Program-made: the position numbers and the translations under genes
Shown: in pieces, positions 1 through 64,000 of the stretch
Layout: every line of letters begins with the position of its first letter
Numbering within the stretch: position 1 is the first letter of the stretch
The notes under the pieces: model-generated
What the model was told of the DNA's origin: nothing
The model's input: the letters and a program-made list of their open reading frames with translations, nothing else
Databases searched by the model: none
Origin: Halorutilales archaeon Cl-col2-1
GTDB taxonomy: Archaea > Halobacteriota > Halobacteria > Halobacteriales > Afararchaeaceae
NCBI GenBank assembly: GCA_041891055.1
Contig: CP169074.1
Span: 768,001 to 832,000 of the forward strand
DNA length: 64,000 nt
Direction: 5' to 3'

Positions 1-1
1 G

Positions 2-1063
2 GTCTTCGAGGATCTCGAGGACGAAATCGCCGAGGACTTCTATGACCACACTATGTCTTTCGAGGGGACGCGAGAGGTCATAGACAGATCCGACGTAACT
101 GCTGACTACCTCAAGAAGGTTCACGGACCCTATCTCACACGTATGGGAATGGGAGACTACGGCAGGGAGTACTTCGAGGACAGGACACGTATAGGAAAGC
201 TCCACGAGATGGTCGACATGCCCGTCAAGTACTACGTCGGCACCTACATGCTCTACTACGACAGGGTTATCTCTGAGATCTTCGACGGTCTCAAGTCGGA
301 GAAGACAGACGACGCCGATATAGACGAGGCTAACGACAGGGTTATCTCGTTCCTGCGTGCTACCAACCTCGACCTTCAGGTCGCCATGGACACCTACATA
401 GACTCGTACACTAAGGAGGTCGAGAGGAAGAACGACCGTCTCGAGGAGTTCGCGGAGGTAGTCTCACACGATCTCAGGAACCCTCTCAACGTCGCGCAGG
501 GTCATCTCGAGATAGCAGCCTCACAGACGACCGACGAAACGGTTGAGAACAGCCTTAGAGAGGTCGATGAGGCTCTCGGCAGGATGGAGGAGCTGATACA
601 GGACGTCCTCGAACTCGCGCGCCACGGGAGGTCGATAGAGAACGTATCCGCAGTCAGTCTCTCCGACGCCGTGGAGGAGGCTTGGGACAACGTCGACACC
701 AGAGACGCTGAGATAGAAGTTGAGGTGGATGACGGAAACGACTCGGTCTGTTCGGATCACGACCGTCTGATCCAGCTTCTCGAAAACCTATTCAGGAACT
801 CGATGGATCACGGCGGTGACGTCTCGGAGGTACGTGTGGGAAGGCTCGAAGACGGCTTCTACGTTGAGGATGACGGAGTCGGGATACCCGAAGGGGAGAG
901 AGACGATATCTTCGAGTCGGGCTTCACGACATCCGACGAGGGCACGGGTCTAGGTCTCTCGATAGTCAAGGAGATCGCGGAGGCTCACGGCTGGAGAATC
1001 GAGGTCACCGAGGGCGATGACGGTGGCGCGAGGTTCGAAATAAGGGGAGTCGAGTCGGCTTAA
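2..1063 (+). CDS. Globin-coupled (protoglobin/HemAT-like) sensor histidine kinase, 5' end outside the window
   Basis: Frame is open from position 2 (VFEDLEDEIAEDFYDH...). Globin motifs FY, YFEDRTRIGKLH and YVGTY; H-box SHDLRNPL; HATPase ENLFRN, DDGVGI, GTGLGL. Confidence 0.85.
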   Translation, partial: VFEDLEDEIAEDFYDHTMSFEGTREVIDRSDVTADYLKKVHGPYLTRMGMGDYGREYFEDRTRIGKLHEMVDMPVKYYVGTYMLYYDRVISEIFDGLKSEKTDDADIDEANDRVISFLRATNLDLQVAMDTYIDSYTKEVERKNDRLEEFAEVVSHDLRNPLNVAQGHLEIAASQTTDETVENSLREVDEALGRMEELIQDVLELARHGRSIENVSAVSLSDAVEEAWDNVDTRDAEIEVEVDDGNDSVCSDHDRLIQLLENLFRNSMDHGGDVSEVRVGRLEDGFYVEDDGVGIPEGERDDIFESGFTTSDEGTGLGLSIVKEIAEAHGWRIEVTEGDDGGARFEIRGVESA

Positions 1064-1126
1064 CAGACCGACAGAGAAGGTAGAGTAACGCATTTTGGCG
1101 TGTGAAATCTACGTAGAGACGAGAAC

Positions 1127-1303
1127 ATGCAGGCTCAAGAGTCGGAGTCCTCGGACACGGAAGCACAGACTGAGGTTCTCATCACAGGTCTGAGAGACGA
1201 GGAGCCTGGAGACGTAGTAGGAGCCTTCACGAACGAGGCAGGTATCCGACCCTCACTGTCTGAAATATGTGTGTCGGCGATGACGCCAGTACGCTCCATG
1301 TAG
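1127..1303 (+). pseudogene. Short ORF (58 aa) resembling a truncated DbpA-type RNA-binding domain
   Basis: Translated by hand: MQAQESESSDTEAQTEVLITGLRDEEPGDVVGAFTNEAGIRPSLSEICVSAMTPVRSM. PGDVVGAFTNEAGI resembles the DbpA/CsdA PGDIVGAIANEAGI motif; similarity is lost afterwards. Confidence 0.45.
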
Positions 1304-1389
1304 TAACAGATACTTCCCAGATGCTGAAGCTTTCCGAATATCGGGACAGACAGAAGGTGTTAATATCCTGTGTCTAGGAGATATAACAA

Positions 1390-3447
1390 ATGACGACGAT
1401 GTCGGAAATATTGGAGAGCGACGTCGAGGAAGACTCTGTTACGTCAACACGTATAATTTCGTCCCTCTTCGTAACATTTCTCGGCGTCATCTTCATGACT
1501 ATTCATCTTCTGCATCTCATAGACGAAGACGGTCTGATTCCCCTCCTCACAGGTGTAGTATTCCCTTCCGCCTTTGCTGTCTTTCTCATATACGCGGGAT
1601 ACAGACTCTTCAAGTCGAACCTGACTGACTCAGAGAGGTTGGGTGTCGTATCTTGGACTGTGGTAGGAGGAGTGGGTATAGGGAGTTTCTTCATTGCGGC
1701 AGTTGTCTACAATATGTACGAGGGCGGTAGTATGCGTCACCCGGTTTTTCTCCTCATCAACTCCCTAAACGTAGGAGCCGCAGTGGGCTTCACAGTGGGA
1801 TGGTACTACTCTAAGGAGAGCCATCAGATAAGTCTGCTACAGAACGAGAGACTAGAGCTATCAAAGCAGAGACGTAAACTCGAAGAAGCACAGGAGATGG
1901 CTCATGTAGGACACTGGGAATGGAATCCCGACACAGGGGAGATGGAATGGTCAGATGAGATGTTCCGTATACTCGGACTGACTCCCGACGAGATAGAGCC
2001 AAAATACGACGACTTCGTAGAGTTCGTTTACCCCGACGACACGAAGAAGGTAAAGACGGCTATGGAGAAATCAGTCGAGAGTCATACCTTCGACATTGAC
2101 TACCGTGTAATCCGTTCGGACGGCGACATACGTGTAGTTCACCAGAAAGTCGACGTGTACGACTACGGTTACGGAGACGAGGAGGACAGCGTCAGTGGTG
2201 GTGATTATGACGGTAGGGAGAACTCTCCACGCGTCTTCGGAACAGTCAACGACGTGACACATGAGAGGAAGATAGACCATCTTCTCAACTCGATCAGAAG
2301 CATAAGCCAGATAGTAATCGAAGCCGAGAGAGAGGAGGAAGTATTCAACTCCTCCTTAGAGATACTCTCCGCAAGAAGTGATCAAGGATACGGGTTTGGA
2401 TGTGCTTCAATAGCTACATTCAAGTCCAAGGATACCGGTACAGAAGTTGACAGTATATATACAGCTAACCGGATAGGTGAGACCGAGAAGGAGAGTGAAG
2501 AGAGATGGCGCGAAGTATACACCGAGGAGTACATAGACGAGGTTCTCGATGAGGGGACTCTAACCATAGACGACGTAACCCAGCCGCCGTACGAACACCA
2601 CGATGAAGACAGTCTAAGCCACGGAGCCATCGGAGTTAGTCTGAGACACCGAGATAACTTTTACGGAGTGATGACTCTCCATATCCCCTCTCCCTCACAG
2701 ATCTCAGAGGAGGAGAGACATCTCATAGACGAGATCGCGAGTAACATCTCACGTGGCATATACGCTCTACGAGCCGAGGAAAGGATAGAGAACGAGAGGG
2801 ACGAGTTAGCTCTACTCAACCGTATCGTCCGCCACGACATACGTAACGACATGAATCTCGTCTTAGGCTGGGGAGACATGCTGAGAGACCACGTCGACGA
2901 CGAGGGTGAGGAGTACCTCGAAACCGTCCTGAGTACGAGTGAACACGTAGTTGACCTCACGAAGACAGCGCGCGACTTCGTCGACGCAATAGAAAAGGAA
3001 GAGGAGATCGATCTCAGACCCGTCTCCCTGACCTCCGTACTGAAAGAAACCGTTGAGAGTAGAAGGCAGACCTACGATGAAGCCGAGTTCGAGTCCGGGG
3101 AGATACCGAAAGTCGAGGTACGTGCAAACGATCTTCTTTCGACTGTCTTCAGGAACCTCCTCAACAACGCCGTACAGCACAACGACAAGGAGACGCCGAG
3201 GGTCGAGGTATCAGCCGAGGAGAAAGACGTGGAAGTAGTCGTCTCTGTCGCAGACAACGGTCTCGGGGTTCCAGATACACAGAAGGAGAGTATCTTCGGA
3301 AGAGGCGAGAAAGGTCTCGAAAGCGAGGGAACAGGGATAGGTCTGTATCTCGTCGATACACTCGTCGACGAGTACGGCGGCGATGTCTGGGTCGAGGATA
3401 ACGAACCGGAGGGAAGCGTGTTTAAGATAAAGCTACCTAAGTGGTGA
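1390..3447 (+). CDS. Membrane sensor histidine kinase (4 TM, PAS, GAF, HisKA, HATPase)
   Basis: N-terminal hydrophobic helices; PAS motif GHWEWN..WSDEMFRILG; GAF-like segment; RHDIRNDM H-box; NLLNNA, DNGLGV, GTGIGL. Confidence 0.9.
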   Translation: MTTMSEILESDVEEDSVTSTRIISSLFVTFLGVIFMTIHLLHLIDEDGLIPLLTGVVFPSAFAVFLIYAGYRLFKSNLTDSERLGVVSWTVVGGVGIGSFFIAAVVYNMYEGGSMRHPVFLLINSLNVGAAVGFTVGWYYSKESHQISLLQNERLELSKQRRKLEEAQEMAHVGHWEWNPDTGEMEWSDEMFRILGLTPDEIEPKYDDFVEFVYPDDTKKVKTAMEKSVESHTFDIDYRVIRSDGDIRVVHQKVDVYDYGYGDEEDSVSGGDYDGRENSPRVFGTVNDVTHERKIDHLLNSIRSISQIVIEAEREEEVFNSSLEILSARSDQGYGFGCASIATFKSKDTGTEVDSIYTANRIGETEKESEERWREVYTEEYIDEVLDEGTLTIDDVTQPPYEHHDEDSLSHGAIGVSLRHRDNFYGVMTLHIPSPSQISEEERHLIDEIASNISRGIYALRAEERIENERDELALLNRIVRHDIRNDMNLVLGWGDMLRDHVDDEGEEYLETVLSTSEHVVDLTKTARDFVDAIEKEEEIDLRPVSLTSVLKETVESRRQTYDEAEFESGEIPKVEVRANDLLSTVFRNLLNNAVQHNDKETPRVEVSAEEKDVEVVVSVADNGLGVPDTQKESIFGRGEKGLESEGTGIGLYLVDTLVDEYGGDVWVEDNEPEGSVFKIKLPKW

Positions 3448-3451
3448 CCAC

Positions 3452-4510
3452 ATGGGACGACTCTACGGAGCTGTGTCGGATCTCGGGGTTGAGGTTGAGG
3501 GATACAGCCTAAGACTCAACCGGAAGGAAGTCTCGAAGGGATTCGAGAGGGTAACTACTGAGATAACTGTCCACGGCGACTCAGAGAAAGGAAGAGGCGA
3601 GGACGTAACCTACGACGCCGAGAGCCACCGGAACTGGGTCGATCTGGAGAGTAAGACTAACCTAACCGGAAGCTTCAGCCTCGACGGCTTCTCAAACCGT
3701 CTCGACGGGATAGACCTGTTCCCCGGTGATCCTCCTCGTCCTTACTACCGTAACTACAGAAGATGGGGTCTCGAAAGCGCAGTCCTCGATCTGGCTCTTA
3801 AACAGGCAGAAACTAACCTCGGCGGTATCCTCGGACGCGACTACTCCGACGTTAGATTCGTCGTCAGCCGTGACCTGGGTGACCCGCCGAGCGTCGAAAA
3901 GCTCCACGATGTGGTCGATATCTACCCCGAAGCCGAGTTCAAGCTCGACGCGACCACCGAATGGGACTCGGAACTCGTCTCCGAAATTCCCGAAGAGAAG
4001 GTAATGATACTGGACATGAAAGGAATGTACGACGAGGATCTCGACGTGTCACAGCCTCCTGATCCGAGCCTGTATTCGCTTGTAAGTGACAGCTTCCCCG
4101 ATGCTATTATAGAAGATCCCAAGCTGACTGACGAGACGCGTGGGATACTCTCGGACTACGGCGGACGTATATCGTGGGACAAGCCGGTTGAGAGCCTCGC
4201 CGATGTGAAGTCAGTTGAGTCCGAGACCGGAGAGACATGTATCAATATCAAGCCGTCGAGGTTCGGAACCGTCGAGAGTCTTTTCGATTCTATCGACTAC
4301 TGCGAAAATAACGGGATAATGATGTACGGAGGAGGTCAGTTCGAGCTCGGGGTAGGTCGTGAACAGATACAGTGTCTCGCGTCTCTGTTCTACCCCGACT
4401 CGCCAAACGACGTAGCACCGCGGTCGTATAACTCACCGCCTTTCGAGGGAGCTCCTCGAAGTCCGCTTGAGACACCGCCAAACACAAACAGGGATGGATT
4501 CGGTCTCTAA
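3452..4510 (+). CDS. Enolase/mandelate racemase superfamily-like protein of unknown substrate
   Basis: Capping-domain GRGE motif; barrel motifs KLD, LDMK, IEDP, SWD and NIKPSRFG. Confidence 0.6.
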   Translation: MGRLYGAVSDLGVEVEGYSLRLNRKEVSKGFERVTTEITVHGDSEKGRGEDVTYDAESHRNWVDLESKTNLTGSFSLDGFSNRLDGIDLFPGDPPRPYYRNYRRWGLESAVLDLALKQAETNLGGILGRDYSDVRFVVSRDLGDPPSVEKLHDVVDIYPEAEFKLDATTEWDSELVSEIPEEKVMILDMKGMYDEDLDVSQPPDPSLYSLVSDSFPDAIIEDPKLTDETRGILSDYGGRISWDKPVESLADVKSVESETGETCINIKPSRFGTVESLFDSIDYCENNGIMMYGGGQFELGVGREQIQCLASLFYPDSPNDVAPRSYNSPPFEGAPRSPLETPPNTNRDGFGL

Positions 4511-4529
4511 TTCATTCATTCGAGTTCAT

Positions 4530-6260
4530 TCATCTCCGTCTCCACCACCAGACTACGAAGACTAGAGCCGCTGTACCTATGAGAGCGACTGCGGGTAGAT
4601 CCGCCTCGGTGGTCTCGTCTCTCAGAGTTACCTGAAACGTATGTGTCTCAGTCCTTCTGTGACCCTCGGAGTCGTCGTATCCGAGACGTACCGTGACGTA
4701 CTTGTCTCCCGCGACGGCGTCGTCAGAGACGTCGAGGTGGTAACGGAGACTCGACTTATCGCCGGGGTCGAGAGCCGCGACATACGAGTTGGAGTCGTCG
4801 GTGGAGAACGGCTCTTCGACAGTCAGCGACGCCGTGACATCCGTGAAGGTCGAGTTACGGAGGTTCGTGATACTCGCGTTCACCGAGGTCTCCTCGCCGA
4901 CTTCGACGGTCGTGTCTTCGGACTCTATGACGAAGTCGTCGGTGTCGGGTAGAACCTCCGCCGAAGCCTCGTGGCTGTCACTCGTCTCGACATTACCCAG
5001 TCTGTCGGTGTACTCGACGCCGATCCTGAAACGGTGTCTCCCCGGGGCTGCATACTCGGGTACGTCGAGACGGAACCGGAAGCTCTGAGACGTGTTAGGT
5101 CGGAGGTCGCCGAGTGGATACTGGGTCACTGAGGCTGTGGGAGTGGAAGACAGAGACACATCTCGGTGTGACGCGTAAGCCTCCGAAGAGGTCGAGTTAT
5201 AACCCACGAGAGGAACTGACGTATGTCTCAGAACCACGACGGCGTCGCGTGCGACTCTTTCCCCCGTGTTTTCGACAGTCGCCTCTAAGAAGCCTTCCTC
5301 GCCGACCCTGAGGCTCGGAGTCACGTCGGAGACCTTAAAGGCTGTCTCTCGGAGAGGCTGTAGACCGAGTTCGAGTCTGTCGGAGGTGGAGTTCTCACCG
5401 TCGGAGTCGGTGTATCTCACAACGGCGTCGAGGGAGTAGTTGGTGGCGTCGACGTCGTCGGCTACCGAGACCGTCTGTCTCAGGCTTCTCGTCTCACCCG
5501 GCTCCCAGTCGCCGGTGAACTTCGTCGTCGAAGTCGGAGCCGGGGTCGAAGTCGAAGCTGAGATCGAGGTCGAGGTAGAAGACATGTCGCCGACTGTAAC
5601 CTCGGTGTTACGGGACGTCAGTCTAACCGTGGAGGCGTTCGCCGTCTCGGATCCGACGTTCTCGATCCCGACCGTGAGACTCCCGGCTCCGCCGACCTCG
5701 ACGTCCGACTCGACCCAAGTCACCTCGAACTCCGCCGACGGCTCTACCACGAGAGTCACGTACTTAGTCAGGTCACGCGAGAAGTCAGTGTAATCGGGCG
5801 ATGTTACGTCGCTGTACTCGACCGCACGCGTGAACCTGTACTCGACTTCTACGGGAAGACGGTATCTCCCGGGCTCTGCGTCGTCGTCTACGACGACCTC
5901 GAAGCTGTAAGGTCCGTGTGACCCCTCCGAAACCGATCCGACAGGGGTCTTAGAAGTCTTGACCTCGACGGGTGCGTTTCGCGCCCTGGGTTCGACTGTT
6001 ACTCCTCTCGCAGTCGTCACACGGCTCTCGTACTCCGCGGGTCCTCCCTGGACGATATTCCCCTCGTTGTTGAGATGTAGACCGAGAGTCGTAGTCTCAC
6101 CCGCCGAGACGGTGTTATGGGGAGCCAGAACCTCGATATCGGGACCACCGACGACAGTGTCGGCTGCCGACGCCGTAGACACAGACACGGGGGTTGTGAC
6201 TCCGGCTACGACCGCCAGGGCTATCCAAAGGCTTCGGGATGCCGACATCGACACCGACAT
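4530..6260 (-). CDS. COG1361-type S-layer/CARDB-repeat surface protein
   Basis: Signal peptide; repeated Ig-like units (NxG...A.pGxY...V.Y.D..G); C-terminal TM followed by WWRRR. Confidence 0.8.
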   Translation of the reverse strand: MSVSMSASRSLWIALAVVAGVTTPVSVSTASAADTVVGGPDIEVLAPHNTVSAGETTTLGLHLNNEGNIVQGGPAEYESRVTTARGVTVEPRARNAPVEVKTSKTPVGSVSEGSHGPYSFEVVVDDDAEPGRYRLPVEVEYRFTRAVEYSDVTSPDYTDFSRDLTKYVTLVVEPSAEFEVTWVESDVEVGGAGSLTVGIENVGSETANASTVRLTSRNTEVTVGDMSSTSTSISASTSTPAPTSTTKFTGDWEPGETRSLRQTVSVADDVDATNYSLDAVVRYTDSDGENSTSDRLELGLQPLRETAFKVSDVTPSLRVGEEGFLEATVENTGERVARDAVVVLRHTSVPLVGYNSTSSEAYASHRDVSLSSTPTASVTQYPLGDLRPNTSQSFRFRLDVPEYAAPGRHRFRIGVEYTDRLGNVETSDSHEASAEVLPDTDDFVIESEDTTVEVGEETSVNASITNLRNSTFTDVTASLTVEEPFSTDDSNSYVAALDPGDKSSLRYHLDVSDDAVAGDKYVTVRLGYDDSEGHRRTETHTFQVTLRDETTEADLPAVALIGTAALVFVVWWWRRR

Positions 6261-6343
6261 ATCGACTCAGTTTACTTCGTCACGCTTCGTATAAGTAGTT
6301 TAGGCGTACATATTTATAAAGAAGAGAGAGGTATACAGCCCCA

Positions 6344-7363
6344 GTGGCTCGGACCGACAGAGACCGAAAAGCCGAGGGCAACACGGCTGAGACTCCTCCG
6401 ATACGTGTTGAGGGTCTCACGAAGTACTACGGCGACGTCAAGGGCGTCGAGAGTCTGAGCTTCGAGGTCAGGAAAGGCGAGATATTCGGCTTCCTGGGTC
6501 CAAACGGCGCGGGAAAGTCGACTGCGATAAGGACGTTACTCGGCTTTCTGAAGCCGACTTCGGGAGAGGCGAGCCTCCTCGGTCACGACGCATTCGACAG
6601 ACGCGAACTCAGGGAGGCGAAGAAGAGTATCGGACACGTTCCGGGGAGTCTCGGCTTCTACGAGAAGCTCACAGGGCGCGATCTCCTCGACTACTACGGG
6701 GATCTCAAGGGCGACGACCGACGTGGTGAGATCCTCGACCTCTTCAGTTTCCCGCTCGACAGGAGGATTAAGGAGTACTCGCGCGGCAACAGACAGAAGC
6801 TCGCGCTCGTACAGGCGTTTATGCACGATCCCGACCTCGTGGTGATGGACGAGCCGACCGCGGGTCTCGACCCTCTAATGCAGAACAGCCTCTACGACTT
6901 CCTTGAGAGCGAGGTCGAAGACGGTCTGTCTGTCTTCTTCTCGTCACACATACTCAGCGAGGTGAGACGTATCTGTGACCGAGTAGCTATAATAAGAAAA
7001 GGGGAGGTAGTGGCTCTCGAAGAGATAGAGACACTCCTGCGTAAGAGCGGTAAGGTGGTCAGGCTGAGGCTGAGAGACAGTGCGACGCCCGAGGAGGTCG
7101 TCTCGGGACTACAAGGAGCCACGAACCCCTCAGTCGACGACGAGGGCTACACCGAGTTCGTTCTGACGGGAGAGTACGACAGTCTCGTAGACCGCCTCTC
7201 GGAGTACGAGATCGACGATATCGAGATAAGGGAGGCGTCACTCGACGACGTCTTCATGCATTTCTACACAGACACAGAAGACGACACCGATACCGACATA
7301 GACAGCCGCACACAAGCCGACAAAAACGAGGGGACAACTTCAGGAGGTGAAGACGGTGTTTGA
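6344..7363 (+). CDS. ABC-2 type exporter ATP-binding protein
   Basis: Walker A GPNGAGKS, signature YSRGN, Walker B VVMDEP, SSH loop. Confidence 0.95.
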   Translation: MARTDRDRKAEGNTAETPPIRVEGLTKYYGDVKGVESLSFEVRKGEIFGFLGPNGAGKSTAIRTLLGFLKPTSGEASLLGHDAFDRRELREAKKSIGHVPGSLGFYEKLTGRDLLDYYGDLKGDDRRGEILDLFSFPLDRRIKEYSRGNRQKLALVQAFMHDPDLVVMDEPTAGLDPLMQNSLYDFLESEVEDGLSVFFSSHILSEVRRICDRVAIIRKGEVVALEEIETLLRKSGKVVRLRLRDSATPEEVVSGLQGATNPSVDDEGYTEFVLTGEYDSLVDRLSEYEIDDIEIREASLDDVFMHFYTDTEDDTDTDIDSRTQADKNEGTTSGGEDGV

Positions 7364-8144
7364 GATAACAAAGTTCGAGACACGGAGACGTCTCCGAGGT
7401 ACCCTGACGTTTACGGCTTTCATGGGATTTTACATAGCCCTCGTTGTGGCTATATTTCCGTCGCTCGAAGAGGCGGGTCTGTCAGAGATATACGGGAGCC
7501 TACCCGAGGATCTCACGACTTCATTCATAGGCGACTTCTCGATAACCGACATAGAGGGTTACCTCGTCGTTGAGCTATACCAGGTTGGATGGCTCCTACT
7601 CCTGGGTGTCTACTTCGCGTACTCTGCGGCGTCGTCGGTAGCCGGGGAGGTCGAGAAAGGGTCTGTCGACCTACTCCTGTCACATCCCGTCTCACGGTCA
7701 CGTGTCGTGGTAGGCAAGTTCGTCTCGGTGGTTCCGTCGATAGCCACGGTGTCTTTCCTGACGTATATCGGAGTCTATCTCGGTGTCAGAGCCATAGACG
7801 AGACCGTCGACGCGGCTGATCTTTTTGTCCTCCACTCAGTCTCTGTCTTCTACCTCTCGGCGTGTGCGTCGCTGGGACTTCTCTTCTCGGTCGTCTTCGA
7901 CGAGGCGAGGAAGGCACAGATGGCTGCTATCGGCGGCGTATTTGGGATGTTCCTCGTCGAGACACTGACGGTAAACACCGACTACGACTGGATAGGCGAC
8001 CTCACCTTCGCACGGTACTTCGACCCGGGGGAGATACTCATCGCGGAGGAGATAAGCACCTCCGACATAGGGGTTCTGGTGGCTTCGACTGTGGCTCTAG
8101 TGGTAGTCAGCGCCGAGATATTCGAGAGAAAGGACGTGACCTAG
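7347..8144 (+). CDS. ABC-2 type exporter permease
   Basis: About 6 TM helices; GEVEKGSVDLLLSHPVSRSRVVVGK motif; overlaps the ATPase gene. Confidence 0.9.
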   Translation: MKTVFEITKFETRRRLRGTLTFTAFMGFYIALVVAIFPSLEEAGLSEIYGSLPEDLTTSFIGDFSITDIEGYLVVELYQVGWLLLLGVYFAYSAASSVAGEVEKGSVDLLLSHPVSRSRVVVGKFVSVVPSIATVSFLTYIGVYLGVRAIDETVDAADLFVLHSVSVFYLSACASLGLLFSVVFDEARKAQMAAIGGVFGMFLVETLTVNTDYDWIGDLTFARYFDPGEILIAEEISTSDIGVLVASTVALVVVSAEIFERKDVT

Positions 8145-8215
8145 CCGTCGGTGGGAATCGAACCCACGGCCTAGTGCTTACGAAGCACTCGCTCTGCCGA
8201 CTGAGCTACGACGGC
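8143..8215 (-). tRNA. tRNA-Thr(CGU)
   Basis: Reverse complement GCCGTCGTAGCTCAGTCGGCAGAGCGAGTGCTTCGTAAGCACTAGGCCGTGGGTTCGATTCCCACCGACGGCT folds as a cloverleaf; anticodon CGT; T-loop TTCGATT; no encoded CCA. Confidence 0.95.
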
Positions 8216-8326
8216 GCGTAGTCTTGGATAGACTGTTTTGTTTATTAATCCTTCCGGTTGAAGACCCGAAGCGACGCCCGTGTACGAGTATTACAGATTT
8301 ATTACGGTGGGCGAGAAGATAGACGT

Positions 8327-9247
8327 ATGGGTACGAGTATGAGAGACAGCGCGAGAACTGCAGTCGAGGACTGCCTCGACGTCAGAGAGGGGGAGACCGT
8401 CTTAGTAGTCACAGACTCAGAGAGGAGAGAGATAGGAAGAGCGATACACGACGTCGCCTCGGATATTACCGAGACAGTCTACGCCGAGATCGGGGTCGAC
8501 GAGAGACACGGAGAGGAGCCTCTCGCGCCCGTTACTGCGGCTATGAGGGAAAGCGACGTCGTTTTCGTCCCCACGACGAGGAGCCTGACACATACGGAGG
8601 CACGGAAGGAGGCGTGCGAGTCGGGTGCACGTGTCGCGACGCTTCCGAGTATCACGCGTGAGGTGATGGAAGGTGCTATGAGAGCCGACTACTACGGGAT
8701 ACAGGAGAGAGCCGAGGATCTACTTGGTAGGCTCGAAGGCTCCGAGACAGTCCGTATAGAGTCCGACCTCGGAACCGACCTCAGACTCGAATTAGGCGAG
8801 AGGGACTGGCATCCTGACACGGGGATATGTCACGACTCGGGCTGCGTGACCAACCTCCCCGCGGGAGAGGTCTACATAGCCCCCGTATCGGGAGACGGCA
8901 GGCTCGTAGTCGACGGCTCTATGTCGAGCGTCGGCGTCGTCGACGAGCCGATAGAGATAGAGTTCGAGGACGGAAGAGCCGTGGGTATATCCGACGACGA
9001 CCTGAGGGAGACAGTCGACGAAGCCGGAGACTGCGGTCGCCATCTCGCCGAACTAGGAATCGGTCTCAACCCCGAGGCAGAACTCATAGGAAACGTACTA
9101 CAGGACGAGAAGGCTCTCGGTACTATACACGTCGCAGTCGGGGACGACACCGGCTTTGGCGGCGACAACGACTGCGGTCTCCATCTCGACGGCGTCGTGA
9201 CACAGCCACGTGTCGAGGTAGACGGCAAGACGCTCGAACTCGAATAG
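8327..9247 (+). CDS. Leucyl aminopeptidase / aminopeptidase T (M29-like)
   Basis: [33 protein letters not shown] and HLDGV motifs. ATG at 8327 is preferred over the upstream TTG. Confidence 0.85.
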
Positions 9248-9297
9248 CCGTACTGTGCTTCGGTTTCTTAATAAGTCCCGCGCTCTTACTCAGACAT

Positions 9298-9588
9298 ATG
9301 TCAGACGGAAACGGAGGCAGTAACCTGAGACTTCCCGACGACGACGAGGTTCTCTGTGTAGTAGAGTCGATGCTAGGGGACAACCGTGTCAAGGTCAGAT
9401 GTACTGACGGGAAGAAACGGACGGCACGTATTCCGGGAAGGATGAGAAAACGCGTATGGATACGTGAGGGCGATGTCGTGATAGTTGAGCCCTGGGACTG
9501 GCAGGACGAGAAGGGCGACGTCGAGTGGCGGTACAACGAGCAGCAGGCAGATGAACTCCGCGAGAGAGGCTATCTCGAAGGGACTTAG
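9298..9588 (+). CDS. eif1a: Translation initiation factor aIF-1A
   Basis: [45 protein letters not shown]; this is the C-terminal part of the listed ORF 8827..9588. Confidence 0.95.
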
Positions 9589-9600
9589 TCGACGGACAGG

Positions 9601-10587
9601 ATGACAACGTCCGAGATACGAAGCCTCGAAGAAACCTTCGAGTACGACAGAGCACTCGTCTTCGGAATCGGAGGAGGGGGAGACGTAGTCGGCACGGTTC
9701 CGACGGCACGCCTCCTCGAACTCCACGGCGTCGAGACGGTGATAGGAGGTCTAGCGTGGGAACGTGTTCCCCACGACCCGAAGCCGGGTCCAAGGAGCTT
9801 CGACGAGATTGAGGGGATCGATAGGGTTAGCTCGACAGTCGGACTCGTGACACCTGAGACACGCACCGACGACAAACACGGTGTCGAGTTCACAGAGACC
9901 CGCCTCGCGAAGTTCTACTCGTCGGAGTCAGATGAATACAGAGACAGTGACAGAGACTGCTTCGACGTCGCTCTGATAGACATTACAGAGGGGGTCGATG
10001 CGGTAACCAAGGGGATAGACGAGTTCTGTGACTCCCTCGGCGTAGACCTCGTGGTCGGAACCGACTCGGGCGGTGACGCTCTCGCAGTCGGAGACGAGGA
10101 AGGTCTCAAGAGTCCGATAGCCGACAGCTTCAGCACTCTATCTCTCGTCGAATCAGAGGTCGACTCCCTCTTAGGAGTCTTCGGATACGGAAGTGACGGC
10201 GAGCTGAGTCTCGACGAGCTAGACGCGGGCGTCGAAAGGGCGGCTGAGAGAGACGGTCTCGTCGGATCCTGGGGACTGAGTCGAAACACAGTCGACGAGA
10301 TGGACAGAGTCCTCGAATACGTCAACACCGAAGCGAGCCGTCTCCCGGTCGAGGCGGCGAAAGGTAACCTCGGAACGAGGGAGATACGCCGGGGTACTCG
10401 GGAAGTCGAGATGACACCCGCGAGCACTGTGACATTCTACTTCCGTCCGTCTTCGGTCGCCACGACCTCGGGAGGTGTCTCAGCAGTGAGGTCGACGTCG
10501 AGTTTCGACGAAGCAGTCGAATCGCTCAGGCGGGAGGGATTCACGACAGAGATCGACTTGGAGAAAGAGAAGGCGAGACGTCTCTGA
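9601..10587 (+). CDS. DUF1152 family protein
   Basis: GIGGGGDV, DSGGDAL..G.E..LKSP.AD and GYGSDGEL motifs. Confidence 0.8.
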   Translation: MTTSEIRSLEETFEYDRALVFGIGGGGDVVGTVPTARLLELHGVETVIGGLAWERVPHDPKPGPRSFDEIEGIDRVSSTVGLVTPETRTDDKHGVEFTETRLAKFYSSESDEYRDSDRDCFDVALIDITEGVDAVTKGIDEFCDSLGVDLVVGTDSGGDALAVGDEEGLKSPIADSFSTLSLVESEVDSLLGVFGYGSDGELSLDELDAGVERAAERDGLVGSWGLSRNTVDEMDRVLEYVNTEASRLPVEAAKGNLGTREIRRGTREVEMTPASTVTFYFRPSSVATTSGGVSAVRSTSSFDEAVESLRREGFTTEIDLEKEKARRL

Positions 10588-10649
10588 TCCTGAGTTATCA
10601 GCGATAGATTCAAGTTGATCGAATATATCCTATTAATGAGGGTTTAAGC

Positions 10650-11057
10650 TTGAGTCTCGAAATATCTGGCAAGCTCCTGTCTCTATTCAGTTCGCGCGTC
10701 GAGGAAAAGGACGGCTCTTACGTCGTTGAGATACCCGAGTCCGAGATAGACGAAGGGACTATCTCGGAGGAGGGCGTCTACCGTATAGGAGTCATCGCCT
10801 CCGAGGAAGACAAAGAGGAGACGACACACGGGGAAGAAGAGGAGAGCCGTCTGCAGCCTCCCGTAGAGGAGGGTGAGATTCGGTTCGTCGAGATAGAGGA
10901 CATAGGGAAACAGGGGGACGGCATAGCAAGAGTTGAGAGGGGATACGTAATAATAGTTCCCGAGACCGACGTCGGAGACCGTGTCAAGGTCGAGATAGAG
11001 GAAGTCAAGGAGAACTTCGCAGTCGCCGAGGTTCTCGAAGAGGAGAGCTTCGAGTAA
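10650..11057 (+). CDS. TRAM-domain RNA-binding protein (haloarchaeal type)
   Basis: PPVEEGE...IEDIGKQGDGIARVERGYVIIVP...GDRV...V.ENFA; TTG start. Confidence 0.9.
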   Translation: MSLEISGKLLSLFSSRVEEKDGSYVVEIPESEIDEGTISEEGVYRIGVIASEEDKEETTHGEEEESRLQPPVEEGEIRFVEIEDIGKQGDGIARVERGYVIIVPETDVGDRVKVEIEEVKENFAVAEVLEEESFE

Positions 11058-11153
11058 GACAGCGCCACCGGCGTCTACCTAACCTAAGACGTCTGCGGGT
11101 TCGGGTCAAAGAACAACTATTATAACCCTTCTGCGACTCAGTTGTAGATGTAA

Positions 11154-11237
11154 GCCGGGGTAGTCTAGTCTGGTAAGGCGCCGGCCTCGAGAGCCGGTGG
11201 GTGCAAGCCCACGGGGGTTCAAATCCCTCCCCCGGCG
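11154..11237 (+). tRNA. tRNA-Ser(CGA)
   Basis: GCCGGGG acceptor stem; anticodon arm CCGGC-CTCGAGA-GCCGG; long variable arm TGGGTGCAAGCCCA; T-loop TTCAAAT; G discriminator; upstream TTATAA. Confidence 0.95.
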
Positions 11238-11254
11238 TTTCCTTCTAAAATTAC

Positions 11255-11518
11255 ATGACCGAGCTAAAGATAGGAGACAGGATTACCTACTACGACGGCG
11301 ACGGTGAGCCCCACGAAGCCCTCGTGACGCAGATACACGACACCGTCCCGAGCAAGCCTCCTATGGTGGACTGTGTGCGTCAGAAGGAAGGCGAGTTCTC
11401 CGACTCCTCGTACGGTCAGAGTCTGATACACGAGAAGACCGTAGAACACGTCTCTGTTCCAAAGGCTCGACATCCTCCGAGAGCCCACTCGTACGACATA
11501 GGCTGGGACGCCAAGTAG
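11255..11518 (+). CDS. Small hypothetical protein (SH3/beta-barrel-like)
   Basis: 87-aa ORF with ATG start and host-like codon usage, immediately downstream of tRNA-Ser. Confidence 0.65.
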   Translation: MTELKIGDRITYYDGDGEPHEALVTQIHDTVPSKPPMVDCVRQKEGEFSDSSYGQSLIHEKTVEHVSVPKARHPPRAHSYDIGWDAK

Positions 11519-11521
11519 AAT

Positions 11522-12136
11522 CTAAGAGCTTCCCGACTCGTTTATGTACTTGTTGTTGCGCCAGTTCTTCTCCCCACCCGATTCCTCGGAACCCGACTCT
11601 CCGACGACCTTAACGGATGCGGGTCTCTCTTCGCCGTCTACGACACGTACGGGCGTAAGCTCCCCATCTACGACCGTGACAGCCGTCAGTTTTCCCTCAG
11701 TGTCATCCAAGAGAGCAAGGTTTCTCAGCATGAGGAACATCTCATACTCAAGTGAAGTGTTCTGAAGGACGGTTCCGATGCCTCCACGGAAACGTACGAA
11801 CTCGACGGGCTCGGGCTCCTCCTCGTCCTCGTCTTCTTCTGTCTGAGGCTTCTTTCCCCATCTCCTACCCTCGTCCTCGTCGTCGTCGGAGACTATCCTC
11901 TCAACGACTGACGCCTTGATCTGAGCCGTGGGTGTGTACTTGCTTATCTCGTCGTCGTCGGAGACTCCCTGTATTATGAGCTTGGTGTTCCGACGTTCGA
12001 GGTCGACATCGTCTATCCCATCGGGGAGATAAGGGTCTTCGAAGTACTCCTCGACGTCTTCAAGACGGATCTCGAAGTTCGAGTCTATCTGAAAGACACG
12101 TCCCTGTGGGTCGTCGGGGTCTGAAGACTTAGTCAC
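11522..12136 (-). CDS. Conserved haloarchaeal hypothetical protein
   Basis: Acidic ORF with GRVFQIDS..E..LEDV, RRNTKLII and TVLQNT.L.YEMF motifs; probable GTG start at 12136. Confidence 0.7.
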   Translation of the reverse strand: MTKSSDPDDPQGRVFQIDSNFEIRLEDVEEYFEDPYLPDGIDDVDLERRNTKLIIQGVSDDDEISKYTPTAQIKASVVERIVSDDDEDEGRRWGKKPQTEEDEDEEEPEPVEFVRFRGGIGTVLQNTSLEYEMFLMLRNLALLDDTEGKLTAVTVVDGELTPVRVVDGEERPASVKVVGESGSEESGGEKNWRNNKYINESGSS

Positions 12137-12398
12137 ACATAAGATAAGAGCCGCTTTCTTATAAGGATTACAGGATAAGTCGCGTCTTAGTCTGTGTCGC
12201 GGTGTGAGTGGTTTCAGAACCCCCAACTTAAGAAGTCCTCAATACGAAGGTGTTTGTCGATACGAGTCAGAATACCAAAACCGTTCAGTATATTTATATA
12301 TGTGGCGACAGTCCTGTTACGTTATGTGCGGAGGTCACACGGAACAACGCCTCACGGAACGCCAAAAAGACGTATGACTAACTAATCTACTGAAGACT

Positions 12399-13532
12399 AT
12401 GGGACGGAGAAAGATAGACGACTACAACGAGTTCTTCCGGAAGGTTCTCGAAAACATCGGCGTCGGTGTGGGTGTCTACTCCGAGAACGGGTACATAGAG
12501 TACGCCAACCGCCATTACGCCGAGATGTTGGGTCTCGAAAGGAACGAGATACTCGACAAGCCGATCTGGGAGATAAACCCCGAAGTAGACCCCGAGAAGA
12601 TAGACGAGTACTGGGGGTCGTTCGAGGAAGGAGAGACACGTGTGAGACAGACGGTTCACGAGAAGAAAGACGGCTCAGTCTTCCCTGTCGAGGTCAACAC
12701 GAAATGTATAAGGATAGGTGAGAATGTCTACCACGCCGGGACTATAAAGGACATAACCCAGCGCGTCAAGAACGAGGAGAGATCCGAGATACTCAGCCGC
12801 GTCCTGAGACACGACCTCAAGAACCGTCTCACTGTAATAGAAGGCTATGTCGACCTCGTGAGATCTAGTGTCGACGAGGAAGAGGTGGCTCCCGAGATAG
12901 AAGAGTACCTGAAGAAGTCGAAGGAGGAGATAGCGAGGCTCGACAACAAGTCGAGATCCACACGTAGATTACAGGAGGTCGTCAAGGAAGATGACACGAG
13001 GTACTCGGTCGACCTCGGGAGTCTCCTCGAAAAAGCCGCCGAGAAAGCCAGGGATAGGTTCGAGGACGCCGAGTCGAGTCCCGAGATACGTCTGAGTCTC
13101 CCAGCTTCCGAAGACGAGGGCGAGGACGAGGAAGACGACGGAGTAAGTTCAGAAGACACGTCGGAGACAGCCGAGAACTCCGACAAAGACGGAGTACACG
13201 TAGTCACGAACGGCTACCTCGGGCAAGCCGTCTCCCAGATACTCGACAATGCCGTGATACACAACGACACCGAGAACCCCGTCGTCGAGGTGGCTGTCGA
13301 GGACGACGACTCGTACGCCACTGTCAGGATAGACGACAACGGACCCGGGATTCCCTACGAAGAGAGGGATCTTATCTTCGGACGTGAGGAGAAAGACGAC
13401 CTACACCACGGTGAGGGAATGGGTCTCTTCTTCGTAGACGAGGTCGTCGGCAGTCTCAACGGAGATGTCTGGGTCGAGGACAGCAGTCTCGGAGGCTCGT
13501 CATTCAAGATTCGGATTCCGAAACACGTCTAA
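12399..13532 (+). CDS. Cytoplasmic PAS sensor histidine kinase
   Basis: PAS (YANRHYAEMLG...KKDGSVFPVEV...DITQR); RHDLKNRL; DNGPGI; GEGMGL. Confidence 0.9.
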   Translation: MGRRKIDDYNEFFRKVLENIGVGVGVYSENGYIEYANRHYAEMLGLERNEILDKPIWEINPEVDPEKIDEYWGSFEEGETRVRQTVHEKKDGSVFPVEVNTKCIRIGENVYHAGTIKDITQRVKNEERSEILSRVLRHDLKNRLTVIEGYVDLVRSSVDEEEVAPEIEEYLKKSKEEIARLDNKSRSTRRLQEVVKEDDTRYSVDLGSLLEKAAEKARDRFEDAESSPEIRLSLPASEDEGEDEEDDGVSSEDTSETAENSDKDGVHVVTNGYLGQAVSQILDNAVIHNDTENPVVEVAVEDDDSYATVRIDDNGPGIPYEERDLIFGREEKDDLHHGEGMGLFFVDEVVGSLNGDVWVEDSSLGGSSFKIRIPKHV

Positions 13533-14940
13533 GACCCACGTCGAACTCGAACCTCGCGCCGCCGTCTTCGCTCTCGGATATACTGACTTCCCAGCCGTGG
13601 GCGTCGGCTATACGTTTGACGACTGAGAGTCCGAGTCCCGTACCTGTCTCCGAGGTCGTGTATCCCGACTCAAGCACCTCGTCACGTTCGTCCTCGGGAA
13701 TCCCCTCACCGTCGTCCTCGACGTAGAAGCCGCCGTCGGTGGCTCCGACGCGGACAGTAACGTCGTCTCCTCCGTGTTCGACCGAGTTCCTAAATAGGTT
13801 CTCCAGAAGACGTATCAGCCTGTCCCTGTCGGCGTCTATCTCGACCGAGTCTACGACTTCGATCTGGGCGTCCTCGTCGGAGAACTCTATGTGTTCCCAC
13901 GCAGTCCGGGCGTCGTCGCCGAGGCTCCGTGTCGCGGTTACGTCTATCTCACCGTCCTGTCTCGCCATACGCAGGACGTCCTCGATTATGCCCTCCATCC
14001 TGTCGAGCGAGTCCTGGACGTTTTCGAGGCAGTCCTCCCTGTCGTCGCCGTTGCCACACAGAACGACTTCGAGGTATCCCTCGGCTACGTTGAGAGGGTT
14101 TCTGAGGTCGTGTGAGACTACCTCCGCGAACTCCTCGAGACGCTCGTTCTGGCGTTCGAGCTCCCTCTCCATCTCCTTACGCTCGGTTATGTCGTTGTTT
14201 ATTGCTACGAGACGTTCTATCTCCCCTTCGTCATTGAGTATAGGAGCTATCGTCTGTTCTATGTGGTAGGTCTCACCGTCCTTCCTCTGGTTGACTATCT
14301 CGCCCTCCCAGACCTCGCCCGACAGCACCGTATTCCAGAGGTCGTTGTAGAAGTCGTCGTCGTGTCTCCCCGACTTGAGTATGCTCGGTCTCTCTCCCAG
14401 AACCTCGTCTTCCGAGTACCCTGTGAGGCTCTCGAACTCGGGGTTGACGTACTCTATTACGCCGTCGGTGTCTGTTATGAGTATCGCGTGTCCCGCGTTC
14501 TCGACGGCACTCTTGAAACTACGTAGCTCTTCCCGGTCTCGTCTGAGACGTGAGTCGTAGAGTCCTATCACGCCGCCGCCTATCGCGCCCGCCTGGCTGA
14601 GGAGAACCATGTCGTTGTACGAGTGGACGGGAGACAAGCCATGTATCATCTGCTGCCAGATGATCACGAGAGCCGAGACAAAGCCGAAGACTCCTCCGAG
14701 TAATATCCATCCCGCGAGACGTACTCGGCAGCTAAATCCCCAGTCCCGAACGAGGTAAGCCGCGAGGGGAAAGCCGATGAGACCCGCTGCCATCGGAAGA
14801 GCGTCTATGACGATAACTGTCAGGAGTCCGGTGTAAGACATCTGGAGAAAATGGTAGAGGTTGACGAAGAAGACCGTGAGTCCTAATCCCGTTATCGTCG
14901 CCTCGGGAAGCCTATGGATAACGCCTCGTCTCTCCGACAT
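13504..14940 (-). CDS. Membrane PAS sensor histidine kinase
   Basis: 4 TM; PAS (ITDTDGVIEYVNPEFESLTGY...DITERK); SHDLRNPL; GTGLGL. Confidence 0.9.
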   Translation of the reverse strand: MSERRGVIHRLPEATITGLGLTVFFVNLYHFLQMSYTGLLTVIVIDALPMAAGLIGFPLAAYLVRDWGFSCRVRLAGWILLGGVFGFVSALVIIWQQMIHGLSPVHSYNDMVLLSQAGAIGGGVIGLYDSRLRRDREELRSFKSAVENAGHAILITDTDGVIEYVNPEFESLTGYSEDEVLGERPSILKSGRHDDDFYNDLWNTVLSGEVWEGEIVNQRKDGETYHIEQTIAPILNDEGEIERLVAINNDITERKEMERELERQNERLEEFAEVVSHDLRNPLNVAEGYLEVVLCGNGDDREDCLENVQDSLDRMEGIIEDVLRMARQDGEIDVTATRSLGDDARTAWEHIEFSDEDAQIEVVDSVEIDADRDRLIRLLENLFRNSVEHGGDDVTVRVGATDGGFYVEDDGEGIPEDERDEVLESGYTTSETGTGLGLSVVKRIADAHGWEVSISESEDGGARFEFDVGLRRVSESES

Positions 14941-15009
14941 TCTTATAACGTAACAATGTTTGGAATCATACATAAAACATTACCTCCAAACGGGACAGAC
15001 GAACAAGAC

Positions 15010-15645
15010 ATGTCAGAGGACACATTAAAAGGGTCAGAAGACCCCAGGAAAGGGACGGAGAACGGTACAGAGAAAGAGACGCGAGACACACGTCTAAAGC
15101 CGGGGGATATAGTCATCGACTCTGAGGGAGGGGACGACGAGGCGGTGGTTCTACATACACCCGGGATGACAGTCGACGAATGGGAGGTCACCGACTCCGA
15201 GACGGTAGCCGACCACAACCCCGACTACTCGGAGAACGAGGACGTCGTGATCACCGCCTTCATAGAGGGCGACGGTGTCACCGGAATGGAAGCATGGGAA
15301 GGCTGGAGGGAAGCCGACGCTTACAGTCTCTTCGACGGCGCTATCGAGAAGGGGGTGAAGTTCTACGCCTTCCCCGAGTCACGTCTCGAAGCAGTCGGGG
15401 AGAACGCCCTCGAAGACGGAGACACGACGGAAGCCGACGGTAACGTAGACGAGACGGGGAGTACTTTGGAGGAGATACATTCAGGGCTCGTAGAACAGGG
15501 CTGGAACACCGCCGAGATAGACGACGAGAGACAAGTCGTCGTGGTCGAGAAGTTCGGTGAGTACGTGATCCATCCCGACGGAACCGTAGACGGTGACGGC
15601 ACCCTCCGTGAGAAGCTCGAACTCGCGGTTGATGGGATACTCTGA
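15010..15645 (+). CDS. Haloarchaeal hypothetical protein
   Basis: Acidic ORF with PGD.V.D, TVADHNPDY and YAFPESRL motifs plus a small C-terminal domain. Confidence 0.7.
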   Translation: MSEDTLKGSEDPRKGTENGTEKETRDTRLKPGDIVIDSEGGDDEAVVLHTPGMTVDEWEVTDSETVADHNPDYSENEDVVITAFIEGDGVTGMEAWEGWREADAYSLFDGAIEKGVKFYAFPESRLEAVGENALEDGDTTEADGNVDETGSTLEEIHSGLVEQGWNTAEIDDERQVVVVEKFGEYVIHPDGTVDGDGTLREKLELAVDGIL

Positions 15646-15681
15646 CCATACTCTTTTCGGGAAGGCGGTAGAAATCCCATT

Positions 15682-16812
15682 ATGGAAACCCCCGAGAAAG
15701 CAGACTCCTACGCCGAGAAGCTGAACCTCTCGGAGTCGGAGTTCGAGGAGGTCGTCGACAGCTTCAGTCAGAGGAGCCACAGCGGAAAGGACTACTACTA
15801 CCACCCCGACTACACGACGAAGATAGAACGCGGAACAGTCCTCATAGACGGAGAAGTCGTGAGAGGCTTCCCGAAGATACCACGGACTCTAGTACTCGAA
15901 GAGGGAGTCCCGAGATACTTCGATGACACCGTACTGGTCGAGGAGAAGATGAATGGATACAACACACGCGTCGTGAGGCTTGAAGACCTGGGTGTCATGG
16001 CTTTCACCCGTGGCGGCATCATCTGTCCGTTTACGACACACAAGGTCGAGAAATGGCTCGACCTCGGCTCCTTCTTCGACGACCATCCCGACAAGATGTT
16101 GTGCGGAGAGATGGCGGGGAAGGAAAACCCCTACACAGCACACGACTACTCGGACATAGAGTCGTTGGAGTTCCTCGCATTCGACGTCCGTGACCGGGAG
16201 TCAGGAGAGTCGCTCGAAGTCGACGAGAGACGAGAACTGTGTGAGAGCTACGGCTTCCCCCAGGTGTCTTTCAAGGGCGAGTTCGACGCCGACGAGACCG
16301 ACGCGATAAAGGAGGTGATAGACAGACTCGACTCAGAAGGCAGGGAGGGGGTAGTTATGAAGTCGAGGGACGTCACCAACCAGCTCAAGTACACGACCTC
16401 AGCCGCGAATCAAGGCGACCTATCTTACGCTTTCTCCCTCCCGTTCGACTACGGACAGGACTTCATGTTCAGACGTATAGTACGTGAGGCATTCCAGGCG
16501 GTCGAGTGGGACGAGGACGGCGAAGAGGTCGAGGAGAGAGCCGACAGGCTCGGCGAAGCCGTCCTCGGATCGATGGTAGACGCAGTACACGAGGTCGAGG
16601 CGGACGAGAACATAGGCGAGCGCCACACCGTGAGAGGCGAGCCCGACGTAATCGAGGATCTACTCGACCACATACGTGACATGGGTGTCCATCTGATCAC
16701 CGAGAGGGACGAGGAGAACGACGGTGAACGCGTCGTGACATTCGTGAAGAAGATGCAGTCGACTAAGGACAAGACGGAGTCGTACCTCGAGGGTCAGATA
16801 GTCAGGGAGTGA
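15682..16812 (+). CDS. ATP-dependent RNA ligase (Rnl3/Pab1020 family)
   Basis: Motif I EEKMNGYN, RGFPKIPR, CGEMAG..NPY, AFDV, REGVVMK and LKYTT. Confidence 0.9.
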   Translation: METPEKADSYAEKLNLSESEFEEVVDSFSQRSHSGKDYYYHPDYTTKIERGTVLIDGEVVRGFPKIPRTLVLEEGVPRYFDDTVLVEEKMNGYNTRVVRLEDLGVMAFTRGGIICPFTTHKVEKWLDLGSFFDDHPDKMLCGEMAGKENPYTAHDYSDIESLEFLAFDVRDRESGESLEVDERRELCESYGFPQVSFKGEFDADETDAIKEVIDRLDSEGREGVVMKSRDVTNQLKYTTSAANQGDLSYAFSLPFDYGQDFMFRRIVREAFQAVEWDEDGEEVEERADRLGEAVLGSMVDAVHEVEADENIGERHTVRGEPDVIEDLLDHIRDMGVHLITERDEENDGERVVTFVKKMQSTKDKTESYLEGQIVRE

Positions 16813-16816
16813 TCAG

Positions 16817-17848
16817 TCAGTCGTAGAGGGGGAGACGTATACTGAACTTCGCACCACCGTACAGATCCGAATTGCCCGCCTCGACCTCGCCTCCGTACGA
16901 CTCGACCACACGTCTGACGAGGTAGAGTCCGATTCCCGTCGAACCCGTCTCGTCGTCCTTGACCCCTCTCTCGAAGAGATGTCTCTTAACCTCGTCGGGT
17001 ATTCCCTCGCCGTTGTCCTCGACAGTAAGGAGAGCCTCGTCGTCGCACTCACACGTCTCGACAGTGACACCTACTCGGAGTTCGTCGGATTCGAGACGCG
17101 AGTGTTCAACCGAGTTCTTGAGGAGGTTGTCGAGAACCGAGACGAGCATATCGTTCGCTCTCACGTAGACTGTCTCGTCGGGGAGACGTGTCTCGACATC
17201 GACGTCGTGTCCGAAGCTCTCGACCGACTCCCGAACTAGACGGTTGAGATCGGTCTTCTCAGTCTCGGTTCCCTGGGAGAGGTGTGCGAGGTTTCTGACC
17301 TCCTCCAGGAGCTCCTCACTCCTCACGGCACTCTCGTATGCTCTCCTCACCGACTCAGACTCCTCCCCGACATCTTCTTCGAGACGGATCGTCTGTGTCC
17401 CCTTGATGACGCTGAGGTAGTTGCGGAGGTCGTGTGTGAGCATGTCTATGAGGAAGCTGTAATCGCCTGCTATACGTACCATTCCGCTCAGACAAGATCC
17501 GAATGTCGTGAGGAGCTCGACGTCGGTCTCATCGAGCCTCTCCGACTCGGCGACCTCAATTACGAGAACCTTCCTGACCTCTCTGTCGATCTCAAGAGGG
17601 ACAGCCACGTTTGTGTTGTCGTCCCCGACTGTGACATCACATCTCTCTACCGAGTCGACTGCGAGACTCTCGGGGGGAGAGTCGGCGTCTCGGTAGCCTC
17701 TCACGACTGAGAGTTCGAGACGGTTATCCTCGACCTCGACAACGTCGAATACAGCCATCCGTTCGTAGCCAAGACAGTCGTAGATCGTGTCAAAGACGGG
17801 TGAGACGCCTTTTTGTGATGACATACAGAGTATAAACTTATGTTCCAT
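16817..17848 (-). CDS. GAF sensor histidine kinase
   Basis: GAF-like N-terminus; THDLRNYL; NLLKNS; DNGEGI; GIGLYL. Start may be 17824. Confidence 0.85.
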   Translation of the reverse strand: MEHKFILCMSSQKGVSPVFDTIYDCLGYERMAVFDVVEVEDNRLELSVVRGYRDADSPPESLAVDSVERCDVTVGDDNTNVAVPLEIDREVRKVLVIEVAESERLDETDVELLTTFGSCLSGMVRIAGDYSFLIDMLTHDLRNYLSVIKGTQTIRLEEDVGEESESVRRAYESAVRSEELLEEVRNLAHLSQGTETEKTDLNRLVRESVESFGHDVDVETRLPDETVYVRANDMLVSVLDNLLKNSVEHSRLESDELRVGVTVETCECDDEALLTVEDNGEGIPDEVKRHLFERGVKDDETGSTGIGLYLVRRVVESYGGEVEAGNSDLYGGAKFSIRLPLYD

Positions 17849-17891
17849 CCGTGTATATAGTTATTTGGCTCTAGGTTTACAAGGACGTAAC

Positions 17892-18329
17892 ATGACAGAC
17901 GTATATAACGCGACGGTCGAGGTCACTGTCCCCGTCTATCCGACCGAGGTCGAGGAGAAGGTCAGAGACTGTGTCCTGAATCTGTTCCCCGATGCCGATA
18001 GCCGGACTGTCGAGACGGATGAGGGAGACGCCCCGAGTGAGATAAGAGCGACGACACACTCGGTTGAGGGTCTGAGGCAAGCCGTTGAGGAGAAGTACAT
18101 AAACGACGCCGTCAACTCCGCCCTCTCCGACAGTGTCAAAGGGAGGAAGATAGAGTTCGACCTGAGCAAGCAGGCGGCGTGTGTCGGACGTCTCAACATA
18201 GAGGTCGGCGGACACGAGCTAGGCTCCTTACACGTCGAGATTACGTCGAAGACGCCGTACGACGTCGTAGATTACATCGCTCCACGAGAGGAAGAAGACG
18301 AAAAAGACGGTCACGACACGACCGAGTAG
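17892..18329 (+). CDS. DUF54 / UPF0201 RNA-binding-fold protein
   Basis: VYPTEVEEKV...NLFP and F.LSKQAA..G motifs. Confidence 0.85.
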   Translation: MTDVYNATVEVTVPVYPTEVEEKVRDCVLNLFPDADSRTVETDEGDAPSEIRATTHSVEGLRQAVEEKYINDAVNSALSDSVKGRKIEFDLSKQAACVGRLNIEVGGHELGSLHVEITSKTPYDVVDYIAPREEEDEKDGHDTTE

Positions 18330-19819
18330 ACAACAGGGGTAACGAAGGACTCGACTGCCGACGCAAGGACGAAGACGACGAGGAGTCCGACGAGTATCGA
18401 GTAGGCAGTCGTGATCTCGTCGGCTAATTCCTCGATAGACGCTCTTCCTCGAAGGGTTCTCCAGACCTCACGTCCGAGTCGGAGTCCGAGCCCTCCCGTG
18501 ACACCGAGGGCAGGTATCTCTAAGACTCCGTGGGGAGCCAGAAGGGCTACGAGCGAGGTAAACCCAAGGGGAGCCGTCGACCCGAGCCTGACACCGAGTA
18601 TTCCTCCGATCACCGCTCCGTTGTACCACAGACTCACGAGAGTTGGGACGCCGACAGCGAGACCCGAGAAAGTCTGTGAGAAGCCGACTAGCCAGTTGTT
18701 GGCACTTATCTCGAAGAAGGTTCCGACTGGATTCCGGAACACGCGTGACGACTCCTCAGGTGGCTCCATAACGACCTCGATTCCGGCTGTCGCGTCTAAG
18801 CCGTTGACGACTCCGACGCCGAAGACACCGAGACTCACGGATACGAGTAGGGGATACGACCTTACGAAGACCGCCGTCTCGGAGAGACCGTCCCTCACCG
18901 AGTCGAGGAGACGTGTCGAGGCTGATCTCTCGACACCGACGACGGATGTCTCGCGGCTGTACGTCTCACCCGAGTAGAGGCTCGTCTTGGTGATGTCGAG
19001 GAAGGGAACTGCACCGAGCATCACTACGAGAGTAGCAACCGTAGTCGCCGAGACGAGGCTCAGAAGAGCCGATAAGCCGAAAACGACCGAGTAGACCACC
19101 ACGGCTACGATGAGATAGACAGCCGTCTCGACGGGCGCTGAGGTGACGAAGCCGAGGTTCTTCCGGAGAGCACCGACGGCATCCGCCGAGTCTACTACCA
19201 CTGCCTGTGGGGCGAATACGAAGAGGAGATGGACTCCGAGAGACGAGACGAGCCAGACGGGGACGATAAGTAACGCGGCTGGGGTGGGGAGAAGAGACAC
19301 CAAGCCTCCGAAGACAAACACGAGAAGTAGTTCTAAGCCGGCTTCGAGACAGAAGAGGAAAAAGAGACTGAGATAGTCTGAGGCTCCACCCCTGAGACCG
19401 TCCTCGACGGGCGACTCCGAGGACGTGAGAACGCCGTAAGCCGCGTTTATCTTCGCCGCCGAGACAACTGAGTTGACGAAAGCGAAGAGTACGACGCCGG
19501 CGACTAGGCTGAGTCCCAGAACAGCCGCAGACTCGGGTGTAACGAGAACAGAGAAGGTCTGGGTGAGAGAGTCAGCAGCTGTCTGGTTTAGCTCTCCGTC
19601 GGAGACTAACGTAGAGGTGTCGAATCCCTCGATTTCCGACTCGAACTCGTCTATACGTCCCTGTGACGACAGAATCAGGTATGACGCCACGATGCCTATG
19701 ACGGGAACTACACGCGCCACGACACCCGACGCCGCTGTCATCATGTAGAACGGGAGTATGTCGGATGTCGACCCCGAGAGAGCCGAGTAAGCCGACCTGA
19801 GAGAGACAGTCACTCGCAT
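18311..19819 (-). CDS. Integral membrane protein with C-terminal SpoIIM (DUF95) domain
   Basis: Many TM helices; ISANNW, NG...G, PHGVLEIPA and ES.VTP motifs. Confidence 0.85.
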   Translation of the reverse strand: MRVTVSLRSAYSALSGSTSDILPFYMMTAASGVVARVVPVIGIVASYLILSSQGRIDEFESEIEGFDTSTLVSDGELNQTAADSLTQTFSVLVTPESAAVLGLSLVAGVVLFAFVNSVVSAAKINAAYGVLTSSESPVEDGLRGGASDYLSLFFLFCLEAGLELLLVFVFGGLVSLLPTPAALLIVPVWLVSSLGVHLLFVFAPQAVVVDSADAVGALRKNLGFVTSAPVETAVYLIVAVVVYSVVFGLSALLSLVSATTVATLVVMLGAVPFLDITKTSLYSGETYSRETSVVGVERSASTRLLDSVRDGLSETAVFVRSYPLLVSVSLGVFGVGVVNGLDATAGIEVVMEPPEESSRVFRNPVGTFFEISANNWLVGFSQTFSGLAVGVPTLVSLWYNGAVIGGILGVRLGSTAPLGFTSLVALLAPHGVLEIPALGVTGGLGLRLGREVWRTLRGRASIEELADEITTAYSILVGLLVVFVLASAVESFVTPVVYSVVS

Positions 19820-19876
19820 ACTACAATAACTGGAGGTTCGTCACATTAACTTAAGCATAAGCTGTCTCTAACGGGT

Positions 19877-20314
19877 ATGGGAACCGATGACCTGAGATGT
19901 CTCTCAGTCGACGGTGTCGTGGTATTCGACGGCGACCGTGTGGCTCTCATGAAGAGGAACCATCCGCCGCACGAGGGCGACTGGGTTCTCCCCGGCGGCA
20001 TGGTCGAGAGAGACGAGACGGCACGGGAGGCTTGTGAGAGGGAGGTCGAGGAGGAGATAGATATCGAGGTCGAGTCTGAGAAGTTCGTGGGACTCTACGA
20101 CGACCCCGAAAGAGACGAGAGAGGGAACGTCTCTGCGGCGTACGTCTGCCGTCCACTCGACAGGGACGCAGAGCCTAGACCCAAGGAGGAAGCGACAGAG
20201 GTCAAGACGGTCGAAGTAGAAGAGGCTTCGAGTCTCTCTCTCGGATTCGACCACGCCGAGATACTCTCGGACGCCTCTGAGATTGTCTCGGAGACGGAGA
20301 CAGACCCGAGATAG
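19877..20314 (+). CDS. NUDIX hydrolase
   Basis: LPGGMVERDETAREACEREVEEE; RD.RG; L.FDH. Confidence 0.9.
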   Translation: MGTDDLRCLSVDGVVVFDGDRVALMKRNHPPHEGDWVLPGGMVERDETAREACEREVEEEIDIEVESEKFVGLYDDPERDERGNVSAAYVCRPLDRDAEPRPKEEATEVKTVEVEEASSLSLGFDHAEILSDASEIVSETETDPR

Positions 20315-20361
20315 TTAGGGATATATGTCCAACCCCGATAGGGACATACGAGAAAAACAAA

Positions 20362-21936
20362 ATGGACGCTGGCTGGGAGACCTTCTTCGAGAGCGTGCCC
20401 GACGCTATGGTGCTCATAGATGAGGACGGTGTAATACGTGAGATCAACTCGTCAGCCGAGGAGATGTTCGGGTACGGGACGGACGAGTTAGTGGGGGAGA
20501 AAGTGGAGAGGCTGGTTCCCGAGTCGCAGAGGGAGGAACACGTCGGTCTGAGAGACGAGTACATAGAAGAGCCACAGACACGTCCCATGGGTACGGGTCT
20601 GAGTATCTTCGGTGTCACGAAACACGGAGACGAGATACCCATAGATATCGCTCTCAGCCCTGTCGAGACAGACGACGACTTCCGTGTTATGGCGGCGATA
20701 AGGGACAGGAGCCGTATCAAACGCCTGGAAGACGAGGTGAGGAAGAACGAGAGAAGTCTCAGGTCTCTACACGCGTACGCCTCCGACTTCGACCTCAGCC
20801 TCGACGACAAGATACACGAGGTTCTACGTATAGGTTCGGAGAGACTCGGCATGTCTGAGGCGTATCTCACGTCCGTCGAGATCGAAGGAAGAACAGTCGG
20901 AAAGTCGTCCTCCGACGGCGACCACGACGCGCTACTGTGTGAGGGACTCCGCGACGGCGTCGAGGTCGTAGCACACGAAGGTGACAGCGATGAAATATAC
21001 GAGGGACGTCGTCTTCCGCTCTCAGGAACATACTGTAAGAGGCTACTGGAGACAGACGACGACTTCCTCGGTGTGGAAGATATTCCCGAGGAGTGGGGCG
21101 AGGACAGCATGGCTTACTCAAAGCTGGGTCTCAGGAGTTACATAGGCACGGAGGTCAAGGTCAGAGACCGTCTCTACGGGACTCTGTGTTTCGGAGACCC
21201 GGAACCGGGAGACGAGATAAACGACTCCGAGAGATCCTTCGTGCGTCTGCTTTCGAGATGGCTTGGCTACGAGATAGAGAGGAACGAGCGCGAGAAACAG
21301 ATCAAGATATTCGACAGGGTTCTGAGACACAATCTCCGGAACAAGATGAACGTCATACTTGGATACGCCGATGTCATCGAACAGAAAGCCCCGGAGGAAG
21401 TCGAGGACGAGGTTCACGAGATTATCAGAACCGGTGAGAGTATTCTATCGACGAGCGAGAAGGCAAGGGAGCTAAGTGAGACCATACTCGGGGAAGAGTC
21501 AGCGACCCAGACCGTAGATGTCTCCGGAACAGTCGAGAGTGCGGTCGAGGAAACTGACGAGAGGTACGACGCCGAGATAAAGACCGAGATACAGCCCGAC
21601 GTGACCGCAGTCGCCGATCCCGACATAGACAAGGCTGTCTCGGAGGTGATACAGAACGCCGTGGTGCACAACGACGGTGATCCCGAGGTCGAAGTCAGAG
21701 TCGATACCTACGGTGAGACAGCCGAAATAGAGATCTCGGACAACGGCGAGGGAATACCCGACGACGAGGTTGAGGTTCTAACGGGTGAGAGGGAGATACA
21801 GTCGCTCTACCACGGAAGCGGTCTCGGGCTCTGGCTCGTCCACTGGATAGTCAGGAAGTCACGCGGTGAGATAGAGTTCAACACAGACGACGGAACCACG
21901 ATACGTATGAGGCTAGAGGCGAAGTCGGAGACCTAG
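20362..21936 (+). CDS. PAS-GAF sensor histidine kinase
   Basis: FixL-like PAS (EMFGY...EEH...RPMG); GAF (YC...SYIG...GTLCF); RHNLRNKM; HGSGLGL. Confidence 0.9.
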   Translation: MDAGWETFFESVPDAMVLIDEDGVIREINSSAEEMFGYGTDELVGEKVERLVPESQREEHVGLRDEYIEEPQTRPMGTGLSIFGVTKHGDEIPIDIALSPVETDDDFRVMAAIRDRSRIKRLEDEVRKNERSLRSLHAYASDFDLSLDDKIHEVLRIGSERLGMSEAYLTSVEIEGRTVGKSSSDGDHDALLCEGLRDGVEVVAHEGDSDEIYEGRRLPLSGTYCKRLLETDDDFLGVEDIPEEWGEDSMAYSKLGLRSYIGTEVKVRDRLYGTLCFGDPEPGDEINDSERSFVRLLSRWLGYEIERNEREKQIKIFDRVLRHNLRNKMNVILGYADVIEQKAPEEVEDEVHEIIRTGESILSTSEKARELSETILGEESATQTVDVSGTVESAVEETDERYDAEIKTEIQPDVTAVADPDIDKAVSEVIQNAVVHNDGDPEVEVRVDTYGETAEIEISDNGEGIPDDEVEVLTGEREIQSLYHGSGLGLWLVHWIVRKSRGEIEFNTDDGTTIRMRLEAKSET

Positions 21937-23543
21937 AGATACCTGCCGCGCTCCTCTATCTCGTCGACCTGTCGGTGTACCTTGTCGGAGTCGTCCCACG
22001 TATTCGAGTACCCCGACCAGAAGGCGTCCATGATTTCGTCTGAGTCTGAGACGGTGCCTTCGAGAGTACGTCTCAGGACGTGGACGTCCATGCCGAAGTC
22101 CTCGGTGTCGCGTGTCGCGTACGACAGTCCAAAGTCTATGAGATAGATACGTCCGTCGGAGGACCTCACCATGTTACGTGTCGTGGGATCGCCGTGTGCG
22201 ATTCCCGACGAGTGGAGACACGCGAGATGACGCCCTATTTCCTCGGCGTCTTCGGGGTCTATCTCGGAGTCAGAGAGGTCAGATGCGTCGGTTCCTATCC
22301 GCTCGGAACGGAGTTCGAAGCCGTGACTGTCGACATCTAAGACCGCGGGTGTCGGAACCCCCGCCTTCCGTGCCTCCGAGGTGAGACGTGCCTCCGAGAC
22401 AGTCCTCTTTCTCCTTAGTTCGGCGTCGAGACTCGGGCTTCTGTAGGACTTCGGGAGTCTCGTCTTGGTGACCTCAGACTCGTCGAACTTGACGACCGCC
22501 TCGGCACCGTGTATCATGCTGTCATCTCGTCTGGCCTCCTTGACTCCGTCCCTCCAGACGACATCGACCTCGTCGGGTCTCCAGTCGGGCTTGACGTGGC
22601 TATCCTTTACATCGACCGTCTCGCCCGCTTGGTACATCATATATCCGAGTACTGCGATCATACCCGCGTTGTCGGAGAGATACTCGGGTTCGGGCGACTG
22701 GAACTCCGCGCCTCTCTCGTCACACATCTCTTCGAGCATCTCCCTGAGACGTGAGTTACGCGAGACGCCTCCTCCGACCACAAGCGTATCCTTCCCCGTG
22801 AGAGCGAGAGCGCGTTCACAGACCTCTGTGAGCATGCCGAAGACGTTCTCCTGTACCGAGTAGGCGAGCCTCTCGACTTCGACTCCGTCGTCGTACTTCT
22901 TCTGTGCAGCATTTATTATCCCCGAGAAAGAGAAGTCCATTCCCTTGACTGTGTAGGGGAGCTCAACGTACTCCGAGTCGTCAACCGACGACGCGAGTTC
23001 CTCTATCTTGGGTCCTCCGGGATGGGAGAGACCGACGTGGCGACCGAACTTGTCGAGCGAGTTGCCGACGCCGGTGTCCATAGTCTCTCCGAGTATACGG
23101 TAACGTCCGTTTCTGTAGGTCGTCACCATAGTGTTCGCGCCCGCGGCGTCGAGTGCCACGGGGTCTTCGAAGCCCGACGAGAACCTTCCCATCTCTATAT
23201 GTGCGACTGTGTGGTTGACTCCTACGAGAGGAACGTCAAGTCTGAGCGAGAGTGCGCGTGCGGCGGTCGCCGTGACTCTGAGGCAGGGTCCCAAGCCTGG
23301 ACCACGTGAGAAGGCGACGGCGTCTATACTGTCCTCGGAGACGTCTTCGAGTGCCTCGTCTATCACGCCGGGGATAGCCGACGAGATGTGTTCGCTCGCC
23401 TCTCTCGGATGTATGCCTCCCTCATCGGGGACATACGGGTCGGTCACGAGGCTGAGTACGTCTCCGTCCCCGTCCCCAGCCTCGGAGTCGAAGACCGCCG
23501 CACTCGCGTTCCACGCCGTACCCTCTATGCCTACGATCCTCAT
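21933..23543 (-). CDS. kae1: Bifunctional Kae1 (t6A synthase) / Bud32 kinase
   Basis: GIEGTAW, GGIHPREA, GPGLGPCL, HxxAH, DNAGMIA; C-terminal kinase HGDPTTRN, IDFGL, RGRY. Confidence 0.95.
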   Translation of the reverse strand: MRIVGIEGTAWNASAAVFDSEAGDGDGDVLSLVTDPYVPDEGGIHPREASEHISSAIPGVIDEALEDVSEDSIDAVAFSRGPGLGPCLRVTATAARALSLRLDVPLVGVNHTVAHIEMGRFSSGFEDPVALDAAGANTMVTTYRNGRYRILGETMDTGVGNSLDKFGRHVGLSHPGGPKIEELASSVDDSEYVELPYTVKGMDFSFSGIINAAQKKYDDGVEVERLAYSVQENVFGMLTEVCERALALTGKDTLVVGGGVSRNSRLREMLEEMCDERGAEFQSPEPEYLSDNAGMIAVLGYMMYQAGETVDVKDSHVKPDWRPDEVDVVWRDGVKEARRDDSMIHGAEAVVKFDESEVTKTRLPKSYRSPSLDAELRRKRTVSEARLTSEARKAGVPTPAVLDVDSHGFELRSERIGTDASDLSDSEIDPEDAEEIGRHLACLHSSGIAHGDPTTRNMVRSSDGRIYLIDFGLSYATRDTEDFGMDVHVLRRTLEGTVSDSDEIMDAFWSGYSNTWDDSDKVHRQVDEIEERGRYL

Positions 23544-23570
23544 TAATTAGAATAGAAGTACAGAGACTGT

Positions 23571-23717
23571 CTACTCGAACTCGGTGTATCCGCATCTGCC
23601 ACAGTGTTTCCTGTCGCCGTGGTCGGCAAGGAAGGTGTCGCCGCATCTCGGGCAGTTCTCCTTCGTCTCCTCGACGCCGTCGTCTGTGACGTCGTAGTAG
23701 TCGTGTCTCTGTGTCAT
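23571..23717 (-). CDS. rps27ae: 30S ribosomal protein S27ae
   Basis: Translated by hand (below the ORF-track cutoff): [48 protein letters not shown]. Zinc ribbon in the conserved position after rps24e. Confidence 0.95.
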
Positions 23718-23718
23718 A

Positions 23719-24027
23719 CTACGCTTCCGCCTCCTCCTCGCCTTCCTCGGCTCCTATCTTGTTACGTTCGAGCATGTACTCCTCCTCGACCTCGCGCGCC
23801 GCCTCGGCGGAGTCATAGACCTTGGCGTAGCCGACAGTCTCGTTGATGCCTCTCTTCGTCTTCATGCTGTGGACGACGACCTCATCACTCGACTTTCCGA
23901 GCTTCGCCGTGAGAGAGTCACGTACTGCGAGCCTCGAAGGCGTCTCCTCGTCGTGTACTATGCTGAACTCTATCTCCTTCCTGTCAAGGAGACTGTTTTC
24001 CTCCTCGTCGGTGATATCTATCTGCAT
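23719..24027 (-). CDS. rps24e: 30S ribosomal protein S24e
   Basis: ENSLLDRKE...TPSR...GYAKVY...YMLERN. Confidence 0.95.
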
Positions 24028-24109
24028 ATTTAGTTAAAAGTGAGTACGTCGCTTAAGAATTACGAAGGACGCAGGGAATGAGAGATTCCCATTGGAGAAG
24101 CCATATCAA

Positions 24110-24388
24110 TCAGTCAGCGGTATACGCCCCGCCGCGGCGCTTAATCCGAGCGACGACTAAGCGGGATTCGTCCTGCTGAAAAGACACAGACAGCCGGTAC
24201 TGACCGACTCGTATCTTCTTGTGAGGGCTATTCTGGAGAGGCTCGCCGTAGTCCGGAGGATCACGCCACGGTGAGTCTACTATCTCGTCGAGTTTGTCGA
24301 GGATCTGGTCTTGGTCTTTAGCTTCGAGATCCCCGAGGTCGTCTTGGGCTTTCTTAGAGAGCTCCCACGTCCAACCGCTGTCACTCAT
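24110..24388 (-). CDS. RelE/ParE family toxin
   Basis: WELSKKAQDDL...KIRVGQYRL...RRGGAY; basic residues; start overlaps the antitoxin stop. Confidence 0.85.
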   Translation of the reverse strand: MSDSGWTWELSKKAQDDLGDLEAKDQDQILDKLDEIVDSPWRDPPDYGEPLQNSPHKKIRVGQYRLSVSFQQDESRLVVARIKRRGGAYTAD

Positions 24389-24671
24389 CCTCGTCTTGTG
24401 AGTCTGTGTCTGTACCGAAGTTCTGACGTGCTTCATCGGATCCCATAGTCTCTCCCTCACGTACGTCTTCCTCGGCTTGTAGAAGGGCTATAAGCTCGTC
24501 CCTGTCGAAAGTCGGATTTTCGACTGCATCTCTAAGTGTGTACCGTATGAACTCACTACGGCTGTTGAAGCCCCGTCCCTGCCATGCTTCGTCTACCTCG
24601 TCGAGAAACGACTGAGTAGTCTTGAAGTTGACAGTGACTATCTCATCATCTTCCGTAGTTGCTTTAGACAT
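24381..24671 (-). CDS. Ribbon-helix-helix (CopG-like) antitoxin
   Basis: VTVNFK...LDEVD....GFNSRSEFIRY.LRDAV; acidic tail; directly upstream of the RelE gene. Confidence 0.85.
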   Translation of the reverse strand: MSKATTEDDEIVTVNFKTTQSFLDEVDEAWQGRGFNSRSEFIRYTLRDAVENPTFDRDELIALLQAEEDVREGETMGSDEARQNFGTDTDSQDEDE

Positions 24672-24704
24672 ATTATAGTAATACGTGCGTCTTACTGATA
24701 GTAA
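24671..24704. promoter_or_regulatory. Putative TA autoregulatory operator (two palindromes) over the antitoxin promoter
   Basis: TATTA-tag-TAATA (24671-24683) and TTACT-gat-AGTAA (24692-24704), both containing ATAGTAA. Confidence 0.5.
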
Positions 24705-24781
24705 AACCTGTTCCCTGTCCTAGAAATCTCGGCTACTACTGATTAAGTCAGCCGCCTGCGGAGAAGGACAATGACAAGACC

Positions 24782-25333
24782 TCAGGCGAGTTCGAGGAGT
24801 GACTCCATCTCGTCTGTGTCCTCGATATCCATACGTCTCATGAGAGAGACAGCCTCGTCTTTCTTCTCCTCGGTGACATCGACGAATACCATGCCCTCTC
24901 CGGGCTGTCCGTAGACTACGGTGTCTCCGATGTCTGCCTTGGCTATCACCGGGAGCGTGGCGAGATCCTCCTCGCCGTCGACGTCGACACGGATAGCGCC
25001 GTCGGATTCGAGTCCCTCACACAGACCGTTTAGGAGATCGCGCGTGACGGTTCCCGCGGGGTTCTCGACTTCTAACGAGTTGGGGATTTCGAGCCACTTC
25101 TCGACGATCTCTTCGTCGACCTCGTGTCTCTCGGTCATTCCGTCGACTACAGAGACGTCGGGGAGTATCCCCTCGACTAAGAAGTGGTAGGTGACTATGT
25201 CGCCGACAGTTATGAACCTCGGGTCTCGGTCTCCGTCTCTACCCTCGACAGCCTCGTCTATCCCCGTGTAGACAGGACCGAGGGGCTCTTTTAGCTCAGA
25301 TCTCAGATCCTTCGGAAGCTCTATGAGTGGCAT
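24782..25333 (-). CDS. GTP-dependent dephospho-CoA kinase (DUF359)
   Basis: LK.PLG, TVGDIVT, VDG.T.R, NPAG, VDGEEDLA and YGQP.EG; conserved position after spt4. Confidence 0.9.
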   Translation of the reverse strand: MPLIELPKDLRSELKEPLGPVYTGIDEAVEGRDGDRDPRFITVGDIVTYHFLVEGILPDVSVVDGMTERHEVDEEIVEKWLEIPNSLEVENPAGTVTRDLLNGLCEGLESDGAIRVDVDGEEDLATLPVIAKADIGDTVVYGQPGEGMVFVDVTEEKKDEAVSLMRRMDIEDTDEMESLLELA

Positions 25334-25334
25334 C

Positions 25335-25523
25335 TTAACGAACCTTAAGGGCGAACTTCCCCTTCATGTCTACGTCCATCTTGTCGGCTATCTCGCTCTT
25401 CTCGGGGTCTGTGATTACGACGTATCCCGACCAGTCCTCGCTCAGGTTGGTCGACATACAGACGGGGCACTCGTCTCCCTCTACGACCCTGTGACACTCA
25501 CGGCAGACCATTACTTCCGACAT
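25335..25523 (-). CDS. spt4: Transcription elongation factor Spt4 (RpoE2)
   Basis: CRECH...CPVC...SEDWSG...DPEKSEIA...G.FALKVR. Confidence 0.95.
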   Translation of the reverse strand: MSEVMVCRECHRVVEGDECPVCMSTNLSEDWSGYVVITDPEKSEIADKMDVDMKGKFALKVR

Positions 25524-26107
25524 TACTGATCAGGAGTCTGTGTCTCGGCATCTGTCTCGGAGGCGTCCCTCTCTGCGTGGAGCCATCCGTGTTTTCCGAG
25601 AGCGACCTGTCGCGCTGTGAGTCCTATCTTCGACTCACGCGGGTTTCTCTCGTCTATCGATACTGCGACTATACGTACACGTATAGGGTCGTCGACTCCG
25701 AGCGCCTGGTTCGACTCGTTCGAGACGAGCCTCTGGTTCGACTCGTCGTACGAGTAGTAGTCCTCGCTTATCTGAGAGACGTGGAGGAGACCGTCTATGG
25801 GCCCTATGCCGACGAAGGCACCGAAGCTGACGACTTCTGTGACCTTTCCGTCGACGACCTCCTGCATCGTGGGATCGAAAACGAGAGCATCGAATGTCGC
25901 CTCGTAGAAGACCCCGGCTTCGTTGTAGAGTATATGCCCCTCTCCGACGTCCTCGACTTCCGTGACTGCAACTATCGAACCAAGATCCTCGTCCATCCTT
26001 CCTTCGAGCTTGTCCTGAAGAAGCTCAAGTATGAGCTCCGTGTCTACGTCTCCGAGCCTCTCAGGAGGCACTCTTACCGTGTCAACGAGTCTGACGCGTT
26101 TGTACAT
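25523..26107 (-). CDS. rpoE1: DNA-directed RNA polymerase subunit E' (Rpo7)
   Basis: S1 domain FGAFVGIGPIDGLLHVSQI; KIGLT.RQ..LGK. Confidence 0.95.
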   Translation of the reverse strand: MYKRVRLVDTVRVPPERLGDVDTELILELLQDKLEGRMDEDLGSIVAVTEVEDVGEGHILYNEAGVFYEATFDALVFDPTMQEVVDGKVTEVVSFGAFVGIGPIDGLLHVSQISEDYYSYDESNQRLVSNESNQALGVDDPIRVRIVAVSIDERNPRESKIGLTARQVALGKHGWLHAERDASETDAETQTPDQ

Positions 26108-26113
26108 TGTTTC

Positions 26114-26554
26114 TTATGGATACCTTATCTGAAGATGACTCCCCTGTCTGAGACGTACCACGCGAACACCCACATCGAGGAGCCTGTCTATAAGCTCTCT
26201 GTCGTTCGTAACTACCGCCGATACCTCGTCGGAGTTCTCCGCTATCTCGACTATGACGTCATCAGTCTTACGTCCCTCGGTCTCGTGTTCTACGACCTCA
26301 CATCTCTCGTTGGCGATTTCGAGACCCATCTCGGCGTCTGTGTCTGAGGTCGCGAGACTCTTGAGTTCGTTCACGACGCCTCTCGGCACCACCGCGACGT
26401 AGCCCCCGACGAGCCTCTCGACCTCGTCGAAGACATCGACTCCGAACTGTGATGGTACCATCAATGCGTTCGTGTCAAAAATCACTTTCTGTCTCCCGGT
26501 GTCCTCATCCTTGTCTTTGTCCCGATCCTCGTCTTGGTCAGAGACGCTTCCCAT
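26114..26554 (-). CDS. PIN-domain protein (Fcf1/Utp24-like)
   Basis: DTNALM, V.NEL, TDD and VTNDREL; conserved position after aIF2-gamma. Confidence 0.9.
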   Translation of the reverse strand: MGSVSDQDEDRDKDKDEDTGRQKVIFDTNALMVPSQFGVDVFDEVERLVGGYVAVVPRGVVNELKSLATSDTDAEMGLEIANERCEVVEHETEGRKTDDVIVEIAENSDEVSAVVTNDRELIDRLLDVGVRVVRLRQGSHLQIRYP

Positions 26555-26563
26555 TCGATCACT

Positions 26564-27769
26564 TTACTTTAGGACTCCGACACCTATGAGACGCCATCTC
26601 GTCCCCATGCGTCGGTTTATCGCCATACGGCTTCCCTGCTTCGCACAGACGGGACGTTTGAGCTTGACCTCAGCCTCGTCGCCCCTCGCGCTCGTGACTG
26701 TCCCGACTGTCGTCGCCGTCCCGACCGAGATCATGAGAGGCTCTCCCGTGTTGATGGGTTCGACCTTCTTGCCCTCGTCCATTCCGACGACACGGTCGAG
26801 GAGGTCAACCTCCATCGTGAACTCGTCGACGACAGGAGGTAACTCGTCGGGGTCTCCCGCTATCTGACCCGCGAGTGAGTCACCCTTAGTGAGCGAGGGG
26901 TCGAGTCCCGTGCCGACACCTATGAGACCTCCGGGTGTTACCTTCTCGACGGGCTCCTCTCCCGCCATTAACGAACGTATCTCGGTCTGTATCGGCTGCC
27001 AGTCTCCGTCACGTTCGACACCGGGACGTACCTCTATCTCGTCTCCCTCCTCGAAGACTCCGCTCGCGAGTGAACCTCCTATGACACCACCTCTGAGACT
27101 GTCGGGCGGCGTTCCGGGTCTGTTGACGTCGAACGAACGCGCGACGAGCATATGAGGTGGGGCGTCGGGGTCACGGTCGGGAGTCGGAATCTCTTCCTGA
27201 ATCGCCTCTATGAGAAGGTCTATGTTGACGTTCTGTTCGGCGCTCACCGGGACGATAGGAGCGTCCTCCGCGACGGTTCCCTCGACGAACTCCTTTATCT
27301 CGTCGTGGCTCTCGACCGCCTCGTCACGTGAGACGAGGTCTATCTTGTTCTGTGCTATGACGATGTTTTCTATACCGATGATGTCGAGAGCCATCAGATG
27401 CTCCTTCGTCTGTGGCTGTGGACATTCATCGTTTGCGCTTATGACGAGAACGGCTCCGTCCATCAGCGATGCGCCCGCGAGCATCGTCGCCATGAGTGTC
27501 TCGTGCCCCGGGGAGTCGACAAACGAGACCTCTCTGAGAACCTCGCTCTCACTCCCATCGGGACATGTCTCCTCTACCGTGTACGACTCGGGAGGATCGA
27601 GATCAGGACAGTTGCGGAAGGTGGCATCAGCGTATCCTAGACGGATAGAGATGCCTCTCTCCATCTCCTCTGAGTGTTCGTCCGTCCATTTACCGCTCAG
27701 AGCCTGGACGAGAGTAGTCTTGCCGTGGTCGACGTGTCCGACGAGTCCTATATTTACTTCTGGTTGCAA
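26564..27769 (-). CDS. eif2g: Translation initiation factor 2 gamma subunit
   Basis: [37 protein letters not shown] and RWRLIG; TTG start. Confidence 0.97.
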
Positions 27770-27850
27770 CTGTTTTATCCTCCGGAAAGGAATCCGTACT
27801 TATATACTTGGAGACGGTTATTAAAGCTTCTCAAAACAGATATTAGGGTG

Positions 27851-30265
27851 TCACCGAGTATCAAGCGCGTCGGCGACCTCGACCGCCCTCACGGTCTCCT
27901 TCACGTCGTGTACTCGGAGTATGTCGGCTCCCCTGAGGGACGCGACGACGTTCGCGGCTAAGCTGGCTTCGAGACGTTCCTCCTTCGGGAGGTCGGTGAC
28001 TCCACGCAAGAACGACTTCCTCGAACAGCCGATCAGAACCGGATAGCCGAGTGACGCGAACTCGTCGGTGCGCGCGAGAACCTCGGCGTCGCCTTCCTTT
28101 CCTTTCCCGAATCCTATACCCGGATCGAGTATTATCTGTTCGTCGTCTATCCCCGAACGCCGTGCCTGTATGACCTTCTCCGAGAGACGGTCTATGACGT
28201 CGTAGACGACGTCGTCGTACTCCGGCTTTGTCCCGGGATCTACGGGTACGTTGACCGAGTCCATCACGACGACTCGGCAGCCTGTCTCGGCTACGACCTG
28301 CCTCATCCCGGGGTCGTCGAGCCCGGTGACATCGTTTACTATCTCGGCTCCCGCCTCGACAGCGCGCCGAGCGACCTCGGGATGTCTCGTGTCTACTGAT
28401 ATCGGAACGTCGACGTCTATCTCGTCGATCACGGGGACGACACGGTCAGCCTCCTCCTCGGGTGGCACGGGTTCGGCTCCGGGACGTGTCGACTCACCCC
28501 CTACGTCGATTATGTCGGCCCCTTCCTTGACTATCTCGTAAGCCCTCTCGACTGCGTCTTCCCTTGCGGCGTACCTTCCTCCGTCGTAGAACGAGTCGGG
28601 CGTGACGTTTAGTATTCCCATGACCTTCGTCTCCGAGTCGTCCTCACCTCTGTCTTCGAGAGCCGGGCTCAGTCTGTGACGGAGATATCCCAGGGTTCGG
28701 TCGTCTTGGGTTATCTTGTCGTACTCTGAGACCGAGGCGGTTAGACGTAGGTCGGTATAGGTCTGAGACCGTGTCTGTGCCCCGGAAGACGGTGACGAGA
28801 CGGAGGAGTGAGACGGCGACACCTCGGCGTCGGAGTCGGAGGCAGTCTGTCTGAGAGCCCTTTCCTCGTTAGGCGTTGTCTCTCTGAGTAAGACGGACGG
28901 ATGTACTGCGTCTCTCGCCTCGGAGATGTCTCGGATGACTCCGTCTGCGTCCTCGACCGAGTCGAAGACCCTCGAAGCCGTATTCGTCTTCCAGAGAGTC
29001 CTCGCCTCGCCGACTGTGAAGATAGATCCCGTCACGAGTACAGCGTCGTCGTCGCCGGCTGAGTCGACGGCTTGCCTGACAGCCTCACGTACGTCTCGGT
29101 GGACTTGTGACTCGACCCCGGCTTCGTCGAATACCTCGGCTACGACTGAGGCGTCCTCTGAACGAGAGGTCGACGGCTCACACGCATAGACACGCCGAGG
29201 CTCGGCTTCGGCTATCTCCGACACGGTTCGGCGTAAGTCCTTGTCCGACATAACACCGAAGACGACGTCGAGGCTCTCGTACTCCAGTGTCTCTTTCGCC
29301 TCTTCGAGTGTCTCGACTGCTGCCTCCGCACCCGCGGGGTTGTGTGCGGACTCAAGTACAACGACGGGGTCGTACTCTACCGCCTCGAAACGTCCGGGCC
29401 AGTCGGCGCGTTCGAGTCCCTGCCTGACCGCGTCGTCGGAGACACCGAGACGGTCGAGGAGACCTAAAGCGACCGCGGCATTCCTCGACTGGTGTTCGCC
29501 CGCTAAGGGTAGACTGACGTCTTCGAGCCGTCTGCGCGAGGATTCGAGACTCAAGGTCTGACGCAGACGTCTGTCGATCTCTCCCGGCTCATATCCGAGA
29601 TCCTTGTCGACGACGCTCAGGCTCGCGTCTCTGTCGTCAGCCATCTCACGTATGACACCGAGCGGATCACCCCGCGCTCCCGTCGAACAGAAGCCGTCCT
29701 CGGGTATTATGTGTCCTATCTCCCACGCTATCTCTTGGGTGTCGTCTCCGAGAACGTCTGTGTGTTCGAGAGACACGGAGGTTACAGCCGCGGCGTCGGC
29801 GTTACACAGGCTCGTGATGTCGTATCTCCCGCCGAGACCCACCTCTAAGACTGCGTAGTCGAGGTCTCTCCTTGCGAACTCGTAGAAAGCCATCACTGTC
29901 GTAGTCTCGAAGAATGTCGGAGCGTCGCCGTCTGCGACCATCTCGTCTACGAGTGGTCTGATCTCCTCGACGAACTCCGCCATAGCCGACTGTGTCATCT
30001 TCGTGCCGTTGATACGTATCCTCTCGCCGAGGTCGACCATATGTGGAGAGGTATAGAGACCGACGTCGTAGCCGTCACGCCGGAGACACGACTCGACCAT
30101 ACGTGCCGTACTTCCTTTCCCGTTCGTTCCCCCGATCTGTATACCGTCGACCTCCTCGTGGGGATCTCCAAGAGCTTCGAGGAGACGTTCCGCCCTCTCG
30201 AAGCCCTCCTTCATCCCGAACCTCCTGAGCCTGAATAGATACTCGATCGCCGCGTCGGGTTCCAT
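27851..30265 (-). CDS. folP: FolC-FolP fusion (folylpolyglutamate synthase + dihydropteroate synthase)
   Basis: FolC: GTNGKGST, YTSPH, EVGLGGR.D, WPGRFE, AHNP. FolP: MGILNVTPDSFYDGG, GGESTRPG, DPGIGFGK, SRKSF, RVHDV. Confidence 0.93.
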   Translation of the reverse strand: MEPDAAIEYLFRLRRFGMKEGFERAERLLEALGDPHEEVDGIQIGGTNGKGSTARMVESCLRRDGYDVGLYTSPHMVDLGERIRINGTKMTQSAMAEFVEEIRPLVDEMVADGDAPTFFETTTVMAFYEFARRDLDYAVLEVGLGGRYDITSLCNADAAAVTSVSLEHTDVLGDDTQEIAWEIGHIIPEDGFCSTGARGDPLGVIREMADDRDASLSVVDKDLGYEPGEIDRRLRQTLSLESSRRRLEDVSLPLAGEHQSRNAAVALGLLDRLGVSDDAVRQGLERADWPGRFEAVEYDPVVVLESAHNPAGAEAAVETLEEAKETLEYESLDVVFGVMSDKDLRRTVSEIAEAEPRRVYACEPSTSRSEDASVVAEVFDEAGVESQVHRDVREAVRQAVDSAGDDDAVLVTGSIFTVGEARTLWKTNTASRVFDSVEDADGVIRDISEARDAVHPSVLLRETTPNEERALRQTASDSDAEVSPSHSSVSSPSSGAQTRSQTYTDLRLTASVSEYDKITQDDRTLGYLRHRLSPALEDRGEDDSETKVMGILNVTPDSFYDGGRYAAREDAVERAYEIVKEGADIIDVGGESTRPGAEPVPPEEEADRVVPVIDEIDVDVPISVDTRHPEVARRAVEAGAEIVNDVTGLDDPGMRQVVAETGCRVVVMDSVNVPVDPGTKPEYDDVVYDVIDRLSEKVIQARRSGIDDEQIILDPGIGFGKGKEGDAEVLARTDEFASLGYPVLIGCSRKSFLRGVTDLPKEERLEASLAANVVASLRGADILRVHDVKETVRAVEVADALDTR

Positions 30266-30359
30266 ACTCAGAAGAGGGTAGTCGTTGCTAAGGCAGTTAC
30301 GGTGTCGGTGTCAGTCTGAGTGTCGTCGTAGTCTCACGGATATACTACAACTGTATGAT

Positions 30360-30545
30360 AAAATACAAAAATTATCGATCATAACAGTAATTCGAGGCGG
30401 CCGGCATCGGCAGGCTATGGACGAGGTGATACCTCGACTCCTTGAGGGCTTCTCCAACCTGCCCACGAAAGGCCAAATTGCCGCCTCCGGGATCTCTGAC
30501 GATCCCTGTACTGTGTTGGAGACGTAGTCCCAAAAAGATGGGGAT
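30360..30545 (-). ncRNA. Candidate structured RNA (multi-stem with alternative or pseudoknot pairing) between folC-folP and purD
   Basis: Nested complementary segments: 30384-89/30509-14, 30394-401/30480-87, 30409-14/30458-63; hairpins 30422-36 and 30489-506; 8-bp 30451-58/30515-22. Minus-strand TATA-like at 30565-72 and U-tract at 30360-71. Confidence 0.55.
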
Positions 30546-30637
30546 TAAGTTTCAGGATAGCATCATTTTAAATTATTAGGTATCGATACGTCTGCGTACA
30601 ACCACCAGATTGATTTAGGCGACAACGTATCTCGCGT

Positions 30638-31918
30638 ATGGACATACTCGTAGTCGGATCGGGCGGACGCGAGCACGCGATCACACGTGCAGTGTCGGAG
30701 TCCGAGAAGGACGTCAGTATCTACGCTGCTGTGACTAACAGGAATCCCGGGATAGAAGAACTCGCCGACGGCATAAGGGAGATCGAGACGGAAGATCCCG
30801 AGGCTGTCGCCGACTACGCCGAGGAGGTCGGTGCCGAGATCGCTGTCGTGGGACCCGAGTCACCGCTTCAGGCGGGAGTCGTCGACGCTCTTGAGGAGAG
30901 AGGTATCTACGGCTTCGGTCCCAGAAAGGAGGAAGCGCGCATAGAGACCGACAAGGCGTGGGCGCGTGAGTTCATGCGCCAAAACGGTATATCCGGCACA
31001 CCCGACTTCGCCGTCTTCTCAGACGTCGACGAGGCGTGTGACTACGTCGACGAGTACGACGGAGACCTGGCTGTGAAGCCTCGTGGACTCACCGGAGGAA
31101 AAGGTGTGAGGGTCACAGGAGACCAGATCACCAAGGAAGAGGCGAAGGAGTACATACGTGACTCGGGCTACGACGAGTTCGTCTTAGAGGAACGTCTCGT
31201 CGGAGAGGAGTTCACTCTCCAGGCTTTCGTAGCCGACGGCGAGGTACGTCCGACACCCGCCGTCCAGGATCACAAACGCGCCTACGAGGGCGACGAAGGA
31301 CCCAACACTGGTGGAATGGGAAGCTACAACGACGCGGGGTATCTCCTGCCTTTCATGACTCAGGAGGAGTACGACGACGCACTCTCTATAATAGAGGAGA
31401 CCGTCGACGCCCTCCCCGAGTATAAGGGGATACTCTACGGACAGTTCATGCTCACCTCGGAGGGTCCTAAGGTCGTCGAGTTCAACGCACGTTTCGGCGA
31501 CCCCGAGGCTATGAACGTACTCCCTATACTCGAAACCGACTTCGTCGATGTACTCGAAGGCGCGCGAGACGGTGACCTGCCTGAGGTCGAGTTCGAGAAG
31601 AAGGCGACTGTCTGTAAGTACGCCGTACCAGAGGGTTATCCCACGAACCCCGAGAGCGGCGCGCGTATAGAGATAGACGAGGGCGACACCGATGCACTCG
31701 TCTACTACGCGAGCGTCGACAAGAGGGACGACACACTCTACACCACGACCTCTAGGTCTCTCGGGGTCGTTGGCGTCGACGGGACGATAGAAGGAGCCGA
31801 GGAGATAGCCGAGGACGCCCTCTCGATACTCGGAGACGGACTCCGTGTGAGACACGACATAGGCAACTCCGAACTGATACAGAGACGTATCGACCACATG
31901 GAGAGTCTGAGACAGTAG
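30638..31918 (+). CDS. purD: Phosphoribosylamine-glycine ligase
   Basis: VGSGGREHA, VGPE.PL..G..D, QDHKRAYEGDEGPNTGGMG and EFNARFGDPE. Confidence 0.97.
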   Translation: MDILVVGSGGREHAITRAVSESEKDVSIYAAVTNRNPGIEELADGIREIETEDPEAVADYAEEVGAEIAVVGPESPLQAGVVDALEERGIYGFGPRKEEARIETDKAWAREFMRQNGISGTPDFAVFSDVDEACDYVDEYDGDLAVKPRGLTGGKGVRVTGDQITKEEAKEYIRDSGYDEFVLEERLVGEEFTLQAFVADGEVRPTPAVQDHKRAYEGDEGPNTGGMGSYNDAGYLLPFMTQEEYDDALSIIEETVDALPEYKGILYGQFMLTSEGPKVVEFNARFGDPEAMNVLPILETDFVDVLEGARDGDLPEVEFEKKATVCKYAVPEGYPTNPESGARIEIDEGDTDALVYYASVDKRDDTLYTTTSRSLGVVGVDGTIEGAEEIAEDALSILGDGLRVRHDIGNSELIQRRIDHMESLRQ

Positions 31919-31926
31919 AGAGAGTA

Positions 31927-32430
31927 ATGAGACGCACTCGGAGGTTCGAGACCCAGTACAACTCGCTGAGGTACTGGACGGAGGCACGACACCCCGTCAG
32001 GGTCGTCGTCAACTACGTCGTGATAGTCTTAGCGAGACACTCCCCGAGTCTGCGTCTCAAGAGCTTCCTACTCCGACTCATAGGCGTCGAACAGGGCGAA
32101 CGCGTCTCGTGGGGTTTAGAGTCGACACCCGATGTCTTCTTCCCCGACCTCATAGAGATAGGAGACGACGTCATAATAGGCTACGACGCCACTATACTCT
32201 GCCACGAGTTCCTGAGACACGAGTGGCGGAAGGGGGAGGTCGTGATAGGAGACGACGTCATGATCGGCGCGAACGTCACCGTCCTTCCCGGAGTCGAGAT
32301 AGGAGACGGAGCCGTTATCGGCGCGAACAGTCTCGTCGACAGGGACGTCGAACCGGGCGAGAAGGTCGTGGGTGTGCCTATAAGTGACAGCTACCAGTCG
32401 GATCACAACGCCAAGAATAAGTCGGAGTAA
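31927..32430 (+). CDS. Hexapeptide-repeat acyltransferase
   Basis: IGDDVIIG and IGDDVMIGANVTVLPGVEIGDGAVIGANS repeats. Confidence 0.9.
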   Translation: MRRTRRFETQYNSLRYWTEARHPVRVVVNYVVIVLARHSPSLRLKSFLLRLIGVEQGERVSWGLESTPDVFFPDLIEIGDDVIIGYDATILCHEFLRHEWRKGEVVIGDDVMIGANVTVLPGVEIGDGAVIGANSLVDRDVEPGEKVVGVPISDSYQSDHNAKNKSE

Positions 32431-32449
32431 TCTCTGTATAGGTCTACTT

Positions 32450-33415
32450 ATGAAAGCTGTCGTTCTGGCGGGCGGTTACGCAACACGTCTCTGGCCCATA
32501 ACCAAGAACCGCGCGAAGCCTCTTCTTCCTCTCGGCGGAAAGCCCATAGTAGACTACATACTCGACCCTCTCGAGGACGAGGACGCTGTGTCCGAGGTAT
32601 TCGTGAGCACTAACCAGAGGTTCGCCGACGACTTCGAGGAACACATAGAGTCGGAGGGCTATGAGAAAGCGACCGTCGCAGTCGAGCCCACGACCTCGGA
32701 GGACGAGAAGCTCGGAACTATAGGAGCTCTCGCCGACCTCGTAGAGCGTGAGTCGATAGACGAGGACACCGTCGTGATAGCCGGCGACAACCTCTTCTCG
32801 TTCGAGGTCAACGACTTCATAGAGTTCTTTGACTCTAAGGGATCGGCGTGTATCGCCTCGTACGACGTCGGGTCGCGCGAGGACGCAAAGCAGTACGGTC
32901 TCGTGGACGTCGAGGGCGGACAGGTCGTCGACTTCCAGGAGAAGCCCGACGAGCCCAAGAGTACACTCGTCTCGATAGCGTGTTATGCCTTCCCCGCAGA
33001 CACTCTGCGTCTCTTAGACGAGTACCTCAGGGGTGACAACAACCCCGACGCTCCCGGATTCTTCATCGAGTGGCTCCACACACGTGAGAACGTATACTCG
33101 TACGTCTTCGACGGCGCGTGGTTCGACGTCGGAACCCCCGACTCGTACCTCGACGCCAACTCTTACGTGCTCGACGGAAGCGTAATCGAGGACGGCGCGG
33201 TGATCGAGAACACCCAGGTCGGCGAAGACGTCTATGTGATGTCAGGCGCCGAGATACATGACTCCGAGATAGAGAACTCGATAGTATTCGAGAACGCCCG
33301 GATAGACGACTGTACCGTCAGACATTCGATAGTCGACAGGGAAACCGTCTTAGACGGGGTCGACTTCAACAACGCTCTGGTCGGAGAACACTCACACCTC
33401 AACTCCGAGGACTAA
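32450..33415 (+). CDS. Sugar-phosphate nucleotidyltransferase (NDP-sugar synthase)
   Basis: MKAVVLAGGYATRLWP.T...AKPLL, GDN, F.EKP, WFDVGT; C-terminal left-handed beta-helix repeats. Confidence 0.92.
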   Translation: MKAVVLAGGYATRLWPITKNRAKPLLPLGGKPIVDYILDPLEDEDAVSEVFVSTNQRFADDFEEHIESEGYEKATVAVEPTTSEDEKLGTIGALADLVERESIDEDTVVIAGDNLFSFEVNDFIEFFDSKGSACIASYDVGSREDAKQYGLVDVEGGQVVDFQEKPDEPKSTLVSIACYAFPADTLRLLDEYLRGDNNPDAPGFFIEWLHTRENVYSYVFDGAWFDVGTPDSYLDANSYVLDGSVIEDGAVIENTQVGEDVYVMSGAEIHDSEIENSIVFENARIDDCTVRHSIVDRETVLDGVDFNNALVGEHSHLNSED

Positions 33416-34047
33416 GACTCGACGTAGACTCTTTTGGCGTTCTTCGCCTCGACATCATCGCCCTCGTAACGCAGTCTGGTGCCGTCGTCGGTGATAAACG
33501 CCGTGATCTCGTAGCTCCTACCGTCTATGTCGAGGGTCTCACCTACGACTACCGAGTAGTCTCCCGGGAGCCTGACCTTCGTGCCCTCGGAGTCGCCCTC
33601 GGAGTGTACGGTGACATCGACGTTGACGTTGTCGACGGTACGTGTCCAGACTGTCTCAACCTCGTCGGCAGTCGCAGACTCGACACGTTTAGTCGTCTCG
33701 GTTCCCTGGGTGTCTTCTTCTGTGACCTCTACACTCGTGACCTCGACGCCGAAGATACCCTCGTCGGACTCAAGGACGAACTCGTCGCCGACCTCTACGT
33801 ACTCATCCGACTCCATCGGCGCGTGGGTCGAGAAGCTGTCCTCGCCCTGGCTCACGACGACTCGTCTCTCAACCGTCTCAGGCTTCTGTACCTTGACCTT
33901 ATGTACGTGTCCACACTCGGTACATTTCACGGTAGCCTGTGAGTCCTCCTTGAGGACGACGTGGGGCGTCCTTCCGCACGCGGGACAGTCGACGACTACG
34001 TCGGGATCAGTGTCAGACGTCTCGTCACGTCCGTGTTCTTGTTCCAT
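33412..34047 (-). CDS. Archaeal Zn-finger protein (HVO_0476-like)
   Basis: CPACG...H.VLK...V.CTECGHVH and VVSQGE.S motifs. Confidence 0.8.
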   Translation of the reverse strand: MEQEHGRDETSDTDPDVVVDCPACGRTPHVVLKEDSQATVKCTECGHVHKVKVQKPETVERRVVVSQGEDSFSTHAPMESDEYVEVGDEFVLESDEGIFGVEVTSVEVTEEDTQGTETTKRVESATADEVETVWTRTVDNVNVDVTVHSEGDSEGTKVRLPGDYSVVVGETLDIDGRSYEITAFITDDGTRLRYEGDDVEAKNAKRVYVES

Positions 34048-34165
34048 ATCCGAGATTGTGTCTTGTGGTGCATAAGTGACGTGGTGAGAAGGGTTTCCAG
34101 ATAAGGTCATCCGCTCGGACGTCAAAGCAAAAAGCACAAGGTAGACGTCCGAGACTGTTAAGTAA

Positions 34166-34238
34166 GGGAAAGTAGGGTAGCTTGGTATCCTCGCACGTTT
34201 GGGACGTGTGGACCCCGGTTCAAATCCGGGCTTTCCCA
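34166..34238 (+). tRNA. tRNA-Pro(UGG)
   Basis: GGGAAAG/CTTTCCC acceptor stem; anticodon arm GCACG-TTTGGGA-CGTGT; T-loop TTCAAAT; A discriminator. Confidence 0.95.
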
Positions 34239-34311
34239 GTGATCGAACGGGTTTTGGGTTGAAACGATCGAGTCCTCCATCTATTTCACTCCGAATACAT
34301 TCATCCTATTT

Positions 34312-34860
34312 ATGCAGATAGACTCCGACTTCGTCGACGAGTACCTCGAAGTCTACGGCGAGACACAGGGAGTACTTCCAGAGCGCCTCGAAGAGTTCGG
34401 AGAGAAGTACCGCGAACAGGGGCATCTCACACAGGACGACCTCTACGAGATAGCCTACGAGTCGTCGACTCGGAGTGCCTACCACGTCCGGCGCAACCCC
34501 GACGAGGTCTGTGTCGAGGTCACCGAGAACGTCCTCAATCTCAACCTCGAAGACGACGGAGACGACTTCTCACAGATTGCTCTCGTGTCGTCACTCCACG
34601 GCTTCAAGGCTCCGACGGCTTCATGTGTCACCACGGCACTCGACCCTGAGAGACACGCAGTCGTCGACACTCGTGTCTGGGCGTCGCTCGAACGCTCCGG
34701 ACGCGTAGAGGGTAGGAAAGAGACATTCGACGCATTTGACTACTGTGTAATGATAGACGAGATACGTGAGATCGCCGATGAGACGGAATACAGTACTGCG
34801 GAGGTCGGCTACGCCCTCTTTGCACACGACTACGACGTACGGGAGGGTACTCTTCACTAG
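34312..34860 (+). CDS. Hypothetical protein with HhH-glycosylase-like motif
   Basis: LHGFKAPTAS...DPERHAVVDTRVW resembles a helix-hairpin-helix followed by a conserved Asp. Confidence 0.55.
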   Translation: MQIDSDFVDEYLEVYGETQGVLPERLEEFGEKYREQGHLTQDDLYEIAYESSTRSAYHVRRNPDEVCVEVTENVLNLNLEDDGDDFSQIALVSSLHGFKAPTASCVTTALDPERHAVVDTRVWASLERSGRVEGRKETFDAFDYCVMIDEIREIADETEYSTAEVGYALFAHDYDVREGTLH

Positions 34861-35225
34861 ACTCCGGGTATACCCACAGCGGAGAGACTTCCTATACTGA
34901 GGGCTGATAGGACATAGAGCGCGAATACGGACGAGATCCAAGCGACGAGAGCGACTAGACTCGCCTCTATCCATCCGACTCCGTAACGCCCCTTGACAAC
35001 CCCCATCCAAGCGAGGAACGTGAGAATCGGTCCTACGAGAGGTATCCAGCCGACGAACAGACTTACGACTCCCCAGACGAGCGCGCCTACGAGAGCGGTC
35101 ACGACAGCCTTGACGAAAGACCCCTCGGAGAGTATTAGTCTGGCTCCGGCGTATATTCCGAACCCACCCACGAGAAGGCTGACGAAGAAAGCCGTGAGAG
35201 AGCTTGAGAAGGCAAAAGGTGGCAT
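34857..35225 (-). CDS. Small 4-TM membrane protein
   Basis: Hydrophobic ORF with GWIPLVGP and Y..GW..A motifs. Confidence 0.75.
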   Translation of the reverse strand: MPPFAFSSSLTAFFVSLLVGGFGIYAGARLILSEGSFVKAVVTALVGALVWGVVSLFVGWIPLVGPILTFLAWMGVVKGRYGVGWIEASLVALVAWISSVFALYVLSALSIGSLSAVGIPGV

Positions 35226-35234
35226 ATTTTGTTT

Positions 35235-35789
35235 TTAGGGAACGTCGAAGTCGTGGAACGCCTCTCCTTTCTCCTCCGAGAGTATGTCGAGCGCGGCGAC
35301 CGCGCCGTCTCCCGCCGAGATCGAGACCTGTATCTTCTCGGGACGTGCGAGCCATCCGCCAGCGTAGACTCCGTCTACCGAGGTTCGACAGTCAGTGTCT
35401 ATCTCGACACCCCCGTCCTCGTCGAACTCGACACCCATCTTCTCGGTAACCTCGTCGTCGAGACCTGTAGCTAAGACGACGTAGTCGGCTGTGTACTCGT
35501 CTCCTGACCCGGCTGTCAAAGTAAAGCCGTCGTCGTCTTTCTCGACGTCTTCTACTCTCTCGTCGTGGAACTCCGCTCCGTAGTTCTCGCACTGCTGTCT
35601 TCCAACTTCGGCGAAGTCCGATCCGTGTATCTCCTCGATTCCGAGGTAGTTGTAGAGGTAAGCCTTGTGGAGCTTCGTCTCGTCCTCGCCGAAGACATCG
35701 ACGTCGACATCGTTCTTCGCGAGAAGCAGGGCTGCGCTCAGACCCGTGGCTCCGTCGCCTATGACTGCAACTGATGCTGAAACTGACAT
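35235..35789 (-). CDS. Thioredoxin reductase-like FAD-dependent oxidoreductase (short form)
   Basis: VIGDGATGLSAA, NYLG, VLATG, TSVDGVYAGG and SAGDG. Confidence 0.85.
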   Translation of the reverse strand: MSVSASVAVIGDGATGLSAALLLAKNDVDVDVFGEDETKLHKAYLYNYLGIEEIHGSDFAEVGRQQCENYGAEFHDERVEDVEKDDDGFTLTAGSGDEYTADYVVLATGLDDEVTEKMGVEFDEDGGVEIDTDCRTSVDGVYAGGWLARPEKIQVSISAGDGAVAALDILSEEKGEAFHDFDVP

Positions 35790-35829
35790 GGGGTCAGTAC
35801 CCTAAGGAAGCATAAAGTCTTTGTCCCGG

Positions 35830-36165
35830 TCAGGGGGTCTCTCCAAGTGCGTCGGCGTCGTCGCCGAACTCTTCCGACATAAGATCGGGGACGTCGTCGG
35901 GCTTGACGTCGGAGTACCATTCGTTCCTCGGCTGTATAGCGACTGCGACGCCGTCTGTGCTACACAGACCTATACACGATACTGTTCCGACATAGACGTT
36001 CGACCAGAAGACACCTCTCTGTTTGAGCCAGTCGACGACCTCGTCGTAGACCTCCTCTCCTCCGACCTCCGAACACGACGCGTAGTTCGAGTCACGGCTG
36101 TTGGTACAGACTAGAACGTGGTCGGTGAATCCCTCGTCTACGACTTCCTGAGTGCGTTTTCTCAT
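35830..36165 (-). CDS. Thioredoxin-like [2Fe-2S] ferredoxin
   Basis: HVLVCTN...SC...CIGLC...P...WY..V..DDV. Confidence 0.85.
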   Translation of the reverse strand: MRKRTQEVVDEGFTDHVLVCTNSRDSNYASCSEVGGEEVYDEVVDWLKQRGVFWSNVYVGTVSCIGLCSTDGVAVAIQPRNEWYSDVKPDDVPDLMSEEFGDDADALGETP

Positions 36166-36203
36166 GATAAGACAGAGAAGAGCGGGTGCCTAAAAAGAGG
36201 CGA

Positions 36204-36668
36204 TCAGACCTCGAACTCTATGTCGGCGTCCTCTTTTATAGTCTCAAGTATGACGTTGGTGTTGGTCTCGGCTATGTCGGGGTTGTTGAGGAGATCTTTT
36301 ATGGTGTCGTTCATATCCTCCGTGCTCTTGAACTTACCTATCGCTATTATGTCGAAGTCACCCGTGACCTCGTAGACGCTGAGGAACGAGTCTACTTCCT
36401 TGAGGTCTTCGGTGAGACCCGGAAGGCTTCCGCTCTCAGCCTTTATCATCACAGTCGCAGTCACGCCGTAGCCTAGCTCGTCGTAGTTGAGAACGGGCTT
36501 GAAGCCCTTTATGATACCCTCGTCTTCCATGCTCTGGAGATGGTTGCTCACAGTCGTAACCGAGACATCGAGTTCCTCGGCTAAGCTTCTGAGGCTAGCG
36601 CGCCCGTCGTCCAACAACAGATTTATTATTTTAAGATCAAGGTTCTCGTAAGTCATCCTTAACACCAT
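36204..36668 (-). CDS. lrp: Lrp/AsnC family transcriptional regulator
   Basis: MTYENLD..IIN.LL.DGRASLRSLAEELDVSVTTVSNHL and VYEVTGDFD; resembles haloarchaeal Lrp. Confidence 0.88.
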   Translation of the reverse strand: MVLRMTYENLDLKIINLLLDDGRASLRSLAEELDVSVTTVSNHLQSMEDEGIIKGFKPVLNYDELGYGVTATVMIKAESGSLPGLTEDLKEVDSFLSVYEVTGDFDIIAIGKFKSTEDMNDTIKDLLNNPDIAETNTNVILETIKEDADIEFEV

Positions 36669-36846
36669 GTCTGTGGTTTATTACCTTAAAGGTTTTGAGA
36701 TTAGACGTCCATAGTTTGACAGAACTAGTACTATAACAGTGCTGATTCGGAGTATAGTTTAGACCGTACAGAATACGTATCTAAAGGACATGTCGAACAT
36801 CTTCGATAACGATAATTATATACTCACGTCCACCTCATTTTTTTAC

Positions 36847-37248
36847 ATGGCAGAACTAGAGAAGCACGCCTGGGACATGGCAGAAGAAGCCGATGAGAAC
36901 GTCGAGACAGTCTCTTTCGATGAGATGAAGGAAGAGGTCGAAGACGAAGACACGCTATTAGTCGACCTACGTGACGTACGTGAGATATGGAGAGACGGAA
37001 CCATCCCCGGCTCGAAGAACGTGCCGAGAGGGATGTTGGAGTTCTGGGCAGACCCAGAGACGGAGTACTACAAGGAGTTCTTCGATCCGGATAAACGTAC
37101 AGTCCTCTTCTGCAACAAGGGCGGACGGTCGGCTCTCTCGACCAATAAGCTTCAGGAGATGGGATTCGACGACGTCGCCCATCTCGACGGAGGATTCTCC
37201 AACTGGAAGGAGTCGGGAGGAGAGGTCGAGGAAGTCGACCCCGAGTAG
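36847..37248 (+). CDS. Rhodanese-like sulfurtransferase
   Basis: LVDLRD..E, PRGMLEF, active-site FCNKGGRSAL and L.GGF..W. Confidence 0.9.
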   Translation: MAELEKHAWDMAEEADENVETVSFDEMKEEVEDEDTLLVDLRDVREIWRDGTIPGSKNVPRGMLEFWADPETEYYKEFFDPDKRTVLFCNKGGRSALSTNKLQEMGFDDVAHLDGGFSNWKESGGEVEEVDPE

Positions 37249-37251
37249 TAA

Positions 37252-38343
37252 TCAGTCGATCTCAATTACCTCGTCGTTCACGCCTTTCTCCGACGAGGAT
37301 ATTCCCCCGAAAAGGACAGTACTCGTAGTTCCAATGCCTATTGAGACTACGAACAGGACGACGAGATAGACGGTCGAAACGTTTCCGAGGAGAAACTCGC
37401 TTATTCCGCGTAAGACGAGTGCTATGCTGACTATGTAGAAGGGCGCGTTCATGAATCTCCACGGATACTCGTCGCTTTCTATGTACTCGTCGAGTATCCT
37501 TCCGACGCTCGACACTATTCCGCCGAATGTGAGCCAGAGAATCGATCCACGTATGAATACCATGACCATCGGAAGAAGACCCTCAACGACCTCGGAGCTA
37601 GAGGAGCTGTAAGAGTCGACCGAGTTAAAGCCGCTCGCTATTCCTATGAGGAGGAGACCCCCCGCGACGAGGTAGGTTATGAGACTGACGTTGCCACTGT
37701 AAATACCTCTCTGTACTCTCTCGGTTAGGATTTCTGCCTTGTCGCCGAGTCCGACACCTCTTATAAGTAGGTATATACCGAGGAGACCGCTTGTGACTCC
37801 GACGGCGACACCGGGATACCCGAGACTCCCGGCGATTAGATTGAGTGGATATATCATCAGAAGTAGACCTATAGGGACGAGTATAGTACCCCGGGTCTCG
37901 GGGTCGCGGAGAAGCTGTTTAGTTATGTAGTATGCGTTTTCGAGGTTCTGAGCCTGTCTGACTATAGTTCTGCTCACGCCGTCTATCTTGAGTCTCGACT
38001 GTATCAGAGGAATTATGGTCTCATCCTCGGCGCCGTCTGTGACGACAACCGCGGAGTCGGCGTCTATGTGCTCCAGAACCTCGTCTATCTGCTGGGCGAC
38101 CGCGCGGTCGGAGTCGACACGTGACTCTCCGCTACCCGTGACGACGACTATCTCAGCCTCGCCCTCCTCATTGTCGTAGATACGCATAGCCTCGAAGAGA
38201 GCGTTGAGGTCGGAGTCCTCGGGGTCGGCAGTTCCGAACTCGAGTGCGACCTCCTCGGCACGGTCGCGTCCGATGACAGGCGTCTCAATCCCCGTCTTCC
38301 TGCCTATATCGTCGTCCCTGTCAACACAGATGATCAGGAGCAT
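37252..38343 (-). CDS. DUF373 family membrane protein
   Basis: LIICVDRDDDIG.K.G..TPVIGR, DPEDSD.N and DGAEDE motifs; C-terminal TMs. Confidence 0.9.
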   Translation of the reverse strand: MLLIICVDRDDDIGRKTGIETPVIGRDRAEEVALEFGTADPEDSDLNALFEAMRIYDNEEGEAEIVVVTGSGESRVDSDRAVAQQIDEVLEHIDADSAVVVTDGAEDETIIPLIQSRLKIDGVSRTIVRQAQNLENAYYITKQLLRDPETRGTILVPIGLLLMIYPLNLIAGSLGYPGVAVGVTSGLLGIYLLIRGVGLGDKAEILTERVQRGIYSGNVSLITYLVAGGLLLIGIASGFNSVDSYSSSSSEVVEGLLPMVMVFIRGSILWLTFGGIVSSVGRILDEYIESDEYPWRFMNAPFYIVSIALVLRGISEFLLGNVSTVYLVVLFVVSIGIGTTSTVLFGGISSSEKGVNDEVIEID

Positions 38344-38399
38344 CTAAGTCGTAATCCGGACTGTTACTACAAAAGGATTATCTATAATACAGCTGACAG

Positions 38400-38981
38400 T
38401 TAGCACGACGGTAGGCGGCTTAGGAGCATGCCGTCACACTGGAGATGGCTTCCGAAGCCGATGACGAAGCCGAGAGCCGCCGCCCCGCCGAGAGCTACCG
38501 CATCCAACCCGGGTGCTACTTCGGGGACGACAGTTGAGACACCGGCTCCGACTACGAGTGCGACTGAGGCTCCCGCCGGAAACGTATGTGTGACACCTCT
38601 GTGTCTCGGGCGGAAGAAAGCGACCGAGTACGAGGCTACTGCTCCTACGACTAGAGACGAGACTGTACCGACAACGGCTGTGAATAAGATGGGGGAGACG
38701 TCGACGAAAGGTGTATTGAGGCTCCGCGCCTCGGCTAAGAACAGGTAGGCTGTGATCCCTGAGGAGACGACGAAGACGCCTTTCTTGAGATACCTGTGTG
38801 GCTTCGCCGAGTGGTGGTCTATGTCGGGAAAGCCCGCTCCGACGAAGGTAAGCGGGAGTGCCACGCCGAGTTCAACGGCGGGGACTGGCTCACCGATGTA
38901 AGATGCGATCCCTGTTAAACATACACATAAGAAGACGTATGACACTCCGCCCCACCTCATGTGATCCTCGAAGCTTCCCAT
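38400..38981 (-). CDS. Membrane metal-dependent hydrolase (YdjM-like)
   Basis: H near the N-terminus, FPDIDH, HRGVTH and SHLQCD; corresponds to the C-terminal 193 aa of listed ORF 38400..39920. Confidence 0.85.
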
Positions 38982-39045
38982 CGCCTTACAGTGTTCTTCC
39001 GTCGGTAAAAATCTGTCCCAAGACTCGGCTGAGGCACGGAGAGTA

Positions 39046-39070
39046 AGTTTTTTATAGAACCACAAACAAA
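39046..39070 (+). promoter_or_regulatory. Thermosome promoter (TATA box TTTATA with downstream CAAA)
   Basis: agttttttatagaaccacaaacaaa lies about 30 nt upstream of the ATG. Confidence 0.55.
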
Positions 39071-39084
39071 CTTGAATCTGAAAC

Positions 39085-40743
39085 ATGTCGATGGGAAACC
39101 AGCCAGTCCTCGTTCTGAGCGAGGAGTCTGAGAGAACACAGGGTAAGGATGCACAGAGCTCGAACATCAGCGCAGGCAAGGCGGTAGCCGAGTCGGTACG
39201 TACGACACTGGGTCCGAAGGGAATGGACAAGATGCTCGTCGACAACCTCGGCGATGTCGTGATTACGAACGACGGTGTGACTATTCTCGACGAGATGGAC
39301 ATCGAACATCCCGCAGCGAAGATGATCGTCGAGGTCGCCAACACACAGGAAGACGAGACTGGCGACGGAACCACATCCGCGGTCGTCATCACCGGAGAGC
39401 TCCTCAAGCAGGCTGAGGATCTCCTCGACCAGGACGTACATCCCACGACGATTGCGGCGGGATACAGGGACGCAGTCTCGAAGGGTCGTGAGATCCTCTC
39501 CGAGAAGGCGACCGACGTAACCCCCGACGACACAGAGACACTCCTCAAGATAGCCCAGACAGCGATGACGGGCAAGGGTGCCGAGACCGCGAAGGACACT
39601 CTCGGTGGGCTCGTAGTCGACGCGGTACAGGCTGTCGAGGAGGACGGAGAGATAGACCTCGACAACATCAAGATAGAGACCGTAGTCGGCGGAGGAACCG
39701 AGGACTCCGAACTCGTCGAGGGAATGATAGTCGACAAGAGCCGTGTCCACTCGAACATGCCGGGCAAGGTCGGGGACGCGAGGATAGCCCTCGTCGACTC
39801 CGCGATAGAGGTACAGGAGACAGAGGTCGACACCGAGATCAACGTCCAGAGCCCCGACCAGCTCCAGAACTTCCTCGACGAAGAGGAGAAGATGCTGAAG
39901 GAGATGGTCGACAGCATCAAGGAGACGGGCGCGAACGTTGTCTTCTGTCAGAAGGGTATCGACGACATGGCGCAGCACTACCTCGCGAAGGAGGGCATAC
40001 TCGCAGTCCGCCGTGCGAAGTCGAGTGACATGGACAAGCTCGCACGCGCGACGGGAGCGACCGTAGTCTCGAACGTCAACGAGATAGAGGAAGACGACCT
40101 TGGAAACGCCGGAACCGTCGAGGAGCGCAACATAGGCGGCGACGACATGATCTTCGTCGAGGACTGTGAGAACCCCCAGAGTGTCTCGATGATACTCCGC
40201 GGCGGAACCGAGCACGTCGTCGACGAAGTTGAGCGCGCAGTAGACGACAGCCTCGGAGTCGTACGTGTCACGGTCGAGGAAGGTAAGGTCGTCCCCGGAG
40301 GCGGCGCTCCCGAGGTCGAGCTTGCGATGGAGCTCCGTGACTACGCCGACTCGGTCGGTGGAAGGGAACAGCTCGCAGTCGAGGCATTCGCCGACGCTCT
40401 CGAAGTCATACCCCACACTCTCGCCGAGAACGCGGGTCTCGACCCCATAGACTCGATAGTCGACCTCCGAAGCGAGCACGACGCGGGCAACTTCAGCTCG
40501 GGTCTTGATGCCTACACGGGCGACATCGCTGACATGGAGGAGAAGGGAGTCGTAGAGCCCCTGCGTGTCAAGACACAGGCTCTCGAATCCGCTACCGAAG
40601 CCGCTGTCATGATACTCCGCATCGACGACGTCATCTCGGGCGGAGAAGCCAGCGGCGGAGACGAGGAGATGCCCGGAGGAGCCGGCGGCGGAGCCGGCGG
40701 AATGGGCGGAATGGGCGGCGGCGGAATGGGCGGCATGATGTAA
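39085..40743 (+). CDS. thsA: Thermosome (group II chaperonin) subunit
   Basis: [40 protein letters not shown] and GGM tail. Confidence 0.95.
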
Positions 40744-40777
40744 AGCCGACCACGCCGAGCAACTAACTTAACCCGAC

Positions 40778-40801
40778 TTTTCTGGTTCGTTTTTCTTTAT
40801 T
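40778..40801 (+). terminator. Oligo-T terminator of the thermosome gene
   Basis: ttttctggttcgtttttctttatt directly downstream of the stop codon. Confidence 0.55.
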
Positions 40802-40841
40802 GCCCCCAGAAGGATTTTAAGTCTGCCCGTTATCCAAAAGA

Positions 40842-41555
40842 GTGATGAGTAGATCTCGTTCGTCTCAGAAGCATCTGAGTAGTCCCGTGAGTAGCCCCGA
40901 CCACGAGAGGGTGACCCTCGAAGAGGCAGTCGAGACCTACAAGATCTGGTCCAACACCTCGGGAGCCTACCTCGAAACAGACAATACGAGTCTGACCCAC
41001 AGGGGATTCGAGGATCTTCTGGGGAAGGTAAGGGAGTCCGGAATCGAGATCAGCACAGTTTCTCTCTCCCGTCTCGTCGAGAGGTTCACGAGCCTCGAGT
41101 CCCACATACTCAACGACGACGAGGTCAGGAATCTCCTGAGAAGATACCCCAACGTCGTCCTCGGCTCGGGTCTCGAAGGTGACTGTGGTGACACCGACTG
41201 GAAACACCTCGGTATCGGGGGGATAGACGACTCTGTGAGTCTCCTCCTCAAGTCAGAGCCACACGGAGAGTCCGAACACGGCTGTCTCATGGTCGTCGAG
41301 ACGGCTGTGGGGGACGATACCGACGTCGAGACCGCAGTCGGAAAGCTCGCGTACGAGCACGAGAGGATATCAGACATAGCACCCGAGAGAGAAGTTCACG
41401 ACTGTCTCGTGACACTCGAAACCGACGAGTACCTCGAATCCGCGGCTGACAGGCTCGGAATACACGTGCTCGAACTCGGACCCTCGTCGTTGATAGAGTA
41501 CTTAGAGTCGTCGGCTGAGTGGGGCAACCTCAGAGGTCTGACTCTGAGCCCGTGA
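40842..41555 (+). CDS. Hypothetical protein, degenerate NucS/PD-(D/E)XK-like C-terminal domain
   Basis: VSLLL...LMVVET...AVGKL.YE...CLV pattern resembles DLL...VVELK...AVGQL..Y. Confidence 0.45.
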   Translation: MMSRSRSSQKHLSSPVSSPDHERVTLEEAVETYKIWSNTSGAYLETDNTSLTHRGFEDLLGKVRESGIEISTVSLSRLVERFTSLESHILNDDEVRNLLRRYPNVVLGSGLEGDCGDTDWKHLGIGGIDDSVSLLLKSEPHGESEHGCLMVVETAVGDDTDVETAVGKLAYEHERISDIAPEREVHDCLVTLETDEYLESAADRLGIHVLELGPSSLIEYLESSAEWGNLRGLTLSP

Positions 41556-41607
41556 GGACGACAAGTAGTTTCACCAGATTCTTGACTCCTCCCGTCTAAC
41601 TCGCGCC

Positions 41608-42642
41608 ATGGCAGAGTTCATACTCTACGGAGGAAAAGGCGGCGTCGGAAAGACGACGTGTGCCGCGGCTACGGCGCTCAAGCTTTCAAGACAGGGCGAG
41701 AGGACGCTCGTCGTGAGCACAGACCCCGCACACTCTCTCTCAGATGTCTTCGAAACCGAGGTTCCGAGCCGACCCGAGGAGATACTCGACAACCTCTGGG
41801 CTGTCGAGATAGATCCCGAGGAGGCGATGAGCGAGTACCGTGAGAAGATCGAAGGGGGTATGCTACCCGACGAAGGACGTGAAGGCGAGGACTGGGAGAA
41901 AGATATGGGTGCCGGCACAGAAGCAGGAGAAGGCACGGGTGCGGGCGCAGGCATGGGAGGAGGTCTCGGCGGCTTAGGAGGTATGGGAGGCATGGAAGGT
42001 CTCGGAGACCTCCTCGGAGGCGAGGAGATGATGGGTCCCGGAAGTGACGAAGCGGCGGCGATGGACAAGTTCATGGAGTACATGGACTCCGAGAAATGGG
42101 ACAAGATAGTCTTCGACACCGCACCGACGGGACACACACTGCGTCTACTCAAGCTTCCCGAGATAATGGACTCGATGGTCGGGAAGGTCATGAAGGTCAG
42201 GTCACAGTTCCAGGGCTTCATGGACTCGGTAAAGGGGATGTTCGGTGGCGACGACGAGCCCGAGACAGCCGACTTCGGAGACTTAGACGAGCTAAAGGAC
42301 AGGATAGAACGCGTCCGTACTATGCTGCGTGACCCCGATAAGACCGACTTCCGTGTCGTTATGATACCCGAGAAGATGGCGGTTCTCGAAACACAGAGAC
42401 TCATAGAACGTCTTTCGAGGTTCGAGATTCCGGTCAGAACTGTCGTGATAAACAAGGTGATGGAGAACATAAACGACGACTGTGACTTCTGCAGATCAAG
42501 GTGGGAGGTACAGGAGTCGAACATAGACAAGGCGAACGAGATGTTCCGCGACCTCGAAATACAGTACGTCCCCCTGCTTGAGGACGAAGTACAGGGGATA
42601 GAGTCGCTCGAAACGGTCGCAGAAGAGATAGAGGTTGACTAA
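41608..42642 (+). CDS. ArsA/Get3 (TRC40) family ATPase
   Basis: GGKGGVGKTT, STDPAHSLSD, DTAPTGHTLRLL, CDFC motif and Met/Gly-rich insert. Confidence 0.92.
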   Translation: MAEFILYGGKGGVGKTTCAAATALKLSRQGERTLVVSTDPAHSLSDVFETEVPSRPEEILDNLWAVEIDPEEAMSEYREKIEGGMLPDEGREGEDWEKDMGAGTEAGEGTGAGAGMGGGLGGLGGMGGMEGLGDLLGGEEMMGPGSDEAAAMDKFMEYMDSEKWDKIVFDTAPTGHTLRLLKLPEIMDSMVGKVMKVRSQFQGFMDSVKGMFGGDDEPETADFGDLDELKDRIERVRTMLRDPDKTDFRVVMIPEKMAVLETQRLIERLSRFEIPVRTVVINKVMENINDDCDFCRSRWEVQESNIDKANEMFRDLEIQYVPLLEDEVQGIESLETVAEEIEVD

Positions 42643-43066
42643 CGAGACAGAGATGGAGACCTGGGTCGCTGTGGGTGCCGTGGTCAGAAACCCCGACGGC
42701 GAAGTTCTACTCGTCAAACACGTCTCCGAGAAGGACGGCTTCTGGTCGGACGAATGGATCTGTCCCGGAGGTGGTCTCGAAGACGGAGAAAAGCTTGAGG
42801 ACGGAGCGAGGAGAGAGGTGCGTGAGGAGACAAGTCTGGAGATCGAGATTCAAAATCAGATACCGGCTTTCTCACGCGTCTTAGACGACGAGGAGAGACA
42901 CGTCGTCTACGTCGACTTCAAGGCAAAAAAGGCAGAGACGAGCCCCGACGCGACACCGGGTTCGGACGTCGGAACCGTCGAGTGGTTCAGCCCCGACGAG
43001 ATAGACGAACTCGAAGACCTCCACGACGACACTCGTAGGCTTCTGGATCTCGCGGAGATTCTTTAG
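42635..43066 (+). CDS. NUDIX hydrolase
   Basis: PGGGLEDGEKLEDGARREVREET; start may be the ATG at 42653. Confidence 0.9.
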   Translation: MTNETEMETWVAVGAVVRNPDGEVLLVKHVSEKDGFWSDEWICPGGGLEDGEKLEDGARREVREETSLEIEIQNQIPAFSRVLDDEERHVVYVDFKAKKAETSPDATPGSDVGTVEWFSPDEIDELEDLHDDTRRLLDLAEIL

Positions 43067-44436
43067 AAGTTCGAGAGTGTGCTCTGGCTCGATCCCTCGT
43101 CGTCTTCGTCCTCACTCTCGTCCCCGCCCTCGCTTTCTTCCCCGGATTCATCTTCGTCGGTTCGGTTCTCGACGTTTTCCTCTACGACATCGGGCTCCTC
43201 GGCTCTCTCGGCTATCTCCTCCGCCTTCTTCTCCGATCCTACTACGAACTCGATTTCGTCCTGGGTGAGGTCGAGTTCGGACGCCATCTCAGCCGCTGTC
43301 GGGACGTCCTCGAATATACGTCTCAGGTATGGCACGAAGCTGCGACCAGACGACATACTAACTGTCGACGACTCGCCGATCTTACGCGCGAGTGAGTCAC
43401 GTGTCTCACGTTTCTTACGTGTCCTCCCGAGACGCGAGAAGGTCGATGGCGGCGAGTAACGTGTCCATCCGCCTTTCTTCTCTTTCTTCGAGGTGTTGAC
43501 TCCTCCCACCATGAGGTCGTTGGCGTACTTCCAGAGAGAGTAGTTCTGTGTCGCAACTGTCCGTCCGAGGTAGATGTCGGCGCGCGCGAGGTTTCGGTAT
43601 CCCTCGGCAATCTCGTCGCCCTCATACGCCTTAGGCAGGTTCTCGTCTATCCAGTGTACGAGGTCGTCGGGGCTCTCGTCGACGTCCCTCGCCTGTCTCA
43701 TCGCCTTACGGAGGTCGTCTCCCTGAAAGACGGTGTCGAGGAACTCGAATATGTCCTCCGTTGTGTCTCTCGACCCCGCTGTGACGTCTTCCTCGCTTAA
43801 GATGTCACGTCCCTCCGCGACAGCCTGAAGATCGTTTATGGCTCCTCGGAGATCGCCCGAGTTGGCATTGGCTATCTTCTTGAGAGCCGCTTTGTCGTAC
43901 TCTATACCCTCTTTCTTACAGATGTCGCGCAGGACGGGTACTATAGACCGCGACGATACGTCTCGGAACTCGACCTTCTCACAGTAGTTCCTGAGACTCC
44001 GGCTCATCTCGTAGAGGTCGTTGGCTATCAGGACGACGGGCTGTCTCGACGACTTGACGACGTCGGTAACCGCACCCGAGCCTCCCCTGTCTGCGTTTCC
44101 GTGTAAGTTGTCCGCCTCGTCGAGTATTATGAGACGTTTTCCGTTTTGATCCCGCGAAGCCGAGAGGCTCCTCGACTTAGACGCCTCTCCCGCGACGCGT
44201 TCTATCACGCTTGAGGTTCTCTGGTCGCTCGCGTTTAGTTCGGTGACCTCCCATCCCCTGTCGTTGGCGAGGGCGTGAGCCGAGCTCGTCTTTCCAACAC
44301 CCGGCTCGCCGTGGAGTATAGCGGGCTTACGGTGGTCGTCCCACGTCTCCGCCCAGTCCTTTAGCTCCTTCACCGACTTGTTGTTCCCCCTGACGTCGCT
44401 CAACGACTCGGGTCTGTACTTCTCGGTCCACTCCAT
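43063..44436 (-). CDS. rfcL: Replication factor C large subunit
   Basis: WTEKYRP, GEPGVGKT, ELNASD.R, LDEAD, GDLRGAINDLQ and C-terminal PIP box QSTLSNF. Confidence 0.95.
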   Translation of the reverse strand: MEWTEKYRPESLSDVRGNNKSVKELKDWAETWDDHRKPAILHGEPGVGKTSSAHALANDRGWEVTELNASDQRTSSVIERVAGEASKSRSLSASRDQNGKRLIILDEADNLHGNADRGGSGAVTDVVKSSRQPVVLIANDLYEMSRSLRNYCEKVEFRDVSSRSIVPVLRDICKKEGIEYDKAALKKIANANSGDLRGAINDLQAVAEGRDILSEEDVTAGSRDTTEDIFEFLDTVFQGDDLRKAMRQARDVDESPDDLVHWIDENLPKAYEGDEIAEGYRNLARADIYLGRTVATQNYSLWKYANDLMVGGVNTSKKEKKGGWTRYSPPSTFSRLGRTRKKRETRDSLARKIGESSTVSMSSGRSFVPYLRRIFEDVPTAAEMASELDLTQDEIEFVVGSEKKAEEIAERAEEPDVVEENVENRTDEDESGEESEGGDESEDEDDEGSSQSTLSNF

Positions 44437-44475
44437 CGGAGGAAGATACGTTCTTTGTCCTAATATATCGGTCGT

Positions 44476-47331
44476 CTATCCTCCAGCCTCCTCTAACTCA
44501 CGTATGAACTCCGAGACGGACGCGTGTCTGTCGTCGGGGTCGGATGAGAGAGCCTTCAGAAGAACCTCGTCTATCCCTTCCGGCACGTAGGGATTGACGG
44601 AAGACGGAGCCTGGGGCTCCGAGCCGAAGCCGTCACCCTCACTGTTGCCGTCCGAGACCGAGGAAGGGGGCTCCCCCGTGAATATCTCGTATCCGACCGC
44701 GCCGAGTCCGTAGACGTCGACCCTCTCATCGGTGTCGACGGTGTCGTCAGTCTGTTCGGGAGCGAGGTAGGCACGGTCGAAGACGTTGAGGTTGGGCTCG
44801 ACTCGAAAGACGGAGAGATCCCAGTCTGAGACCTTTATCTCGGGTGAGTCGCCTCGGAAACTGAGAAGAACCGACCGCGGCGACAGACGTCCGTGTACGA
44901 CTCCTTTGTCGTGGGCGTGCTCTACGCCCCTCGCCGCCATGAGTACCGTCTGGGACGCGTCCTCGACGACGAGGGGAGTCTGTCCCCTCAGGTCGCCAAC
45001 CCTCATGTCTTCGAGTGCTATCCACGGCGACGGCTCCTCGCCGAAGTCGAATACCTCGACTACATTTGGATGCCTGTCGACCGACGCCCATCTTGCCACA
45101 GCCTCCGAGACGAGATCCGTGAAGGTGTCTCCGTGGGTGTCGTACGCAGAGACGTCGAATGTCTTGAGAAGGAAATCTTCCTCAGTACCGTCTTGGGCTC
45201 TGACCTCGTCGAGATCGCCGCCCTCGTACGAGTAGACGTTCCTGACCTTCTCGAAGTCGGAGTAGTCGTGACCCATGCCCTCGAAGTCGGCGAAGGTGTC
45301 AGTGTCGGTGTCAGTCTGGTGATCCCCGTCAGCCTCGTCGCCCGTGCCCTCGTACTCGTCTAGGAGGGCTGCGTCGTCTGTCTCGGTCTCGTCATCGTTC
45401 CTTCTTCTGTCGATGACTCTCTTTAGGGCTATACCTCCAGCCCCGGCGGCTAATAGACCCGCACCGCCTCCGATTACCCCCCACGGAACCGAGTCGGTCT
45501 CGAAGGGTAACTCTCCCAAGACGGGAACCGAGTCTCTCGTTTCGGAGGTGTTCTGTGAGTCGGTCTGGTTCGTGGTGTTCGACGTGTCTCCGGTGTCCGA
45601 GACTCCGCCGTCGGGCTGTGTTACGTTTACTTTTACCGACCTGACGGCTGTGTCGTTGACTCCCGAGGCATTTAGGCTGAGACGTACTGTGTAGTTACCC
45701 GGCTCGTCGAATACACGTCGGAAGGTCGAGCCTTGGGCTGTCGAGTTATCCGAGACAGACCACGAGTAATCCGTGTCGGTCTCCGTGTCGTTCCGAGCCG
45801 TGTCGTCAGCCTCGAAGACGATCTCGTCACCCACCTCGGGGTCTTCGGGTCTGAAGCTGAAGTCGGCTGTGAGGCTCGGGACGACTTTCAGGCTTTTATC
45901 GATCGAGGCGGTTCTTCCTCCCGAGTCGACAGCCTTGAGTACGACTGTGTAGCTTCCGGGAGACGAGTAGGTGTGGCTGACTGTCTCGCCGGTCGCCGTC
46001 TCGCCGTCGCCGAACTCCCATCTGTACTCGGCTATCGCATGTGTGGCTTCTACGTCCTTGGCTTCGAACCGTACCTCCTCCGAGATCTCGGGCTGTGTGG
46101 GAGAGACGTCGACTGATCCGGCAGTTATCTCGAATACGACATCACCTGTGAGACGTCTCAGGCTTCCGTCGGTGTCACCTACGAAGACGGAGCCGTCAGT
46201 GACTACGGGGGTTGATGACGCGTCGAGGTCGTCACCGTAGCTCCAGGTGATCTCGCCTTTGAGTCTGTCGAATGCGTAGATACTCTCGACACCCGCGACT
46301 AAAAGGTAGTCGTCGGTGAGTGCGGGAGGCGATCTCACTTCTTCGTCGAGGTCGAACACCCACCGTGACTCGGGGTCTGTGTCTTCGTCCTCCGAGTCGG
46401 GAGCTTCGACAGCGTAGATCTTTCCGTCTCTCGCGACGCCGTATACATCCCCATCCGAGACGGCGAGGGAGTGGATGTACTCCGAATCGGTTCCGAAGCT
46501 CCAGAGCTTACTCCCGTCTTCCGAGAAGGCGTATATCTCACCCCCTGTGTTGGCGACATATACATTCGAGTCATCGACCGTAGGCGACGACGTGACTCCG
46601 AAGCCCGTGTAGTAGCTCCAGGCTGGCTCCCCCGATCCCGAGTCGAGACCGTAGACGTTCCCCTCCGAGTCGCCGACGTAGACGTGTGTGTCAGTCGCAG
46701 CCGGCGAGCCGGAGACTTCGCCCTCAACACTGAAGCTCCATCTGTCCTTTCCCGTCTCGGTGTAGACGGCATACAGAATACCGTTCTCAGCTCCGAAGTA
46801 GACGGTGTTTCCGACGACTGTCGGGGACGTGATGGCGTCGACGCCCACGTAGTACTCCCAGACGAAGTCACCGTTGTCGGCGTCGACTGCGTGGAGTCGG
46901 CTGTTGCCCCCGAAGTAGAGAGTTCCGTCGTCGACAGCGGGGGTCGTAAAGCTGTCACCCCTTGTCGTGTACTCCCATCTCTCAACACCGTCGTCTGTGC
47001 GGAGCGCGTAGAAGTCGGAGTCGTCGATGCCTACGTAGACGGTGTCTCCGACGACGGACGGAGACGACTTGAGGCTCCCTATGGACCCGAATCTCCAGCT
47101 CTCCGAGACGTCTGAGTCGGGAGCGGGAGCCTCTGTGTACGAGGTGTTACCCGAGTTCTTACAGAACTCTCTCCAGCCGTGCGTCTCGGTCTCCGACCCC
47201 GAGGTCTGTGCGGAGGAGAGCCTCGAAGACTCGACTCCTCCGACCCCAAGAAGACACGAAAAGACAGCTGTCCTCAGAAGACTACGTCGGCTCAGGCTTC
47301 TCTCGGATTGATCGGGGAACCAACTGTCCAT
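44476..47331 (-). CDS. Tat-exported PQQ-propeller/PKD surface protein with TM anchor and cytoplasmic Ser/Thr kinase-like domain
   Basis: SRRSLL signal; repeated SSP.V.DG.VY.G...W propeller blades; two PKD units (WEFGDG, H.Y..PG.YTV.L); TM WGVIGGGAGLLAAGAGGIAL-KR; kinase HPNVV, YLAPEQ, DVYGLG. Confidence 0.85.
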   Translation of the reverse strand: MDSWFPDQSERSLSRRSLLRTAVFSCLLGVGGVESSRLSSAQTSGSETETHGWREFCKNSGNTSYTEAPAPDSDVSESWRFGSIGSLKSSPSVVGDTVYVGIDDSDFYALRTDDGVERWEYTTRGDSFTTPAVDDGTLYFGGNSRLHAVDADNGDFVWEYYVGVDAITSPTVVGNTVYFGAENGILYAVYTETGKDRWSFSVEGEVSGSPAATDTHVYVGDSEGNVYGLDSGSGEPAWSYYTGFGVTSSPTVDDSNVYVANTGGEIYAFSEDGSKLWSFGTDSEYIHSLAVSDGDVYGVARDGKIYAVEAPDSEDEDTDPESRWVFDLDEEVRSPPALTDDYLLVAGVESIYAFDRLKGEITWSYGDDLDASSTPVVTDGSVFVGDTDGSLRRLTGDVVFEITAGSVDVSPTQPEISEEVRFEAKDVEATHAIAEYRWEFGDGETATGETVSHTYSSPGSYTVVLKAVDSGGRTASIDKSLKVVPSLTADFSFRPEDPEVGDEIVFEADDTARNDTETDTDYSWSVSDNSTAQGSTFRRVFDEPGNYTVRLSLNASGVNDTAVRSVKVNVTQPDGGVSDTGDTSNTTNQTDSQNTSETRDSVPVLGELPFETDSVPWGVIGGGAGLLAAGAGGIALKRVIDRRRNDDETETDDAALLDEYEGTGDEADGDHQTDTDTDTFADFEGMGHDYSDFEKVRNVYSYEGGDLDEVRAQDGTEEDFLLKTFDVSAYDTHGDTFTDLVSEAVARWASVDRHPNVVEVFDFGEEPSPWIALEDMRVGDLRGQTPLVVEDASQTVLMAARGVEHAHDKGVVHGRLSPRSVLLSFRGDSPEIKVSDWDLSVFRVEPNLNVFDRAYLAPEQTDDTVDTDERVDVYGLGAVGYEIFTGEPPSSVSDGNSEGDGFGSEPQAPSSVNPYVPEGIDEVLLKALSSDPDDRHASVSEFIRELEEAGG

Positions 47332-47377
47332 CGAGTACAGAGGTATAGAGATTAGTATCTAATATTACTGTCGGGCT

Positions 47378-48136
47378 CTATCCGGTTACACGGCTCGCCT
47401 CGTCCTCAAAGTCGTCTATGAGGCTGTTAGCCCAGTCAACTGACGAATCCGCCTCCGACCTCACCATGACCTCGGTGTAGCCGTTCCCGACTGACAGAAC
47501 CACTTCGCGGCTATCGAAGACTGCGACGTTGAAAGGAATGTCTCCGTGTTTTCTAAGCTCACATCTCTCGTGTTCGGCGGCTTTCCGGAGTAAGTCGAGT
47601 CTCATCTCCCTCACAGTCCTGACTAGATCGTCCGACATCACAACCTCTGCACGTATGCTCCTCTCCGAGAGCCTCGAGTAGACGTTTCTGAGACGCATAG
47701 GAGTCACAGTTCCGACTATGCCACGGTAGGTGTCGGAGTCGTCGAGAATCGAGATGAACTCCTCCTCCAGAACACCTGGGAGTTCGGGCTCCCCCTTCTC
47801 GACTTCGACCTGCTTGAGACGCTGTATGTCGAGGTACTCGGTGCTACTCTGAGGTATACGTCGGAGGAACGGACGGAGTCTGTCGACGGTCTCACAGCTA
47901 CTGACGCATCTCTCGAATATGTCTAGGTGGACGCCCCCGACGGAAGTCAGCCTCCATCTCCCGTCATGTTTCTCTATCCATCCCTTCTGACGGAGCCTGT
48001 CGAGATTGTTACGTATCCCCTGCTTCGTGTTGGATATGGCAGAGCTTAGGTCGTCGGTGCTATGTGGCTTTTCGTCGAGCTGTGTTAGTATCTCCTGTCT
48101 TATCGTAGAAGAAGTGAGAAACTCAAGACTGTCCAT
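47378..48136 (-). CDS. Winged-helix transcriptional regulator (ArsR-like HTH + FilR1-like domain)
   Basis: LEFLTSS..R.EIL..L...L.RL...GWI......WRLT..G; W....F C-terminus; ATG at 48136. Confidence 0.8.
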   Translation of the reverse strand: MDSLEFLTSSTIRQEILTQLDEKPHSTDDLSSAISNTKQGIRNNLDRLRQKGWIEKHDGRWRLTSVGGVHLDIFERCVSSCETVDRLRPFLRRIPQSSTEYLDIQRLKQVEVEKGEPELPGVLEEEFISILDDSDTYRGIVGTVTPMRLRNVYSRLSERSIRAEVVMSDDLVRTVREMRLDLLRKAAEHERCELRKHGDIPFNVAVFDSREVVLSVGNGYTEVMVRSEADSSVDWANSLIDDFEDEASRVTG

Positions 48137-48458
48137 CCTGTATATTTGAGCCGGGGCTTTGCCTAAAAATCCTTCGAACCACACAAAAATCTTGCAATAT
48201 CTGTTATTTATTTCCGGATATATTCTTTGTTAAATCCATTATTATGAGAGGGATTTTGGATTATACATGTTCCTTTCTATATAAAATGTAGTTTGGTATC
48301 GAGTCCTGAATTTGGATATACGGCTGAGAAAAACTGAGCATCCGGAAACAAAGTCTAACTTTGAGACTCTGAGTCAGTATAATAAAAGAAAATTTGTATT
48401 AAATTTCATATGGAAAAGATTTTAACTAACTCGTGTGTATCCAAGTCTAACTTAACGC

Positions 48459-49934
48459 ATGTGTGGTCGCGACGTACTGTACGTAGGCAGCCAGCCACCC
48501 GACTTAGTGGAAGACGACTCGGGGGTAAGAGTCGTTTCGCCCGAGGACGCAGTAGGACTCCTCAACGAAGACGGGGCTGAGGCTGTGGTCTCGGAGTTCG
48601 AGTTCCCCAACAGCCGGATGACCGGGTTAGACGTCCTCGACAATGCCTCGAATGCGTCTTCGGTGCTCTATACCTCGTTCGACGTCTCGGAGATGGGAGC
48701 CGAAGTCGTAACCGCTGACGTCGACTCGTACGTCGAAAGGGGCGGAGACTCCGCCGAGAGGCTCCTCGACGAGATCGAGAACCACGTCGAAACAGAAACG
48801 GAGAACGAGACCAAGACCGAATCGGGTTTCGACGGTTTGACTGATGTACTCAGTCTGTCGCCTGACCCTGTGATGGTGATGGGAACCGACTGCGTGATAC
48901 GTGAAGCCAACGACGAGGCGTACGATCTTCTGGGCTACACCGAAGGAAGTCTCGAAGGAGCCGATATATCCGACCTGCTTCCCGAGACGGATCTCAAGCA
49001 CAACATCGACGGCTATCTCGACAGACCGGGCTTCCAGATAATAGGGGACTACGGTGACGTAGACGTCCTCCGGGCGGACGGAACACGTCTCCCCGTCGAG
49101 ATAAGTCTCAATCCGATCTATGACAGTCAGACAGACGAAGACGCGAGTCTCGAAAGGGTTGTCGTGACACTCAAGGATGTCTCGGAGAAAAAGAGGAGAG
49201 AAGAAAGGATCGAGTCGGCTAACCAGCAGCTTAAGGTACTCAACCGGGTCTTGCGCCACGACATACGTAACGACATGAACGTCGTACGCGGTCGTGCCGA
49301 GGCATTACGCGGTGTGATCGAGGGCTCCGACTGTGGCTGTGCCGAGGACTGTCTCGAACACATAGAGCCGCTCGTAGAGACGAGTGGGAACGTGATCGAC
49401 CTGACACAGACGGCTAGGGAGTTCATAGAGTTTGTCTCGGACGGGGACGCTGACCTAGAGACTGTGAACCTGTCGGAGACAGTCGAAGTCGAGGTGAGTA
49501 ACACGAAGTCCGAGGTAGACGGTGCCGTCATAGAGGCTAAAGACGGTCTCTTAGAGGAGAACGTCTGTGTCGAGGCAGACAGAATGCTGTCCTCGGTTTT
49601 CCGTAACCTACTCAACAACGCCGTGAAACACAACGACAAGAAGACGCCTGTCGTCTCGGTGGGTCTCGAGGAGATCACAGAGGAGACCGTCTCGGTCTAC
49701 GTCGAGGACAACGGTCCAGGTATACCTCGGAGGGTTCGGGAAAGCCTCTTCGAGAAAGGCGAGAAAGGGCTAGAAAGCGGGGGGACGGGCATAGGTCTGT
49801 ACCTCGTCAAGAGACTGACCCAGAAATACGGCGGCGAAATCGATGTCAGAAACGACGGATCGGAAGGGTCTGTCTTCAGCCTGACTCTCCGGAGGACGGA
49901 CTGTGGCTCTGAGTCAGAGGATCACTCCCGGTAG
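48459..49934 (+). CDS. Hybrid sensor histidine kinase (pseudo-receiver, PAS, HisKA, HATPase)
   Basis: N-terminal REC-like VVSEFEFP..TGLDVL; PAS (RADGTRLPVEISL); RHDIRNDM; GTGIGL. Confidence 0.88.
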   Translation: MCGRDVLYVGSQPPDLVEDDSGVRVVSPEDAVGLLNEDGAEAVVSEFEFPNSRMTGLDVLDNASNASSVLYTSFDVSEMGAEVVTADVDSYVERGGDSAERLLDEIENHVETETENETKTESGFDGLTDVLSLSPDPVMVMGTDCVIREANDEAYDLLGYTEGSLEGADISDLLPETDLKHNIDGYLDRPGFQIIGDYGDVDVLRADGTRLPVEISLNPIYDSQTDEDASLERVVVTLKDVSEKKRREERIESANQQLKVLNRVLRHDIRNDMNVVRGRAEALRGVIEGSDCGCAEDCLEHIEPLVETSGNVIDLTQTAREFIEFVSDGDADLETVNLSETVEVEVSNTKSEVDGAVIEAKDGLLEENVCVEADRMLSSVFRNLLNNAVKHNDKKTPVVSVGLEEITEETVSVYVEDNGPGIPRRVRESLFEKGEKGLESGGTGIGLYLVKRLTQKYGGEIDVRNDGSEGSVFSLTLRRTDCGSESEDHSR

Positions 49935-50140
49935 TCTATCCTCGATTCGCCCGACTCCTCAGCGAGAGACGACGACTTGTATATGGCGTAGCCCGCGATC
50001 ATCATGGGTATGCCTATCACTATCCCCACTACTGTGATACTCACGAGGACTCCGAGGAAGAGAAGAACGAGTCCTCCGAAGTACTTCGCAGTCTCACTGT
50101 AGGGGCTAGATGAGTCCTCGTCTTCGCTGTTCTGTGACAT
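49922..50140 (-). CDS. Small membrane protein
   Basis: 72 aa with a hydrophobic hairpin SITVVGIVIGIPMMIAG. Confidence 0.7.
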   Translation of the reverse strand: MSQNSEDEDSSSPYSETAKYFGGLVLLFLGVLVSITVVGIVIGIPMMIAGYAIYKSSSLAEESGESRIDYRE

Positions 50141-50205
50141 ACAACGGGTTAGAGGCGGGTTAGTCTTAACTCTTCTCCGGCTCCGACGACTGTCGTCGAA
50201 GCCTG

Positions 50206-50649
50206 CTACTCTATCTCTATCGTCTTACCCTTCTCCGACTCCGCCTCGACCTTCGGAACCTCGACTGTAAGGACGCCGTTGTTGAACTTCGCGGAGACTT
50301 CTTCCTCCTCTACGAGCGCGGGAAGTCTGACCGAACGTCTCACAGACCTGCGTCTCCTCTCACGCGTGATGTAGTCGTCTTCCTCCTCCTCAGCGGACTC
50401 CTCGTGTTCGGCACTGACCGTCAGGACGCCGTCATCGAGACGCACACTGATGTCGTCCTTGTCGAAGCCCGGGAGATCAGCGGTGAGTACGTACTCGTCG
50501 TCCCTGTCGGCTAGGTCTATCTTCATCGTCTTCGTAGAGCCGGCTTCGAGAGGCGCGCCCTCGTCAGCCGGCTCCTCGGATATCTTCGAGTATCTGTCCC
50601 TCATTTCATCTATCATACTGTCGAGTTCATCGAGGATTCTTCTGTCCAT
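50206..50649 (-). CDS. Small heat-shock protein Hsp20
   Basis: DLPGFDKDDI, RERR...RSVRLP and A.FNNGVLTV.VPK; ATG at 50649. Confidence 0.93.
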   Translation of the reverse strand: MDRRILDELDSMIDEMRDRYSKISEEPADEGAPLEAGSTKTMKIDLADRDDEYVLTADLPGFDKDDISVRLDDGVLTVSAEHEESAEEEEDDYITRERRRRSVRRSVRLPALVEEEEVSAKFNNGVLTVEVPKVEAESEKGKTIEIE

Positions 50650-50762
50650 CTCTATCACCGGTTGGCGACTAAAGAGCAATAACTTAAAATCCTTTCGGTA
50701 GTTGTTCGGACGCAATGTCCCCGTCTTGCGGTTTCCTCAGTTCATTTACTTCAGGTTAAGTC

Positions 50763-52613
50763 TCAGACGCCCCAGAAGAAGTCTATTCCGACCGTTGTGA
50801 CGACTGCGAGAAGAGCCTGGAGGGGGGCACCGAGACGGAGGTAGTCGGTGAACCTGTACGAACCTGGGCTGTATACCATGAGGTTAGTCTGGTAGCCTAT
50901 CGGGGTCATGAAGGCGGCGTTCGCACCGAACATTACGCCCAGGAGAAAGGGGAACCCCTCAGAGCCGACGCGTGACGCCGCCTCGACGGCTATTGGAGCC
51001 ATGAGAACCGTGCTGGCGACGGGTGTTATGAGACTCGCTATGAGGCTCGTGAGCACATAGACAAGCCCGAGGACGCCTATGGGAGGAAGAACCTCGGCTG
51101 TGACTGCTATGAGAGACGCTATAAGCTGGTCGCCCCCCGTACGTTGCATCGCTACGCCGAGAGGGAGTATTCCGGCGAGGAGGAAGATTATCCTCCAGCT
51201 TACGGCGTCGTACGCCTGGTTCGTGTCTATACAGCCCGAGGCGACCATCACGACGACGCCCCCGAGTGCGGCTATGACTATCGGAACCAGACCTAGGGCG
51301 GCGACCCCCACCACGCCTGCCATAACGCCGAGTGCGACGGGTGTCTTCGATGAAAGAGGCACCGTCTCCTCCTCTTCCTCGACAGGCTCGTGTACTATCT
51401 CCTCGACATCGGGAAGCCGTGTTACGACTATGTCACGGCTGTCCTTGAGGAACTCAAAGGAGCCCTCGGTCGTCTGTAAGAGAAGACTGTCACCGTTTCT
51501 GATACTGAGTTCGTCGACACTCTGAACGACCTCGTCACCACGTCTCACGGCTAAGACCTTAGTGTCTAACTGTTCCTCAAGACCCGTCTCCTCGACTGTC
51601 TTTCCCACGAGACGTGATCCCTCGACCACGACCGCCTCGACGAGACGGCTCCTTCCCTCGGGCTTGTGGAGGCTCTTGGCTGTGACGTCTATCTTCCAGA
51701 GCCTTCTCAGACCGAACCTGTGGGCGAAGCTTCTCGCAGCCTCACGTCTCGCTCTCACGACGAGGACGTCTCCCGAGTCTATCCTCTGGTCGGTCGTCGC
51801 TGCGACGTAGGTCTCGGCGTCCCTACGTATCTGGAGGAGGTCTACCTCGGAGACTATCTCGGTCTCAACCTCGTCGACTGTCTTTCCGACCAGCGAAGAC
51901 TCATCGGTGACCTCGAAGATCCTTAGGCTGCCTCCGAGACCGAATGCCTCGGTGAGTGTCGCTGAGGGATCGATCCTGTCTGGTGTGAGATACCTCCCGA
52001 CCGTCAGGAGGTAGACAGCACCGACGCCGAAGACGACGACACCCAGCTTCGTGAACTCGAATACACGTATGGAACCGCGTTCGAGAAGACTACGCGTGAG
52101 GTCGCTGACGAGTATGTTGGTAGTGCTCCCGAGTACTGTGAGTGTTCCGCCGAGCATGGCAGCGTACGAAAGAGGGAGGAGAAGCTTCGAGGGTGACGTT
52201 CCTGTCTTCCTCGCTATGCCCTGCACCATGGGTATGAAGACGGCGACTATCGGAGTGTTGTTGACTATGCCGGCTGAGAGACCCGTGGCTCCGACTGTCG
52301 CGCCCAGGAGACGTATCTGGCTTCCCTCGGTCGTCCTCTCTATGTAGGAGCCCAGAATACCCACGGCTCCGGTTCTCTGGACGCCCTCGCTGAGTATGTA
52401 CATAGCCATCAGAGTTACAGTCGCCGCGCTTCCGAACCCCGAGACAGCGTCGCCAGCGCTCACACCCGTGACGGGCTCCAGGACGGCGAGTGAGACTAAG
52501 ACGCCGACAGCCGTCATGTCATTCGGAATCCACTCGGTTAGGAAGAGAAAGAGTGCGATCCCTATCAGACCGAAGACGACGAAGGTTCCTGTGGGATCCG
52601 GAGGAAGCGACAT
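50763..52613 (-). CDS. SLC13/DASS family permease with two TrkA-C domains
   Basis: NNTPIVA, GGTLTVLGSTTN, central RCK_C repeats and TPIGYQTNLMVY.PG.Y.F.DY. Confidence 0.9.
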   Translation of the reverse strand: MSLPPDPTGTFVVFGLIGIALFLFLTEWIPNDMTAVGVLVSLAVLEPVTGVSAGDAVSGFGSAATVTLMAMYILSEGVQRTGAVGILGSYIERTTEGSQIRLLGATVGATGLSAGIVNNTPIVAVFIPMVQGIARKTGTSPSKLLLPLSYAAMLGGTLTVLGSTTNILVSDLTRSLLERGSIRVFEFTKLGVVVFGVGAVYLLTVGRYLTPDRIDPSATLTEAFGLGGSLRIFEVTDESSLVGKTVDEVETEIVSEVDLLQIRRDAETYVAATTDQRIDSGDVLVVRARREAARSFAHRFGLRRLWKIDVTAKSLHKPEGRSRLVEAVVVEGSRLVGKTVEETGLEEQLDTKVLAVRRGDEVVQSVDELSIRNGDSLLLQTTEGSFEFLKDSRDIVVTRLPDVEEIVHEPVEEEEETVPLSSKTPVALGVMAGVVGVAALGLVPIVIAALGGVVVMVASGCIDTNQAYDAVSWRIIFLLAGILPLGVAMQRTGGDQLIASLIAVTAEVLPPIGVLGLVYVLTSLIASLITPVASTVLMAPIAVEAASRVGSEGFPFLLGVMFGANAAFMTPIGYQTNLMVYSPGSYRFTDYLRLGAPLQALLAVVTTVGIDFFWGV

Positions 52614-52659
52614 ATGTCTACTCTGAACTCAGATCACATATAGGCTCGCCCGCGAAGGT

Positions 52660-53943
52660 TCAGACACCCCACGGATAGGTCTCGGGCTCGTACTCCTCGG
52701 TCTCCTCCGTCCTTATTGGGTTGAGGGAGTCGGTCTCGCTGAGGAAGACGAAGTAGTCGTAACGGTTCGATAGGCTCGTCGGGACGTAGTTGCCTGCCTC
52801 CCTGCGCGGGTTGTAGACTACGCCTATCGCTCTATGTCCCCTCTCCTCGTCGAAGACGTGAGAGTCGGTGTCAAGTATGAAGTCGCCTCCCGCCTCGTAG
52901 AAGACGTCCTCGTAGCTGTCTTGTTTCGCCTTGGGAACAGCCATCTCCTTCCAGGTCTCTCCCCAGCTTGAGGAGGCAATGACGTCGCCGTGGTGAGAGC
53001 CGAATCCCACGACCTCGACGTCTTCGTCGGGATTCGTCTCACGTATAAGCTGTCCGAGGTTTATCCTGCCTCTGTCGGGCATGTCGGTAGCTCTCGCGTC
53101 GCCGACGTGTGTGTTGTGAGCCCAGATCACCGCCTTGGCGTTGGCGTCTTCGTCCTCGGAGTGGTAGTCGACGAGACGTTCGGCGGTCTCCGTCATGTGT
53201 CTGTCACGGACGTTCCACGACTCCTTTCCTCCTCTCGTGAGAGATCTGTAGTACTCCTCCGCCTTCTTGGCTACCAGGGCGTTCTGTTCGGCGTCGAAGA
53301 ACGACTCGTGGTTCCTACCTACGTACTCCGACTGTCTCTCTTCGAGATGTGAGAGTATCTCGACAACCTCGTCCTCACATGTCTCGGGAACCATCCTAAG
53401 GGAACGTGAGTACTCCCTAGCGTCCTCGGAGTAGGGCTCGAAACACGCGTACGCCTTCCTGGCTTCTTCCGCCGCCTCGGGGTCAACGTCTTCGAGGTAC
53501 TCGACTACGCGTTCCATCGAGTCGAAGAGACTGTAGACATCGAGTCCGTAGAAGCCGACGTCTGAGTCGTGTTTCGCGTTGTATCTCCTGAGCCAGTCAA
53601 CGAACTCATGGACCTCCCAGTTAGCCCACATCCACTGAGGCCAGCGTTCGAACTCCGAGACGACGTCGTAGGCGTCCTTTTGGGTCTCCCCCGTGACATA
53701 ACGGTTTATCCTGTAACAGTCGGGCCAGTCACCCTCGACCCCCACGAACGAGAATCCCTTGTCATCTATGAGCCTAGCCGTAATACGTGACCTCCAGACG
53801 TAGTACTCGGAAGTTCCGTGAGACGCCTCCCCGAGTAGGACGTAGTTAGCGTCGCCTATCTCGTCGACGAGACTGTCTATGTTAGTCTGGGTGAGTCGGA
53901 CCGAGTTCTGACGTGCCGCAGCCACGGTGTCTTCACGCGACAT
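52660..53943 (-). CDS. Erythromycin esterase family protein
   Basis: LLGEASHGTSEYY, VEGDWPD, WMWAN, WNVRDRHM, WAHNTHVGDARAT and HRAIGVVY. Confidence 0.92.
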   Translation of the reverse strand: MSREDTVAAARQNSVRLTQTNIDSLVDEIGDANYVLLGEASHGTSEYYVWRSRITARLIDDKGFSFVGVEGDWPDCYRINRYVTGETQKDAYDVVSEFERWPQWMWANWEVHEFVDWLRRYNAKHDSDVGFYGLDVYSLFDSMERVVEYLEDVDPEAAEEARKAYACFEPYSEDAREYSRSLRMVPETCEDEVVEILSHLEERQSEYVGRNHESFFDAEQNALVAKKAEEYYRSLTRGGKESWNVRDRHMTETAERLVDYHSEDEDANAKAVIWAHNTHVGDARATDMPDRGRINLGQLIRETNPDEDVEVVGFGSHHGDVIASSSWGETWKEMAVPKAKQDSYEDVFYEAGGDFILDTDSHVFDEERGHRAIGVVYNPRREAGNYVPTSLSNRYDYFVFLSETDSLNPIRTEETEEYEPETYPWGV

Positions 53944-54569
53944 TAGTATTCGAGGTACTCCCTCGCTTCGTCGTCGGTGACCTGTCTGAAAGACGAGTAG
54001 AACTGACCCACGGCTCTGAAGCTCGCGGGTGTCTCGACTGCGACGACCTCGTCAGCCTCGCCTCTCAGCATATCGACCGTATCGGGCGATCCGACGGGAA
54101 CCGCGAGAACGGTCTTCTCGGCTCCCGCCTCCTTGACAAGTCTGATACACGCTATCGCAGTCGCACCCGTCGCAACGCCGTCATCGACTATTACGACGGT
54201 CTGGTCTTCGAGGTCGGGTGCTTCACGTTCTCCCCTGTACTTTTCGAGCTTCTGTCTCGCCTTCTCGGCGACGTTACTCGTCTCGTCGTCTATGTAGTCG
54301 TCGTCGACACCCAGGTCATCGATCAGGCTCTCGTTGAGCCAGACACTACCGTCGCTCGCGACGGATCCTATCGCAAGCTCGGGGTTATGGGGTGCGCCCA
54401 TCTTCTTCGCCACTACGATATCGAGAGGTGCTTCGAGCGCGTCAGCGACCTCTCGTCCGAGAGGGAGACCCCCGCGGGGTATCGCGAGAACTATGTCGGC
54501 GTCTATTTCTCTCTCCTTAAGATCCTCGGCGAGCTTTCTCCCGGCGTCTATCCTATCGTCGAATGCCAT
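53943..54569 (-). CDS. Phosphoribosyltransferase-like protein (COG1926 type)
   Basis: FDDRIDAGRKLA, IPRGG, PRPP loop IVDDGVATGAT and AVGQFY..F.QV.D.E. Confidence 0.92.
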   Translation of the reverse strand: MAFDDRIDAGRKLAEDLKEREIDADIVLAIPRGGLPLGREVADALEAPLDIVVAKKMGAPHNPELAIGSVASDGSVWLNESLIDDLGVDDDYIDDETSNVAEKARQKLEKYRGEREAPDLEDQTVVIVDDGVATGATAIACIRLVKEAGAEKTVLAVPVGSPDTVDMLRGEADEVVAVETPASFRAVGQFYSSFRQVTDDEAREYLEY

Positions 54570-54646
54570 AGCCGAGCTAAACCTTCGAGGCTGAAGTATA
54601 TGTGGGTGACAAACAACTATAATCCCTGAGTCTTTAGACAGTCACC

Positions 54647-55276
54647 ATGCTCGTGGAGATCCCTGTCGACGGAGTCGAACTCGAAGGCGATCTAATAATT
54701 CCTGACGGGGCCGAGTCGGTCGTAGTCTTCGCTCACGGAAGCGGAAGTAGCCGTAAGAGCCCGCGCAACAGGTACGTCGCCGAGGTTCTGCGCGAGAGAG
54801 GTCTCGGGACGCTTCTCTTCGACCTACTTACGGAAGAGGAGGACAGAAATAGGGAGAACAGGTTCGACATACCACTACTTACCGACAGGCTCGTCTCTGT
54901 TACCCGTTGGCTCTGGGACAGACAGGATACCGAAGACGAAGACTTCGACATCGGCTACTTCGGTTCGAGTACGGGCGCGGCGTCGGCGCTTAGGGGTAGC
55001 GCACGGCTGAGAGACGAGATAGAAGCGGTGGTGTCGAGAGGAGGACGCGTCGATCTCGCAGAGGAAGTCATAGACGAGGTCAAGTCGCCGACCCTCCTGA
55101 TAGTCGGAGGAGACGACACGCAGATACTCGAACTCAACCGCGAGATTCTAGAGAGGCTCGACTGTGAGAAGAGGCTACATATAGTCGAGGGCGCGGGGCA
55201 TCTCTTCGAGGGCGAGGGAGAGTTAGAAGAAGTCGCCGAGACCGCGGCGGACTGGTTCGAGAAGGAACTCAGATAA
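54647..55276 (+). CDS. Alpha/beta hydrolase (dienelactone-hydrolase-like)
   Basis: FAHGSGSSRKSPRN, GYFGSSTGAA, VSRGGR.DL, PTLLIVGG.D and GAGHLFE. Confidence 0.9.
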   Translation: MLVEIPVDGVELEGDLIIPDGAESVVVFAHGSGSSRKSPRNRYVAEVLRERGLGTLLFDLLTEEEDRNRENRFDIPLLTDRLVSVTRWLWDRQDTEDEDFDIGYFGSSTGAASALRGSARLRDEIEAVVSRGGRVDLAEEVIDEVKSPTLLIVGGDDTQILELNREILERLDCEKRLHIVEGAGHLFEGEGELEEVAETAADWFEKELR

Positions 55277-55284
55277 TAGATAAT

Positions 55285-56157
55285 ATGTACGACAAGATAC
55301 TCATACCCACCGACGGAAGCGACTGTGCCGACGAAGCCGCGAGACACGCCGTACGTATAGCCGAGAGGTTTGGTTCGGAGCTACACGTCCTCAACGCAGT
55401 CGAGACACACGAGTACGCGCCCACGGAAGGGGGTTCGATTGAGAGACAGGTCGACGTCGTTGAGGAGGAAGGCAGACAAGCAGTCGAGTCGGTATCGGAT
55501 ATGGCTTCGAAGAGAGATGTCGGGACGGTCGAGAAAGTATCGTACGGCTCCGTCCACGATGTCGTTCTCGACTATGTTGACAACGAGGGGATAGACCTCA
55601 TAGTCATGGGAACACACGGCAGGAAGGGTTTCCAGAGACTCCTCCTCGGGAGTAACGCCGCGAGAATACTCCGTAGATCCGAGGTGCCCGTCTTCACGGT
55701 TCCGTCACGGGGGGAAGACGAGTCAGACTACGTCTACGATGAGATACTCCTCCCAACCGACGGAAGCCCGGGATCGAAGGCGGCAGTCGAGAACGCAGTC
55801 GAGATAGCCCGGCAGTACGGCTCTACGGTTCACGTCGTCTATGTCATAGACGTACGGGTCGGAAGCTCGACAGGTGTGATACCCGACGTGGTCACCGCGC
55901 TTGAGAAGGAGGGCGAGAGAGCAACACGTGAGATCGCCGACGAGATAGATGAAGAGACAGAGGTCGTGACTGATGTTGTGATGGGAGTCCCCGGACGTGA
56001 GATAACCGATTACTCACGGGAACACGGTATCGACCTCATAGCTATGGGAACACACGGCAGGAAGGGCATAGGAAGGCTCCTCCTCGGGAGCACAGCCGAG
56101 ACGACAGTCCGAACCTCGGACGTCCCCGTCCTCACGGCTCGTACTGAGTCCGAATGA
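55285..56157 (+). CDS. Universal stress protein (tandem UspA domains)
   Basis: Two copies of YD.IL.PTDGS and DLI.MGTHGRKG..RLLLGS.A. Confidence 0.95.
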   Translation: MYDKILIPTDGSDCADEAARHAVRIAERFGSELHVLNAVETHEYAPTEGGSIERQVDVVEEEGRQAVESVSDMASKRDVGTVEKVSYGSVHDVVLDYVDNEGIDLIVMGTHGRKGFQRLLLGSNAARILRRSEVPVFTVPSRGEDESDYVYDEILLPTDGSPGSKAAVENAVEIARQYGSTVHVVYVIDVRVGSSTGVIPDVVTALEKEGERATREIADEIDEETEVVTDVVMGVPGREITDYSREHGIDLIAMGTHGRKGIGRLLLGSTAETTVRTSDVPVLTARTESE

Positions 56158-56198
56158 CGGGAGTTTATTTATATCTGGTGTGATATATAGTGCTAAGT

Positions 56199-57572
56199 AT
56201 GGCACGTGACATAACTAAGAGACGGAGAGACGTCCTCAAGGGCATAGGTGCAGCAGGAATAGCGGGTCTCGCGGGATGTACAGGCGGAGGTAACGGCGGC
56301 GGAGAAGATGCTGAAGACTCTGGTGGAGACGATGGCGGTCAAGAGACGACCGACGACACCGGCGACGGAGGAAACGGCGGTGGGGAAGGTCCTGACGTAC
56401 TCAACATTATCGGGTATCCCCAGAGCGGAATACAGATATTCAAGGACTTCTACACCAACTTCGAGGGAGAAGCCGAGATAATCGTCCCCGACGGTCTGAG
56501 AGACGGAGAGCTTCCCCAGAGGGTAGGAGCCGACATGTCGAACGTAACGGGCACGGCTCCGGGTGCCGCGGGTCCCAACCAGGAGGCTTTCGAGGATCTC
56601 TACACAGACGAGTACGACTCCGAGCCGAGTGTCTTCACCTCGAACACCTACGACGCGACGGCTGTGCTTCTGCTTGCGAACGCCGCCGCTGGTGAGAACA
56701 ACGGGGAGGCTGTCAAGATGCAGATGAGACGCGTAGCTAACCCGCCCGGTGAGAAGTACGGACCCGGAGAGATAGCCGAGGCAGCCGAAGCAGCCGCAAA
56801 CGGTGAGGATATAAACTACGAGGGAGCGTCGAGTACCGTCGACTTCGACGACAGGGGCGACCCAACATCGGCTACGTACGACGTCTGGGAGTTCGGTGAC
56901 GAGGGGACAGAAGTCGTCGACTCGGTGAGCTTTACGGGTCAGGAGCCCGCCGGCGAGGCGGCTGACGAGTCGCCAGGTGGTCTAGGTAGGACTCTTCAGG
57001 TGGGTATACTCCTCCCCCAGACGGGAGACCTCGCCCCCCTCGGAAATCCGATGATAGACGCCGCTATGCTCCCGATAAACGAGATCAACAGCTCCGACGT
57101 CGACCTCGAAGTCGACCACTCAATTCAGGACACACAGACGAGCCAGTCGGCGGGTATAAGTGGGGCGGAGGCTCTCGTCAACTCGGGATACCCAGCCGTG
57201 GTCGGCGCGGCGTCGTCGGGTATCAACGTCCCCGTCTCGAAGAACGTCCTGATTCCCGCGGGTGTAGTCGGATGTTCGCCTTCGAGTACCGCTCTGAGTG
57301 TGTCCTTCCTAGAGGACGACGGCTACATATTCAGGACTGCGCCGAGTGATCTTCTCCAGGGACAGGCTATGGCACGTGTGGCGTCGGACAGGCTGGGAGC
57401 CTCGGCTGCCTCGACCTTCTACGTCAACAACTCGTACGGACAGCAGCTTTCCGAACAGTTCTCCGACAACTTCACCGAGGAGTACGGCGGAGAGGTATAC
57501 CACAAGGTCTCGTTCGAGAAACAGCAGTCGTCGTACACCGCTAAGCTCGAACAGGCACTGAGTCCTCAGTAA
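56199..57572 (+). CDS. Branched-chain amino acid ABC substrate-binding lipoprotein (circularly permuted)
   Basis: Tat-lipoprotein signal RRRDVLK...LAGC; LivJ-type motifs occur in reversed order. Confidence 0.85.
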   Translation: MARDITKRRRDVLKGIGAAGIAGLAGCTGGGNGGGEDAEDSGGDDGGQETTDDTGDGGNGGGEGPDVLNIIGYPQSGIQIFKDFYTNFEGEAEIIVPDGLRDGELPQRVGADMSNVTGTAPGAAGPNQEAFEDLYTDEYDSEPSVFTSNTYDATAVLLLANAAAGENNGEAVKMQMRRVANPPGEKYGPGEIAEAAEAAANGEDINYEGASSTVDFDDRGDPTSATYDVWEFGDEGTEVVDSVSFTGQEPAGEAADESPGGLGRTLQVGILLPQTGDLAPLGNPMIDAAMLPINEINSSDVDLEVDHSIQDTQTSQSAGISGAEALVNSGYPAVVGAASSGINVPVSKNVLIPAGVVGCSPSSTALSVSFLEDDGYIFRTAPSDLLQGQAMARVASDRLGASAASTFYVNNSYGQQLSEQFSDNFTEEYGGEVYHKVSFEKQQSSYTAKLEQALSPQ

Positions 57573-57581
57573 AAAGGAGGT

Positions 57582-58295
57582 TTAGCCTCCGAGGAACTCC
57601 TCTCTGACCTCGGGGTCTTCGAGGAGGTTGTCGCCGTCGTCGGAGAATCTGTTCTGTCCCTGTGCGAGGACGTATCCGCGGTCACATCTTCTGAGAGCTT
57701 CCTTCGCGTTCTGCTCGACCATGAGTATAGAGGTACCCGAGTCGTTGATCTCGTCTATCCTGTCGAACATCTCGTCGACTAAGTCGGGTGCTAAGCCAGC
57801 ACTCGGCTCGTCTAAGAGGAGTAGGTCGGGATCGAGCATCAGGGCGCGTCCCATAGCGAGCATCTGTCTCTGCCCTCCGCTCATACTCCCCGCTTTCTGG
57901 GACTTGCGTTCCTCCAGGACAGGGAAGTAGTCGAAGACGTCTTCGAGGGCTTCGTCGGGAACCTCGTCGAGTATATAGGCTCCCATCTCCAAGTTCTCGA
58001 TCACCGAGAGAGAGGTAAAGACGTTGTCGTTCTGGGGAACGTATCCTATCCCCTCGTGTATTATACTCTCGGGTTCGAGTCCGGTTATATCCTTCCCGTC
58101 GAATACGACCGAGCCGCCCATATGTGTCGTGAGACCGAAGACCGACTTCATCGCCGTCGACTTCCCGGCTCCGTTGGGTCCGACTATGGTGACGTACTCG
58201 CCTTCCTCGACCTCTAAGTCGACACCGTCGAGTATCTGGAGGTTTCCGTACCCCGCCTCTAAGCCGGATACTTCGAGTAACGCCATCTCAGACAC
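57582..58295 (-). CDS. livF: BCAA ABC transporter ATP-binding protein
   Basis: GPNGAGKS, MSGGQRQMLAMGRALM, DEPSAGLAP and VEQNA. Confidence 0.92.
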   Translation of the reverse strand: MSEMALLEVSGLEAGYGNLQILDGVDLEVEEGEYVTIVGPNGAGKSTAMKSVFGLTTHMGGSVVFDGKDITGLEPESIIHEGIGYVPQNDNVFTSLSVIENLEMGAYILDEVPDEALEDVFDYFPVLEERKSQKAGSMSGGQRQMLAMGRALMLDPDLLLLDEPSAGLAPDLVDEMFDRIDEINDSGTSILMVEQNAKEALRRCDRGYVLAQGQNRFSDDGDNLLEDPEVREEFLGG

Positions 58296-59067
58296 CTCCT
58301 AAGTAGGCTTCTATGACTCTCTCGTCTGACTTTACTTCCTCGGGTGTTCCGTCGGTCAGAACCTCTCCCTGGTGCATGAATACGACGTGTTCGCAGTTCT
58401 CCATTATGAGGTCGATGTCGTGCTCGACTATGAGGAAGGTGTAGCCGTCCTCCCTGAGATCGTGTATACGTTCGAGGAGCTTCTTCTCAAGAGTGGGGTT
58501 CACACCCGCGAAGGGTTCGTCTAAGAGGAGTGTGTCGGGATCTGTCATCATAGCCCTCGCCATCTCCAACAGCTTGAGCTGTCCGCCCGAGAGGTTACCC
58601 GCGTACTCCGTGGCGAGATGGTCTATCTCGAAGAACTCAAGCGTCTCCCACGCCTCCTCACGTATCTCCTCCTCGTCCTCGATTACGCCGCGGCGGGCTC
58701 CCGGAAGAACAGACCGCCAGAGCTTCTCACCTCTCTGGTTCTGTGGTGCGAGCATCATGTTTTCGAGGACAGTCATCTCGGATAGCTCGCGTGCTATCTG
58801 GAAGGTACGTACGAGACCCTTCTGTGCTATAACGTGGGGCTCGTCTCCGGTCACGTCGTTGCCCTCAAAGTAGACGTTTCCGCTCGTGGGCTTTATCTGT
58901 CCCGTGATGAGGTTGAACGTCGTCGACTTACCCGCGCCGTTGGGACCAATCAAGCCGGTTATAGTTCCCTTCTCCACTTCGAACGTAGCGCCGTCAACTG
59001 CGGTTATGCCGCCGAACTTCTTTCTGAGATCTTCGACCCTGAGAACGGCTGTCGAACTCCGGCTCAC
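58288..59067 (-). CDS. livG: BCAA ABC transporter ATP-binding protein
   Basis: FGGITAVD, RTFQ, LSGGQ, DEP.AGVNP and VIEAYLG. Confidence 0.92.
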   Translation of the reverse strand: MSRSSTAVLRVEDLRKKFGGITAVDGATFEVEKGTITGLIGPNGAGKSTTFNLITGQIKPTSGNVYFEGNDVTGDEPHVIAQKGLVRTFQIARELSEMTVLENMMLAPQNQRGEKLWRSVLPGARRGVIEDEEEIREEAWETLEFFEIDHLATEYAGNLSGGQLKLLEMARAMMTDPDTLLLDEPFAGVNPTLEKKLLERIHDLREDGYTFLIVEHDIDLIMENCEHVVFMHQGEVLTDGTPEEVKSDERVIEAYLGGV

Positions 59068-60395
59068 GTGTCACCACCTCCTTCGACGTCACCGCCTCCC
59101 TTCCTTACCGACAGATCGACCGCCGACGCCTCTTCTTTCCTGTGCCCTAAGAGTCCCTCAGGATGTCTCTGCATCAGCCAGATGAGGATCACACCCATTA
59201 TCACAAGACGGAGTGTACCTCTCAGGGACTCGACGACGTAGGCGACGAAGGGAGCGAAGTCGAGCGACAAGATAGGGGCGACCGCGTCGTCGAAAGCCGA
59301 CGGCGGGCTACCTATCTCGAAGACGTTAGTGACGACTTTGTTTAGGTAACGCGGTCCCTCCCAGAGACCCGCCGAGAAGACTGCGGCTCCCAGAACGCTT
59401 CCCGTGTTCGAGGACGAGCCGCCGATTATGAGTGCGACCCAGACGTAGAAGGTGAACTCAGGCTGGAAGACGTCGGGGTAGACACGTCCCTGGCTTCCTC
59501 TCCAGAGTATCCCGGCGAGCCCCATGAGGGCACAGCCGAGCATGAAGATCTTTATCTTGAAGACGTCGGTGTTCTTTCCGAGCGCACGAGCGACGTCCTC
59601 GTCCTCTCTCACCGCCTTGAGGACACGTCCAAAAGGCGAGAAGCCGACACGCATAGCGAGCCAGTAGATCGCTCCGACGAAGACTGCGAGTACGACAACA
59701 TAAGCCCACGAGACGACGACTGAACTCTGGATTCCCACCGACTCCATCACTGAGAAGACGGAGGCTCCGAAGCCGTTGGGCTCGCCGGCTCCCTCGGCTG
59801 TCTTGTAGAAGATCAGACGTACCGGGTTTTCGGGAGTGGCTATGCCGTTTCCTCCTCCCGTGCCGAGCCTCGTGCCGAGGAGTGTGAAGCTACCTAAGGC
59901 GTCCGACTTGAAGCTCAGACGGAGTATCTCGGCGAGTCCGACTGTCACTATAGCGAGATAGTCGGCGCGGAGACGCAGAGCAGGTAATGCGACTAAGAAG
60001 CCTAAGACTGCCGACGCCACCATTCCGGCTACTATACCGACGATGAGTGGCATTCCTAATCCGGGAACACCGAATCCGAGAGGAACCTCCTCCGCGGCGG
60101 GAACAGACGGACGTGTGAAGATCGCCGTCGTGTAGATACCGACAGCCATGAACCCCGTGACTCCTATATTAAAGAGGCCCGCGTATCCCCACTGGAGGTT
60201 GAGCGCGAGTGTGAGCATAGCGTAGACGGACGTCAGAAACGTCACTCGTCTGAGTGTGTTGGCTATTCCGTTGGTGCTCAGACCCAGAACCCCTCCTATG
60301 ACAGTGTAGACGACGTAGATACCGAACATCATCGCGGCTATCTTGACTGCGTCGTCGTCGAGAGCCTCAGCGAGTGCTTCTCTAGTACTATTCAT
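59064..60395 (-). CDS. livM: BCAA ABC transporter permease
   Basis: LNLQWGYAGLFNIG, LRLRADYLAIVT and SPFGRVLKAVREDE. Confidence 0.9.
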   Translation of the reverse strand: MNSTREALAEALDDDAVKIAAMMFGIYVVYTVIGGVLGLSTNGIANTLRRVTFLTSVYAMLTLALNLQWGYAGLFNIGVTGFMAVGIYTTAIFTRPSVPAAEEVPLGFGVPGLGMPLIVGIVAGMVASAVLGFLVALPALRLRADYLAIVTVGLAEILRLSFKSDALGSFTLLGTRLGTGGGNGIATPENPVRLIFYKTAEGAGEPNGFGASVFSVMESVGIQSSVVVSWAYVVVLAVFVGAIYWLAMRVGFSPFGRVLKAVREDEDVARALGKNTDVFKIKIFMLGCALMGLAGILWRGSQGRVYPDVFQPEFTFYVWVALIIGGSSSNTGSVLGAAVFSAGLWEGPRYLNKVVTNVFEIGSPPSAFDDAVAPILSLDFAPFVAYVVESLRGTLRLVIMGVILIWLMQRHPEGLLGHRKEEASAVDLSVRKGGGDVEGGGDT

Positions 60396-61492
60396 GCTGT
60401 CGACCTCCCTGAGAATAGTCCCTCTGGCTTGAGCACGAGTAGTACGATCATTATGAGGAAGGCAGTCGGTAACGTGAAGTCACCACTTGGGAGCCAGACC
60501 ATCGAGAGACGCTGTGAGATGCCGATTACGAGACCTCCCGCCATAGCACCGTATATCGACCCTATTCCTCCGAGTATAACAGCCGCAAATATGAGAAGTA
60601 TGAGGAGCCAGCCGAACTGGTAGCTTATGCTTCCACTTTCGAGAACCGAGAGATACCCCGCTGCGCCTGCGAGTCCTCCGCCGAGTATCCAGGTCCATCT
60701 CACGACTTTCTCAGTCGGAATCCCGGTTATACGTGCGAGATCCTCGTTGTCAGAGGTCGCCCTCATCGCCTTTCCGAGCTTACTGTACCTCAGGACTGCG
60801 TGGACGAGAGCCATCAGAACGAGGGAGACGACGACGAGTGCGACCTGGTGTGACGTCACCGTGACCGTTCCCTCGGCGAGAGCGAGATTCCACGACTCAA
60901 GGATGGGTGTCGTGCCTCTGTTGTTGGTCGAGTAGACGAATCCTATCAGGTATCTCAGAGCGAATGAGACTCCGACACTCGCTATCAGAAGAGAGATACT
61001 GTCCTTGTCTCTCATCGGCTTGTAGACCGTCCTGTCTATGAGGAGAGAGACAGCCGCGGTAGCTACGCCAGCGAAGAGTATCCCCAGGACAACCGCGAAA
61101 GTAGTGTTGAGAACCGTGACACCTATCTCGGCACCGTAGACCTCACTTCCGGGTCCGACGAGTATCAGTCTTCCGAGGTCGTATGACCCGTATCCGACGA
61201 CGATGTAGGTGAGACCCCAGCCGAGGAAGCCTCCCGTAGTCACGTAGTCGCCGTGTGCGAAGTTGGCGAATCCGAGTATGCTGTAGGTCATCGAGAGACC
61301 GACTCCCGCGAGACCCACTGTAAGTCCCAAGACGGAGCCCTCCCAGACATAAGTAAGGAAAGCCGAGTAGGTGAGGCTCCCGGTTACGAGCCTACGTATC
61401 AGGTCGAGTAAGAGTACCAGACCCACTCCTACGGCTACTGCCGCAAAGGGATTCTCACGCACCGCCTCGTAAGGTGAGTTTACCGTCGCCAT
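60392..61492 (-). CDS. livH: BCAA ABC transporter permease
   Basis: GLSMTYSILGFANFAHGD, GKAMRA..DN..LA...GI and AVILGGIGS. Confidence 0.9.
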   Translation of the reverse strand: MATVNSPYEAVRENPFAAVAVGVGLVLLLDLIRRLVTGSLTYSAFLTYVWEGSVLGLTVGLAGVGLSMTYSILGFANFAHGDYVTTGGFLGWGLTYIVVGYGSYDLGRLILVGPGSEVYGAEIGVTVLNTTFAVVLGILFAGVATAAVSLLIDRTVYKPMRDKDSISLLIASVGVSFALRYLIGFVYSTNNRGTTPILESWNLALAEGTVTVTSHQVALVVVSLVLMALVHAVLRYSKLGKAMRATSDNEDLARITGIPTEKVVRWTWILGGGLAGAAGYLSVLESGSISYQFGWLLILLIFAAVILGGIGSIYGAMAGGLVIGISQRLSMVWLPSGDFTLPTAFLIMIVLLVLKPEGLFSGRSTA

Positions 61493-61560
61493 GAGTTGTT
61501 TTAGTCTTCGAGTGATATGATATTATATCTTGTCATACGGTACCCCATCTACGGAGACGA

Positions 61561-62199
61561 CTACTCGTCACGTCTACGGAACTCGGGGGTTCCCGACTCG
61601 TGCATCTCCCGAGAGACCTCACCCACGCTCTCCTTGAGGTCGTCGTGGTACTCATTCAGCCTCTCAGCGAGATCGTCGTCACGTACCGATAGGAACTGGA
61701 CAGCCGAGAGAGCGGCATTGAATGACTTTCCGGCGTCGGTCGCCACGATGGGTGCTCCCGTGGGCATTCCTATGACACTGTCGACCGACTTCTCTTGGAC
61801 GGGAACGCCGATCACGGGTACAGGATAGGCTACCGACGCCGTCATATTAGGGAGGTCGGCGCTCTTTCCGCCTGCGCCCGCGATGATTATGTCTATTCCG
61901 CGATCCTCCGCAGTCCTCCCGTAAGCGTACATGAGTTCGGGCGTCCTGTGAGCCGAGACGACGTAGGTCTCGAATGTGTAACGGCTCTCAGGTGGTTCGT
62001 AGTAGTCGGTGACCTCCTCGAATCCGAGACGAGTGAGAGCGTCGTAAGCTCCCACGGAGTCGTCGCCGTCTCCCATCATGATGTCGAAGTCGGAGTCAGA
62101 CCCCATTATGATACCCACGTTGGGAGTCTCCTCGTCGTCGAGTTCGTCCGACTCCGCCTGTTCCTCAAGCTCGTTTATGATTCTCTCGACTTGTCTCAT
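61561..62199 (-). CDS. purE: N5-CAIR mutase
   Basis: IIMGSDSD, SAHRTP, AGAGG.SA.LP and PVIGVP. Confidence 0.95.
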   Translation of the reverse strand: MRQVERIINELEEQAESDELDDEETPNVGIIMGSDSDFDIMMGDGDDSVGAYDALTRLGFEEVTDYYEPPESRYTFETYVVSAHRTPELMYAYGRTAEDRGIDIIIAGAGGKSADLPNMTASVAYPVPVIGVPVQEKSVDSVIGMPTGAPIVATDAGKSFNAALSAVQFLSVRDDDLAERLNEYHDDLKESVGEVSREMHESGTPEFRRRDE

Positions 62200-63323
62200 G
62201 GTTCGAAACTCAGGCTGTTTTTGATCTCTTCGGCTTGTCTGAGTAGCTCTTCAGTGTCGTCTCCCGTGACAGTGAAGTGTCCCATCTTTCGGAGGGGATA
62301 CTCAATACGTTTTCCATACCAGTGGAGGTGTGCCCCCGAGTCGAGGAGACCGTCGACGCCTTCGAGTCTGACGTCTCTGTCACCCGACTCGCCGAGTATG
62401 TTGACCGAGACAGCTGAGTCACGGAGCTCCGTAGAGCCGAGCGGGAGTCCGGTTACTGCACGGATGTGCTGTTCGAACTGTGACGTCTCGGCTCCCTCTA
62501 TCGTCCAGTGTCCCGAGTTGTGGGGACGTGGTGCTATCTCGTTTACGAGGACAGAGCCGTCGTGCTCGAAGAGCTCTATACCGTAGACACCTCTCCCTTC
62601 CATGGCTTCGAGTACTTCTCGCGCGACCTCGTGGGCTCTCTCAGCTACCTCGGTGGTGGTTCTCGCAGGCGTGACTGTCTTTCTGAGTATCTCGTCGCGG
62701 TGTACGGTTTCAGTCACCGGATAGACGTCGGTCTCACCGTCTCCCTTGACACCGATGACCGAGAGCTCACGGTCGTAATCGACGAACTCCTCTGCCATGA
62801 GTTCGCCGCGGAGCTCGTCGAGAGCATCCTCGAAGTCGTCGGGAGACTCGACGAGGTAGTTACCGCGTCCGTCGTAGCCGCCCTCACGGGCTTTGAGCAT
62901 TAAGGGTAGACCGAGTTCGTCAGCCGCCCGTCGAAGGTCTTCGACTGACCCCACCTTGACGTACTCGGGAACCGGAATGTCCCTCTTGGTCAGAGCCTCC
63001 TTCTGACGGTACTTGTCCTGTATAAGTCTCAGGGTGTCAGGATTAGGATGCACGGGAACATCTACTTCTTCGACAGCATCGGGGTCTGCGAGCTCTATGT
63101 CGTAGGTGACGTAGTCGGCTGACTCGACCAACTCGTTAGCTCCCTCAACGGAGTCGAACTCCGAGACGACCTGGTCTCTCGCTACGGCTCGCGCAGGCGC
63201 GTCGGAGGTGGGATCGAGAAAGACGACCTCGAAGCCGAGGGGCGACGCAGCCTCACAGATCATACGGCAGAGCTGTCCGCCTCCGATAACCCCGATAGTC
63301 ACTGGCTCAGACGTGAGATTCAC
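62196..63323 (-). CDS. purK: N5-CAIR synthetase
   Basis: GGGQL, GGYDGRGN, NEIAPRPHNSGH, SQFEQH and RKMGH; probable GTG start at 63323. Confidence 0.95.
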   Translation of the reverse strand: MNLTSEPVTIGVIGGGQLCRMICEAASPLGFEVVFLDPTSDAPARAVARDQVVSEFDSVEGANELVESADYVTYDIELADPDAVEEVDVPVHPNPDTLRLIQDKYRQKEALTKRDIPVPEYVKVGSVEDLRRAADELGLPLMLKAREGGYDGRGNYLVESPDDFEDALDELRGELMAEEFVDYDRELSVIGVKGDGETDVYPVTETVHRDEILRKTVTPARTTTEVAERAHEVAREVLEAMEGRGVYGIELFEHDGSVLVNEIAPRPHNSGHWTIEGAETSQFEQHIRAVTGLPLGSTELRDSAVSVNILGESGDRDVRLEGVDGLLDSGAHLHWYGKRIEYPLRKMGHFTVTGDDTEELLRQAEEIKNSLSFEP

Positions 63324-63575
63324 AGTTCGGGATTCGTCGTAGAATCTATTAAACCTCAAGATTTCCGTACAGCCTTGTCCAGTGTGTTTACTGTTCCAAC
63401 AAGACAAAATTTAGTTAATATTAATTTTGTAAATATAAGACTTATGTATATTATTTTAAGATTAATTTAATAGAATCGCGGAACCCCTTTATATCCTGGG
63501 GTCAAGATCCGCCTTAAGGAAGAAGATTTAAAATATATAGATGTAGTAGCTCTAATAGGGGTACGAAGCAGACAT

Positions 63576-64000
63576 ATGTCGGAAAGCCACGGGAGTTTCA
63601 GAAAGATAGTAGAGAGTCTCGACGACGGAGTCGTACTGACTCAGGAGGGGGAGGTCAGATACATCAACGACGCCGCAGTCGAGGTACTCGGTAGGGGAAG
63701 AGAGGAGGTGAAAGGCAGTCGGTTCACCGAGTTCGTGCGTCTTGAGGAGGGACTCGGTACCGACGGAAGCCAAGAAGGCAAGGTAGTATCCGGCTCGGAG
63801 GCTAGTGGAAAGCCCGTCGAGGTCGATCTGTCGGAGGTCGAGTACGAGGGATCGCCAGCCTCCCTCGTGGTTCTGCGAGACATAACCGAGAGGAAGGAGA
63901 TGGAGGAGATACTAGAATGTATCCAGATGATAGACAGATCAGTCCTCCAGGCGGAGGAGGAAGACGATCTCCTCGACTGGGCTTGTGAGGTTCTCGCGTC
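63576..64000 (+). CDS. PAS(-GAF) sensor protein, runs off the window end
   Basis: Translated by hand: MSESHGSFRKIVESLDDGVVLTQEGEVRYINDAA...RDITERKEME...DDLLDWACEVL; no stop before 64000. Confidence 0.8.
   Translation, partial: MSESHGSFRKIVESLDDGVVLTQEGEVRYINDAAVEVLGRGREEVKGSRFTEFVRLEEGLGTDGSQEGKVVSGSEASGKPVEVDLSEVEYEGSPASLVVLRDITERKEMEEILECIQMIDRSVLQAEEEDDLLDWACEVLA

Follow-up and report, generated by a model that had tools for sequence, protein, structure and literature searches.

Among the described systems closest to a folded RNA encoded between folate and purine genes are the ZTP (pfl) and THF riboswitches, which are bacterial folate/purine sensors and included in Rfam. With respect to small guide RNAs, in archaeal H/ACA guides the lower stem is immediately followed on its 3' side by an ACA (ANA) box and the upper stem contains a K-turn or K-loop, the usual distance between pocket and box being 15 nt, and C/D box sRNAs are characterized by a C box (RUGAUGA), a D box (CUGA) and guide spacers of approximately 12 nt. 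Genus-limited intergenic sRNAs, which are small, independently transcribed and of narrow range, have been reported from Haloferax RNA-seq. Known structured ncRNA families specific to archaea are few. According to PMC8241225, the fluoride riboswitch of Thermococcus is the only experimentally determined natural archaeal riboswitch. The accessible part of the literature on haloarchaeal riboswitches, structured RNAs and CMfinder describes no element such as the one presented below, supplementary sRNA lists of haloarchaeal transcriptome papers being a place that could contain a member, and the motif strings of the element retrieved only unrelated mammalian primer lists.

The window, a stretch of 64,000 nt from the genome of Halorutilales archaeon Cl-col2-1 (G000), contains a gap of 372 bp (30266-30637) between a folC-folP fusion gene (folCP; 27851-30265, minus strand; Pfam Mur_ligase_M, Mur_ligase_C and Pterin_bind) and purD (30638-31918, plus strand; Pfam GARS_N, GARS_A and GARS_C), both of which are neighbours outside the RNA. 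For this gap a sequence-only reading had proposed a structured RNA with switch-like alternative pairing, to be understood either as a folate/purine-sensing attenuator for folC-folP or as an independent ncRNA of ~185 nt. The folded element is confirmed as a real observation, and of the two interpretations the independent ncRNA is supported and the attenuator is not. We consider it quite probable that ~30360-30545 on the minus strand is a free-standing small RNA gene (~150-190 nt) of a rare Halobacteriales family outside Rfam, the product of which would act in trans.

The folded element in its intergenic region

All six pairings proposed for the region are exact reverse complements (30384-89/30509-14, 30394-401/30480-87, 30409-14/30458-63, 30422-27/30431-36, 30489-94/30501-06 and 30451-58/30515-22). 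Equally present, on the minus strand, are a TATA-like TTTAAAAT (30565-30572) and an oligo-U tract UUUUUGUAUUUU (30360-30371), the element sharing its strand with folCP, the start of which follows 95 nt downstream. The RNA would be transcribed from its own TATA box, with a putative start near 30545, and would end at the oligo-U tract, a candidate archaeal terminator marking the RNA 3' end. An AT-rich imperfect inverted repeat ACTGTATGAT...ATCATAACAGT (30350-30388, listed irrespective of strand), which overlaps the U-tract and the 3' strand of the candidate outer stem P1, is unchanged in G001, the only other species of the genus; judged from its letters it could serve to bind a protein or form a terminator hairpin.

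Closer to the genes, TTAG-type boxes are found at 30288-30293 and 30613-30618, ~25-26 nt before the ATG of folCP and purD, respectively, an arrangement which suggests that both genes might give rise to leaderless transcripts from their own promoters. The purD box differs in G001 in one base at 30619, and a tandem repeat of CGGTGT units (30294-30311) upstream of folCP shows a one-unit difference between G000 and G001 or metagenome run X2.

The minimum free energy of 30350-30580 is −80.1 kcal/mol for the plus strand (z −4.59, none of 200 dinucleotide shuffles as good) and −73.3 kcal/mol for the minus strand (z −2.95, 1 of 200 shuffles as good). Single stems in the window alone stay at chance level, with ~0.4 perfect 8-bp pairings per 230 nt expected by estimate, and the fold goes beyond chance because homologues elsewhere support P2 (30394-30401/30480-30487), P3 (30409-30414/30458-30463) and the CGAGG/CCUCG hairpin. 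Such chance-level stems, and a sister-species conservation that is weak when taken alone, would allow for a fold arisen by chance in a divergent promoter region with an AT/GC mosaic; the covariation of the homologues refutes this reading, compensatory changes having occurred in at least five other genera, and we give it practically no credence.

Between G000 and G001 a single substitution (30512 T>C) is found in 30343-30578, and the flanking 143 nt of intergenic DNA contain eight differences, including a 6-nt repeat-unit indel. Within the 17-kb syntenic block, however, the divergence of the two genomes is uneven, no more than one difference being found in 512 of the 16,923 windows (229 nt each), and therefore conservation in the sister species is by itself weak evidence. 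Over the 17 kb of this block (~16900-34100) the mean divergence is 6.6%, with long identical runs such as one of 255 nt (23629-23883); the uneven divergence is consistent with recombination between lineages, as far as can be judged from the two sequences. Four metagenome DNA runs provided two further strains without a change in 30343-30578, whereby the contigs of X2 resemble G001 and X1 represents a third strain. Two diverged contigs of X4 break off at 30373 and 30378, where the depth rises, a hint that diverged X4 strains converge on identical sequence from ~30344. The locus is stable across at least three strains of the genus.

The element also contains two of the rare GGCC sites of the window (30399 and 30471), as had been remarked before. 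Only 13 such sites occur in the 64 kb (8168, 11183, 22533, 25800, 28517, 29397, 30399, 30471, 32493, 53639, 53723, 54709 and 60176), compared with ~404 expected from base composition. Contig C1 holds 592 GGCC in 1.94 Mb (0.31/kb versus ~6/kb expected from the composition of the window) and contig C2 (116 kb) 0.95/kb, so that the depletion in G000 is approximately 20- to 30-fold. Such a depletion suggests a long-standing pressure from a GGCC-specific restriction system. Genes for tRNAs, RNase P RNA and SRP RNA contain 40 (~7%) of the 592 sites on C1, and the persistence of two sites in the element speaks for constraint in this lineage; other constrained RNAs may be flagged by non-coding GGCC clusters, of which ~20 are unexplained.

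Relatives in other haloarchaea and the conserved core

A BLAST search with the 221-nt element against 40 relatives produced short GC-rich chance hits only, and model R1, built for the plus strand with one stem off by one base, gave two weak hits in 41 genomes, both inside long ORFs. The minus-strand model R2 recovered in 151 genomes one hit, in G141 (E 0.006 per genome), which alone is not significant; within G141's own family 1 of 19 genomes matched. The G141 hit is intergenic and antisense to two Laminin_G_3 genes, has a 19-mer, a 10-mer and the hairpin loop in common with the window and differs from it compensatorily in the stems. When a strict pattern composed of the letters shared by G141 and the window was scanned over genome contigs with one genome per species, six stretches were found, three bacterial, which is about the chance expectation, and three haloarchaeal, the latter in Haloplanus litoreus, Halorientalis brevis and an uncultured Halobacteriales MAG, which is G141 itself.

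The core alignment A5, with its structure checked pair by pair, was turned into model R3, which is built from the window and four other sequences. Positions 30393-30488 of the window match R3 over its full length with 100.2 bits, a value that is high by construction because R3 was built partly from the window; independent members score 34-64 bits. Haloplanus litoreus and Halorientalis brevis reach 89.6 and 85.5 bits. At E<=0.1, R3 finds matches in at least 7 of the 151 genomes of the order (G000, G001, G141, G063, G088, G147 and G018), with 60.7 and 60.1 bits for two loci in G063, 55.2 for G088, 34.1 for G147 and 25.6 for G018, the last of which falls within an ORF of 434 aa that matches Lar_N and was judged false. 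G283, a congener of Haloplanus litoreus, was added by a stricter pattern and scores 64.1 bits with R3. Among 401 high-quality genomes there are at least seven carriers (G000, G001, G063, G088, G263, G283 and G405); the stricter pattern itself matched only four of the 401, because its minimum gap of 45 excludes the shorter-spaced G000, G001 and G263. A looser pattern, matching in 181 of the 401 genomes and nearly always in coding GC-rich DNA, was dropped as a count. Of the ~1,200 first-look candidates in each genome, the search with R3 scored the best 25, and the family may therefore be more frequent than these counts suggest. The family spans at least four GTDB families. In its own genome (G000) the element is single-copy, not present in the many copies of a dispersed repeat.

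The family core (minus strand, 30393-30488; defined by the R3 match and the pairs of A7, the alignment of ten rows described below) is arranged as a closing stem P2, an asymmetric internal loop, the stem P3 and a three-way junction, from which a variable hairpin and a second hairpin with the loop N-R-Y-C-A, P3a, emerge. In P2 the 5' strand GAGGCGGC (30480-30487) is the exact complement of the 3' strand GCCGCCUC (30394-30401), and all eight pairs change on both sides among the members. The 5' strand of the internal loop (30464-30479; A5, A7) ends with CUUUCGUG (30471-30464), part of the motif CUUUCGUGG, which is identical in nine of the ten A7 rows, G147 reading AUUUCGGUGG; this near-invariant side of the loop faces GAY-N-CCG on the other. 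The P3 5' strand GGCAGG (30458-30463) pairs with 30409-30414, is extended downward by a G.G mismatch (30464/30408) followed by two pairs (30465-66/30406-07), and is replaced compensatorily in the two G063 copies by GGCGCG/CGUGCC and GGUAUG/CAUACC. Next, 30437-30457 contains the junction strand UUG together with a hairpin region of variable length, insert columns in both A5 and A7, the hairpin having 13 nt in the window and up to ~30 nt in other members. The P3a hairpin CGAGG-UAUCA-CCUCG (30422-30436) changes on both sides in all five stem pairs around an invariant loop CA. The remaining stretch, 30402-30421, comprises the junction strand UCCAUAG (YYCANNG), the P3 3' strand and the 3' loop strand GAUGCCG (GAY-N-CCG), with invariant columns in A5 and A7. 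Near-invariant letters are found in CUUUCGUGG, in the UG after P3, in the CA ending the hairpin loop, in YYCANNG before the P3 3' strand and in GAY-N-CCG.

Alignment A7 has ten rows with nine distinct sequences, all with E<=2.4e-6. Standard pairs occupy 94.2% of its 189 pair cells, a proportion which drops to 29.1-48.6% after a shift of the partners by 1-3 columns; both sides change in 15 of the 21 pairs (8/8 in P2, 5/5 in P3a and two in P3), and the covariation score was reached by none of 500 shuffles, figures to be read with the provision that A7 was fitted to R3's own structure, which favours that structure, that five of the rows built R3 and that the sequences are related. As far as aligned sequences can tell, the stems are shown to covary around loop and junction letters that remain fixed. 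A full-length R3 match combined with covarying P2, P3 and P3a, as would characterize a new family, was thus found, and the homologues and covariation which a genuine structured RNA would leave behind exist in nine distinct sequences. The G141 copy alone folds no better than shuffles (z −0.44).

The lengths of the homologous cores are 96, 112, 109, 96, 111, 114, 110, 113 and 107 nt. They differ by other than multiples of three, and because of these differences the core is considered not to be coding. This bears on a plus-strand small protein gene of 36 codons (ATG 30417 to TAG 30527), an open frame with acidic, halophile-like composition and the best codon score of the local frames, in which the sole difference between G000 and G001 (30512) is a synonymous third-position change. 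Its score of −0.04 per codon, however, ranks near the 5th percentile among real genes, Pfam and NCBIfam gave no match, the best tblastn relative (G016, E 0.01) is not credible, being antisense inside a 330-aa ORF, and one of the GGCC sites could be removed synonymously, yet persists; with the core lengths and the covarying stems added, such a protein has hardly any probability.

The GGGAUC/GAUCCC hairpin 5' of the core (30489-30506, minus strand) is exact in the window and specific to the genus, with no counterpart in G141, Haloplanus, Halorientalis, G063 and G088. The candidate outer stem P1 (ACAGUA, 30509-30514 with 30384-30389, minus strand) is not established: in no member are candidate outer stems better than shuffles (in G000, 175 of 300 shuffles are as good), and the G001 substitution 30512 T>C turns an outer-stem A-U into G-U on the minus strand. 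The 8-bp crossing pairing (30451-58/30515-22) is without counterpart in G141. Hence of the multi-stem structure drawn in the sequence-only reading, the homologues retain P2, P3 and the CGAGG/CCUCG hairpin; the other three pairings, including the crossing one on which the idea of a switch-like alternative was based, are absent or unsupported in other members. A pseudoknot between UGAC after P2 and a GUCA loop, complementary in four of four positions in only three of nine distinct sequences, is not claimed.

Gene neighbourhoods, putative transcript ends and distribution

At the eight loci examined, G283 not being among them, the neighbours are different each time: folCP and purD; two Laminin_G_3 genes (G141); a short-chain dehydrogenase and a thermosome gene; Lrp-AsnC and GvpO (one G063 copy); DUF4382; SprT and Cas6; and an exosortase-like (archaeosortase) and a TP_methylase gene; at the Halorientalis locus, the three flanking ORFs tested had no Pfam match. 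The P3 stems of the two G063 paralogues (C1:726689-726798 and C1:2203959-2204072) differ from each other, each being compensated internally. The only HgcC-like signal, weak and unrelated to the element, lies ~0.9 kb away from one of these copies (L178:517-637, 33.1 bits compared with a gathering threshold of 50, E 1.8e-4). The adjacency of folCP and purD is restricted to G000 and G001 among 30 purD loci, and at the other loci among the eight examined no Pfam-identifiable folate or purine neighbour is present, some of the flanking ORFs having no Pfam match.

These neighbourhoods bear on the reading as a cis-acting riboswitch or attenuator in a long folC-folP 5' leader, in which a folate or purine ligand would shift the multi-stem fold against a terminator-like hairpin with U-tract. 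The position of the element on the folCP strand, 95 nt upstream, the U-tract after the fold, the UACUGU shared by the hairpin at 30350-30388 and the outer stem, and the existence of the 8-bp alternative pairing would fit such a device. However, folate and purine neighbours are missing elsewhere, within the limits of Pfam as given above; the next downstream gene is on the opposite strand, thus convergent, at three of the eight loci (G141, Haloplanus and G063b); and neither the alternative pairing nor the outer stem nor the GGGATC hairpin is conserved. Same-strand, functionally related genes recurring across species, as expected for a riboswitch or leader, were not found at the eight loci, nor was a conserved alternative expression-platform pairing. 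Moreover, Rfam riboswitches gave no match at E<=10, folCP would have a promoter of its own in the TTAG box ~26 nt before the ATG, with the same geometry at purD, and a covariance search with R1 upstream of purD found no hit in 83 purD loci from relatives and metagenomes, whereby the closest purD in JGI metagenomes was 70-73% identical and no near relatives were gained. Because the neighbours differ and several are convergent, a cis role tied to folate/purine genes is not supported, and the folate/purine-sensing attenuator, which would require such neighbours beyond G000 and G001, appears very improbable. The RNA would accordingly not be expected to sense folate or purine metabolites in cis; being upstream of folCP on the same strand, it may have read-through effects on folCP. 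The case cautions against reading function from the neighbourhood of one genome, the folate/purine setting being here an accident of the lineage.

The free-standing RNA gene, in turn, agrees with the covarying family, the unrelated neighbourhoods, the often convergent next gene and T-runs at six of nine loci. These runs (T4-T5) follow 22-43 nt downstream of the core and are missing at Halorientalis, G063b and G147; upstream A-runs, the corresponding signal for the opposite sense, were seen at one of nine loci. In G141, Halorientalis and G063b, TTAG/TTTA-type boxes precede the core at a distance of 20-60 nt. On the modelled strand of A7, eight A.C cells, which would be G-U on the opposite strand, are counted versus four G-U cells. 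The choice of the minus strand, for which the sequence-only reading had invoked G-U pairs, therefore stands in so far as the TATA box, the U-tract and the T-runs fit, but not on the pairing argument, A.C outnumbering G-U; because the mismatch counts lean to the opposite strand, the assignment rests mainly on the T-runs.

In Haloplanus (g86) and in g33 the family is found in only some of the species, and its rarity and patchiness would also be in keeping with an element that moves horizontally. A link with mobile elements is thus kept under consideration, namely that the RNA belongs to, or was left by, a mobile or selfish element, for instance as the orphan guide or scaffold of a transposon or defence protein. 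Besides the sporadic occurrence (at least 7 of 151 genomes), the two diverged copies in G063, the insertion context which differs at each locus and the location of one copy near Cas6 speak for it. Copy numbers of one to two per genome, with a single one in G000, speak against it, as do the flanking ORFs scanned, among which no transposase, TnpB, IscB, reverse transcriptase or integrase was identified, the searches of plasmids and phages, which gave no match to the element, with no viral contig matching the motif pattern, the missing Rfam match to known element-borne RNAs and the stability of the locus in at least three strains of the genus. We regard a mobile-element origin as unlikely, although somewhat less so than the cis riboswitch.

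As to the mode of action of a free-standing RNA, the invariant unpaired nucleotides could form a docking site for a protein or RNA partner encoded elsewhere, through which the RNA would act in trans. More far-reaching, and put forward only tentatively as a minority expectation, is the proposal that the RNA is the first representative of a functionally new class of RNAs in haloarchaea, with the rigidly conserved loop and junction as binding or catalytic centre and a patchy spread by gene transfer among Halobacteriales. If true, it would work as a small ribozyme, as a sensor acting in trans or as the scaffold of a new RNP, and the two diverged G063 paralogues would hint at specificity variants. 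With covariation, fixed unpaired letters and the cultivable carriers Haloplanus litoreus and Halorientalis brevis at hand, the family offers a tractable entry to a new RNA-protein or RNA-RNA interaction.

Comparison with known RNA families

That the element belongs to no known Rfam family, as suspected initially, was substantiated by a scan of the window with Rfam 15 (4227 models, among them riboswitches, ribozymes, snoRNA-like guides, RNase P and SRP), which at gathering thresholds retrieved only three tRNAs. With the threshold relaxed to E<=10, the region 30200-30700 matched only SNORD50 (17.6 bits versus a threshold of 42, E 0.83) and Pinc (16.4 versus 60), and cmscan of five other member loci showed nothing at the element. 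A tRNA was not found by ARAGORN, and the RNase P RNA and SRP RNA are both located elsewhere in the genome. A Y RNA was dismissed since the TROVE domain (PF05731) is found in none of five carrier genomes, the controls having matched in Deinococcus and Bacteroides. A C/D box sRNA was considered on account of AUGAUGC and CUGA at 30562-30549, and rejected as the two are only 4 nt apart and outside the conserved core. Guiding of rRNA modification via the loop was likewise discarded, none of the 21 genomic complements of CUUUCGUGG being located in 16S or 23S rRNA genes.

In overall shape, the RNA is like archaeal H/ACA guides in that a large internal loop containing conserved letters separates a lower from an upper stem, and the lower stem and 3' loop strand together measure 15 nt, the length which is usual from pocket to box. 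Unlike in H/ACA guides, the top is formed by a three-way junction, not a K-turn or K-loop, and the ACA box is missing: at eight loci no ACA/ANA box follows directly after P2, the sequences there reading GAAUUA, UACGUU, CACGUG, GUCGUG, GACUCG, UCUGAU, GCCUCG and CCAAGU, so that an assignment as H/ACA guide was rejected.

With the ZTP (pfl) and THF riboswitches the RNA shares, in this one genome, a multi-stem structure beside folate and purine genes. It differs from them by the lack of an Rfam match at E<=10 and by members that are elsewhere not beside folate/purine genes; ZTP and THF riboswitches are located upstream of functionally coherent same-strand genes, which the new family is not. The intergenic sRNAs of Haloferax are comparable in small size, narrow taxonomic range and independent transcription, the latter predicted for the new RNA, but the new family is common to at least four GTDB families and has conserved loops and covarying stems, which across these families point to an action through structure and not purely as an antisense RNA. 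HgcC (RF00062, Euryarchaeota) does not match in sequence or structure at the element, in the window and in five member loci, yet resembles the new RNA as a stand-alone, GC-rich, multi-stem intergenic RNA gene without a conserved neighbour, with its own promoter and an oligo-T end, both of which are putative in the new RNA. We regard the RNA family described here as new, and its general kind, the archaeal orphan small RNA, is familiar.
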